Shown here piece by piece: positions 1 through 58,346 of a stretch of DNA of 58,346 bases (position 1 is the stretch's first letter; every line of letters starts with the position of its first letter). The translations under genes and the position numbers were made by a program. The DNA is from Elsinoe ampelina (Eukaryota). The notes under the pieces were generated by a model. That model made no database searches, was not told where the DNA came from, and saw only the letters and a list, made by a program, of their open reading frames with translations. The stretch lies in assembly GCA_010093995.1 (NCBI GenBank), contig ML992505.1, forward strand, positions 288,921-347,266, read 5' to 3'.

Positions 1-1339
1 CGCCTTTCATGGACTCTATGACAAGCACGGATTCGAAGAGTACACAGAGGTACAAATCTGTGATGCTCTCGCAATCACGGCAGAACTCGAGAGTGCTCTC
101 CATGGCCTCTTGAATCCTCTCGGTGAAATCGCGGCGGTCTTTGGCAACAGAGTGGATTTCACTCAGAGCTGGGTCCCAGTCGGAAAGGTCCAGAGATACG
201 AGGGATACACCAGATAGGATGATACCAATCGTGTCCCACCGTAAATTATGACCAGTGTGCAGCATTGCCCACTCTCGAGCCGTGGTATTGCCATCAACAG
301 GTGGAGTCTTTTCAGTATTACGCCATACCAGCTCGGACAGAGGGTAAAGTTCGTGAAGACTTTGATGATTGGCAAGCAAGTCTCCGAAAGCTTCCACTAT
401 ACCGTTAATCCAGACAGCATAAGTGGGCTTCACTATTGTGATGCCATCGGCGCCGCGGAACCTAGCACTTGTCAGCAATACGTAACACGGTCAACGAGAC
501 CACTCACCATCGCTCGAAAATATTTCTGAACAGATTCATGTTCCGAAGGTAATGCAACACCTGGGCCCCTTTGTGGATCTTCTCTGTTGAAATGGGAGTC
601 GGAGAGCTAGACCTCTCCGGCTCCTCATCCTCGATCCCCAGACTTCTCTCATTGTCTGTGAAGACAGCCGAGAAGGCCGTCTTCCCCAAGAATCCAGTCT
701 TGTCCTTCATGTGCTCGTTGGACCGTCCAGAATGGTTTGCATACTTGCTCACAGAGGCTGAAGAGGTGAGTGGTGATGCACTCGTCGAGGAAGATGCGGT
801 CTTGATCGGTGCACTGTTCGCTGATCGAAAGCGACCTTGCCCGTTGTACTGCAAGAATTCAGGTGGCGTTGGTTGCTGCTGGTGTTGTTGCAGCGGCTGC
901 GCAGGTGGTGGGAATGGTCTGGATGGCGGAGGGGGTTGAGTGAACAAGGACAGGCTTGCCAATTGCGGGTCTGTGGCAGATCGTATTGCAGACGAAAGGG
1001 AGGCAGGAGCACGATCGTCCTTGTGAATTGGGGAAGAGCGGTTGCGGGTCATGGGTGCCGGATGATATATACAATCGGCCTGCTTGCCTCTCCGCAAACA
1101 GCGTGAGCAAGTCGGTAATTCGTGACCACATTTGAGCTTGCCTGTAGATAAGAAAGTCAATATCAAGTCACCGCTGGTCTGATGTGGAAGGAGGAGTGGT
1201 AGTCTTGGTAGATCATACCTTTTCTGCATGGCTCACATGAGAATGGCTTGCCGTTCCGCCGGTATGTGGGAGTCAGAGTTCCGTTTGAGCCTCCGTTGGG
1301 GCCGGTGGTATCAGGGGCGTTCATTGTTGCCTGAGCCAT
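1..1339 (-). CDS. Zn(II)2Cys6 fungal transcription factor (3' end runs off the left edge)
   Basis: Exons 1339-1219, 1141-508 and 461-<1; introns 1218-1142 (GTATGA..CAG) and 507-462 (GTGAGT..TAG). The spliced N-terminus reads RRNGKPFSCEPCRKGKLKCGHELPTCSRCLRRGKQADCIYHPAPMT (six-Cys binuclear cluster). The last exon stays open to base 1 (..NLRWDTIGIIL..). Confidence 0.9.
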
Positions 1340-2167
1340 TGTAGGTCAAACAAGAAGAGGGGTCCAGAATATCAGCGAAGTCGGCGGGACGCAATTCTGT
1401 TGCCTGAGGTGTCGAGGCGGCTCTGGCGGTCCATGAAGCTTCTGGCCGGGCCGCGGATGAGGTTGTAGTGGAGACAGAACAGGCTTCCAGAATTAAACGT
1501 GGTATCTCTGTCGACGCGACATGTCAGACTCGTCCTCGAGAAGCGAAAGTCGTGATGGGCCAAAGGACAAACGCAAGCCAGGTGGGGGAAAATTCTCCGA
1601 CGCGCCGGCCCCGCCGAAGGTCGTGCGGCTCCGCAAGGTGTTCTTGATTGGCTGGACAAAGAACGGTACAGATTCGGCACATCCGCCTCGGTGTCAACCT
1701 TGCTCCGAGATCACTCGACTTCATCTCCTGTCTGTCACGATGTTCATGCGTCTTTATACTTTGCGGAGCGCTGCAATCTCGATTACAGGGTATTCTATTA
1801 TTTGTCGTGATTCGCGTTCGGTCATCGTATTTCGAGTGAGGGTGATACTGGACAATCCCCTCTCATGCATACGCTGGTGCCTTTGAAGTGAATGCGAGGC
1901 GCACGCAGGACCGGCATGCATCCGTTTAGTAAGAACAAATCTGGACACTTCTTTTTCATTGTATGATCATATACTCTGTCATACGGACTGCTTTATCTCT
2001 TTGTTATGGGTCTTGTGATAGGATCTCCCAATGCTCGGCTTGGTCAAGAAAGACAAAGGATCAGTCATGTATCACTAACATTTCTCTTCAATCTCGCATC
2101 ACGACTTCTCCATCAGTCTCAAGCACACATACAGCCAACATCAATACCAGCACCAAAACCACCCTCC

Positions 2168-2827
2168 ATGTCCTCCTCCCAATCCAAGAAAAAGTCCTCC
2201 CCCTCCTTCACAGCCCGCATCTCCCGCCTCCGCCTCCCCCTCGCCCCCCTCCTCCCCATGCCCTCCGGCCCACCCCATCCCGACTTCCCCTTGACCCTCC
2301 TCGCCTACCACCTCCTCACCGAAGACCAACTCGACCGTCTCGCGCACTACTACCACCAGTCCACTCCCGGCGTCTACACGAACGAGTACCCCGCCCCTGT
2401 CTTATGGCCGAGACGGAGAAGCAGTGCGTCTCTGTTGTCGCCTCGTGCAGGGGAGGGGAGGAGGAGGGGGAGTACCGGCTCGCCTATCACGGAGGGGCGG
2501 ACGAGAGCGCTGGAGCAGGCGTTGGATGAGGAGGGAGGGGAGGGGTGGTTGGCGGGGTTGTTGGAGAGGGTGGCTGTTGATCCGGAGCTGGAAAATGGGG
2601 AAGAAGTGGTGGAGAGGAGATGGTCGGCGATATTGAGGGATGATGATGAGAGGATCGCGATCAAGAGGAGGAAGATCGGGAAGTTTATTGGGTTGGTCGG
2701 GATGCAGACGCCTGCTGCTGAGGTGGAGAGTCGGATGCAGCATGATATGGAGAGGGCGGTGAGGGTGATCAGGAGGGAGAGGAGGAGGGAGGAGGAGAGG
2801 GAATTGGCGTCCAGGAAGTGGCGGTAG
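2168..2827 (+). CDS. Conserved-looking fungal hypothetical protein (219 aa)
   Basis: ATG at 2168 in ORF 2006-2827, with strong codon bias. Contains HPDFPLTLLAYHLLTEDQLDRLAHYYHQ and KRRKIGKFIGLVGMQTP blocks, typical of an uncharacterised Pezizomycotina family. Confidence 0.75.
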   Translation: MSSSQSKKKSSPSFTARISRLRLPLAPLLPMPSGPPHPDFPLTLLAYHLLTEDQLDRLAHYYHQSTPGVYTNEYPAPVLWPRRRSSASLLSPRAGEGRRRGSTGSPITEGRTRALEQALDEEGGEGWLAGLLERVAVDPELENGEEVVERRWSAILRDDDERIAIKRRKIGKFIGLVGMQTPAAEVESRMQHDMERAVRVIRRERRREEERELASRKWR

Positions 2828-5237
2828 GATTCGTGGGCGCGCGTCAGACTGTCAATGTCGCATCACGATCACGATGGTGGATTGGAGACTCAGAAGAGGA
2901 GAAAATTAGGGTTGTTGGGTGAAGGATGCATGCATATCCGCTATTGACGCGTCGATGCAACAGCGTTTTTTCCTCTTTTCCGCTACATGAGATTTCCCAA
3001 GTGTTTCACGGCTCATTTCTTTTGGCCAATCAGCGCCAGTCCTTCAGCACCGGTCCTTTGAGAACTCGATACTATATAGAAACTTCTCTGTGTTTCCTGT
3101 TCCTGTTGTTTCGATGAAGTACAATCTGTCCTGACACCGTCTTGATCGTACTCTTGCTCCATTCATCGGCGTGAACCATATGCGAATATCTGCTCAAGTA
3201 TACCCTAGCCGCCATCCGACAGAATGAACACCCCCAGACCGATTCAACGATTGTAGCCGACCTGCAAGGCAATTGAGCTTCCGGACTGTCCCGTTCTGAT
3301 TGGCGCAGGTTGTCCTGGTCCAGCGTTGTGGATAATAGGAGGTAGCTGCTTGGGCTTGGTCACCGAAGTGTCGGAAGGGTTTGTCCCTATAGTAGTAGCA
3401 GAGGTAGCTGTGCTTTGGTTGAGGGATGAGGAGGAAAGCCATGATTGGTTCTGAGAGTTCCGGCTCGACATGTTGCCTGTGGAAAGAGAGATCTGCTGAG
3501 AAGATTGCTGATATGACTTGATCCATCAATCCATCAGCGGACGTGGATGAACGGAATGGTCAGCAGCTTTATAGTAGGAGATATGAGCGCCGTCATGTGT
3601 ATAGAACTGACAGAAGGCCTTACCACAACCGCATTCACGCACGTCTCAGTGTAGCATGTTGATCCGCAAACACGGTAGTCTTGCTGATAGGAGGCATTCC
3701 GTCTGCAATTGGGCGCACAGCCCATGCACATGAGGCACACCGTCGATACATCTCAGGTGTGCGACGACTATAGTCATTAACCATGTCTGATAGTCCGTCT
3801 GTATGAGCAGATCGGTTTGGTCCTAGCGGCCTGCGTAGGGTGATCATCCCTGTCGGGCGAAGCGTAGCGCAAGCCACAACTCGATGATTCGTCGTATCTA
3901 GGAGATACAGCCTTCAGAAGCGTAACCATGGACCTGTCTCATGCTCCGAATACTACCCGTGCAATGAGATGGGGCGTTTCAAGTGTGACTAGCTCGTGAA
4001 GAAGGCGGCGATGGATATTAGGCTTCAGAGAGGTTTCGAGCGTCTGACAAACGCTCAGAGGCAGTTCAGCTCTCCACAGAGATTGCGACAAAAATCGACA
4101 ATGGTCTGGAGAATGTCCTGGTCCGAGCAGACAACCAAGGCGTTGCGAGCGGAGGCTGTCCCGCCTAGGTCTGCTCTCTACCACAGGTGCGATCATGGCA
4201 GGAAGAAAGAGACGTCTTTCGCTCACCAGTCTTACGTTCAGAGCTTTGTTCGAGAGGAGCCACCTGATCACTCGATGGAGAAGGCTTATCTGCGCTGTGC
4301 GATGGTTCGCTCGAGGTCCAATAGACATAAGCACACACTCAGTCTCTTTCTGACCTGCCCTGAAATGAGATGAAGGCTACAGCTCTCCCATAGTCAAAGC
4401 AATCAATACTCCCTGGTCAAGCAGTCTCAAGTGAGAGCGATGCGGAGTGCTGACGGCTCCACGTCTGGTCCCGAGCGGTGTCTCGCGACCGCCACGCACA
4501 TTGCTGGACCTCATAGGAAACGCTTCGACAGTTTCTTGGAATGACCTTTGCAGCACCTTCGTTAAGGTAGCGGAATTCCCGTGACCATGACTCTGTGGCG
4601 TAGATCAACTCCTGCTGCCACGTGGTCGAAGTAGGCGGATGAGCTGCTCCGAGCCACCCGTCAGCTGAGGAGACGTCGGCACTGACTCGAGCGCCATCAC
4701 ACCGTAGCAGTGGTCTGTTGGGCTTGCAATTCATCAGTAGCAGCTGGAGACGGGAAGTGCATTGACTCGGTCGCCACGTGGTTGAGAACATCTCATCGGT
4801 GGACAGGACACTGACAAGTTGATGGCGCACTGACCGAGTCGTGGCTGCGGCGCACGCTCCATTATTTCAACCATCTCTGGGAGATTGTGTCTTTCAGGTT
4901 CGAATGAGAAAAGATACGATTGAGTCATGTCGATGAGTGCCACGTGGTCGATGTGGAGATTGAAGGAAGCCAGGGTTGGAGATCAGCCTGCGGCATCGAG
5001 GCGGATCATCTCCGCAAGGAGTTCACGGACTTCAACGTCATATTGTGGCTTCCAATTGGCTATTGCCACTACAGCAAGATTATCTCTGAAACGCTTGTAA
5101 GATATCATGGAGATATGAAGATGGTGGTGCGGATGAAATACGAGTCTAGCTGCGGCACAAATGCCTCCTATCATAGGATGATTGATGTGGCCTGCACATC
5201 TCCCATGCTATACTCCGCCCGTCTTGTTGAGACCATC

Positions 5238-5954
5238 TCAGTGGGGACCGTACGCTGCAGCGTAGAACTCTTGTGGGCTTGCCCCAATGCTCTTCCTTTG
5301 CTCTTCTAAGAAATCATCTGGGCCTAGAGTCTTCTCGATGAATGTGTAGTCCTCAGGCTGGAGTGGATAGCCATATAGTTGTCCACATAACTTGGCAACC
5401 TGTAGATCTACTTTTGGGATACGGCTTAGATCGAAATGATTGCATGAGCGGCCAGTCGATACACCCATGTTTGTGCTTTGTGGTGCGTTCTGACTGTATG
5501 ATGTCGATGAGACAGTCGGGTACTGTCCAAAAAGCGTGGACATGGGTGTATGGATTGGTATAGGACCATTGAGTGCTTCCGCCATGTTCTGTGCGAGATA
5601 CCTGTCGCGATTCTTGCACTTGCCGAGATGGGTGGCCATGTGGGCAGGGTAGGATCGAGCCATGTTGCATGCGAAACAAATGCCATCTCCTTTGACGTAC
5701 GCTCGAGTCCCATCAGAGTTGGTACTGCCGGGAGGGCTTTCTGACCTGGGTTAGCTGTGTTATATGGTTGGCAGAAGAGCATGTACTCACTGGACCAGAT
5801 TGTGACCCCAAGACTATCCGTGAGACTATGTTCTGTGTCGATTAATTTGTGTCACATGCAAGTCTGGGGAATACTAACTCTTGAACACCGCTTGGATATC
5901 CTGGAAGACCAAGCTATAGTCCCGAGTACCGGCCTGGCCAGCTTGGGCAGACAT
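5238..5954 (-). CDS. C2HC zinc-finger family protein, array copy A (206 aa, 3 exons)
   Basis: GCCACCATG start at 5954. Exons 5954-5879, 5832-5791 (42 nt) and 5740-5238; introns GTTAGT..CAG and GTGAGT..CTAAC..CAG, both phase 1. Encodes ..GVTIWSK..RAYVKGDGICFACNMARSYPAHMATHLGKC.. (finger at 5616-5678). Confidence 0.8.
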
Positions 5955-7797
5955 GGTGGCTAGCAGATGCGGTAGTCGACTGCGCTTCAGGGGAAGGCTG
6001 ATGATCGGATGGCTTCAAGCAACGGAAGTTCTTATGCCTAATCCCGGAGGTTTCAAAGAGCTGAATATCATTCTGATGCTTCGAGCCATATCGAAAGGCG
6101 AATTTATAGGCGAGGGCTGTAGCACAGCATCCAACGTGTGTGCTCTCGAAACACTCAACATCGTCGAGAGGGTGTGCTCCAATGTCCAGAAACTCGAGAG
6201 ACTATGCTGGAATTGTGTCCTGAGACGTGATGCTTTCTTGCTAACAGAGATTCAAGACGTGTTTATGGGAGGCCTTGTGTTTGCCGCTGCGGACTTTCGA
6301 GTGGTACGACGCAGGAAAGCATTTGAGTGGCTCAGTTTCGTAATCCTCTCGAAATTTCTGGCGAAGGGAGTGTATCACAGGACTGGCGGTGAGCGCGACC
6401 ATTTGGAAGATGACACCATAAGGGAGGACAAAGCTGGTTCTCAACTTGTTTGTGGTGTCACAGGCGTCTCGAATGTCCAGAAACTTAAGGTTCTAGTCAA
6501 TATCCGCAATGTAGATTGCGACGCCAGCAGAACTGTGAAGTCGGCGGGCAGGGCTCACTGCCGACGGAAGCTTCACTGAGAATCACAGCCAAGTGTTGGA
6601 AAGACACAAGCCATGTCGATCTATTGACAGAGCCGCCGGAAATGATGTCGATCGCATTCCAATGTCTTGACAGGCTACTTTGATTGTCGCGGATCCCACG
6701 CCGGAGATCCCGAGTTTGGCTGCTGCTGGCGTCGAGATTCGAGGACGCCAGAGGATTTCGAGAGACATGGCGGCTTGGCAAAAGGGTGGGAGTTCTTCGA
6801 ACAATGACGACGTCCCTGAAAGGCGAGGAGAAGCCCTAGGTCACACCGAGGACGCGAAATGCGCATCATCGGCGGCGTCGTGTGGCCTCCGGACGAAGTT
6901 CCGCGTCGTGGCTGAGAAGATGCTCGAACCACTCGAGGCAAGCAGGGTCCATTTGTGGAAAGAAACTCAATACTTGCAATGATTTCGCCTGCGAGGGAGA
7001 AGGTAGAAAAGGATCGGGGATGAATGGCGTGGGTCGTGCTGGCCAATGGGTGATTTATGAAAACAAAGTCTTCCTCACCGCTCTGGTGTTGTTGAGACCC
7101 GTCTTCGGCCAGCAACTTCGATGGTACAGCTCGTGCGTGCATGATGGCCACTTATTCCCAGCATAGAGGCGGAAGAGAAAGGGCCCCTTTACTCAACGGC
7201 TGTGTACGAGTGCTCGAGTCAGGGCCGAGAAGACGGCATTTCCTTGGACCCGGTCCTGCAAGCGCGGGCATACCCATTGACTCTTTCTGGCTAGAGCTAC
7301 TTGCTTGAAAGTAATAGCGCGGGATACCGCATGTTCGAGAGCGGCCGGCGCATGCATGATGGGATTGCGTGGAAGCGAGGCACGTGTTGAGGGAGAGACG
7401 TTGATTGTGGATCAGCGAATCGCTGGTCGTTCCTCCGCACCGATCCGTCCCCCGCTTTGGTTGCCAATGCCATGATCTGCCCGTCAGAATGAGTTTGGGC
7501 GGATCGAACTCTCGTCCCATGTGATGAGACTATGTCCAAGATCTGATTCTGGCACGGTATGATGTTGGCAATTTCATAAATTCTTGTAGTGACACGATAA
7601 CGAACAGATACGAAGCATCCCGCCCCAAAAGTCCAGCTGAAAAGAACCCTTCACCCCCAGCCAATCATTTGTCTACAGCTCCATATGTGGCTGAATGGTA
7701 TTCCGTCCGGCTTGATACAAGTCTACTGTACATGATGCTAATGCAATGCATCGGAGCAGCTGAAAGTACAGATTGCCTATGAGTGCCAGCCCCTTGC

Positions 7798-8690
7798 TCA
7801 GCTCCAGTCCAAGTGACCATACATACTGCCAGGGTTTGCACCCTGATACCGCTGTTCCTCATCTCTCACAATCCCATCAATCGACCCGTACCCATTCATC
7901 TCCGTGCCAATGTTAAACAAGGGCGAGCTCATGGCAACATGCCACTGCCCATGAGGAGGATCGACCATGTACTGGCTGCCGTCTTCGTATGGAAAAATGA
8001 CATCGGAGTAGTTGCTGCCTACATTCCCATTGTTCATGGGGAATTCAGCCGGCGCCGCTGTCCATGTGGGTGGAGTATCAGAGTTGATGACTGACGATGA
8101 AGCGACTGTGTTTGATCTCTGCTGATGTCCCTGGCCGCCGAAAGCAATCGGAGCCACGGTCACACCAGGTTGGCTCCAACTGGACATCAGGTCGACATTC
8201 TGTAATTGATTCTGCGCTCTGAACGAACCTGGCACAGCGAAGTAGGGCCCGGAATGGGCATTGTCATTGGGCATGTCGAATCGGAACTGAGCATGCTGCC
8301 TCTGACGGAGCTGGAGCTCGAAGGACGCGTCAAAAGCCAACTCCTCGGCAGCACGCTGATCTCGGGTACCACGACAAGTGCTCAGGTGCCTAGCCATATC
8401 TCCAGAGTAGCTGCGCGGCCGCCTGCAGCGGAAACAGACGGTGGTACTTTGATGATTCCATCGCGATCTAGCAGTTGGATCTTCGACCTCTGCGAGATGG
8501 TAAGCCTACAGACAATCAGGACTTGTTGGGAGGGGTATGAACACACCTTGCCAGATACGTATTCCGCTGATACGACAACCATAGAAATCTGCATCAAGTC
8601 AGCAAGGATGTAGTGTTTGACACAAGTCTGCTTACGAAAGAGAAGGTACCGTATGAAAATGAACGCCCGCTCGTCAAGTTCACGCTCCAT
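7798..8690 (-). CDS. C2HC zinc-finger family protein, array copy B (262 aa, 3 exons)
   Basis: Exons 8690-8636, 8588-8547 (42 nt) and 8489-7798; introns GTAAGC..CTGAC..CAG and GTGTGT..CAG, both phase 1. Encodes ..GIRIWQE..RSRWNHQSTTVCFRCRRPRSYSGDMARHLSTC.. (finger at 8374-8436). Confidence 0.75.
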
Positions 8691-10856
8691 CCTTGCGAAT
8701 GATTGATTGCTCGACTGGACAGATGATGTTTGCACCTCTTCTGGGCGCGCAAGGACGAGCCCAGCCGACCTCCAAACCCACGCAGACCAACGATAGCAAC
8801 AGCTCGCAGATAGCGTAGCGCAGGATAAAACCGAATCAAGGCTTTACCGCGGGATCAAGCCTTTGCAAGAGCTAGGGAGATAGAAGTGTTGGTGATGATC
8901 GTGCAAATGCCTGCGGTCGCTCCTTCGAAACGATGACCAGCGAGTGCTGCTAGAGACTCGAGCTGTCAAATCGAGATGGCGTATTTCTGATGGTCCAAGG
9001 GAGATTCGGATCCTCTATTCTGGCTTTGCGGAGCCTCTAGTCAATGAGAGAGCCAGTCGTCGTCATTGTACCATTCGAGTCAGGCACTTCCGTAGATCCT
9101 GGAATGTCGAGGTCTTGAAAGCTAAGAAGTAGCTATAAGGATGTTGTCTCTGTCCAAAGATGATGAGTGTTTGCAGCGGGCAATGGATATGTATCTGCGA
9201 CTGATGCGAGTCTCCGGGCGGATGTGCACGAGACGGACCTGTGCAGTCTTGCCGTGTGCTGGACTGCTCCTCCGACTCGGACGTCAGAGTCTATTTTATT
9301 GTCGTATCGCCTAGGCTGTCTTGTCTGCTCCGTTGCTCTGTCCCTCAATCACAGAACAATGAACCTGTGATTGTCAGCACTGAAGGAGGACACGGCCACG
9401 AAAGAGGGATGTACTAGACGCTCACTAGCCTCCCAAACCACACTCGTAAGTCTGTTGTAATTGTCGAGACTCGTTGCTACGTATCCGACGAGATATCCTT
9501 CGGAGCAAGTTGTTTTGCTGGAGTCTTGAGAGTGATCAGTGAAGTGTGCAGCAAGCCGGCCTCTCAATCGAGATGGTATGGCGGCCCAACCAAGTAGGCC
9601 TGAGGCAGGTTTTGGCGACATCTTCGCAGCGTCGGACTGCCGCCGCCTCTGGCGCTAGTTTTGCCGGCTTGATCCTTTCGCTGCATCGCCCCTGTGTGTA
9701 GCTCACCTTTGACGTATGTGAACATCGAGACCGCATTTCAATAAGTGCTCAAGGCTCCCTCGACTCGCCTGTTCATAATCAATGCTTCTGCAAGAATGGT
9801 GTTGCGCGATGAACAACGCGGAGCGCAGAACGAGGGGATGATCTTCTGCCGTCGTTAGCGTTGTTAGAAACCTAGAATTCTAGATTTCAAGACAACCGCA
9901 TTGGTGGACGAGCAAATCAGAGCCCTTTCATCAATTCTACCTGCTACCGCGGACGGTCATACTGATGATCTCGTGCCAGATCACCATGGGAGACCGCAAG
10001 AGCGGCGAGTATTGATCGAATCTTGCGAGCAAGAGCAGCGCCCTATCACGGCGATGCCTCGAATACTCATGGCGATTTTCCGGCCACATCACAGGAGCAC
10101 GCGCTGTGTTCCTGCATGTGTGTCGTCGAACGAGCCAGTGGGACAGGAGCCGCACAGGGCTAAGAGCTGCACCTGTGTGACGCTTCCGCCCTGTCAAGGC
10201 AGCAATTTTTTGCATCATTGGAGCTCTCATACAGGATGATCGACACCAGTCTAACGCTTCGTGACGTGCAGCTCGACAATGGTTGAACGCAGAAATTGAC
10301 GTGCAAATGGTGAGGAAAGTGACATTGCAATCAGTGGATTCTTGACCTTTGAGCAGGAATCCGACATCCGCCGGGATCGGGCGGAACCGGCACGCCGAAA
10401 GCTACCCAAAGATGCCTTTCCGACCTCACCGTATCACATACACGAACCATCATTCTAAGCATGTCGAGTCCAGTTATATGTACCCGGCTACCATGATGTC
10501 ACATGTTCAGCGTATCTGGCGATTCCATCTTCTTGCTGGATATGAAAGCCAGGGCTATTTATTGGTACGAAGGCATCAGTGTCCGTGAGGGCTCGTCCGT
10601 AGAGCAAGTCGTCGACTTCCTTGACCATGCTTGGGCACCATAGAAAGAGACAGGCTGATGGTTCAATTCACCTGCTTAGACGGTGCCTGACCCGGGGGAG
10701 AGGCATCAAAGCGGAGTACATGACAGCTGTAGCTCGCATAAGATATCGAATTAGTGGTCATCCATCACGTCACCCGGAGATGTCATATCAAGAAGCCTCC
10801 AAGGAGTCTTGTATGGACTGAACGCTGATAGTATCGTTTCTCGTTCCGAGTCATAG

Positions 10857-11740
10857 CTATGGGAGTGGTTCATATGAGACATTCCATGGCTGTATCTCTC
10901 CTTCGAAGCTCTCGAAGGCCTGGTGTAAATCGATAGAGGTCGGTTGACCCCACGCGGCGGTCGCTTGCCCTTGGGAGTAATCGGGATCCGATGGCTGAAC
11001 GAAAGGGTAGTTCATGTACGGGTCGATGGATATCTCATCGGTCTGGTCGGAAGCCATTCGGCGATGCTGAGTTGAGTTGGTCGACGTTGAAAGCTGATGC
11101 CAATGGCCTCGAGTTGGGTCCGAACTTGGGTAAAGATTGTGATACTCTGTAGTGGGTACGGGGAAGGTCAGGTTGCCGATAGTAGGTACGTGACTTGCAG
11201 ACCAAGAGGTAGGACGGATCGATGGTCTGGTTGATGATCCAGCTTGCATGATGGTGTTGGTGTCCAGATCAGCCGAGATCATCAGAGGCTGGTCATCCAC
11301 ATTCCCATGGCTTGATGGGCCCATCTGATTCATTGCTTGGGGGACGTTGAAACTTGGGCGATGGGTGAAACTGGGAAGATCTGAAGTTGAAGCTGCTCGC
11401 GCTCGTCGGTAATGATTGCCAATGCTTCTACATTTGCCGACATGCTCGCCAATTTTCTTTTGGTAGCCGAATTTCTGATCACAAAACAGACAAGCCCCCC
11501 TCGCATCGAAGAATGATCGGATGTTGGCCGTCCGGAATGGCTCTGCCTTCCCTGCGGGAGTCAGCTACGGACAGGATACTTGAAATCCTTGACACACTTC
11601 TCCAATACATGACTGCTACAACATCTTGCCAGTCACGAGCTGGGGGTAGTCAGTGTGATGAACGACCGCCGGGTGGAGACAAGCTTACCATTGACCAGAT
11701 CCTTGAGCCCGTGCAGTATTTCGTTGTCTGTTGCCGGCAT
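10857..11740 (-). CDS. C2HC zinc-finger family protein, array copy C (262 aa, 3 exons)
   Basis: Exons 11740-11689, 11639-11598 (42 nt) and 11551-10857; introns GTAAGC..CTGAC..CAG and GTGTGT..CTGAC..CAG, both phase 1. Encodes ..DVVAVMYWRR..RSFFDARGACLFCDQKFGYQKKIGEHVGKC.. (finger at 11430-11492). Confidence 0.82.
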
Positions 11741-14029
11741 CTTGGTAGTTGGTGTTGGCTAAGGTCATCAATTTGAAACAAACGATGCAAGTTACCAGCC
11801 AGCTGGTTGTTGTTTTATGGTTCTTTGGAGAAGCCAGACCCAAGCACATACTTATGTTCCTAATGTGCTGTCCCATGTCTGTTTCTTCTAGGCCTGTGTT
11901 TGTATTGATCCATGCATCCTTGAAACTGTAGTCTAGGGTGATACGTTCCACCGGCTGACCAGTGCGGTCCTTGTTCGTGCCTTGACCGTGGTCTGTGGAC
12001 GCCACTTGACCGGTTGGCGGAGGACGATATGGCCATGTCTCTGCACCATGCTTTGTCCCTCTAGTGAGTGCAGGCAGATATTCGGGAATCGAGCGCCCGT
12101 TGAACGGGTCGTGTGTCCGCGGCTGGTGTTTGTCATATTTAGCGTCAAACATAGCTTCTCCATTACAAGTTGGCACGGTCCGGTGCCTCAGGGGTAAGCA
12201 AGGGCCGCACATTTTGAGGGTCCTGCATCTTGATAGCGAGTCGAACAAGATCCAGACCAGCGTCAATACTCCATTGAACTTTGAACGCTTCTGGCAAGAG
12301 ATATCAATGATGCAGGCAGTACTGTGGAGCACCTGCACCAGAGCGATAGTACCACGTTTGTGGATACTTGTGGAAAAGCAGGGCAAGCTGGACGTCAAAC
12401 GGCTGCTCGGGCCCAGACCTGATGAATGTAGAGGCGCCAGAATGAGACGCAGATCGAGGTCGCCGCACATGGGCAGACAGACATGTGCAAGCACGCCCAG
12501 AGTCAGAGTGCAGCAAATGTTGACCAGGATTGTTGTGGAATGCTCTTTGAGGGTCGCCCAAACGGTTCCAACGCCCGCAACAAGGAGCCTTCAAGGAGCG
12601 CTTGGCCTCCGCCGTGCATGTTACGGGGTCGCCCCTGGTGGCCTGTGCTGCTGTCAGCATGCTCGAGCACCAGCTCCAAAGCAGCGTCTCGATGGACGGA
12701 GACTCCCAGCACGACAGGAAGGGGTCGCATGTGCAGGTCGATTGCGAAGTCAGACTACACAGGAGCGGCTGATATGTTCCATCCTGAATTGTAGTCAACC
12801 ATGGCTATGAGTGCTTTGCCAGAAATCAGAATTCGAGGGACCATCTCGGCCTTGACCTTGATGGTGTTGTTCTCTTATCTCGAACTCTACTGCATCCTTG
12901 CCCAGTGTTGTCATTGTTAGTGCAGCACATCGGACCTCACAGCTTTGAGATAGGGTTTTGGAGATCAACACTACCAGAGTCGCAGCGCCGACAACTGGAT
13001 CTTCACCTCGGTGGGCCATGCAAGTCGAACATGGACAGAGCAATTGATGGAAAAGTCTGTAGTGAGCTCGGGGATTTGCCCACAGTTTCCGCGTCAACGT
13101 TTTGCCGAAAGTCTGCGACTCTCTCCTCCACTATTGCAAAACTCCATCATTCCCTCCCATACTCCTACACGACTCGCCGGCATTTACTTCATCAGCACTA
13201 TAGCGCAGGGACGATCATTACCAACTGGTCGGATCCTCGCCAAGGAAGCTTAGCCGCACGTCAATTGCTTGACCACCTTTGACATCAACGTGAACTTTGG
13301 ATCGACATGGCACCACTCGGGATCTTTGGCGATCGGACTCTGCTGTCAGTACCTTCCAGGGAAAGGTGACGATGTTTCCTTCCGCAAGATCATACAGTCA
13401 GGCTATCACTGTTCATAACCTTCGCTGCATGTCTCGACATCTATCGTCTCCATGATCAGAGTAGAGGACACAAGAACAACCTGCTCATCAACCCGACTGT
13501 TCAGTTGAGGCTCTGGTAACTTCAAATTTTACATCAACGCTTGCGTATACCGACGTCATGTGCCTGATCGCATATGCAAGATGTTGATCAAATCAACTTT
13601 GAGCCACAAAGTCACCGCGTTATCCTTCCCTCGTTCACGAAGCAATCCAGGTTCAAAGCAATGTACTGCCGGACTGCCGAACGAGCACAGAAGAGTATCA
13701 CAAGACCTTGCCGGGATGCTCCTTGCTAACTCGAGGGCGTGCAGTCTGTCGACTCTGATAGGTCCCAAGCCGTGCCAGTCACACATTTGAGCGGGGAGCG
13801 TCTTGCTCGTTCTAGCACTAATGATCAGCATTGCAAGGTCACGCTGATCGAAATAGACGCCTCGTCATGATCTGAGATGATGAGAATAGAGTAGCAACGA
13901 TGAGAAGACTCTTGACATGCTACCAGACGCCCCCTTCCGCAACTCTTGGTGAGCAGTGTAGGTGTATAAGAAAGCCACGAATCTCTGCTTTCTGCTCTGT
14001 ATCTCTTCATACAGTCTGCCCTCTTCATC

Positions 14030-15530
14030 ATGTCACACATATCCTTCAAAGCTCTTTGCGTGGCTTCACTCCTTGTTCTCGCGGACTGTGCTCCAGCACG
14101 TCGCACACCTTCCCGCGGGACTGTTCGCAGACAAGCCGATCAGGGATCCGATGCACCAGCGGGACCTCCTGGCGCCTCTGGTCAACTTCGTGGACCTGTT
14201 AGCCTCGGCGTTTACAGCTCTTCCAACCCAGTATCTAGCTCTGACACCGCCATACCATCCGACCAATATGAGCTTGCCCCAGGGCAGCAGGCTGACGAAG
14301 ACCTTGGCTTCTACCTCGATCTATCGAACATCGATGATCCGCAACCGATCTGCGGTATTCCTGGTAATACTCCGACAGATTCCGGTCCACGCAATCGACC
14401 TCTCGACAGGGAAAGCAGCGACTTCTTCGCACCTCCAAGGACCGATGCCGGATCAGTGCCCAATGCAAAATGGCCTCTAGGGATATCCCACAATCGCCAC
14501 GGACTGAATGGCGCTGGCTGAGCTCGTCAAGAGAACGTTGACGTCCTACTAGTGCCCACCGCTCTCGCTGGAGTGAACATGCGTCTGGAAGCGAACTCAT
14601 ACCAGGAACTTCACCGGCAGCAAGCTTCCGAGTGGGCGTATATCCTCAACAGTACTGTCCGCTTGACTTCCGTCAATGGACTCGGTCAAACCTTCACCGA
14701 CGACCTCCAAGCCGGTGATGTCTGGTTCTTCCCTGCAGGCATACCTCACTCAGTTCAGGCATTCGCTGAAGGCGTTACATTCCTTCTGGTCTTCGACAAC
14801 GGCGCTTTCTCTGAGGACGAAACCTTCCTGCTCATGATGCGTAATCCTCGCTCCGTTCTAGCCAAAGATATCCGCGTCAACATCTCCGCTTCTGACCAGA
14901 TCCCCGAAGATGAACTATACATCTTCCGCGGCACCCCACCGCCGTCCAACATCACCGAGCAAAATGTTACTGGTCCTGCCGGCGCCATCCCCTAAAGTGG
15001 TACATACAGCTACCGCCTCTCCTCTCCACAGCCACACGAGGTTCCCAGTGGTAGTGTGAAGGTCCTCGACACCGTCTCTTTCCTAATCGCGAAGAATTTC
15101 GGCCGCTGCACTGTTCACGATCAAATCAGGTGCCATGAGAGAGCTTCACTGGCATTTTCCAAACAGCGACTCTGGCGACGAATGGAACTTCTTCATCCAA
15201 GGCCAAGCTAGGGCGACTGTCTTCTCGGCCCCCAGCTCCAGTCGAACATTCGACTTCCAGGCTGGAGACGTGGGATACGTGCCGACGCCAGATGCCCATT
15301 ACCTTGAGAATACCGGGATTGTGGATCTTGTATATCTCGAGATTTTACAGGCGCCTGTCTTCAACGACGTCAGCGTTGCTCAATGGCTTGGACTTACTCC
15401 CAAGCAGACGGTGAAGGATCATTTGGGCTTCAGTGAGGAGACCCTGAACAGGCTGCCGATGGTGAAGCCTTATATCTTGCCTGGGAGCACGGATAAGACA
15501 GAGACGGATTTCAGGCAGGAGAATCTCTGA
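14030..15530 (+). pseudogene. oxdC: Secreted oxalate decarboxylase (bicupin) pseudogene
   Basis: Signal peptide, then bicupin motifs VNMRLE..EL, GDVWFFPAGIPHSVQ, FSEDETF, GAMRELHWH..DEWNFF and AGDVGYVP..HYLEN. In-frame stops at 14519-14521 and 14993-14995, a frameshift near 15101, and the first Mn motif ELHWH changed to ELHRQ. Confidence 0.9.
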
Positions 15531-15731
15531 AGTAGCAGCAACTGCAGAGTGTCGGCTTTCCCCGAGTCGACTAAGACCAGCAGATTGGCTCATTGTTGTA
15601 TGTATAGCATTGAAGGAGCTGATACAAATCAACATGGAAGCCAGCAAACATAAGCAAATGTATGTGAGCGCGCATGGCGAATGCGCTATGACTTTTGAGG
15701 ATCGCTACAACCATACCCAGGAATGAGTACA

Positions 15732-16732
15732 CTACAATTTCGCGAAAGTGACCTTCTTCTTCTTCAGGCCTGCCAATATCGCATCCTTCATATCTGCCGT
15801 CTGTGTATATGCCGCATTCCAAACCGCCGTATAGTTCAAGCCTATCAAGATTAGCACTTCGCCCATATTCACATGATCCACAAGACTCACCATCAGCAAC
15901 CCCATGTTCCTTGCTATAATTCAACAACTCCTTCGTCCCCACCACCGCCACAGGACTCTTCGTCGCCAACAACTTCGCCTTCTCCAACCCCGCCTTCACC
16001 ACGCCTTCCTTCCCCTCATAAACCCCACTCACAAACCCCACCTTCAGCGCCTCCTCACTATGAAACTCCCTCGCAGTCAAACAAACATCCTTGACCCAAC
16101 TCATCGGAACATTAGCATGCGGCAACCTCGTCAACGTCCCAATATCCGCCGCAAGCCCAATATCAACCTCCTTGACACTGAACCTCGCATCACTACTCGC
16201 CAGTCTAATATCACACGCAAGCGAGATATCAATCGCCAGTCCAAAGCAGATGCCATGCAGCGCCACGATGACGGGTTTCTCGCACTGCTCGATGGCCGTG
16301 ATGCACGATTGGAAATCGAAAATGTGGCGCCGCATGTAGTTTGCTTGGCGGGCGCCGTCGGTTTCTCGCGAGGCGAGTGTGCCGGCTGCTGCGGCTTCGA
16401 CGTCGAGGCCGGAGCAGAAGGCGCGGGGGCCGGCGGCGGTGAGGAGGATGGCGCGGACGGAGGGGTCGTGGGAGAGGGTTTGGAAGATGGTGCGGAGGGT
16501 GAGCCATTGGCTGGGTGTGTTAGGGGGTTTCTGGAATGAAGTGGGGATGGCAAGGGGGAGAGGGAGAGGAAAGGCGACGAGGTCGGTGGCGAGGTCTTAG
16601 TCTGGTATCGGGGAGGAGTACATACACTTCTTTGAAGGCGTTGAGTTTCTCGGGTCGGTTGATTTCTACTACTGCCACATATTCGTGTGGGAAGGTGATG
16701 TTGAAGAACTCGTGCTTGTACGGGTCCGCCAT
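15732..16732 (-). CDS. ECH1: Delta(3,5)-delta(2,4)-dienoyl-CoA isomerase (crotonase superfamily), peroxisomal
   Basis: Exons 16732-16626, 16510-15891 and 15841-15732. Motifs NRPEKLNA, RAFCSGLD, KPVIVALHGICFGLAID and SVKEVDIGLAADIGTLTRLP; C-terminal AKL (PTS1). Confidence 0.9.
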
Positions 16733-17079
16733 GTTGTTGTGCTTATGCCCTGACTGTGACCTTGTGGTGATGCTATACTTTCTTCGGGCTGATATAGTAG
16801 ACCGTGTGTACGTTCGGGTATCTTCTCAATACGACCGTAAAGTTGTTATCAATTTTGATCTACAAAAATGAAGACACAAGCTGAGTTGATATTCTCCTTG
16901 AGCATTCAGTACAAGTCAACATACCGAGGCTCGCATGTGATGACTATTCCAGGACAGCCGAAGCCGCCTTGCCAAATTAGGCAATTTTCTACCCCAGCTT
17001 GTCGTTAATCATGACATCTTTTTTGAGCTCCGTAAACCTAAATTGCCACAGATCGTACCTGTGTTTCTGACATTTTGCG

Positions 17080-18520
17080 ATGCTACCTCCTTCCGTAAGA
17101 AACAATATGGAGCGGCTGCGGCGTTGTAGTACTTTTTGCAGAAATGCACAGACGACGAAGGTCACAGCTGGTCTGCAAACATATCGTCCTTTCCCACGCT
17201 TGACAGTATACACTCGGCCGCGCCAACTTTCGACGGCATCAATACCTCCTAGAGCATCTCCTCGGCCGACGACTACAGCACTGGCAGAGTCAAGATTGAA
17301 ATCCTACAATCATGCCGTACGACACAAGCACAGTGTCCCCTTCACTAATTCGATTGTACTCAACGCCAAAATTCTTTTCATTCATTACCCGTATGCTGTG
17401 TCACTTGCTGCATTCTTCATAATAGCAGGAGTTGGTGCCTTGGGGTATGTCAACTACTATTACGTCAAGTATGTGGCAAACTCATTCCACAACTTTCCCG
17501 AATCAGTCGGTACGAGAACCATCCGATAATACCATCGCCACACCTAACATGATTACAGCAAAGCAACTCCGTCGGGCCCTCTACCACACTAATATCGATC
17601 TTCAACCACAAAAGGCCTTCCTTTACTACCAGAAAGCCATCAATGCTGCCCAAGAAGAAGGCATGGACCCCTACAGCGACGAGGTGATCGGCATCAAACT
17701 CCAACTCGCCGACCTCATGGAGAAATCCTCCAACATCCCCCGAGCCATCCGCGTCCTCGAGATCATCCGCGCCGACCTCCTCGCCCGCTCCGAACAAGCC
17801 CTCACCCTCCCCGACATCTCCCCAGAACAACAACAACGACGCCGCACCCGCCTCCTCTCCAAAACCGTAGCCATCGCCCTCAAACTCTCCGAGTACTACT
17901 CAAACCCATACATCCACTCGGACGCGCAAGCCCTCGAGTCAGCCCTCTGGGCCGTCAACACCGTCCTCCGCGAACTCGACGCCCGCCGCGCCGCCCGCGC
18001 GACCGACGAATCCCACGGCCCTTTCCTCTCCCCCGACGAATTCGGCGCCACCCTGGAGTCGCTCGCTCACCAGTACGAGCAGGGGAACAACCACTTCCTC
18101 GCCGCGCCTCTGTTCCTCCAGGCCCTCGCCTCGAAAAGCAAGACGGACTGCCACTCCGTCGTGCTGATGAACAATCTCTCTATTTCTCTCGCACAGCAGT
18201 CGCCGCCTGCGGAGCCGGGCGTTGCTCCGCCGAGTAGGGAGGCGCTGGTGCAGTCGGCGAAGGAGTGGGCGGAGAAAGCCATCAGAATGGCGGGGAAGAT
18301 CGAAGGGGAAGAGAGGAATGAGGAATGCGATGTCGGTTGTGCGGTGGCGTTGCATAATCTGGGGGAGTTTGCGGAGATGTTGGGGCAGAAGGGGGAGGCG
18401 GCGGGGAGGTACAGGGAGGCGTTGGCCGTGGCGAAGGGGGCGGGGTTTGTGGATGGGATGAAGATGGCGAGGGAGGGGTTGAGGAGGTTGGGGGAGGGGG
18501 AGGCGTTGAAGAATTCTTGA
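17080..18520 (+). CDS. Mitochondrial inner-membrane TPR-like protein (Mgr3-like)
   Basis: Arg-rich presequence-like N-terminus and one TM segment. Intron 17510-17558 joins FHNFPESV to AKQLRRALY. Helical repeats include CHSVVLMNNL and ECDVGCAVALHNLGEFAEM. Confidence 0.8.
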
Positions 18521-18733
18521 GGGGACCAGGCAGATGGGGTTGGGGAGGGCAGAGGAAATGTACAGTCATGAATACGTTTGTCTAGTCGTGATATCCACAG
18601 GCAATGAGAGCCGTCCGAGCGCCGCGCTTGGTCATGTAGCAATAGCAATACACATAATCCCCAATCCTGACTCCTGTCCCTGTGCCGAGTGTATGTCGTG
18701 TAGTCCAGCTCTTGATCATGCATGTACACCCTC

Positions 18734-19504
18734 TCACACCGCTCTGCCCCCCTCCCTCCCGTCCCTCCCTGTGCTCCCCGCACTCCTACTACTCCCACTC
18801 CTCCCCACACTCTCCGCCGGCGGACCAATCTCCACCACCTCCCCATCGTAGTCCGGCGGCTTCCCTAGTCTCACCGGCTCCAGCTCCCTCAGCCCCGTCC
18901 CTTCCTCACTAGCCACATAAGGCGGGGGCGCCTCTCCCCTCTCGTCCAGCCCTTCTTCCCTCCTCCCAGGCATCCACCGCCTGCGTCCGCCGCTTCCTCC
19001 CATCCCCCAGATATTCCTCGAGAACCAATCCCCCGCACCTGCATTGGCACTCAGATCCCGCTCCAACGCATCCCGCCGCCCTGCTCTTATCGCTTCCGTC
19101 CGCACTTTACGGCGGCGGTAGTAGAGCCATGCCACTAGGGCAGCGGCTAGGACCAGCAGGAGGAGGAAGACGAAGTAGAGATTGACGAGGTTGTCGCGCT
19201 TTTGTTCTTCTGGAGAAGTCGTTGGGGGGCGGCCGTAGGAGCCGGATGTGGGAGGGAGGCCGGGGATGGTGGGGTCTGACGTGGTGGTCTGGAGTGGGAA
19301 GGAGAGGGTGGGGAGGTTGGAGGGGTGGGTGTAGGAGGGGTTTGGGGGGAGGGGGGTCCAGGGTTGAGAGGTGGTGGAGGTGGTCGTTCGGGAACGGGTG
19401 GTGGGGGATGCTTGTTGGGCGAGGGTGGTGAGGGTGTGGAGAGTGAGGATGAGCAGGGTTTGCGGAAGGGAGAAGATGTGGTTGAGTTGATTGCGTGGTG
19501 ACAT
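18734..19504 (-). CDS. Single-pass membrane protein with signal peptide, S/T-rich ectodomain and cytosolic PY motifs
   Basis: Hydrophobic N-terminus, TM segment LYFVFLLLLVLAAALVAWLYY followed by RRRK, then EEGLDERGEAPPPY and KPPDY (WW-domain ligand motifs). Confidence 0.8.
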   Translation of the reverse strand: MSPRNQLNHIFSLPQTLLILTLHTLTTLAQQASPTTRSRTTTSTTSQPWTPLPPNPSYTHPSNLPTLSFPLQTTTSDPTIPGLPPTSGSYGRPPTTSPEEQKRDNLVNLYFVFLLLLVLAAALVAWLYYRRRKVRTEAIRAGRRDALERDLSANAGAGDWFSRNIWGMGGSGGRRRWMPGRREEGLDERGEAPPPYVASEEGTGLRELEPVRLGKPPDYDGEVVEIGPPAESVGRSGSSRSAGSTGRDGREGGRAV

Positions 19505-20056
19505 GGTTGTGAGAAGGTCGAGGGCGAGGTGACGGGGGGAGTTGCGATATCAAGGGCCGGCTCAGCGCGGGAGGCTCATGGTGGGTGACAGGTCTGTGTG
19601 CCTGGTATCCTTGCTCTTCACTGCAGGGTGGTTTTGTCGGTGGATTGAGATCAATGTCGACGACTGAAAGACGTATTCGGCGGCTGACTGGAAGGTACTG
19701 CAACTCCAAGCCTGCTCGTTGTGCTGACGCGAGTCCCCGAACCTAAGCTTTTTGATGGAGGAGTGCAGGTGAGGATGCTGCCAAGGAGTTCCCGCCAGTT
19801 TGGTCGCCTTGCTGACCCAACTTGGAACACGCCCCACGTATTGAGACTTCTATACCCGGATTGCTGACGGTCCGAAATAAGTCGACATATATTTGACAAT
19901 ACACACCTTGGAGTCTTGGACCCTCAGCACTGCACGTGGCAGTCTCGATAGACGTTACCTCGAGTCAGATGTGAAACACAATATCGACTCTTGACAAACG
20001 GCTTCACACCTGCACAAGTCGCAGCTCGGAAGTAAAAGCAGAGGATAGTCGGAAGC

Positions 20057-20376
20057 ATGCCTCGAGCGACGCCAGGTACGAGCTATAAAGAACAGCATCA
20101 CTACTCGTGCTGATACCAATCTAGGTGTTCTAGTTCAATGCGATGCTTCTATCAAAGCTATCATAGTCAAGATTGACTCTGAGAACAACAACGATTTCAT
20201 CGTCGAGGATATTGATGACGAGACTGTCCTCATCAAGAGTGGCAAACACGAGGAGCTCAAACAGAGGCTGAAAGCTGTATGGTTCACTGTTGACTTCGTC
20301 CTTGAAATACATGTTGACAGACTATCAGACACTCCAAGACACCGTCCGTGAGGCAGAGGACTCCGAATCAGAGTGA
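20057..20376 (+). CDS. TFB5: TFIIH subunit Tfb5/TTDA
   Basis: Not in the ORF track. Exons 20057-20075, 20125-20276 and 20329-20376 give MPRATPGVLVQCDASIKAIIVKIDSENNNDFIVEDIDDETVLIKSGKHEELKQRLKATLQDTVREAEDSESE. Confidence 0.92.
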
Positions 20377-20451
20377 TATGAAGGCTATCACGGATTCATT
20401 CATGGGTCCGCTATGCCAGACGGACTCGCTCACTGCTTCGACTTTCATCCT

Positions 20452-20910
20452 CTATGGCATTGCAGCCTTCTCATCAGAGCCGTCGACTTGAGAGATCCAC
20501 GGCATTCTGCTTGGAGCAAATAGCTCGACACCCGGCTTGCCATTGGTCAAGTGGTCGACATCGTCCAGCACTCCAGCCTTGATGATTACTCCAGTCGGAT
20601 TCCAGTCCCCGAGCCGGTACAAAGTCGTGCCACAGTCACCGCAGAAGTAGCTGGTGATCTCCTTGCCACTGTCTGCCTTCTTGGCAATTGTCTTTGGCTT
20701 GCCTTTGGTGGTCTTGAAGGAGTCCTTTGGGACGAGGATGTTGGTGGAGAATACGGAGCCCGATATCTTATGACAGTCTCGGCAATGGCATAAAACATAG
20801 TAACGTTAGAGTTCAATCATGAGGTTTTGTCTGGGAGCATATACTTTCCCCTGCGGCTCGCCAGTGAACTCGATTTGGATTGCTCCACAGAAGCAGCTTC
20901 CCGTGGACAT
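20452..20910 (-). CDS. GFA/Mss4-like (glutathione-dependent formaldehyde-activating family) Zn protein; splice acceptor appears mutated
   Basis: Exon 1 (20910-20845) MSTGSCFCGAIQIEFTGEPQGK and exon 2 (20796-20452) VLCHCRDCHKISGS..YFCGDCGTTLY..IIKAGVLDD..ELF..RMPW match the GFA Cys pattern. Intron 20844-20797 ends TAT instead of TAG. Confidence 0.85.
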
Positions 20911-21339
20911 TTTGGGGTTTGGGATTCGGATTTTGTTTTGATGGAATAAATTGATTTGTCGCGTTGAAGAAGGATTGAGCAGTTCTTAAGACTACTGCAA
21001 AACCAATTCCAAATTACTTGCTCGACCTTATCGACATCATCGCCGTGCGGCGATCAAAGTGAATCCACACCAAAAGTGCGGGGCATACGCTGCTGCCCGA
21101 GAGGGCCTTTCATCCGTGGCCTGCCATGACTTGAAATTTATGCATCTCATGCCTTTGCTGACTCGTCGGGCTTGGCGCGCACCGCGAAGCTCGGATTTTG
21201 GGGATCACACACGCCCGGCGAAAATTGAAGATATCATTCTCCACGCCATTGAGTTGCCGCAGACACCACACAACACTCTCCGACCGCCCAATTCGAGCTC
21301 AGATCTCTCACTCGGTCAACACATCTGCGACATCTCATC

Positions 21340-22610
21340 ATGGCTGAACAACTCGTGCTCAGGGGCACCCTCGAGGGCCACAGCGGCTGGGTCACCAGCT
21401 TGGCTACCTCTCTCGAGAAGTAAGAGAAAATGGCATGGAAGAGGTTGGGTAATACTGACAGCACAAAAGCCCCAACATGCTCCTTTCCGGCTCTCGCGAC
21501 AAGTCCCTCATCATTTGGAACTTGACCCGCGACGACACCTCATACGGCTACCCAAAGAGGAGTCTGCACGGTCACTCGCACATTGTCTCTGACTGCGTAT
21601 GTTGAAGATGCTGGGAACTCACATATGGGTCGGGTCTGATTTTGTATCAAGGTTATCTCCTCGGACGGTGCTTACGCTCTTTCCGCCTCCTGGGACAAGA
21701 CCCTCCGTCTGTGGGAGCTCTCCACTGGTGTCACCACCCGCCGCTTCGTCGGTCACACCAACGATGTCCTCTCCGTCTCCTTCTCCGCCGACAACAGGCA
21801 GATCGTCTCCGGCTCCCGCGACCGCACAATCAAGCTCTGGAACACTCTCGGAGACTGCAAGTACACCATCACCGACAAGGGACACACCGAGTGGGTCTCG
21901 TGCGTGCGCTTCTCGCCAAACCCCCAGAACCCCGTTATCGTCAGTGCTGGCTGGGACAAGATGGTCAAGGTACGTCAAGAACTTTTCCCGCTATGTGGCG
22001 ATTGGACGATGGCTATAAAAGGATGCTATGCAATTTTTAAAAGTATTTGCTACTTCAGAGCTTCACGCTATGAGACAAACAATCACCAACGCACTGATTA
22101 CACAACAAAGCCTGGTTCGATCCGGCGCGATCAGCGCTATCATATGCGCTTGATAGATTTGAGTTTGACTAACTCGATGAACAGGTTTGGGAACTCGCGA
22201 CTTGCCGCATCCAGACCGACCACATCGGCCACACTGGCTACATCAACACTGTCACCATCTCCCCTGATGGATCTCTCTGCGCTTCCGGTGGCAAGGACGG
22301 AACCACCATGCTCTGGGACCTGAACGAGTCCAAGCACCTCTACTCTCTTGCCGCCGGTGACGAGATCCACGCCCTTGTCTTCTCCCCCAACAGGTACTGG
22401 CTCTGCGCCGCCACTTCTTCCAGCATCATCATCTTCGATCTCGAGAAGAAGTCAAAGGTCGACGAGCTCAAGCCCGAGTACGTCGAGGTCGGCAAGAAAA
22501 GCCGCGAGCCAGAGTGTGTTTCCCTCGCCTGGTCCGCTGATGGCCAGACTCTGTTCGCTGGCTACACGGATAACAAGATCCGCGCCTGGGGTGTCATGTC
22601 GAGAGCGTAG
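21340..22610 (+). CDS. CPC2: RACK1 / G-beta-like WD40 ribosomal protein (Cpc2/Asc1)
   Basis: Exons 21340-21419, 21470-21596, 21652-21969 and 22185-22610. Reads [66 protein letters not shown]. Confidence 0.97.
22020..22099 (+). ncRNA. snR24: Box C/D snoRNA U24 (snR24) in RACK1 intron 3
   Basis: The 215-nt intron (21970-22184) holds guide TATTTGCTACTT plus D' CAGA (22044-22059), C'-like ATGAGA (22070-22075), and ATCACCAA plus box D CTGA (22094-22097). This is the layout of yeast U24, which lies in the ASC1 intron. Box C is degenerate (AGGATGC?), so the 5' end is approximate. Confidence 0.85.
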
Positions 22611-23132
22611 AATGTATGAGTGGATGCAAGGGGAATAGATAGGAGATGCTACCGAGGAGATGAATGTGCAAGAGGGCTTCAGGGATGGCATGGCAGTTCC
22701 TCAAAAAGGGGTCACGGCGCATAGCGAAGGCTCACAGTAGCCCGCTCTTTCTTGAGTGGTTGTCTTCGTACGTTTGACAATGACAGAAATCTTTCCAAAC
22801 ACTTCGCTCTTGAGTCGCGCGATGTGAAGGACTTGTGAAATAGGCCCATCAAGCACACAATGCATGCTTCCTGAAGTCCACCTGGAGGTCATCCGCAACT
22901 ACCAGCGCGTTTGTTGGCCTCAGATGGCATCTCCATGTCGAATGTGCAGTGTTGCTACGTATTCACGCACTGTTGTAGCTCATCGTGACTGCCGTAGCAT
23001 AAAAATGCCCTTTCAGTCTTCACGTTGACGTCACAACTTTCCGCATCCCCCACCACGAACGCGCCGCACTTAGCTTTCTGGCATCTGAACTCAGTCTGCG
23101 GACAGTTCCCCTAATCGAGCAGTAGGAACATC

Positions 23133-24390
23133 ATGTGCGGCCGTTACGTGCTGCATATGGTAAGGTCACTGCCTGCAAAATGAGGACACAACTAACATCC
23201 TTCAGCGGCCATCAGAGGTCAGATATCGACTTCAACAAGACAACATGCCAGCGGACGAATGGCCTGACGACGACGACACTACGATCAGGCAGAGCTACAA
23301 CTTTGCGCCAGGCTATCACGGACTGGTCTATCGCGCAGATGTGCCTGACTCTGGAGCAAAGAAGCAGAAGGATGTGGGTGAGGCCGGCGGAGAAAAGGAC
23401 TCTGGTGAAGCACAAGAGAGAGAGACGGATGGACTCGCGACCAAGGAGACCAAATATAAGCTTCAAGGCATGAAATGGGGACTCATCCCATTCTGGACCA
23501 AGAGATCACCGGATTACGGCAGCATGATGCGAACGATCAACTGTAGGGATGACTCTCTGGCGACATCAGGAGGCATGTGGAACACCATGAAGCAGAAGAA
23601 GAGGTGCATAGTCGTATGCGAGGGATTCTTCGAGTGGCAGAAGAAGAACAACGGCAAGGAGAAGATACCGCATTTCATCAAGAGGAAGGATGGACAGCTC
23701 ATGTGTTTTGCCGGCCTGTGGGATTGCGTCAAGTATGAAGACGCCGAGGACAAACTTTACACTTACACCATCATCACCACCGACTCGAACAAGCAGCTCG
23801 GATGGTTGCATGATAGGATGCCAGTCATCTTCGACGCCGGCTCAGAAGCAATTCGGACATGGCTAGACCCTGGACGAGCAGAATGGTCGAAAGAACTACA
23901 GACCCTGCTGAAACCCTTTGAAGGAGAATTGGAGCTCTATCCAGTGGATCGGTCAGTGGGTAAGGTTGGGAACAACAGCCCGAGCTTTGTAGTGCCCATT
24001 GACAGCAAGGAAAATAAGAAGAACATCGCCAACTTCTTTGGCAATCAGGCGGCCAAGAAGGAGGAGGCCTCGCAGAAGGTGAAGCAGGAGGAAGAAGACG
24101 AAGACCCGGAGTCGAACGCCCCGCTACCCAAGCCGGAGGATGACGCAGAGATCAAACAGGAGAAGAGTCTAAAAAGAGAAGCACCCGAGGGGTCAGAGAC
24201 GACTGACTCGACACCAAACAAAGCACACAAGAGTGAGAAGGGAGATGATGCATCCAGCAAAGCAAAAAGTCCAGCGTCACAACCTACCTCGGGACGAAAG
24301 ACGAGAAGTTCGACGAGCAACAACACGACGGCCAAGAGTCCGTCAAAGGGCGTTGGCAGCAAGAAGATTACTAGCTTCTTCGGAAAGTGA
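23133..24390 (+). CDS. SRAP-domain abasic-site processing protein (HMCES/YedK/DUF159)
   Basis: Exon 1 (23133-23159) MCGRYVLHM supplies the catalytic Cys2; intron 23160-23205. Motifs SYNFAPG, MKWGLIPFW, INCR, RCIVVCEGFFEW, FAGLWD and WLHDRMPVI; C-terminal KITSFF (PIP-box-like). Confidence 0.93.
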
Positions 24391-26124
24391 AGTGTTCAGC
24401 TAGGTAGATACTACCACACTTTCCAGATGCTGTGGTGATTACTCGTCTTGGCATCTGGCCGGTAATGACCCGAAACGGCACATCGAGATTATTAGGGGAG
24501 GTGATGAGATTCCAGTCTGGTAGGATAGTAGTACATGGTTCGGGACAGACGGGAAATGGTGCCTGACAGCGGGAGGCTCAACAAGGCTTCTCCCGGTGAT
24601 TGACGAGGCGGTCAGAAAGTCAACCCACGCTTGCGAAATCCAAAAAAGAGGGCTTGCGAGATGAGGCGGAAAAGCTTTGGGTCGAAACCTTGAACTGACT
24701 CTGGAGAGAGCTTGACTCGATTTATCTACGCGAGATGAGGCTGCAGGTTGGCAGTATGTGATACGATCTAGAGATGGTATTGCAGGTAGCTCTTCATGCT
24801 GGAGAGGCTTGGTACGATGAGATACCGAGGCATCTTGAGCGAGATGCAAGTAGAAATGCAGGCAGAGTGCATGAGACAACGTGGATTGAAACGCCAGTGC
24901 ACAGGCAAATACTACCAGCATGACAGGATCGAAAGGACGGGTGCATGATCTGTGACGACGCTGTGGCAGAATGTGGTAGTTTCTCAAAGCTTCGCGGAGG
25001 GAGACCTAGACCGAGCATGTCCAGCATCCCTGTCAAGGGCCCTGCAAAGATCTCTTCGTAAATTGCTGGTCGGGAGACGGATAGATGACGCTTCGGCTAT
25101 TGAGCAAGCAGATTGGCTGACGGGGTAGTAGTGCCTGGCTACAGTAGTTCGCTGTGGGGGAACGCGGCGACAGGAAGAGAGGAGATGCAGCGAGAATGCG
25201 AGATCGACGGAGATGTGAGCGCACGAGAGTGGGCTGCAGGGAAGAGCAAGAGAAGAGGGCAGGTCGAGTCGGCTACAGCACCAGCTCACACCTGCGTGGA
25301 CCATCAAGATCTGTACGACTCACAACAAGATCGAGACACAAGATGTTCCCTGTGTACTGTAACCTGGCACCTGTCCTCGGATCACTCGACCGAGAACAGC
25401 CATGACAGACGCACGACGACGGTTCGAGATGAGATGCGAGTGACAGGACTGTCTGCGCGAAATAGAAACCCACGTGGCCGACAAAAGGAAGGCGTCGCAG
25501 CCAGCGTTAGAGATAAGATTGATCTGTCAATGGTAGGACCATCTTCGCGACATGACTGGCCGGGAGAACATGCGCCACGCCCGCATTAGCAGTGTTTTAG
25601 CACCAGAAGATTGACAAATACCTGCTGCATGAGCCCTGCAAGAAGCTGCACCGGCCTGCACCGACGCTGCAAGATTTGTGCGGGAACACGCCCGCCCGCA
25701 CGGCTCACCACGCTCTCCACCGCTATGACCGAGCCCTTGTCCGTCACACCACCCGCACTCTTCGATCTAGAGTCGTCCGGATGAGGGAAACAGTCTGGAC
25801 AACCTGGTTTGTCTGTCAAAATGTACCTTCTCCTTGTTTAATATCTACAGATCTGCGACCATCGCCCTCCGCCTGCGAATCTTTCGCTTAAGCACTATAA
25901 TACTACTATACGTGCAGCGACCCGAGGCTGATACTTTTTCGATTGCACCGAGTATAGCGACACGACGAAACGAGGGCTTTGTCTGCGATACTTGTACCCT
26001 GTCAATTGCTCGTGCTGGACATGAGAGATACCACGACTAATTCCCAGCGATTGTTCTTTGCATTCTAAAGCGGCGTGCGGAAGTGGGACAATCGAGCTGC
26101 TCACCTGCAAACGCAACATTCGCA

Positions 26125-29100
26125 ATGGCTTCCATTTTCGATATGCTCACACGACAGCAACCACAATTCCAAACACGTCAGGCATTATTGGTGCTGGGAT
26201 TGCAGCATGATTTCATCTCTCCGGAAGGCGTAATACCAGTCACAAACGGCGACAGGTTTCTGCGGCGGATCAAGAACCTGGTCCCGACTTTTCGAGCAAA
26301 TGGGGATGTCTACTGGGTACGGACAGAGCGTGGAAGCTCATCGAAGCCGAGAGGTCGCCAGGATCATGGAACCGTTGTAGTCACAAACGAACCGACGCCT
26401 ACTCCTTCACGCCCTTCAGATGACCTGTCCGATCGTGTAGATTCGACACTTGGGACCGATGAGTCAACCGCAAAGGATACAAAGGCCGGTACAGAATCGC
26501 AGCCTTTACTGGTGTCGAGACCAAAGTATCAGACTGACCCCGAACTATTCTTGAAATCATCATCCGACGGACCTCGTTGTTGTGATTCTACTACACACGG
26601 CTCATCGTATATACCCGACGTCGAAGCTCTGCAGTCACCCAAAGATACACATATTGTCAAATCGCACTATTCAGCATTTCACGGTACCCAATTGCTTCTC
26701 ACTCTCCGCGCTCGGCTGGTCACAGAGATCTATCTCGCTGGATGCATGACAAATCTCTGTGTCTACGCCACTGCCCTCGACGCTGCCCAACACGGTATCC
26801 AGATCAACATTGTCGAAGACTGTCTAGGATACAGGACGCCGCATCGCCACGCAGAAGCAATCAATCGTATGATTGACGATATGGGTGCTTACATGACCAC
26901 GAGCAAGACTGTCATGACCCGGTTTGAGGAAGGCGACGACCTCGATCGTATGGACAGTAGAGGTGCTAGCCCAGAATTGGAGGAAGTTCGTTCGAACGTC
27001 GACGTCCAAGAGACTGGGCCATTCAGCTACCCGACCTCAATCAATCATCCCAATAGTAGCACCATGGCCACGAGGCCCACTTCTGCGGAGGACCACCTAC
27101 CACCAGTCGGACTCCCGCAGGCTGGAATTGTGGTACCAGAATACGTCGCTTCTTCGTGTGCGCTGGGCCATGTGCCTGCAGCTCTCGAAGTTGATGAAGG
27201 TGTTTCACTTGAAGCAGAGGATAAACCGAAGCCAGAGTTCCCTGTCTACCAGAACATGGAGGCCATCCGCAGCATTGAGCGGATAGACACACAGACCAGG
27301 ACCGAGGAGTGGCGAAACTCTTGCTCACCAGTGGGGACCACTTCTGACACCAGGAATACCCAGGAAGAAGAGCTTTCCGCTGCTCTCGCACATCCTTCCT
27401 CGTCGCGACCAGTCTCGAAAGAGGCGACACCAGAGTCGGCCGAGGGCAGGACTAGCAAGAAGCGGCGGTCCGCGGATCTGGATGACGTCCACCTTGACTT
27501 GTCCGCGCAACATGTCCGAGAGACGTCGACAGCCCCTACCTCGACTCATGACTCCGACCAGCAGCCACTTCAGAAGAAGAATAAATGCATACCCAGCCTG
27601 GCAAACTTTCCGACCAAGGTCCCAGGTGACTTTATTGGCAAAGGCGACACGACCATCTCTTATGATCTGCTATCGCCAATAGAAGCAGACAAAGCTTTCA
27701 ATACACTCCTCACAGAGGTACCATGGCAGCGAATGAGCCACGTGACAGGTGACGTCCCACGACTCGTCTGCTGTCAAGGCACCTTCCTGGCAGACGGCTC
27801 AATGCCAATCTACCGCCATCCATCCGACTCCACCCTCCCACTTTTCCACTGGTCGCCAACTGTAGATCGCATTCGCCGCCTTGCAGAAGCCCACGTCGGC
27901 CACAAGCTCAACCACGCCTTGATTCAGCTCTACCGCAGCGGTCAAGATCACATCAGCGAACACAGCGACAAAACCCTCGACATCGTCCCAGGTAGCCAAA
28001 TCGTCAACGTCTCACTCGGTGCCCAACGCACCATGCGCCTAAGAAGCAAACGCATGAAGTTTCCCCCTACCTACTCGTCCCTGTCACCAGAACCCCCACA
28101 ACATAACACGGAGGCCACAGAAACCACAGACGCGTCCACCATTACCCCCGCCCCACAGACTCTCAGCCCTCTCGAAATCGCCCGCTCAGCCTCCATGCCC
28201 CCGAGTCTCCGCACCATCTTCGCCCGCACCATCTTCGCCTGCACCGTCCCACAAGACGGCACCCTCCCGGCGAGGACAACAGAACGCATCCCCCTCCCAC
28301 ACGCCAGCATCCTCTCCTTCGGCCTGGGCACGAACGCGCACTTCCTGCACGGCATCCAGCCTGACCGCAGGCTAGGGCACGATCTGTCCCAAGCAGAGAA
28401 AGCCTACGGAGGGATGAGGATCAGCTTGACTTTTCGCGAGATAGGGACGTTCTTGTCCGGGGATGAAGGGAGGATATGGGGTGTTGGAGCAAGGGGGAAG
28501 GAGAGGGGGGAGGCGGGGAGGGTGGTGAGCGGTGATGAGGAAGAGGGGAGGGGTGAGGCGGAGGAATTGTTGAGGAAGTTTGGGAGGGAGAATCAGGGTG
28601 GGGATATGGAGGGGGAGGGGGTTTATGAGGGGGGGAGTGATGTGTTGCATCTGAAGGTGAAGCCGGTGGCGGGCCCGATGGTGTTTCTCAGCGGGGAGGA
28701 GGGCAGGGACGGGGCGGTGATGGCAGCGATGAAGTTCCTGGGCATGGAAGCTGTCATCACCCCTGCGCCAGAATTGGGCCTTGAATCCTACCAGCAACCT
28801 GCTACCGCCCATTCCGCGACTCCCGTGGATGCTCCGACGCCCCCTCAAGCCGACGAACGAGACACGACCTCTTCGTCCCCGCACACCTCCTCACAACCTC
28901 AGTCCACTACGACAACCAAGGTTCTCAAAGCAGAAGGGAAACCCTTCCTCAACGCCCACGCCCACCCCATCCCCCCACCAACACCCACCCACCCCCTACT
29001 CCTCCGCGACATCGACGACCACCACGCTGAAGTCCGAGGCTGGATCCCCATCCTATCTTACCTCTCCCTGTACTACCCCCACTCAACCCCCTCATCCACC

Positions 29101-29484
29101 TCGCCCTCCACTTCCCGGACCCAAGCAGCGAGGCAAAGCGAACTCTTCTCCCTCCTGCCTTTGCTGGAGGTATACACCCAAAACCGCATGCCGGAGACCA
29201 GAGACGTGCTCGCGGACCTGGAGGGGAGGTTAGCGCTCTTCTCACCGGAGTCGTTCACGGTAGGACCCGGCGAGGGGACGCCAGCAGGAGCAGGAGAGGG
29301 GCTAGAGGCGGAGGGGGTGGACGGGAAGGATGTGGGAGGCTTAGCGGGGAGGGGGATCGGGGTTGTGGATGTCGCGTTTTTGCATCTTGTGCGACTAGCT
29401 TTGGTCGGGGAGGGAGAGGGGGAGTGGGAGGGGTTGAGGAGGTGGGCGGGGAGGGTTGACCGGGTCGTTAAGAATCTGGGGTAG
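26125..29484 (+). CDS. Isochorismatase-like + AlkB-type 2OG-Fe(II) dioxygenase fusion protein
   Basis: N-terminal cysteine-hydrolase motifs (LLVLGLQHDF, KSHYSAF, LAGCMTNLCVYATALDA). AlkB core VPRLV..LNHALIQLYRSGQDHISEHSDKTLD..VSLGAQR..HGI..RISLTFR carries the HxD...H...R residues. The C-terminal part is divergent. Confidence 0.88.
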   Translation: MASIFDMLTRQQPQFQTRQALLVLGLQHDFISPEGVIPVTNGDRFLRRIKNLVPTFRANGDVYWVRTERGSSSKPRGRQDHGTVVVTNEPTPTPSRPSDDLSDRVDSTLGTDESTAKDTKAGTESQPLLVSRPKYQTDPELFLKSSSDGPRCCDSTTHGSSYIPDVEALQSPKDTHIVKSHYSAFHGTQLLLTLRARLVTEIYLAGCMTNLCVYATALDAAQHGIQINIVEDCLGYRTPHRHAEAINRMIDDMGAYMTTSKTVMTRFEEGDDLDRMDSRGASPELEEVRSNVDVQETGPFSYPTSINHPNSSTMATRPTSAEDHLPPVGLPQAGIVVPEYVASSCALGHVPAALEVDEGVSLEAEDKPKPEFPVYQNMEAIRSIERIDTQTRTEEWRNSCSPVGTTSDTRNTQEEELSAALAHPSSSRPVSKEATPESAEGRTSKKRRSADLDDVHLDLSAQHVRETSTAPTSTHDSDQQPLQKKNKCIPSLANFPTKVPGDFIGKGDTTISYDLLSPIEADKAFNTLLTEVPWQRMSHVTGDVPRLVCCQGTFLADGSMPIYRHPSDSTLPLFHWSPTVDRIRRLAEAHVGHKLNHALIQLYRSGQDHISEHSDKTLDIVPGSQIVNVSLGAQRTMRLRSKRMKFPPTYSSLSPEPPQHNTEATETTDASTITPAPQTLSPLEIARSASMPPSLRTIFARTIFACTVPQDGTLPARTTERIPLPHASILSFGLGTNAHFLHGIQPDRRLGHDLSQAEKAYGGMRISLTFREIGTFLSGDEGRIWGVGARGKERGEAGRVVSGDEEEGRGEAEELLRKFGRENQGGDMEGEGVYEGGSDVLHLKVKPVAGPMVFLSGEEGRDGAVMAAMKFLGMEAVITPAPELGLESYQQPATAHSATPVDAPTPPQADERDTTSSSPHTSSQPQSTTTTKVLKAEGKPFLNAHAHPIPPPTPTHPLLLRDIDDHHAEVRGWIPILSYLSLYYPHSTPSSTSPSTSRTQAARQSELFSLLPLLEVYTQNRMPETRDVLADLEGRLALFSPESFTVGPGEGTPAGAGEGLEAEGVDGKDVGGLAGRGIGVVDVAFLHLVRLALVGEGEGEWEGLRRWAGRVDRVVKNLG

Positions 29485-30020
29485 TTGGGAATGGAGGCTA
29501 TGGAGTGGTAGCACATAAGGGAAGAAAAACTTTTCGAGAAGGGATGGTCTGACAAGGGAGGGGACTGAGAAGGGGGTGGCTTGAGAAGGGGAGTGTCTGG
29601 AAAGAAAGTGCCTGTACAGTCTTGGATTCACTTGACAGCGGATTAGCGAGCGTTGACACTTTGCGACTTTTGCACAACAGCATAGCGGGGAGATTGGTCG
29701 GAATCAATGGATCGTTATTCGTTATTTCTTATACTGTGAGCTATCGGCCTAGTCATGGTGTGTATGTGATGCAAAAGCCCTCGCTCTCGGACAAAGCTAC
29801 TCCGAGTGCACCGACCAGGTGGAGATGCTGTACCCCCAACACAACTGCACTACGCTGCACTCCCAGAGACCAGTAGGCCTTGCTCGACACTGCGACCCAG
29901 CCCTTCCCAGTCCTTACACCAAATCCTCTCCACCTGCATCCCGACTACCTCCCTCGCACACCCCTTTCCCCCTTCCCTCACGCATCCCCCTCCCCCTCCC
30001 TTCCGCTCAAATCCCCCGCC

Positions 30021-31973
30021 TCACCCAACAACATGCTCATTCGCCCTACTATCCCCCTTCATCAGTCCGCAAACACTACAAGTCCAATACCTATGCTCCA
30101 TAAAAGTCCTACACCTCCTACACGCCCACCCCAACGTCTCGGGCTGATGCAGCATGACGCTCTGTCTCTGCACCCGTTCCAGGTTACGCGCTGCCGAACG
30201 ATCGCTTAGGATGCCGCTTGTTCCACTCGTGCCTGTCGAGGAGGAGTGGATGGAGCGCCGGTTGGTGGTGTTGGTGCCGATGGTTTGGGAGCGTGCCAGG
30301 ATGGCGGTGGCGGACGGGGAGCGTTCGAGGCCGCAGGCGTCGCAGGCCAGGTAGTCGAGGGGGTTGATGCAGGTGCAGATGTCGCAGGTCCAGGTAGTTG
30401 GGGATGGGTCGGTTTGGGCAGGAGGAGGGGGAAGGGGCCGGGATTGAGTTGGCGGGGTGGGGACGGAGCGAGGGGGGTCTGATGGGCGAGAGGGCTTACG
30501 TGGTGGTGCTTGGTTGGACAGGGAAGGGTGGTTTGGCGGTAGTGGTGGCGGAGGCGATATTGAATGTGAGTGTGGTGTGGAAGTGCTTGATGGGGGTGTG
30601 GCGCGGCGTTTGACCCTCTCTACGCTGCCTTTCCAGTCGTGTCCGTCGGCTGCTGACAGGGCCCCGGCGAGTTCACTGAGGACGGAAGAAGCACTGCTGC
30701 TCCGACTGGTACTGCCTCTGACTGGCCGCTTGTTGGCGGAGAATGATGATGTCGGACCACTTATGACCGATGGGGGGCCGAGACCTCCCGACATGATTAC
30801 ATCGCCGTCACTATCCGGAGTGAATGGTCGAGGTCGCTTTCCTGCCGTTCTCGCCTCGTCCTGAATGTGGGAGGGTATCGGTGCACTCCCAGATCTAGGT
30901 ATCGAGCGAGCGACAGGTGCTGGTAGGGGCGATTCTGAACGTTGTCGGGTTGAAGATGTGGATGCTGATGTGGTTCGCATACTTTCTTTCAATGCCCATC
31001 TGATTTGTTCTTCCTCGGACATGTGGTTTGGTGGTGTTCTACCGCGTGAAGGTGCTGAAAGTTCAGACAGACCATTCTCAGCACTCCATGTCAGACCATT
31101 GGACAATGAAGTCGGCCCATCCCAAGACTGCTCCAATTTGGCCATTTCTTCTTCTTCCATCAGTTCCAATAGAGCTTCCGCAATGGCCCTGTCGTTGGCA
31201 TCGTCATCATCCGCTTTGGTCCGGATCGTCCGTTGAGAGCTTTGTCGTGCTAAGCTGTCCGCGTTTGAGTCACCAGAAGCACAACCTCGCTGTATCGTGT
31301 TCCGTCGTTCCACCGCATCGGCTATGACCTTGCGTGCATCTTGGCCAGGAATGATCCTCTTCCCGCCCAACTTGAATCCGCCTCTCTTGTCCTTGTCCTT
31401 TTCAGAACGCTTCTGTTTCTCCGCGTTCTGCTTGGCGAGCCTTCGTAGTTCACTGTCAGGGGGCATGCGACCGCCACCCAGCTTGCGTCCTTTGGTCAGG
31501 AAGCCTTCTCCAGTGTAGCCCTTGAAAAGAAGAGTCTCGTGTTCGCCGCGAAGCTCATCCCAAAGAGCATGAAATTGGGCATCGTGCGGACCATGAACAA
31601 TATGTGACAGCTCGTGCAACATCGTGTCAACGCATTGTTCTATTGGCATGAACGAAGAAGGTCGATGTGAGAAGCGTAACCGGACGCATATCTTGTGGCC
31701 ATGATTGATATTCAGACCCAAGAGCCGTGGATCCTCTGGTAAAAATTCCGTGAGTGTGCCAACGTGCCATCCGCGCTTTCTCATGATGGGTTTCACGAGA
31801 GACGCAATTTTCCGTAACCTGTGGAGAGCTTCTGCGGGATCAGGCAGTCCAGTAAGATGCTCGTACGCCTTGATCAACGAATCTGCTTCGTTCAAGTTTG
31901 AGGCATAATTCTTTTGCGCTTGTGATGGACCTCCAGCCCAGCTGCCTCCCGGCTTGCTGAACCTTCGGTCCAT
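30021..31973 (-). CDS. WSS1: DNA-dependent metalloprotease Wss1 (WLM domain) with UIM-like motif and two RanBP2-type zinc fingers
   Basis: Motifs VKPIMRKRGWHVGTLTEF, LLGLNINHG, TMLHELSHIVHGPHDAQF (HExxH) and GYTGEGFL. UIM-like SEEEQIRWALKESM; fingers WTCDICTCINPLDYLACDAC and WACRRC..WTCSVC. Confidence 0.93.
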   Translation of the reverse strand: MDRRFSKPGGSWAGGPSQAQKNYASNLNEADSLIKAYEHLTGLPDPAEALHRLRKIASLVKPIMRKRGWHVGTLTEFLPEDPRLLGLNINHGHKICVRLRFSHRPSSFMPIEQCVDTMLHELSHIVHGPHDAQFHALWDELRGEHETLLFKGYTGEGFLTKGRKLGGGRMPPDSELRRLAKQNAEKQKRSEKDKDKRGGFKLGGKRIIPGQDARKVIADAVERRNTIQRGCASGDSNADSLARQSSQRTIRTKADDDDANDRAIAEALLELMEEEEMAKLEQSWDGPTSLSNGLTWSAENGLSELSAPSRGRTPPNHMSEEEQIRWALKESMRTTSASTSSTRQRSESPLPAPVARSIPRSGSAPIPSHIQDEARTAGKRPRPFTPDSDGDVIMSGGLGPPSVISGPTSSFSANKRPVRGSTSRSSSASSVLSELAGALSAADGHDWKGSVERVKRRATPPSSTSTPHSHSISPPPPLPPNHPSLSNQAPPRKPSRPSDPPRSVPTPPTQSRPLPPPPAQTDPSPTTWTCDICTCINPLDYLACDACGLERSPSATAILARSQTIGTNTTNRRSIHSSSTGTSGTSGILSDRSAARNLERVQRQSVMLHQPETLGWACRRCRTFMEHRYWTCSVCGLMKGDSRANEHVVG

Positions 31974-32677
31974 CGTGTTTCTTTGAAGGACCCGAATGAT
32001 GCCAAAACAGCGGAGTATCGACCGCTGACTATTGTAGGAAAAAACCTGGGCGGGGTGCCAGGTTAAAAAGATGAAAAGGATGTTTTGCAGATCGTCTGCA
32101 ATCCAAAATTACCATACCAGACTGCAGGGCACAGGAGCTGTGGTGCGTGGATTGCCATTCGTCATCGAGGGGCGTCGAGTGGATGGAGCCCTGATGAGAA
32201 GGCCGCGAATGCAGACAGGACAAGAGCGCCTAGACTGTGGCCCACTGCGGACGCCGAGGATTATATGCAAGATCTGCCAGTCGTGGATCTGAGCCCACTA
32301 TTCACCAGCTGATGGAACAAGTCTGGTTTCCAGAAGATTACGGACTCGCTCGCGGTGTTGGTAGCCGCAAATAGGTGGTTTGTGACTGGTTGCGACGGTC
32401 TTGCCGGCGGCTGTGTTCGCGCGCGTGCACAGATGGAAATTGGGTCAAGTCAAGGGCGAAGCGGCTGTGGTTGATGAAGACAGAGTGATCGGCGTTTCGA
32501 GACGCCAAGCACCGACACTCGACGAGCCCCGCCAAACATCATGTGGTCCGTGGATGCCTGCGTAATGCGAGTCCAGACATGCTGTCTGTCCCTGCGGTAC
32601 ATACACTTGGCAATATCAATGCGTATTAAGTCACGGACTATCTGACGAAGCTATCACACGAACGACTTCGCGCGAAC

Positions 32678-34020
32678 ATGACCGACGCGCAGTATCTGTT
32701 CGACCTGGTATGTGCATTTGACGGTGAGATGACTACAGCTGCTGATCGTCTGTGCTTCAATAGGCTGCGAGACAGTACAACGAGACAGCCGAAGTCATTG
32801 AACGACACTTTGAGACGGTCGCAGATCAAATTAGAGAACTCATACCGAAGCGGACACCCTTTTCAGCACCTCCGCCACCTCCCCGACGATTACCGCCCGC
32901 TGCATACTTTCACAATCTCCAAACATGGGCACTGCGACATAAAGCCATCACCGCGGGGCTCGCCGCCTTCTTCGGAACCGGCGCGGTCTATCTTCTCTTC
33001 CAAAGATATGCATACAAGCAAAGGAGAAGGGCCAAGAGGACAGCAAATGGAGCGAGGACAGAGGTGGTAGTATTAGCTGGATCAGCTGTGTCACCTCTGA
33101 CCACCGCACTCGCACTGGATCTTGAAAGAAGGGGATACATCGTCTATGTCGTCACAAACTCGCCAGAGGATATTCAGCACGTGCGAGACCAGAAACGAGT
33201 GGACATTGTTCCGCTCAACTTGGATCTGGTCTATGTGAGTAGCGCGTCCTCTTGGTGGTGCTTAACGAGACTGACCATGACATAGCCCGAGATCGCTCGA
33301 GATCAGGTCCATCGGATACATGACCTCTTGTCAAGGCACCATTACCCCATAGAAGGGGAGCAGGGGCACCGGCTGAGTCTGGCTGGTGTCATAATGATTC
33401 CAGATGCGCAATTCCAGACCGGCAGCATCGCAGAAGTCACACCAGAGACTTGGTCATATTCGCTAAATGCCAAAGTCTTAAACACAATTGTGACCACCCA
33501 GCATCTCCTGCCCTTGATCACCGACTTTCAGAGCCGAGTACTATTACTTACTCCTGGTATCATTCCGTCCTTGAATCCTCCAAATCATGCCATTCAAAGC
33601 ACAATCGCAGGTGCGCTTCAGGGCTTCTCTGCATCTCTGGCAGCAGAGCTTCGACCAGCTGGAATTCCCATGACGCACTTCAAGTTGGGCCACCTGGAAC
33701 TACCAGGTAGCCAAGCCAAGGTGGCAGATGGGAAGAAAAGGGTCAAGGGAACACCTCTCCGTCGACTCCATGATAACGTCTTTGACGCACTACAAGCGTC
33801 CAGACCATGGAGAACATACCACGTCGGCAAGGGAAGTCTCACGTACGACATCATTGGATCATGGCTGCCCAGTGGTGTTGTAGGGTGGATGATAGGCCTG
33901 TCAAGTCAGCCGACACCACAGCAATCTGAGCCACGCTTTATCGAGATGAGTGATAGTGGAAGTGAGGGTGCTTCAGCACAGTGGGAGAGAGTTGACGATA
34001 CCGAGCAGGTCTCTGCATGA
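32678..34020 (+). CDS. DUF1776 family (SDR-like fold) membrane-anchored protein
   Basis: Exons 32678-32707, 32764-33234 and 33286-34020. A TM segment precedes RRRAKRTANGARTEVVVLAGS..LALDLERRGYIVYV; later KGTPLRRLHDNVFDAL and VGKGSLTYDIIGSWLP. Confidence 0.85.
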
Positions 34021-35587
34021 AGACAATGACAAAGCAACGACGTTACTGTAGCATTTAGATTCAGCTCAACCTTGTAATATTAACAATGGGAACAACCTTG
34101 CCACTTTTCCTGATCACTGATCGTTGAATGTAAAGCCGATAGCGACATGGTGATGATGTATGCCATGAGGTCAAAGGGAATTTACACGGGTCGTTGTCGA
34201 AACGGTCTCGCACAGATGGTCGCAGATGAGGCTCTGTCCAAAACACTGGCCAACAAAAACGTCTTGCAAATTGGCTGCCGAGGTCACACTCACTCACTGC
34301 ACGGAAGTTGACATGACTTGCATGACAGGCCTGTCACAGAAGCGATACAAGACCTCGCATTCGCGCAATGTGGTCGGACCTTTTGCAGCACAAGACACGT
34401 CGGGTAGCGTAAACTTCCCCTGACACCATCTCGGATTTTGCATCTGGATCCATGATCCCACTCGTATTCATCCGCTCAACCAATTCTCGTCAGTCTTCTT
34501 TTTCGAGCGACATTTGACGGTTCAGCGATTGCCAAAAGAAGGTCTCTGCAATTTTAGCCCGGCTGACAACCATAGCGTGCGACCGTTGAAGGACTTCAAC
34601 TGTCTTGACGACCACGGCCGGCGCATGTTCATCAGCAGCGACCATGACAGCATCGTCTAGGGTCTGCAGGCCAATCTCCAATCTCTCAAGCCCTGGCATT
34701 AACCCAGGGTTAGCATCAAAGCCACATGCGCCTCCAAGCTGGGGAAACTTGATCCAGAACTATCGAATACAGGCGTCCGACATGGACTTGCCCCTCTGTC
34801 CCTGCATGAGCTCGTGTCTCTTCGCTACTTTGCGCATATCCTTTCACTAGTAGATGTCACTCGCTGTCGAACAGTCCAAGTCTCAATCTTCCAAGATCTT
34901 GGTCGACAGCAAATGAAGCGACCATCTACTCTGGCTCTAGCGTGTATGGTGAAAATTAGATTGACGGGTGGCAGCGAATAAGCGTTTCTGCCGGCCAATC
35001 GCCAGGGCCATTCCTGTGGAGAAGGTTTTCCCAGCGCCGGGCAGTCCTTCCTCTGTTCGTTTTGCCCTGCGCCAAGGCCTGCTCTGCCAGACATTCGCGC
35101 TCCACTCTGCTTCGCTTTGGTCTGTTCCGCCGTTCCTCACGAGCCGACAACTCTCTCACATCAGAGAAAGGTCATACCGATCTCACCTTTTACCACGCAA
35201 ACCTGTCAGTCACTCCTTCACATTTCGACAGCGTCATTTCTACTCAACAACAAATCGGGCGACATTGACTTGTCTTCCGCATCTGCTCTCTCATTCTCCG
35301 GTCACTTCTCGTATACCCGGGCTTCTGTTTTCTGGACCCCCAAATTCAGTATCTTCTCGCCTCAGGGACCCGAAGATCATTCAGCACATCCGAGGGTCGT
35401 CAGCTCTTCATCTGAGTGGAGCATAGATTAATCGACTGGTGTCTGCCCAGTTTCCCGCCTGCGCTTCATCTTAGTATACAGCCTGCTGCACAGCCCGTCC
35501 CGTCTCAGGTCTGCAACACGACATAGTGATACTGGAGAGGCTCAGCATACCTGACTCCGCACACGGGATCAATTCCATTTCAACAAA

Positions 35588-37834
35588 ATGTCGAAACGTC
35601 CGGGTGCCCTGGATCTTTCTGGGGCCAACAAGGCTCCAGCAAGTATGGTGTCGCCAGGTAGCCGACTTCATTTGGATCTTCCTTCTCCTAGAGTAGGTGA
35701 AGTACCGCCAGCACTGTCGCCGCTGGACGCTTTTGCACAACACTCTCGCATGCTTGCACGGAAATTCGAAGAGTCGCAGAAGAAGGGCAAGAGGATTAGC
35801 AGACTGAACGCTTTGGAGGTTGCGGATGAGATCGGGAAGAGACCGACATATTTCAGGACACCCTCGAATACGTCTCAACATGCATACTTCGGAGACGAGG
35901 AAGAGGATGAACCACTACCTCCACTGCCCAACTTGCCGATCCGGCATCAAACACCTGGAGGTGATCGTCCAATCTCGCACTACCCAATGATGGCTACAGC
36001 AGACGATGATAGCAAGCGCAATACTGTCGCTTCTGACATGTACTATGACGCTACAGATGCGCCAAAGCCCGCAGATAACTACTTCGGCATCCAAGTACCA
36101 CGAGCAGATTCTCCGGAACCGTACGAGCAAAGACAGATGCCTCGTGCCGGAGATGCTTCCCCAATCGTACCCAGTCTCACGGGTAGCATCGATTCTCTCC
36201 ACTCTTCTCAGCCAAGGACAAACACAGATGAATCGACATTCCACAATCGACATGACCGCAGCCTCGCCCCACCAAGTTCTCCTCCGCACCTGACTGGAAA
36301 GAAGAGCTTGATCAGTATAAGGTCGGTCATGGATAGTGCAGATGAGGACCTTGCCCCGCCTCGAAAGTTCTCCGAGAGTAGCCAGATCTCACGGGCAAGG
36401 TCCCCATTCACACCGGATCCTCAGCTTGCATCACGATCTCCATCCATCATGTCGGATCACTCCGCGTACCAGGAAGAATTTCGTCGACCATCGTTCAATT
36501 TCTCTCGGCCACTCAGCAGCTCCGGCAACAAGGACTTCTCCGCCTTCCGGCCACCTCTTTCTCAAGCAAACTCGTTCGACTCAAGGCCTTCTCATGACAT
36601 TCAACGTGAGCGAAGTCCCCTACGGCAGCCTTCGGATTCTTCTACTACTTCCCGTGGCAGCGAAAGGGGACGCGGTCGTTTTAACGGCTACGACGCAAGC
36701 TCACAAAGCGGCGATGAATCGTCATTGGAAGTACCGATGAACGGAAACGGAGCTCCTTCGTATATCTATGCAAAGTACTCACTACCACGTGGTCGTACCA
36801 TTGATCGCAACTCTGTTGCCGGACGCAATTCGTGGGTACATAATCAATTCAAATGGGAGGACGGTGCCAGCGAGGGCGCATCAGTCGGGGAGCCATCTCC
36901 AATATTACCGCAAGATGGGTTCGGCAGGCCTGGCAGACCTTTCAAGCAAGCGCTAGACATTCAAAAAGCACGAAGCCATTCGGCAGATGGCAGAGGTAGT
37001 ACAACTCCAACCAGACCGACGCATCGATCAACGCCCTCCAGTCCATCCATCCACTCTCACAGCACGGACAGGACTATTCGGGCACACACGAAGAATAGTC
37101 CCTCGCAAGAAATTGCGAACATGACTGCCGAGCAGCACCTTGAGAAGGGCATAGAATGTCACAGCAACGGCTCATTGAATAAGAGTACCTACCACCTTCG
37201 GCATGCTGCGAAAGCTGGACACCCTACAGGCATGCTTCTATATGCACTCGCATGCAGACATGGCTGGGGTATGCGTGCCAACCAAGCTGAAGGAATTCAG
37301 TGGTTGAAGAAAGCCGTCGATTCATCCAGTCTGGAGATGATTGAGAACAATGACCAATCACGGGAAGGAGCACAAGCGAACAAGTCACGCAAGGCTCAAT
37401 ACGCCCTAGCAATTTACGAGCTTGGTATGTCATACATGAATGGTTGGGGAACTCCAAAGGACAAAGCACTAGCCGTTCGTTGTTTCGAAATTGCCGGCAA
37501 CTGGGGTGACTGCGATGCCCTAGCGGAGGCTGGCTTCTGCTACACACAGGGCTTGGGAGTCAAGAAGGACCTGAAGAAGGCATCTGCATTTTACAGGCGA
37601 GCAGCTGATTTGGGCATGAGCATGGCTGGTAACAGCTGGTAGGTCTAATCTCAACAAGGGCGCGAGCACTGCTAATGATGTCTCAGGATTTATAAGCAAA
37701 AGTACATGGACGAACCTCTGCCATCTCCAGTCGGGATCAAATCGCCCAACCCTTCCAACAGCGACCGCTCCATGAAAGGCCGCTCACGAGCTCGGTCTCT
37801 GTTTGGCCGTAAGAAGAGCTTCGTCAATGCATGA
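35588..37834 (+). CDS. Sel1-repeat protein, Dsf2/Nif1 (mitosis inhibitor)-like
   Basis: VPPALSPLDAFA near the N-terminus. C-terminal Sel1 repeats HLEKGIECH..STYHLRHAA..GMLLYALACRHGWGM..IYELGMSYMNGWG. Intron 37639-37686 leads into WIYKQKY. Confidence 0.88.
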
Positions 37835-38451
37835 ACAACTCCCCACTACCACGATCACGACTAAACGCACATCAATGAAGACAGATTGCCATGTACGCTA
37901 GCATATCCTTGTATCTTGTCTCATTTGTCCTGGAATTTGGAAGCGCGATACCCACCAAGATATACGTTATCGGTTCAAGAATGGAGGACTTTTGGAGGCG
38001 TCTGAGGCTCTTGGGCGCAAGACTCGGAGTTCAAATGTAGATATTGGGCTTTGAGGCGAAGCTTGATTGATTGATGAATAAATGATATGTAATGCCTCCA
38101 TCTTTCACGGTACACTCAAATCCCTCTGTCAATCTTTTCCCTAGCTGCGTTCGTGCGGCTTTGCGGCAAGATGCGAGATCTCCACAATCGGCGCCAATGC
38201 CATGGGTCTGCTGCGCTAGCCCGGATGTCGGCGGACGTCACCGTTTAGCTGCAGCTGCCTGCGATTCCACTTCGGTGTCTCGGTAAGCACAACAGCGTTT
38301 CTTATCACAACCACACTCCCTTGTGCCATTCGGTCCAGTCACCTCACATCATCTCACCATCAATGCTATCCTGACCAGCGTCGCGACTTCCATCAGCAGT
38401 CCTGCACCCTCCGCTCCCTCCGACCAGGCCTCTAGCGCCCATCTCGACACA

Positions 38452-39753
38452 ATGCCCGCTCTCCCTCCTGACGAGACCGACAATGAAGACTACAACTCCA
38501 CAGCACGCTTCCTAGCGAATCCACCACCGCGTCACTCCTCCATGTCGCCCGCGCAAAAACGCACACCTTCCACCTCCCGCGGCCGCCTCCCCCCATCCGG
38601 CACCAACCCCTCCCTCTTTCCACGCTTCACCACCCCCAGCTCCCGCCAAAACTTCACCTCCCAATGGGGTCCCTCAGGCTCCTCCCTCTCCGCCCGCTGG
38701 CAAAGTACCACCACCTCCTTACGCACTACCACCGAACGTCTCCTCCAACGCTTCACGCCTCTGCAACGCATCCTCCTTCTCCTCGCCGCAATCGTCCTCT
38801 TCATCATCTCCCTCCTCTTCCTCATCTACAACGAGAAAATCTTCGCCGGCCTCGTCCCCCTCGTCAAAACCTGGCGTACCTCTCCCGTCGGCTGGCTGAT
38901 CCTTTGGCTGATGGTGCTGGCAGTCTCCTTCCCGCCCATGATCGGGTACTCGACGTGCTTCACGCTGGGCGGCTTCGTCTTCGGCGTATGGAAGGGATGG
39001 CTCATCGTCGCCTCCGCCACGGTCGTCGGTTCCACAGCCAGTTTCTTGGTGAGCAGGTACTTCATCAAAGACTACGTCACCCGGCTCACGGCGCGGGACA
39101 CACGGTTCAAGGCGCTGAGCCACGTGATTGAAAAAGACGGATTGAAGCTGCTCGTCATGATACGCTTGTGTCCGTTGCCGTATAGTCTCAGTAACGGCGC
39201 CATCTCCACGATACCGTCCGTGACGCCGTTGCAAATGGCGCTCGCGACGGCCGCGGCGAGTCCGAAGCTGATGATTGGGATTTTCATCGGGAGTCGGCTG
39301 GGCGATATCGCGGAGGGAGGGGATAAGATGGATGCGGGGGCTAAGGTGGTGAGTTATATTTCGATCGCGGTGGGGGTGGCCTTGGGGGTGGGCACGGGGT
39401 GGGTCATGTATCAGCGGACGATGAAGAGGGCGGCGGAGCTGCAGGAGGAGGAGAGACGGGCGGGAGGGTCAAGAGGGGTGGGGAGTACGAGAGGGAGCGC
39501 GAGGGGAAGCCGTCGGGATGAAGAGGCGCTGGGGGAGGAGGATTTTGCTTATACCGACGAGGGGACGGATGAGGTGAGGGGCGCGGATGGGATCAGTCTG
39601 CATACCGCCGAGGGAGGGGAGGAGGGGTATAGGGATGTGTTTGATGAGGAGGACGGGGCGGATGCGAGTAGTCTTGATGCGGTGTTTCAGGCGGGGGATG
39701 GCGAGGATAGTGATGCCGAGGGGAAAGGATACAGGGATGAGGAGGATAGATGA
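38452..39753 (+). CDS. TVP38: Golgi membrane protein Tvp38 (SNARE-associated/VTT domain)
   Basis: Multiple TM helices; motifs SFPPMIGYS, GFVFG, LLVMIRLCPLPYSLSNGAIS and SPKLMIGIFIGSRL; acidic tail. Confidence 0.9.
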   Translation: MPALPPDETDNEDYNSTARFLANPPPRHSSMSPAQKRTPSTSRGRLPPSGTNPSLFPRFTTPSSRQNFTSQWGPSGSSLSARWQSTTTSLRTTTERLLQRFTPLQRILLLLAAIVLFIISLLFLIYNEKIFAGLVPLVKTWRTSPVGWLILWLMVLAVSFPPMIGYSTCFTLGGFVFGVWKGWLIVASATVVGSTASFLVSRYFIKDYVTRLTARDTRFKALSHVIEKDGLKLLVMIRLCPLPYSLSNGAISTIPSVTPLQMALATAAASPKLMIGIFIGSRLGDIAEGGDKMDAGAKVVSYISIAVGVALGVGTGWVMYQRTMKRAAELQEEERRAGGSRGVGSTRGSARGSRRDEEALGEEDFAYTDEGTDEVRGADGISLHTAEGGEEGYRDVFDEEDGADASSLDAVFQAGDGEDSDAEGKGYRDEEDR

Positions 39754-40947
39754 TAGAACGGGTAGATTTGGGTATGCATTTTGGATTGGCGGCTCTGGTC
39801 GCTGCTTTGAGTTGGTGTGCCACTTCTGTACCTGCGTCAGTGGCGGTCAAGGACGAGGTTGTCTGTGGCAAACAAATGGTCAAATCATGCTCTTTTACAC
39901 GATACTGCTCATGCGTTCAACGCGGGTCGTGTGGGCTGCCCTCGATGCCACTGGAGACCCACGAGCTCTGACCAGACAATTCCCAAAGCAAGCTGTCCAC
40001 CTGCTTGTACTCGTCGCGTCGCGAGCAACGCCCACCGCTCGTCGAATACGAAGATGAGAGATGTGGCTGATGCGCAGTCACTGGTCGAAATCAACTTGCA
40101 TCCCGGGTGGTCAAAGCTTGAGGCGGAGCTTGAAGCTATGGACCGCACCTTGCCTTTTCTCCTTCCTACATCCCAAGGCAAATACTGTCATTTTGCAAGT
40201 CGTACAGCCCGAAACAGCATTGCGATCTGCATGTGACATCGGTGATACGACGATGCGACAGACGCGTGCGCATCTGCCCTTCCTGTGTCCGGGCTAGCTT
40301 GGTCGATACTTCTATCACCAAAGACGGCGTCCTCACATCAGGCAAGACTGTCAAGCACCGCCGCGCGGCGCAAGCAATACTGCTGTGATGGCTTGGATGA
40401 ATGATCCCTGCTCACTAATGCAGGCAACTTGATCGACGAGGCGCCACTTTAATCATCGTTATATGACACTGACGCACCCCATCAACGAATCTGGCTGCTC
40501 TTGTCCGGGCGGACGTGCTAGGGGAAGCAGAGTAAAGAAACGCTCTGCCACAACTCTCGATTGGCCAAGGTATGTTCTACTGCTCACGTTACCTGTGCCT
40601 GGTGTCCTGGGCACGCCAGATTGTGGAGCATGGAGGCGGAGTTGCTCTCCTTGTGCTATCCTGCAGTCGCACCAGCCGCATTGCCTTTCGTTTCTACAAC
40701 CATTCACATGCCTTTCTTCCTTTGTCCCCTTACCGATCCGACATGCCATGCCTTATATCCTTGCGCTATTCCCCGTCATAATTTCTCTCTTCTTCCCCGG
40801 TCACCACTTGCTTCGGTTGACCCCCCACCATCCCAACTCTGTCTCATTCAACGCCACTAAGGTTACCCTGGCAGCTCCTCAAAGGGGCCCTATCATACTC
40901 AGCTCACCACGCCACATATCGGGCCCTGATCAACAAACTTTTGGCCG

Positions 40948-41874
40948 ATGACGCCTTCTTTGAATCGACACAATTCCACTGGCACGAATTCATCCAGGTA
41001 CAATCGATCACGCCGAGACAGCGCCAACAGTCATGCAGCAGCAAGCTCAGCCTCCGCCATCATAAGTCCAACAGACGTCGACCTCCTCAATAACATTCGT
41101 CAGTACCTACAAGATAATGGTTTCGAGGATGTGGCTGGTATCATGGTCTTCAAGAGAAGATCCATCAACGACCAAGAGGGTCGATCTCGGTCCCACTTCT
41201 TCGGCGCGGGGATCTGCTGCTATTGTAACGTCTCCCGTGGATATGTCGCAAATATGTGCAAGCATCTCAGCGACTGCCCGCTTGCTAATCGTCATCTGGA
41301 CCGACTAGAGTCGAGCAACACTCGTCAAGACCTCGTCCCTGGTCGACCGCGATCGCAGACCGATGTCAGACCCAATAGACCAATACTACCACAGCCGCCG
41401 TCACTGGTGATTCCCGATTTGAGCACTCAAGTCACTACTGGTCGTCGGTTTCCAAGCAATCAGTTGTCGCCACAAGATGCCTTCAACAACGATGCTTCGA
41501 GGAGCTCTTTCCATCGCACTCCCACTGGGACATTTCACTCCGCCCCATCGTCTCAGCTCGGGGATATGTCTGATTACATGCAGGCCACAGACAGCACCCT
41601 CTCGGAAGCACCCATTACTGTGGGGAACCAGGACTATAGCGACGGCATTCCCATGATGAATGACATCGGCTTCATGGCTGGCGGGGATACCTATGAGCAT
41701 TTCATCCAGCCCCAATCAAATCAGGTCATGAGCTTCCTTGATGATGGTGTCACGGAGTCGAGCGCAACACAAGATCTCATGGGGTTGGAACAGCTGGATC
41801 CATCCACAGGCATGTCGCAGTCCGCGTGGGATCAGTGGTGGGCCTCGAACAATCAGTTCCGCGGACAATCATAG
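40948..41874 (+). CDS. C2HC zinc-finger family protein, intronless copy D (308 aa)
   Basis: Single ORF containing LLNNIRQYLQDNGFEDVAGIMVFKRR..RSRSHFFGAGICCYCNVSRGYVANMCKHLSDC (finger at 41215-41277), which aligns with copies A-C. The S/Q/D-rich tail ends in AWDQWW. Confidence 0.8.
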   Translation: MTPSLNRHNSTGTNSSRYNRSRRDSANSHAAASSASAIISPTDVDLLNNIRQYLQDNGFEDVAGIMVFKRRSINDQEGRSRSHFFGAGICCYCNVSRGYVANMCKHLSDCPLANRHLDRLESSNTRQDLVPGRPRSQTDVRPNRPILPQPPSLVIPDLSTQVTTGRRFPSNQLSPQDAFNNDASRSSFHRTPTGTFHSAPSSQLGDMSDYMQATDSTLSEAPITVGNQDYSDGIPMMNDIGFMAGGDTYEHFIQPQSNQVMSFLDDGVTESSATQDLMGLEQLDPSTGMSQSAWDQWWASNNQFRGQS

Positions 41875-42535
41875 GGTGCCACCGACTCCACAGGGCCATT
41901 TGTATGGCTGACTGGGCACGACTTTTCTTTTACTTTCTCGGCGTCTGTTTCTTGTGCTTCTCATGTACGACGCTAGCTGGTCTGGATTGGCTTAGATGGC
42001 ACCGTTCGTTCAATCGTTGTATAGCGCCCATGATCGTACATAGACAAGTCGAGTGCTTGAGGCAGGCATTGTACACTAGATGTTTCAATATTGATACCCA
42101 AACACATGGTTTTCACACCCTCTCTTCCGCAGTCGGACTTCAAATCCCGATGTCCGTACCCTGCTGTCAAGATGCGTCTGCCGTGCATTGCTCAACACGG
42201 TCAATATCTCTTTGATTACATGTACAATCATCGACAATGCTCATTCATAGGGCGCAGATCCCACAGAAACGCTCCCCAATCCCACCGCCCGATAAGTCGT
42301 TGCATATCTCAACTCCGACCCAAACCCCGGCATCACTGCCGACACCCCCGCGCTTTTCCCTTCCGGGCCACTCCAGCCGGCGTCTGTGACCTGGGGACCA
42401 CGCTTCCCAAATCGGACAAGAAATCCTCCCCTCCATCAAAGACAAAGATATACCACCGCGATGCTCCCATAGACCACGATAACGTAGGTACCAATTCCCT
42501 CTGCACCCTCTCCTCTCTCTCTCCCATCCGCAGCC

Positions 42536-43918
42536 ATGCCCACCACCACCACCACCACCACCTCCTCCTACCTCATCCTCGGCGCCGGCGTCTTCGGCGT
42601 CTCCACCGCCCTGACCCTCAAACGCAAATACCCCTCTGCCAGCGTGACGCTCGTGGACCGGGACGCGCACGACGCGCCCACGCGCGTGGCCGCCTCGTGG
42701 GACTGGAACAAAGTCGTGCGCGCCGACTACGACGACATCGTGTACTGCGGGCTGGCGATCGAGGCGCAGGACGTCTTCAAGACGGAAGAGCTGTGGAGGC
42801 CGTACTTCCACGAGACGGGGATCTACTGGGTTTGCCGCGGGGATTACGCGACAAAGGTGATTGATAACTACAAAAGGTTGGGGAGGAAGGCGGATTTGAA
42901 GAAAGTGAGGACCGAGCAGGCCAAGGACATGTTTGGTGGTTTGTTTAGGGATGCGGATTATGAGGGCGTGACCGAGGTGTTGGTCAATCGGACCAGTGGG
43001 TGGGCTGCTGCGGGGGATTGTCTGAGGGCGGTGACGGAGGAGTGTTTGAGGCTGGGGGTGGGGTATTTGGTTAGGGATGTGGGGAGCGTGGCTGTTGATG
43101 GGGAGGGGAGGTGTTATGGGTTGGTGACCAAGGAGGGGGAGACGATCAGGGCGGATAAGGTGGTTTTGTCGACGGGGGCGTTCACGCCGAAGTTGTTGGA
43201 GTGGAGTGCGGCGAAGACGGGGAGGGAGGAGTTGAGTGCTGGGGATAGGATATTGGCGGCGGGGATCACGACGGGGATGACCAAGTTGGACAAGGAGACG
43301 TTGCCGACGTATAAGGATATGCCTGTGGGGATGCAGGGGTATGCTCCCCATGTAGGGCCGTTCATGGGGAGTCTGCCACCGACGCCGGATGGGGAGTTGA
43401 AGTGGTGGGGACGGAACATCTTTACGAATGACCAGGAAGTGTTGCCTGGTCGGGTGGTGTCGGCGCCACCTGCTGCGCCAGATTATGGACAGTGGAACGT
43501 CACGAAGAAGATGCAGCAGGATATTGCGCAGGCGAACCACATCTTCTATGGCAAGAAGACGTCGAATTGGAAGTTTGAGAAGTTCAGGGTCTGCTGGTAA
43601 GTTCTCACGCATCAACAGATATTTGAGCATGTATTGACTTCTTCTAGGGATGCATTCACGACCAGCGGCGACTTTATCATTTCACCACATTCTGGAGCAA
43701 AGGGGCTCTACGTAGCGACATGCGGTAACTTTCATGGCTGGAAATTCTTCCCAGTGATTGGGAAATATGTCACACAGATGTTGGATGGAGAGCTGTCGCC
43801 TGAGCTGGCACAAAAGTGGGCTTGGGATCGTGAGCGGCCATCGCCTGACGACAATCCAGAGTACCCGAGGGCAGAGATGAAGAACTTACTCGATCCAGTA
43901 AGAGAGGCGAGGCTGTAG
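42536..43918 (+). CDS. FAD-dependent oxidase, sarcosine/L-pipecolate/fructosyl-amine oxidase family, peroxisomal
   Basis: Motifs YLILGAGVFGVSTA (GxGxxG), AASWDWNKVVRADY and SGWAAAG. Intron 43597-43647 joins RVCW to DAFTTSGDFII; then GNFHGWKFFPVIG; C-terminal ARL (PTS1). Confidence 0.9.
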
Positions 43919-45603
43919 ATATGGATATGATTGCATATAGCGGGTAATGAATCTTGACCTTACGATCCAGTCAGAATCGGCCCTTTCTTCTTCCCATATC
44001 AACGGCGTCTCGTGCCTTGATTAGCCAGACTTGTGTTCATGCTCTAACCTTAGTACAACGGTTATCTGCAAAGTCGCGACAGCAGATGAGCCTGAATTAC
44101 CTACAGCACTGATGGTCGAAGCAGACTGCAATATCGTTTCCAACATTGTATAGTCTTTTGCTCCCCGCAGCTAAACTGAGACATGCAACAACTTACTGCC
44201 TCGAGATGCCATGGGTATTGGTGGAACTTGCACCACGTCCACGCTATCCTCAAGACCAAGCGCACGACACACTACACGATGCATAACCCACTTACCCATC
44301 TGCCTCTTTCCTCTCCTTCGCCCTCCCCGAACCAATCCACTCGCCGCATACCACCCTCCCAACCTGCACGAGCAACGGCCAGTAGCGGCTCAAACACCGT
44401 AACAAAGGAATTTCGCGCCCTCAAGAAAAGGCAAACGCCTCACACCTGGTCCAGGCTCCTGTCGTCCAAGCGGGAGGATGAACTCACCTCTCTGCCGTCC
44501 CGTCCAAGGAGCCAGTAGTTCCCAATAGGGGACGCGCCGAGCCCTCCCCACATGAGCCACCAACAGATGAGATATCCCGCGTGCGAAACTCAACAGCCGG
44601 AAATAGAACGAGAGCAACGGCCGGCGACAGCGCAGCTGCAGGAATAGCACGAAGCTGCAATGTGACCTCGCATCTGCATTTCTGTCGGCGCATGGCTGCT
44701 TACCCCTCCCCGGTAGCGTAGTAGAGCGCAACACAAGCCCGAATGCATCGCTGACAGGCCCGCCTCCGCATCTCCAGATCGAAGATAGTGGCTTGCCCGG
44801 TCCCTCGGCCCCTTTGGAGAGATATTCAGGCACCTGCAGTCCAGGCACAAAGCCAAACCAACGCCCCGCCTGATAACAACCAAAAAAAAAAAAGGCAAAT
44901 GATCAGATCGACAACGCATGCCCATCTCTCTCGAACGGACAGGCCCGAGGCGCCGCCGAAGGGAGCAAAAGATGACGCCAAGACTCTACTGCAGCCAAGC
45001 CACTGCCGCCGGAGGATTTGCGCCAATCAGCTGTTCAGGCCCCGCATGTGGGCCGGTGAGATCACGTGATGGATTTCGATCTCGCGTCGAGAAGCGAGGC
45101 TCTAGCGAAGGTGGAGCGAGAGATTTGTCTCACGTCGCGGGCTTGGCCTGGGTAGTCGCAGGTTGTTTTTGCTTCATGCTAGGCTCGGGCGGTAGAGTAG
45201 TGGGAGGTTTTGTTTTTGGCCGTGGGATGGCTGTTTTGGGACCAGGGGACATGCGGGTTCGGTAAGCATGTCGGTTTGGGGGAGGGTGTAGCGAGTGCAG
45301 GGGTGAGATGGTGGCTTGGCGGGCGAGTTGCAGGGCGAAGGGGCGCGGTATGGAGCTTTGTTTGGTGAATGGACGGAGGGAGAGATCGAGATTGTTGACT
45401 GTGCGTGACACGGGCGAGGTTGGTGAGCGGGGATGGTGGCTTGATAGACTGAGGTAGGTGAGAGGCCAAAGATAGGTTGGCGGTAGTGAGGAGAGCGTGA
45501 AGAGAGCCAGGCCGTGGTATAAGTATCTCGTCGATGGCCGGGGATTGATGTTGTCTTTCCAGATCAGAACACCAGCTCCAAGATCCAGCAAGACATAGCA
45601 ACC

Positions 45604-45997
45604 ATGAAGTTCATCCTCGCAGCCGTCCTCGCCTTCACTGCCGCCCCGGCTCTCGGTGCCACCCTTGAGGCACGCTCTGTGCTCAACGGACCTTGCTCCG
45701 TGCCCAACAGCAACTTCCCTAACGGTCTTTCTGGTATGTAATGGCAGGTTGATGGTCGACTTGCATCTCATGTTCTTCGTAGGCACTTGCATCACCACGA
45801 CCGCCTGTGCCAATGGTGGAGGCACCTCGCAGCGTGGCTACTGCCCTGGAACGCCAGACAATGTGCGATGCTGCTACAAGGCCGACTGCAGCGGCAGCAG
45901 GTCAGCTTGCCTGTGGACAACCGATGGGTCTTGCAAGGGCCGTTTCCTCACCAACCTCTGCCCTGGCCCGACCAATTTCAAGTGCTGTGTTGTATGA
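45604..45997 (+). CDS. Small secreted cysteine-rich protein (12 Cys, two tandem 6-Cys repeats)
   Basis: Signal peptide MKFILAAVLAFTAAPALG and propeptide-like LEAR; intron 45734-45782. Mature part GPC..GTCITTTAC..GYCPGTPDNVRCC / DC..ACLW..SC..NLCPGPTNFKCC. TATA-like TATAAGTA near 45518. Confidence 0.88.
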
Positions 45998-46967
45998 GTG
46001 AGACGGTGGTGCGGCTGGTGTTTCGAGTGGTGCGGTGTTGAGGATAGCTGGGGGTTCTCTTCATAGTCTGGTGGGGGTTTATTGCTCTTTGCGTGCTTGG
46101 TTTGAAGAACTATGATGACACAGAATCAAGGAAATAAGAATGTCAAATACCATACCATGCTTCTTAAATTGTGAATCAACGATGCCAAAGCGATGAACGA
46201 GAGCCATACAGATACTGCGGATGGTCTGCCTGCCGGCCAATCTTGGAAAAATGGGTAGGTGTTCCTCATCGCTCGAGTCGTTCAGGTGGAAGTCAAAGCA
46301 TACTCTCAAGCAATGGAGCCAGCAAGAGGCCTCAGTCTCGCGAATATTCCCAAGCTGCGTCAAACACCACTTGCCAATCGCCGACAAATGCAGGAGACAG
46401 AAACATACTTATATGATTTCCAGGGATGTCGTGCGGTGCCCCGTCGATGAGGAGGATGCAGCACGTCATGACCTGGCGGAATTGTCAAGACTGTCAAGGG
46501 ATCATTGGCCCGCGGTGAATCGGATGCATACGCATCTTCAAGAATCAAGACTGCTGGCTGTGAACAAATAAGTCCAATGGATTGCCAAAGGGATGAGTAC
46601 TGGGACATGCGAGGGAAATATATTGATCTTCACCTAATTTAATAGATCGTTCTCAGACCCCTTCCGCGGTCGATGACACGATCGTGACGATCTTGGGCGC
46701 AGCACAACGTACCAAGGGACTCATAATATTTGAGCCTCAGCCTTGACGGTCTTTGCGGCTCGATGTACCACTTGTCTGGACCATGGTATTGTACGCACGA
46801 GCTCTGTTAAGCCGAATCACAGCTACGGCGCAGCTCTCCGTGCAAGGTCAATTCGTTGATGCCTGTTTCAAGGCATTGATTCAGGCGTGCCAGGGTACCA
46901 GATAAGTACAGTCGTCGTTGCACGAAGCCAAAACTACTCAACCTCTCGCTGTTTTCCACAAGCAACT

Positions 46968-47845
46968 ATGAGGGCCTCAATCGCTTTGACGTGGTCATGG
47001 AATGACACCGAAGGCGAACGACAGCTATCGTTGCCAACACAGAGACAGGATCAGTCTGATAGAGTCCAGACACAAAACATCGACCTCGACCCATACCCGC
47101 ATCTATCCTTTATCAAACATCCTCTTCTTTTCTATCGTCTCTACTTCGTCGTCGCAACGATTCCAATTTTCGCAATCGCCATCTTCTGCCAGGAACGATA
47201 TTTTGAAGGATTGTGGGTACCGGCTTTGTATGGCTCCGCTGTGTCAACACTTGTGGCAGTCTTTGATCTGGCCAGCTTCAAGTCGTCCAACTTTGTGAAG
47301 CCTAGGATTCAGCTCGGGGATGACGGCGTAGACGCGCGCCCGTTGTGGGCACCCAAGTTGCGATTCTTTGTCGCTGATGTATTATTGATGTTATATCATC
47401 TCCTTTTCGCCATCTTCTATGGTTTCAACCCTACCAACGAATATACCTGGGCGCCAGGGACCGAATACGTGATTAGAATTGTTGGAGCCTTGATGCTCAT
47501 TGCCTGGTAGCATTACCTTGTATGGTTGATCTTAGCTTGTCACTGACTTTGACCAGCATCCTGCACGTTGTCTCCGCGATGAAAGAGTCGGACGCTCGAG
47601 AGCAAGTACAGAGGTCGTCTCGCGCGAAGACAGGTCACTTTGCGCAAGAGGAAGTTGAACAAAGCATGGCTGACCAACCAGCGACGCAAGCAGGACCCGA
47701 GGCCTCAGCAGGCAGCTCTGCATCAGCTATGGAGCAAGGTCTGATGGAATCTGGAGATGACAGAACGTACGGGACTGTGGCTGGTGAAGATGTTGACAAG
47801 GGCAAGACGAAGCAGCTTGTCGATGTGGACGAGGAAGAGACTTGA
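46968..47845 (+). CDS. Hypothetical membrane protein (about 4 TM segments)
   Basis: ORF 46968-47506 joins ORF 47557-47845 in frame through intron 47507-47556 (GTAGCA..CTGAC..CAG). Four hydrophobic stretches and an acidic tail. Confidence 0.65.
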
Positions 47846-48495
47846 CTTGGTAGGGAGGTCGGCTAGAGTCTGCCAGTTAGCATCGAAACATGTATACAGA
47901 CGATATGTGTCAGCTCCGATGTTCGGCCTCGCTCTTTTGACTTTGATGACTGACCGGTAACGGCAATGCCAAATCGTGAGGCTCTGATGAATCAGGAACA
48001 TGTGAAGATGGGGGATAAAGTCGGAGGGCCACTTCCGATCTCTCCCGACGGGTAGATGAATTGTCACATGCGAAGTTCCTCGGCAGTCGAGCTCCCATTT
48101 CCCCATGTTTTGGCCCGTCTGGGACGATTCTGGGAGCTGCTCGGGCCAAGGGGTGTGTCTCTTCACGCCTGCGTCACTCCAGCTCAAACTCACAGAGCCG
48201 TTCAGAGCCTCGGTGCACGTTTGACCCTGTCCCTAACAGGATCGAGGATGGCTCATGGCCGAGGTGTCCCGCACTCATCTACCTTTTCATATTAGTAGGT
48301 CATCTGTGCCATCATCTCAATCGCTGTCATACATCTCATCCCTAGCCCCGCCTACCTGTGACTAGCCATCTCCGCTCTACCACACATTGCATCACCACTG
48401 CACCGTTGCAGCTCTAGCACTACAGGGTTGACTACTTCAATCTGGCCGAACGACTGAAGCAGGTTCTCAACCAAGTCACGAGCATACTTCCAACA

Positions 48496-50309
48496 ATGGC
48501 ATCATCCGACGCAGAAGAGCAAAAGTACCAGCAGGAGGTCAATGCTGTAAAGCAATGGTGGACAGACTCGAGATGGAGATACACCAAGAGACCGTATACC
48601 GCTGAGCAAATTGTGCAAAAGAGGGGTACAATCAAGGTCGAATATCCTAGCAATCAGCTGTCTAAGAAGCTCTGGCAGACTGTCGAGGCGAGATTCCAGG
48701 TAAGTAAATTACCAAGACCGCGATGCTTGCTCCTGACATGTGCGATAGAACAAGGAGGCCAGCTTCACCTATGGTTGTCTCGACCCCGTCATGATCACCC
48801 AGATGGCCAAGTACCTCGACACCGTTTACGTCTCTGGCTGGCAGAGCTCGTCGACAGCGTCGAGCTCGAATGAACCAGGTCCAGATCTTGCTGACTATCC
48901 TTACGTATGTTCAATCATCTGCCGTAGGCGGTCCAATGCTAATGCAACGTAGACTACCGTTCCAACCAAGGTCCACCAATTGTTCATGGCACAATTGTTC
49001 CACGACCGCAAGCAGAGGAATGAGAGACTCACCACGCCTGCCAGTGGCCGATCAAAGCTGGCCAACATTGATTATCTCCGACCCATCATTGCTGACGCTG
49101 ATACTGGTCACGGTGGTCTGACTGCTGTAATGAAGCTCACCAAACTCTTCGTTGAAAGTGGTGCTGCTGGTATCCACATTGAGGATCAAGCGCCAGGCAC
49201 AAAGAAGTGCGGACACATGGCCGGCAAGGTGCTCGTGCCCATTGCCGAGCACATCAACCGTCTAGTGGCCATTCGTGCCCAAGCTGATATTATGGGTACG
49301 TCAAGTCTCATTCAATAACTCTTGCATGTACTGATAAAGACCAGGTTCCGACCTTCTGGCTGTGGCGCGTACCGACTCTGAAGCCGCCACACTCATCACA
49401 AGCACCATCGATCCCCGCGACCACGCATTCATCCTTGGCGCAACCAACCCGGCCCTTCAGCCATTGAATGATCTGATGATTGCTGCCGAGCAGGCTGGAA
49501 AGAACGGTCCAGAACTCCAAGCGATTGAGGACAATTGGAATGCTCAGGCCAACCTTCGTCTTTTCCATGAGGCTGTCATTGACACCATCAACGCCGGTGT
49601 GCACGTCAACAAGAAGGGTCTGATCGACGAGTTCTTGTCCAAGAGTAAGGGCAAGAGCAACCAGGAGGCTCGCGCACTCGCCAAGGGTATCACTGGCGTC
49701 GACATTCATTTTGACTGGGATGCACCACGAACACGTGAGGGTTACTACCGCTACAAGGGTGGCTGCCAGTGTGCCGTAAACCGCGCCATTGCGTACGCTC
49801 CCTACTGCGACATGATCTGGATGGAGAGCAAGCTCCCAGACTACGCCCAAGCGCAAGAATTTGCCGAGGGCGTACATGCCGTATGGCCAGAGCAGAAGTG
49901 AGTCGTGATCCGAAGCGCAAATATATCCGACACTGACCATAGCAGGCTTGCATACAACCTCTCGCCCTCCTTCAACTGGAAGGCGGCCATGCCCCGCAAC
50001 GAGCAAGAGACCTACATCAAGCGCCTCGGTCAGCTCGGCTACTGCTGGCAATTCATCACCCTGGCGGGTCTGCACTCGAACGCTCTCATCTCCAACAACT
50101 TCGCCCAGGCATATGCTAAGCACGGCATGAGGGCGTACGGAGAGATGATCCAAGAGCCGGAGATGGACAGCAAGAATGATGTTGTCACTCACCAGAAGTG
50201 GTCCGGTGCCAACTACGTCGACTCGTTGTTGACTATGTTGACTGGTGGTATCAGCTCGACGGCAGCAATGGCTTCTGGGGTGACCGAAGATCAGTTTAAA
50301 GGGCACTGA
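48496..50309 (+). CDS. ICL1: Isocitrate lyase
   Basis: Introns 48700-48748, 48905-48952, 49296-49344 and 49898-49945. Motifs [35 protein letters not shown] (catalytic KKCGH), [11 protein letters not shown] and HQKWSGANY. Confidence 0.97.
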
Positions 50310-50904
50310 TGTGGTCGACGGGACAGAAGATGTCGTTGTTCTTTGTGGCGGATGTAGGAATTGATGTACCCATGTGGACAAAATAGTCGGTTATCTCGTT
50401 GCAATATACAAGCATCCAAAACACCTGCTTCCTTTGGCAATCTGGACACTGGGCGTATCTCGTGTTGACAATGCAAACAGGCCTGCATAGGGTACTGAGC
50501 ATAGGCTGGTAGTGAAGCTTCGAGACTACCACAACCTGAACATGCGCTGAATAGATCTGCCTTTGGCCATACTATAGAACAGATGTCGTGTTATATCACT
50601 TTCTCAAAGACGGCCCAGTCCGCACTTCATGCCAAAAAGTGCCGACGACAGGTTGTGGTGAGGTCTGCGGCAGCTCCGAACCTCGGCCGACGTTCATAGC
50701 GATATCGCATCACTTGTGCAACTTGTATCGCACCACAGATGATAGTGCTAGGCACACAGAGCTGCACCTTTCCAGGCCATGGGAAATGAATACCTCGGGC
50801 GTAAAAGAGCCAAACACTATGCTAACACAGTGACCAAACTTTTGCACCTCGCCACAACACCGATATCCTGAGTGGTTACAGTCCTCATACTCTTCTTCAA
50901 AAGC

Positions 50905-52443
50905 ATGGCAATCATGTCTGGAAGGAAGAACCATGTCAGAAGCTTTCAATTTGATGCGTTGCCAGACGAGATACTCGTCGAGGTCATATCCCACTTGGAC
51001 GCTACGCCACCTTTGTCAGAATCGGATACCAGAAGATTGCCACACGAAGAGATGTTTCTTCAACCCTGTCCGCCGATCAAAATGCTGTCAAGGACATCGA
51101 AACGATGGCGACGGGTGACACTACCAGTATTGTTCCGCCATCTGTATATCGACCTCGACAACCTTATAGTAAGGACGATCGGTACACAAGACGACCCACT
51201 CGAGCACACTCGATTCTTCGACTCGCACCACGATCAGCTCTTCCTGAATCAGCTACAGGTCATGCTCACCGATCTTACAACGCTTTCCATCACACCTTAT
51301 GCTCGCTCCCTCCTCGTCTTGTCTCGCGCCTCCGCCGTCTACCACGCTCTCCGAAAGGTCATCGACTCCGCCATGCCACAATTCTGGCGCTCTCTCCTCT
51401 CCACCTTCCCAGAACTCCAACGCATCGTCCTCCTCGCCCCGTTCCTTGGCCTCGCCTCCCTCACTAGCTGTGTCGACAGCTCCTTCCTCGCCTCCGCTCA
51501 GTACCACTCCGACCACTTCTCCATCCTCGAGCTGACCATAAACCCTACCACTCCCGTCATCACCTCGAACAGGGACACCTCCGACTACGGCCTCGCCACC
51601 AAATCCCCCACTGACTTCCGCTTCAAACTCTCCAGTCTCATGCATATGCGCTCATGGACCCACATCGGCCTCAACGAAGGCAACATCGGCGAGCTAGCCG
51701 AGCAATACGAACACGAAGCCAGCGCCACGACTTCTCTCCTCCCCTTCCTCTTCCCGCCCTGTTGCCTCCAACAGAACGCGGAGCACTCCCACCGCTGGGC
51801 CCATCTGCGGGACAACATGACCTTCCTCGACTCCTTCGCTTACACGGCCTTATGCGTGCCACCGGGACAGATCCCAAGCTCGCGGTACACAACAGGGGTA
51901 CATCCGTTCAAGTTCGTGCGGAAGTTGGACATGAAGCTCCTACCAGACCTGCGTGACGCGGTGCAAATGATGAACGATCTCGAGGACGAGGACGAGGTGG
52001 AGGACTTTCTCCGGCAGCACGACGACGATGTAGCGACTATCTACGCGGATTTGAGATCGGATATGACGTGGTTTTGTAATGATGAGGGATGGCGGTGGGG
52101 GACATTGGTGAGCGATGACCATGAGTGGTATAGGAGATGTAGGGGACTGGTAGAGGCATTTGAGGAATCGCAGCTTGATGGGTTTGAGGTGGAATTCATG
52201 GAAACTTTCGAGGATCCAGCTACTAGGGTTTGGGCGAGGGAGTGGCGGGTTGTGGAGGACGAGGGGGACGAGGGAGTTAGGAAGAAGGTGGTGTTCAGAG
52301 ACCAAGTAGCACTGGACCCAGGAAGGGAGAGGTTTGACGATGTCGGGGATCTAGACCTTCACTATCTTCAACCGTCAGAGGATGCATTTCGGGAATACGA
52401 GGAATACCTGGCGACCGATCCTGCAGCCTGGGATAGCGATTAG
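50905..52443 (+). CDS. F-box-like protein
   Basis: N-terminal FDALPDEILVEVISHL..IKMLSRTSKRWRRVTLPVLFRHL. Long intronless ORF; start at 50905 or 50914. Confidence 0.75.
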   Translation: MAIMSGRKNHVRSFQFDALPDEILVEVISHLDATPPLSESDTRRLPHEEMFLQPCPPIKMLSRTSKRWRRVTLPVLFRHLYIDLDNLIVRTIGTQDDPLEHTRFFDSHHDQLFLNQLQVMLTDLTTLSITPYARSLLVLSRASAVYHALRKVIDSAMPQFWRSLLSTFPELQRIVLLAPFLGLASLTSCVDSSFLASAQYHSDHFSILELTINPTTPVITSNRDTSDYGLATKSPTDFRFKLSSLMHMRSWTHIGLNEGNIGELAEQYEHEASATTSLLPFLFPPCCLQQNAEHSHRWAHLRDNMTFLDSFAYTALCVPPGQIPSSRYTTGVHPFKFVRKLDMKLLPDLRDAVQMMNDLEDEDEVEDFLRQHDDDVATIYADLRSDMTWFCNDEGWRWGTLVSDDHEWYRRCRGLVEAFEESQLDGFEVEFMETFEDPATRVWAREWRVVEDEGDEGVRKKVVFRDQVALDPGRERFDDVGDLDLHYLQPSEDAFREYEEYLATDPAAWDSD

Positions 52444-52512
52444 AGTGTATCTCTACGAGTAGATCGGGTCTCTGATAGGATATATATCGACGTGTATGTA
52501 CATAGATCATCT

Positions 52513-54147
52513 TCATATCTTAGGGAGAGGCTCCTGCTCAGCAGTGACAGCCTCCCAGACCTTCAACCCGTGATCATACAGCTCATCCATCCACATATCC
52601 ACCTTGCCCTCACGATTCAGCCTCAACACACCCCTCGGCACCTTCACCGGCCACTCCACATCCCTGAAGCTGACAAAGTCGCTCAGCAGACCATTCATCG
52701 GCGCAACAACCCGCTTCTCCTCCTCCGTCAGCCCCTTACCCCAGCCATTCCCCCAGAACCAAATCGCCATATCACTGCTATGCGTGACGCCCCATTCTGG
52801 CGGCAAAAAGCCATCGACACACTTCGCCCGCCAATCAATGCGGTACCTGAGGAGGTCCTTACCGACCTTGAAACCTCCAGCATCCAGGCGGTCCGCGAAG
52901 CCGCGCTCCAGGGCGTAGACTTGCATGTCTGCGTAGACCTTGCCGAAAGCGTCTTGCCAGTCTTTGTATTGGGGTGGTAGTTTTCGATCGGGGAAGTAGA
53001 GCTGCATGAGAGCTTTGACGGCTCGTTCGGGGTAGTCTGCTACTAGTCGCTGGTAGAGGGCGTCGTGTGAGTCGCTGGGTGGTCGCCAGCTGCCGTACAT
53101 GTTCCATTCTTCTGAGCATTCGCCGTTGAGGATCTTGATGCCTCGTCCTTTGAGTTTGTGGGCGAATGTGCCGTCGTTGATGTTTCGGGATGTGTGCTTG
53201 TTCACGAAGACACCGTCGCTTAGTGCCCTGAATTCACTGATTTTCATCTTCTCTTGCACTGCGACCAGCTTGTACATTGATGCCTCCCTCAATTTCCTCA
53301 GCTTCTCGTCACCGTTCAGATCCATTGGGATACCTAATCTACTAAGCAATTCGTCAAATTGGTCCTGATGCTCTGGTAGTTCTTTTGGCTGCACGCCAGG
53401 TCCATTACTCCACATGACCGCCCGTCCGATGATTTGCTCTCCCTTCGGCCGATCCAGATCATAAGCTAGCTGATTGAACGTCGAGTGACTCCCAGCGCTA
53501 TACCCTGCGACCGTGATCCTGTCCACGTCACCGCCAAAGACTTTGATATTCCGCCTCACCCATTCCAAAGCACACCTCTGATCCCAAAACCCACAATTCC
53601 CCACCGTCTCTCCGTTCCGCCTCGCCTCCGCCTCCAGCTCCCTGCTTGCCAGAAACCCAAACAGATTCAGACGATACGCAGGCATGACCACAATCGCCCG
53701 AAACCCAGTCTCGTGGTACATGTTCGCCACCACTTCTGGCGGGGTATTGGCAGTGCCGAATTGGAGCCAACCACCATGGATGTAGAACAACACAGGCCAT
53801 CCAGACTCCGGTGCCGGTCCAGAAGGGATCCATATGTTGAGTTGCAGACAGTTTTCATCCCATAGTTCGGTGGCGGGTGGGGCGCGGAAGCCTGGCTGCG
53901 GACAGAGGGCGGTACGGCCTGTGTGGAGGCCAGGGTTGGCACGTGTTCCGTACCGATAGCTTTGTGGGAGAGGTCGAGGAGGACGAAAGCGGTGGGAGAA
54001 GATGGGTGGGAGTGCGTATGGGAGTCCACCTACGTAGGTGCATGTTGGGGATTTAGAACCCGTGGGAGTGAGATTGAGGGCGACAATGGTACCGAGAGGC
54101 CCGATTGGGAGGGTGACGGGGAGCTGCTGAAAGGTCGTCGTCGGCAT
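52513..54147 (-). CDS. Type-B carboxylesterase (alpha/beta hydrolase)
   Basis: Motifs GLPYALPP, DENCLQLNIWIP, PVLFYIHGGW, YRLNLFGFL, GNCGFWDQRCALEWV, nucleophile GYSAG and GVTHSSD. Confidence 0.92.
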   Translation of the reverse strand: MPTTTFQQLPVTLPIGPLGTIVALNLTPTGSKSPTCTYVGGLPYALPPIFSHRFRPPRPLPQSYRYGTRANPGLHTGRTALCPQPGFRAPPATELWDENCLQLNIWIPSGPAPESGWPVLFYIHGGWLQFGTANTPPEVVANMYHETGFRAIVVMPAYRLNLFGFLASRELEAEARRNGETVGNCGFWDQRCALEWVRRNIKVFGGDVDRITVAGYSAGSHSTFNQLAYDLDRPKGEQIIGRAVMWSNGPGVQPKELPEHQDQFDELLSRLGIPMDLNGDEKLRKLREASMYKLVAVQEKMKISEFRALSDGVFVNKHTSRNINDGTFAHKLKGRGIKILNGECSEEWNMYGSWRPPSDSHDALYQRLVADYPERAVKALMQLYFPDRKLPPQYKDWQDAFGKVYADMQVYALERGFADRLDAGGFKVGKDLLRYRIDWRAKCVDGFLPPEWGVTHSSDMAIWFWGNGWGKGLTEEEKRVVAPMNGLLSDFVSFRDVEWPVKVPRGVLRLNREGKVDMWMDELYDHGLKVWEAVTAEQEPLPKI

Positions 54148-54283
54148 TGTCACTACATGTTTGAGTTGTAGCGGGGAGAAAGAGGTGGAGTGAGAACAGG
54201 CGGGGTTGATAATGTTGTAACTGGCAAATCGGATCGAGAGACGTGTATTTCATTTAGAGAGCTACAATAACCGATTTATCTAC

Positions 54284-54364
54284 TGTACGTGCGCTGACTT
54301 ATTAGTGCCAGTTCTTTAGTACTAGAGAAGCTATACTAGCCTTCTATTACAACACTCCCCCTCT
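54284..54364 (-). repeat. Polypurine tract and start of the 3' LTR of the copia element
   Basis: Minus strand reads AGAGGGGGAG (54364-54355) followed directly by TGTTGTAATAG. The nearest ..ACA terminus is at 54284, so the LTR end is tentative. Confidence 0.6.
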
Positions 54365-54699
54365 AGTATAGATTATTAAAGCTAGAGAACTGTCTAGTCA
54401 CATATAAGTAAAGTGATTAGCTTATTACTTTATCTCTTTATAATTGCTTATAATTGTTAGTATTAGCTAATTATTAGTGAGAATTCCTATTAGTTTAGCT
54501 TATAATTGCTAGCAACAATAGTAACTATTAATAATAGCTAGGCAGCTATTATTTATGTAAATAGACTAGCTTATAAGTCTTAATTAAAGAGATATAAGTA
54601 TCTAACTAGCCTCTTTATAATTTCTCCTTCCTTTATTATACTTCTAGTAGTAGCCTTTTCTTTTATATAATACTTTTACCTTCTTACTATGCTATATTA

Positions 54700-55900
54700 A
54701 CAATACTTATAATATAAGCGCTATAGTGTAGTAATAGCTAGACATTAGTAGCATTACTACTAGTGCTAGTGCTCTAAGTAGTCTACTAGGTAGCGGAGGT
54801 AGTAGCAAGAAGAGAAATTCTCTATTAAGGTTACCTAGTACTTCTAATGTTAATTATAATACTACTATAAGACTAATTACTCATCTTAATACTCTTAGTA
54901 AGTAGCTATAAAGCATTAATAGCATAAGCTAACATTAATAGCCTAATTAACTTAGACTTTAACTTAATAGTTAGCCGATATAATCTAGAATACTCTCCTT
55001 AGGCTTAGGATAATTAGTTATTATAACTATGCTAACTTATATCCTATCTAGAGATCTATAGTAGTCTAGGCCTTTAGTACCTATAGTATACACCTAGTAG
55101 TTACTAATCCTATTCTAGTTAAGGATCTAACTAAGTAAGTTAACCTTACTAGATCTACTAACTACTCTACTACTTTAATAGCTTCTAGTGCTACTAGTAG
55201 AGTAGTCTACTATAGTACTAATCGCTATACTAAGTGTTAGGGATCTAACCTTAGCAATAATTAGAGTAAGGGTAGGGGTAGCAAGTTTAGTAAGTATATT
55301 ACTTTACCTAGTTAGCTTAATAAGGCCTACACTTACTATGCTTATAGTAACTAATATGCTAGATGTTCCTTAGCTAACTATACTCTAACTCTAAGGCCTG
55401 TTAGCTCTCCTAAACCTATAAGGACCCCGAGTAGCTTAAGGGTTATTACCTAGCCTATTCTATATAGCCTAATATACCTACTAATAGAGCTCCCTAGGTC
55501 TGTCTCTTTTAGTAGTGCTTTGCTTTAGAGGTTCTTACTAAGGGCCTATATACTAGGAGCATTATTAGGTGTAGTTAACACCTTAATAACTTATGCTAAC
55601 TCTCGCTACTTTATAGTAGTCCCTATAAACTTTATAGATCCTACTAACCTAACTACTACTAAGGTTCGTAACTTAGCTACTATAGTAACAAACTATATAG
55701 TAGAGCTTATAAGAATTATAGCTACTAGCTACTCTAGTTAGCTTCTTACTATTTATGCCTTTGTACTAGGCCTAGTACTAATAAGGCATAGTAGGTCTAG
55801 ATCTAACACTTCTATAAGGTCTACTAGTAGTAATAAGGGAAGGGGTTCTCCTTCTATAGAGAAGTAATTTAAGGTAGAGGATAGGTAGGGGTTATTAAAG
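54700..55900 (+). pseudogene. RIP-destroyed passenger ORF inside the copia element, DUF3716-like Cys-rich domain
   Basis: Plus-strand 55223-55370 translates RYTKC*G..GRGSKFSKYITLPS*LNKAYTYYAYSN*YARCSL. Reversing G>A/C>T changes gives RCTKCQG..GGKFGECV..ACAYCAYG.Q.ARCS. Boundaries are approximate. Confidence 0.55.
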
Positions 55901-58346
55901 GTAATAATAGTACTAAGTAATAGATATAGCTTAGGTATAAGTAGCTAGTAATAGGGTTATAATAGCTTTTCCTTTCTCTCTTCTTAATAATAAAGTAACT
56001 TACTTTAAGCTTTAGACAAATAAGATAGCTTAATAAGTAGTAGTAGTATAAATAACATACTTAGAATAATAATATATATAAAATCTAAATAAGTATATAG
56101 TATAGATATATACTAAGTAATTAGCCTTTGCTAATTAATTAAGGATCTTATTAAGAAACTTAGGCTTTATAAGTATATTAGCTAATTACTAAGTTGTATT
56201 AATATACTTAAGCTTAATTGCTTTAAGTTTATACTACTCTCTATAGTAATAATTCCTTAGATTAATATACTTAGATCTCCTTAAGTTAGTATAATCTCTT
56301 ACAAGTTTAATAGCTAATTTATTATTAATAAAGACTATAGTTAGACTAAGGTAGATATTAGTAAGTAGCCTAAGTTTAATAATGAGGTTTCTTAACTAAT
56401 TAATCTCTCTATAGGTCTTAGTAAGGGCAAGGTATTTAGCCTTAGTACTTAATAATATAATAATCTTCTATAGCCTTAACTTCTAAATAACTAGTGTACT
56501 AAGTATATAAATAATAGTACTAGATATAGATCTTATAGTTAATCTATCTCTAGCAAAGTCTAAGTTAGAGTAGGCCTTAATTATGTTAACTAATAGTCTA
56601 TTAGTCTTCTTAAAGGTAAGGCCCTTTATAATAGTCCTATTAATATATCTCTAGATCTATTTAGCTATAACTACATAAGCTATAGTTAGATTCTAAAGGA
56701 ACTTAGCTAGGTAATTAGTAGCATAGCTAATATTAGGCCTTATGTTGTTAGCTAGATATTATAATTCACTAATAATTCTATTAAATGTCTTATAGTACTA
56801 AGTATTAACTTAGCTATTAGTTAGTTTATAGAGTTGATTAATAAGATACTTTATAGTTCTTACTTAGTAAAGATTATAACCTTTAAGCTTCTCCTTTAAG
56901 TAGTATAATTGCTTAATCTTAATTAAGTCCTTAGTTCTATAAAGTTAAACACTAAGGAAGAGGTTTAAGTTTATAATCTTTATTAGAAACTTAAGATAAA
57001 GATCTTTAACTAGCTTATCTACATACTTCTACCTAGTAGCAATAATCCTAAAGTTATTAACATACACAAGAACTATATAATACTTATTAATAAAGAGATA
57101 GACATTACTATAGGATCTAATAAAACTAAGTAATAGAAGGGCCTTAACTATAGCGTTATACTAGAGGGTAGTAGCTTACTTAAGCCTATATAAGCCCTTT
57201 ATAAGAACAATAAGCTTGTCCTATTTACTAGGGATTAGTACGCCTTCTAGGCAGGAGATATAGTTCTTAATATTAATATCTAGTCTAAGGAATATAGTAA
57301 CTATATCTACTATTATAATAACCTAGTTATAATAAAGAGCATATATAAGGATTACTCTCCTAGTTTTAGCTCTTAGTATTAGTATAAAGGTTCTAACAAA
57401 GTTAATACCTACTCTTTAAGTAAAGCCCCTTATAGTCTAACAAGCCTTATATCTTTTAACTTTGCTATTAGTAAGCCTCTTAGTCTTAAAGACCTATTTA
57501 CCTATTATTAGCCTAATACCTCTTAGTGCCTATAATTTCTTAATAATTAAAAAGGTTTTAGAGTTAGTTAGAGCCTTCTACTCTATCTCTATTATAGCTT
57601 ACTAGTAATAACCTTTAGGAGAGAATAGTATATCTCTTACTATTTATAGGTCTAGCTTAAAATTAATAGCTATAGATCTAATGATTTTACTATTATTAAG
57701 TTTCTTATAATTAATCTAGCGATGTATTCTAAGGAACCTTCTAATAGTTTCTTATAGTAAGAGAGATCTCTTCCTTTTACTAGTTAGAGGTTATAGATTA
57801 AATAGTATAATAAGAAAGTTAACATCCTTATTCTATATATATATTAGTAGTTAATTAACATTAACTATAGGATTAAAGGTTAAATGTAGTTCACTAATAA
57901 CTTTAGGTAGTAGTATTATAAGGTCTTTACCTTTATAATTAGCAATATTAAGTTGCTTCCCTTGTTTATTAACAAGTTAAGGATCTAGTTTAGGATGTTA
58001 GTGTTACTCCTCTTATTCTTTAATAGAGGTAGATAATTGTTATTTATATCTAGGAATTAAAGGGTAGTTAGATGTTAGTTGTTTAACTTAAGGTTATTTA
58101 GCCTAAGTAGTTTATAGATTCTTATAACTAAAGGGTAGTTAATTATAGCTATAGCCTTAATTATAATTACTACTAAATATCTACTCCCCCTAAAGCTATA
58201 AAGCCTTAGGTTGTTATACCTATAGGATATATAGCTATTTAATAACTTATATTACCTAGTCTTTATAGACTATATTTTTATTAAATATTACATAGGGTAA
58301 TATAATAATCTTTCCCTTCTAGGCTTACTAAGCATAATACTAATAG

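Follow-up and report, generated by a model that had tools for sequence, protein, structure and literature searches.

A transcribed gene family of Elsinoe ampelina, detected only in Elsinoaceae, encodes single C2HC fingers and candidate dimeric regulators

The classical C2H2 (Krueppel-type) zinc finger, for example finger 11 of CTCF, has the same ligand spacing as the finger of the protein family described here, and both have a hydrophobic residue three positions before the His. They differ in that the core aromatic residue of the family is an invariant Tyr two places after the usual Phe, the last ligand is a Cys and there is one finger instead of an array; an N-terminal helix and a strand are also predicted to pack on the family finger. 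A single classical finger alone rarely gives sequence-specific DNA binding, which counts against a regulatory role of such proteins. A single finger with basic segments is a known route to specific DNA binding by one finger. The GAGA factor (PDB 1yui) has, like the family, a single classical-type finger between basic segments, but its finger is C2H2 and it multimerises by a BTB domain, whereas dimerisation by a helix and a strand is predicted for the family. In the RAD18-type UBZ4 finger (5vf0) the C2HC ligands, a near-identical spacing and the ending of the helix are similar to the family finger. The U1/matrin/JAZ-type fingers (TUT1, JAZ, Mod5) share with the family models a long helix after the finger, but are C2H2 and not C2HC.

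We analysed a window of 58,346 nucleotides of the E. ampelina genome, in which three minus-strand genes form a tandem array with ATGs at 5954, 8690 and 11740, spaced by 2736 and 3050 bases. The gene g1 (5238..5954, 206 aa) consists of exons 5954-5879, 5832-5791 and 5740-5238, stop included; g2 (7798..8690, 262 aa) of exons 8690-8636, 8588-8547 and 8489-7798; and g3 (10857..11740, 262 aa) of exons 11740-11689, 11639-11598 and 11551-10857. Exon 1 measures 76, 55 and 52 nt in g1, g2 and g3, which places the first intron in phase 1 in all three, and each gene has two phase-1 introns flanking a middle exon of 42 nt. The introns are 5878-5833 (46 nt) and 5790-5741 (50 nt) in g1, 8635-8589 (47 nt) and 8546-8490 (57 nt) in g2, and 11688-11640 (49 nt) and 11597-11552 (46 nt) in g3; all six have GT..AG ends. 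The original prediction of three genes with this architecture was confirmed in the contigs of public runs, where 6/6 introns were found as exact joints (CT..AC on the + strand). Both joints were present in 3/4 runs for g1 (X1, X2, X3), in 2/4 for g2 (X1, X6) and in 4/4 for g3.

The reading frames of g1-g3 close after splicing only, and their stop-to-stop ORFs contain exon 3 only. They had been described as hidden genes, and this held also at the protein level: a 158-aa fragment of g3 (P0003) was the sole window-encoded database protein returned for the array, and the protein search gave no such entry for g1 and g2. In E. batatas, P0001 (262 aa, 87% identity to g2) is annotated with the same exon model as g2. 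The annotation of P0002 from the same species (277 aa, 78% identity to g3) reads through intron 2. This read-through adds 15 residues, which points to an intron 2 of 45 nt there against 46 nt in g3, and the sole length difference seen between the two species in g3 falls within this intron. A word-based search found no relative of g1. No repeats and no DNA similarity were detected among the g1-g3 units, and their exon-3 translations (n=3) matched no C2H2-type or zf-BED Pfam family at E<=1.

A fourth paralog, g4 (40948..41874, + strand, 308 aa), is intronless and lies 29 kb from the array. It is identical, letter for letter, to the database protein P0004, and has a relative in E. australis (P0005). 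An N-terminal extension of 40 Ser/Arg-rich residues is followed by the module of g1-g3, read without interruption. This module of approx. 75-85 residues (helix, hydrophobic strand, finger) is all that g1-g4 have in common. Likeness among the paralogs covered no more than 49-84 residues, with 21-33% identity and blastp E values of 6e-10 to 3e-3, in agreement with the earlier statement that no similarity is visible by eye outside the module, and the intron positions of g1-g3 share alignment columns. We concluded that g1-g3 and g4 are real, transcribed genes. Three genes with DNA-repair-type Pfam domains (SRAP, AlkB-like, WLM) lie between the array and g4. The original prediction had set the divergence of the genes in a genome where RIP attacks near-identical duplicates; a RIP-like AT-rich block was seen at 54-58 kb of the window and is uninformative on g1-g4.

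The finger C-x2-C-x12-H-x3-C is encoded at 5616..5678 in g1, 8374..8436 in g2 and 11430..11492 in g3, all on the minus strand, and at 41215..41277 on the plus strand in g4; the sequences quoted for g1-g3 in the original prediction were thus present, and g4 supplied a further copy. Six-frame translation of the window gave four occurrences, compared with a mean of 0.08 and a maximum of 2 in 200 first-order Markov simulations; a stricter motif including the Y, M/I and L/V positions occurred four times in the window and never in 200 simulations. In an alignment of 11 rows from five species, the window's own included, six columns were invariant in 11/11 rows; four of them hold the ligands and the other two an Arg and a Tyr. 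The classical C2H2 spacing of x2, x12 and x3 was kept in all four window copies and all 11 aligned rows. Since the fourth ligand is Cys instead of His, the finger is a C2HC variant of classical C2H2. The best match among solved structures by sequence was finger 11 of CTCF (PDB 1x6h; E 0.075, 16.3 bits). None of the 10 family proteins scanned matched zf-C2H2 (PF00096) or another C2H2-type Pfam family at E<=10 or reached a gathering threshold, and no Pfam family of any kind, transposase, hAT and RNase-H-like domains included, was found in any member; the original prediction had not recognised the family either.

The AlphaFold2 model of the module is confident (pLDDT 83.2, pTM 0.72); built without zinc like the finger model, it is ordered helix-strand-strand-strand-helix-helix, with strands at 49-55 and 61-63 followed by a helix at 65-74. 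Modelled on its own, the finger has strands 9-11 and 18-20, a helix 21-31 and a long second helix. Both predictions thus contain the strand-strand-helix fold expected around four ligands. Structural neighbours of the finger were weak and tied (Z 3-4.2), with DNA-, RNA- and ubiquitin-binding fingers alike, and the module had no clear one (best Z 4.1); by the rating of the search tool, Z values of at most 4.2, tied with unrelated rows, mean a common arrangement.

A homodimer of the module was predicted by ESMFold2 with a score of 0.40, whereas none of 3 controls scored above 0.02. The predicted interface is symmetric and antiparallel and is made up of the helix at residues 11-22 of the model and the strand at 26-35. 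Contact agreement between the runs was at least 49% and the partner pLDDT at least 64; the model was made without a family alignment and its pLDDT was modest (65-69). The pass mark of this approach was reached by 21/30 one-chain pairs and 0/23 single chains in a microbe benchmark, and by 1/7 true homodimers lacking an older solved relative in a eukaryote benchmark. The models suggest that the module homodimerises via the helix of exon 1 and the strand of exon 2. In 12/12 proteins examined, the finger with its flanks carried a charge of +2 to +9 and the tail a charge of -2 to -17. The tails were rich in S/T/P/Q/N/G, acidic and 7-12% aromatic, much as had been described for g1-g3. The mean pLDDT of whole g4 in its Atlas model was 0.41, which fits a disordered tail, and judged from this one member the family tails are probably disordered.

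Long transcribed stretches were found upstream of the array genes. Upstream of g1, 5955..7187 (1233 nt, listed on the minus strand, 15 ATGs) shares a contig with spliced g1, X1 record 2 covering 5127-7187; the options for it are a long 5' leader and an overlapping transcript. The plus-strand ORF 5953-6576 in this area had no usable protein atlas match and no Pfam family. The stretch upstream of g2 (8691..10300, minus strand) shares a contig with g2 (X1 record 3, 7566-10300). It contains an extra GT..AG intron of 50 nt at 9414-9365, found as a joint in 4/4 runs, and 17 ATGs when spliced; an alternative joint in X6 skips 9525-9706. Upstream of g3, 11741..12500 (listed on the minus strand) belongs to X1 record 4 of length 2478, in which record positions 2-1925 match 10482-12500 and approx. 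553 letters extend further, 12500 being the limit of the region compared. The contigs give no strand for the stretches upstream of g1 and g3, nor do they tell whether the upstream stretches share an mRNA with the coding parts of g1-g3. Being kilobase-long and rich in ATGs, these stretches may offer translational control of the family.

A profile search with HMMER returned 19 proteins at E<=0.001 among 1,835,955,588 representatives. Eight of these share the family architecture: seven are from E. batatas, E. australis, E. fawcettii or Sphaceloma murrayae and the eighth is P0004, i.e. g4; the remaining matches were mostly ordinary C2H2 proteins. As far as HMMER could see, the family is found only in Elsinoaceae (Elsinoe/Sphaceloma), as its proposed lineage restriction would have it. 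Its presumed age agrees with the tree, in which the g2 lineage forms a supported clade over 4 species (98/98), and with the g1-like and g2-like genes that are adjacent by locus tag in E. australis and E. fawcettii. Five of nine inner branches were open and g1 sat on a long branch; that g1 and the g1-like proteins are orthologs is read from neighbouring locus tags and not from the tree. The orthologs retain the module, and their tails diverge except for short islands. The relatives carry the label 'hypothetical protein', and the family is partly missing or truncated in the protein set of the source genome.

Gene regulation is the most likely function, and we give close to an even chance to the proteins being dimeric, probably nuclear nucleic-acid-binding regulators, preferably DNA-binding transcription factors. 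A Foldseek search with the finger model listed the GAGA factor (1yui) at a non-significant level (E 8.5, TMq 0.47). The best structural scores for both module and finger came from U1/matrin/JAZ-type fingers (Z 3.7-4.1): the N-terminal finger of TUT1 (9j8p_A) aligned with the module at Z 4.1, rmsd 2.3 over 45 residues, and the JAZ dsRNA-binding finger (2mkn_A, Z 3.9) and the Mod5 finger (3eph_A, Z 3.7) were weak neighbours, as were GTSF1 (Z 4.0), the U11 snRNP chain 8r7n (Z 3.4) and the CHHC finger of U11-48K (2vy5, Z 2.9). Together with the basic flanks, these neighbours would suit RNA-binding proteins, in which the finger and a long basic second helix act in RNA processing or stability. We regard this as unlikely, because the scores are no better than those of unrelated rows, zf-met and zf-C2H2_jaz had no Pfam match at E<=10 in the family proteins scanned, and acidic tails suit activators better. 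A role as ubiquitin readers, with a UBZ4-like (RAD18/NEMO-type) finger in adaptors of DNA-damage or protein-turnover pathways, appears less probable still. The family finger does have the C2HC ligands and the approx. 11-12 residues from second Cys to His that define UBZ4, its hydrophobic-x2-H-[LV]-x2-C ending is UBZ4-like, and repair-type genes stand between the array and g4. RAD18 UBZ-ubiquitin (5vf0_B) ranked second in Foldseek (E 4.4; VIA Z 3.9, rmsd 4.2, 42 aligned). However, the scores are non-significant, zf_UBZ did not match in the members scanned, and neither strongly basic flanks nor a dimer element is a feature of UBZ; the repair genes are at least 12 kb off, and in E. australis a g4-like gene adjoins the array instead, by locus tag. 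Structures of the Sgf11-type finger were weak neighbours as well (2lo2, Z 3.0; 3m99_B, Z 2.5), and its Pfam model PF08209 had no match in the members scanned.

The original prediction had likened the finger to BED-type fingers and considered domestication of a transposase. The broad BED signature C-x2-C-xn-H-x3-5-[HC] formally covers the family finger, and one Atlas structure row pointed to a ZBED1-like cluster, weakly and under the bar of the tool (TM 0.46). Against remnants of a BED-finger/hAT transposase speak the classical spacing, the lack of any zf-BED match (PF02892, E<=10, family proteins scanned) or transposase-related domain, the dissimilar DNA of the units, and a profile that draws mostly ordinary C2H2 proteins; the best solved match by sequence is CTCF finger 11. 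BED membership and a transposase origin are therefore not supported and are given a very small probability; the fold searches gave weak rows only, and absence from their lists does not count against likeness to BED fingers. We found it just as hard to believe that the loci are non-coding transcripts or decaying frames with the finger as a relic. The long, ATG-rich upstream stretches, the long branch of g1 and its failure to find a relative by words would be in line with decay, but all four paralogs have intact frames, no aligned row of the five species has lost a ligand, full-length relatives exist at 78-87% identity and intron positions are conserved.

Each protein is built of the N-terminal helix (exon 1), a short hydrophobic strand, usually Trp-terminated (the 42-nt exon 2), and an exon-3 part with the single finger and its basic flanks, then a fast-evolving acidic tail dotted with aromatic residues. 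Helix, strand and finger are predicted to form one compact domain, and two copies of it to pair by antiparallel strand-strand and helix-helix contacts, which would present two basic fingers. The proteins would be intracellular and most likely nuclear; as DNA-binding transcription factors, the reading we prefer, they would recruit partners by their acidic tails, and the paralogs could also pair with each other. A more far-reaching version is doubtful: undescribed Elsinoaceae-only transcription regulators in which a new, small helix-strand element of exon 1 and the micro-exon dimerises single C2HC fingers, homo- and heterodimers of four ancient paralogs making up a combinatorial switch gated by kilobase-long, uORF-rich leaders.

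The gaps and truncations in the protein set, and the hypothetical status of the relatives, mean that four real genes with RNA support are added to a crop-pathogen genus. The wider importance is limited for now, since the family is narrow, its finger of a common type and its function only inferred. A new domain is defined, in which a helix and a strand that are predicted to dimerise adjoin a classical-type finger, with neither a Pfam model nor a clear structural neighbour, and exons matching structural elements would make it a tidy case of exon-domain correspondence. If they are regulators, g1-g4 would provide clade-specific control of genes in fungi with a poorly understood host-specific biology, and if the combinatorial switch is true, a clade-specific circuit could govern traits peculiar to scab fungi.

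Three tandem minus-strand genes, g1, g2 and g3, were read from the sequence with an identical exon layout. Gene g1 consists of exons 5954-5879, 5832-5791 and 5740-5238 (206 aa), g2 of exons 8690-8636, 8588-8547 and 8489-7798 (262 aa) and g3 of exons 11740-11689, 11639-11598 and 11551-10857 (262 aa). Because the first exons measure 76, 55 and 52 nt, respectively, the first intron lies in phase 1 in all three genes, and because the middle exon is 42 nt throughout, so does the second. All six introns start with GT and end with CAG, and a CTAAC-, CTGAC- or CTTAC-like branch site is located near the 3' end of five of them; judged by the usual consensus, it was absent only from g1 intron 1. The reading frames closed solely under the predicted splicing, and the originally predicted three-gene array with its shared exon architecture was confirmed in detail.

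The six predicted introns were also checked against contigs from four public sequencing runs (X1, X2, X3 and X6; three studies), aligned to positions 4500-12500. None of the runs is recorded as RNA (their labels are 'RNA?' or '?'); we treated them as RNA-derived on account of the spliced forms in their contigs. Regions that lacked cover in single runs were not counted as evidence. All six introns were recovered as precise contig joints whose ends read CT..AC on the plus strand: skips of 50 and 46 nt for g1 (X1, X2 and X3), of 57 and 47 nt for g2 (X1 and X6) and of 46 and 49 nt for g3 (all four runs). We concluded that the family members in this DNA are four transcribed genes, counting the paralog g4 described below, and that the splicing of g1-g3 is confirmed.

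The contigs extend far upstream of the three start codons. They cover 5127-7187 for g1 and 7566-10300 for g2; the one for g3 runs from 10482 to past 12500, with approx. 553 further letters beyond the aligned region. An extra minus-strand GT..AG intron of 50 nt (9414-9365) was present in the g2 contig in all four runs, and an alternative 182-nt skip upstream of g2 (9525-9706) in X6 only. These introns point to either a 5' leader that undergoes splicing or a distinct, spliced non-coding RNA. The stretch upstream of g1 (1233 nt) contains 15 ATGs and that upstream of g2 (1560 nt after splicing) contains 17. No Pfam match was obtained for the upstream stretches, no Rfam family reached its gathering score in 4500-13500, and GC3 did not separate the coding parts from the leader ORFs. 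The contigs fit both long uORF-rich leaders and overlapping non-coding transcripts. An LRR-looking plus-strand ORF between g1 and g2 (5953-6576) was not called a gene, since it gave no usable match in the ESM Atlas or Pfam. Just upstream of g3, two unusually long frames free of stops lie in a transcribed stretch (11685-12810): 11685-12590 on the minus strand (301 codons) and 12010-12810 on the plus strand (266 codons); neither matched Pfam.

A six-frame scan of the window with the pattern C-x2-C-x(10-14)-H-x(3-4)-C returned four sites, all with x12 and x3 spacing. Three were the fingers of g1-g3 already quoted in the original prediction and the fourth, at 41215-41277 on the plus strand, belongs to g4, an intronless gene of 308 aa at 40948-41874 on the same strand. 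In 200 simulated sequences the mean number of such sites was 0.08 and the maximum 2, and a stricter motif, again with four observed sites, never occurred in the simulations. The helix, strand and finger that make up the shared module run uninterrupted in the g4 frame, so that g1-g3, once spliced, are colinear with a paralog that needs no splicing, and the introns of g1-g3 interrupt the alignment at the same columns. Pairwise similarity between the paralogs covers 49-84 residues only, at 21-33% identity (E 6e-10 to 3e-3). At the DNA level, nothing above chance matches of 13-18 bases was detected among the three repeat units.

A word-based search linked g2 to the Elsinoe batatas protein P0001 (87% identity, same length and same exon model) and g3 to P0002 from the same species (78% identity), where intron 2 is translated into 15 residues. 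The intron would accordingly be 45 nt long there and 46 nt here, so that the sole length change is intronic. A further match to g3, P0003, is a 158-aa fragment encoded in the window itself, and g1 exon 3 retrieved nothing at E<=10. When 1,835,955,588 representatives were searched with a profile covering 61 positions of the finger region, 19 proteins scored E<=0.001. Eight of these have the family architecture: P0001, P0004 (g4 itself), P0005, P0010 and P0016 (cluster member P0027) from E. australis, P0006 and P0018 from E. fawcettii, and P0012 from Sphaceloma murrayae. The remaining 11 either have several fingers or are unrelated, and eight of them match C2H2-type families in Pfam. As a separate observation, the unnamed ENA protein P0008 (641 aa) carries about seven or more tandem C-x2-C-x12-H-x3-C fingers, each preceded by a Y-L-K-[ND]-[FY] motif, has no relevant Pfam match and may represent another, unnamed C2HC repeat family.

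Judging from locus tags, the g1-like gene neighbours the g2-like one in E. fawcettii and in two strains of E. australis. The array is conserved across species and the location of g4 varies: in E. australis a g4-like gene follows within one or two tags of the g1-like and g2-like genes, whereas in the window g4 lies 29 kb from the array on the opposite strand, which points to a rearrangement or an insertion between species. In the module tree a g2 clade of four species was supported at 98/98 and the g3 pair at 100/99; five of the nine inner branches were open and g1 sat on a long branch. Since the g2 clade spans four species, the duplications predate the species split, at least for g2. All relatives found belong to the Elsinoaceae. 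The genes form an old, conserved paralogous family detected only there, which upholds the earlier description of a lineage-restricted and unrecognised family, and no description of it was found among the entries listed in literature searches.

Other features of the window were noted alongside the family. The minus-strand ORF 504-1232, 4 kb from the array, has a Pfam match to the fungal Zn(2)-Cys(6) cluster (E 9e-5). Three adjacent ORFs within 23164-32108 carry DNA-repair-type domains by Pfam: a SRAP domain (23164-24390, plus strand, E 5e-66), an isochorismatase joined to an AlkB-like 2OG-Fe(II) oxygenase in a 1147-aa ORF (26041-29484, plus strand) and a WLM (Wss1-type) protease with a RanBP-type zinc ribbon (30021-32108, minus strand). 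This clustering of genes for the repair of alkylated DNA and DNA-protein crosslinks may merit a closer look. An AT-rich block at 54001-58346 (GC 0.30) has dinucleotide indices that are RIP-like by the customary thresholds, with TpA/ApT of 1.93 versus 0.55 in the first 54 kb and (CpA+TpG)/(ApC+GpT) of 0.32 versus 1.29.

No known family covers any member. In Pfam the three exon-3 translations of g1-g3 matched no family at E<=1, and neither g4 nor seven database members matched one at E<=0.01; at E<=10 the ten proteins gave only the unrelated, sub-threshold Treslin_STD (0.29), BH3 (0.029) and DUF6255 (0.032). Classical C2H2 fingers follow the spacing C-x2-C-x12-H-x3, which the finger of g1-g4 shares, but the fourth ligand here is Cys. 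A hydrophobic residue three positions before the His (M, I or L in the family) is likewise common to both. The core aromatic of classical fingers is usually Phe, whereas the family has an invariant Tyr two positions later. With an 11-row profile the best sequence match in the PDB was CTCF finger 11, itself a C2HC finger (E 0.075, 16.3 bits), and other C2H2 fingers ranked next.

An AlphaFold2 model of g4 residues 36-135, built on an 11-row alignment, reached a pLDDT of 83.2 and a pTM of 0.72. It comprises helix 6-21, strand 29-35, strands 49-55 and 61-63, and helices 65-74 and 76-92, a layout that unites the finger and the N-terminal helix and strand packed against it in a single domain. A compact helix-strand-finger domain is thus predicted; the finger folded alone gave a pLDDT of 73. 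Neither the module nor the finger model had a Foldseek match in the PDB at E<=0.001 or a VIA-align match of Z>=5, and none of the VIA-align matches listed for either model was a BED finger structure. Among 48,161 chains, the best VIA-align match of the module was the TUT1 N-terminal finger (Z 4.1, rmsd 2.3, 45 aligned). The neighbours of the finger alone were all weak and tied: a TRAF-type finger (Z 4.2), GTSF1 (Z 4.0), the JAZ dsRNA-binding finger (Z 3.9), RAD18 UBZ4 (Z 3.9, Foldseek E 4.4), Mod5 (Z 3.7), the U11 snRNP chain 8r7n (Z 3.4), Sgf11 (Z 3.0) and GAGA factor (Foldseek E 8.5). For the g4 module the ESM Atlas gave a best feature score of 0.90 to unnamed clusters, and its structure rows fell below the tool's bar; both serve as leads only.

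When two copies of the module were predicted as a complex with predict_complex, they passed the tool's mark with a score of 0.40, compared with 0.02 for the best of three controls. In the tool's microbe set, 21 of 30 proteins solved as same-chain pairs and none of 23 solved as single chains attain this mark; in its eukaryote set 17 of 29 such pairs do, but only one of the seven that lack an older solved relative. Across the dimer runs contact agreement was at least 49% and partner pLDDT at least 64. In the predicted, symmetric interface, residues 26-35 of the model form a strand that runs antiparallel to its twin, pairing 28 with 33 and 31 with 31, and residues 11, 14, 15, 18, 19 and 22 make helix-helix contacts. 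The helix-strand-finger domain is accordingly predicted to homodimerise. In g1-g3 exon 1 encodes the helix and the 42-nt exon 2 the strand, so the conserved micro-exon would encode the dimer strand. In these models a classical-type finger is set in a new, predicted dimerising module.

All 12 proteins compared combine a basic finger region, flanks included (+2 to +9, pI 8.5-11.9), with an acidic tail (-2 to -17). The tails consist of 40-52% S/T/P/Q/N/G and 7-12% aromatic residues and diverge fast between species, with short islands kept, such as P-x-E-D-G-[ST]-Q-Y-x-V-[DN]-P in the g2 group. The ESM Atlas model of whole g4 was poor (mean pLDDT 0.41), as expected from a disordered tail.

What the module binds can be read in more than one way. 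The structural models are compatible with several finger classes, and hence with DNA, RNA or ubiquitin as a ligand. That the members are RNA-binding proteins is a less likely alternative in our estimate, and a role as ubiquitin readers is slightly less likely still. The original prediction had noted a resemblance to BED-type C2HC fingers and considered transposase domestication possible; there was no zf-BED match, no second domain and no repeats, and we regard such descent as highly improbable. Non-coding decay we hold to be just as improbable. The earlier reading of the proteins as putative DNA-binding activators is plausible. Our own tentative preference is that they are dimeric nucleic-acid-binding regulators, with transcription factors whose acidic tails serve as effectors being the likeliest form.
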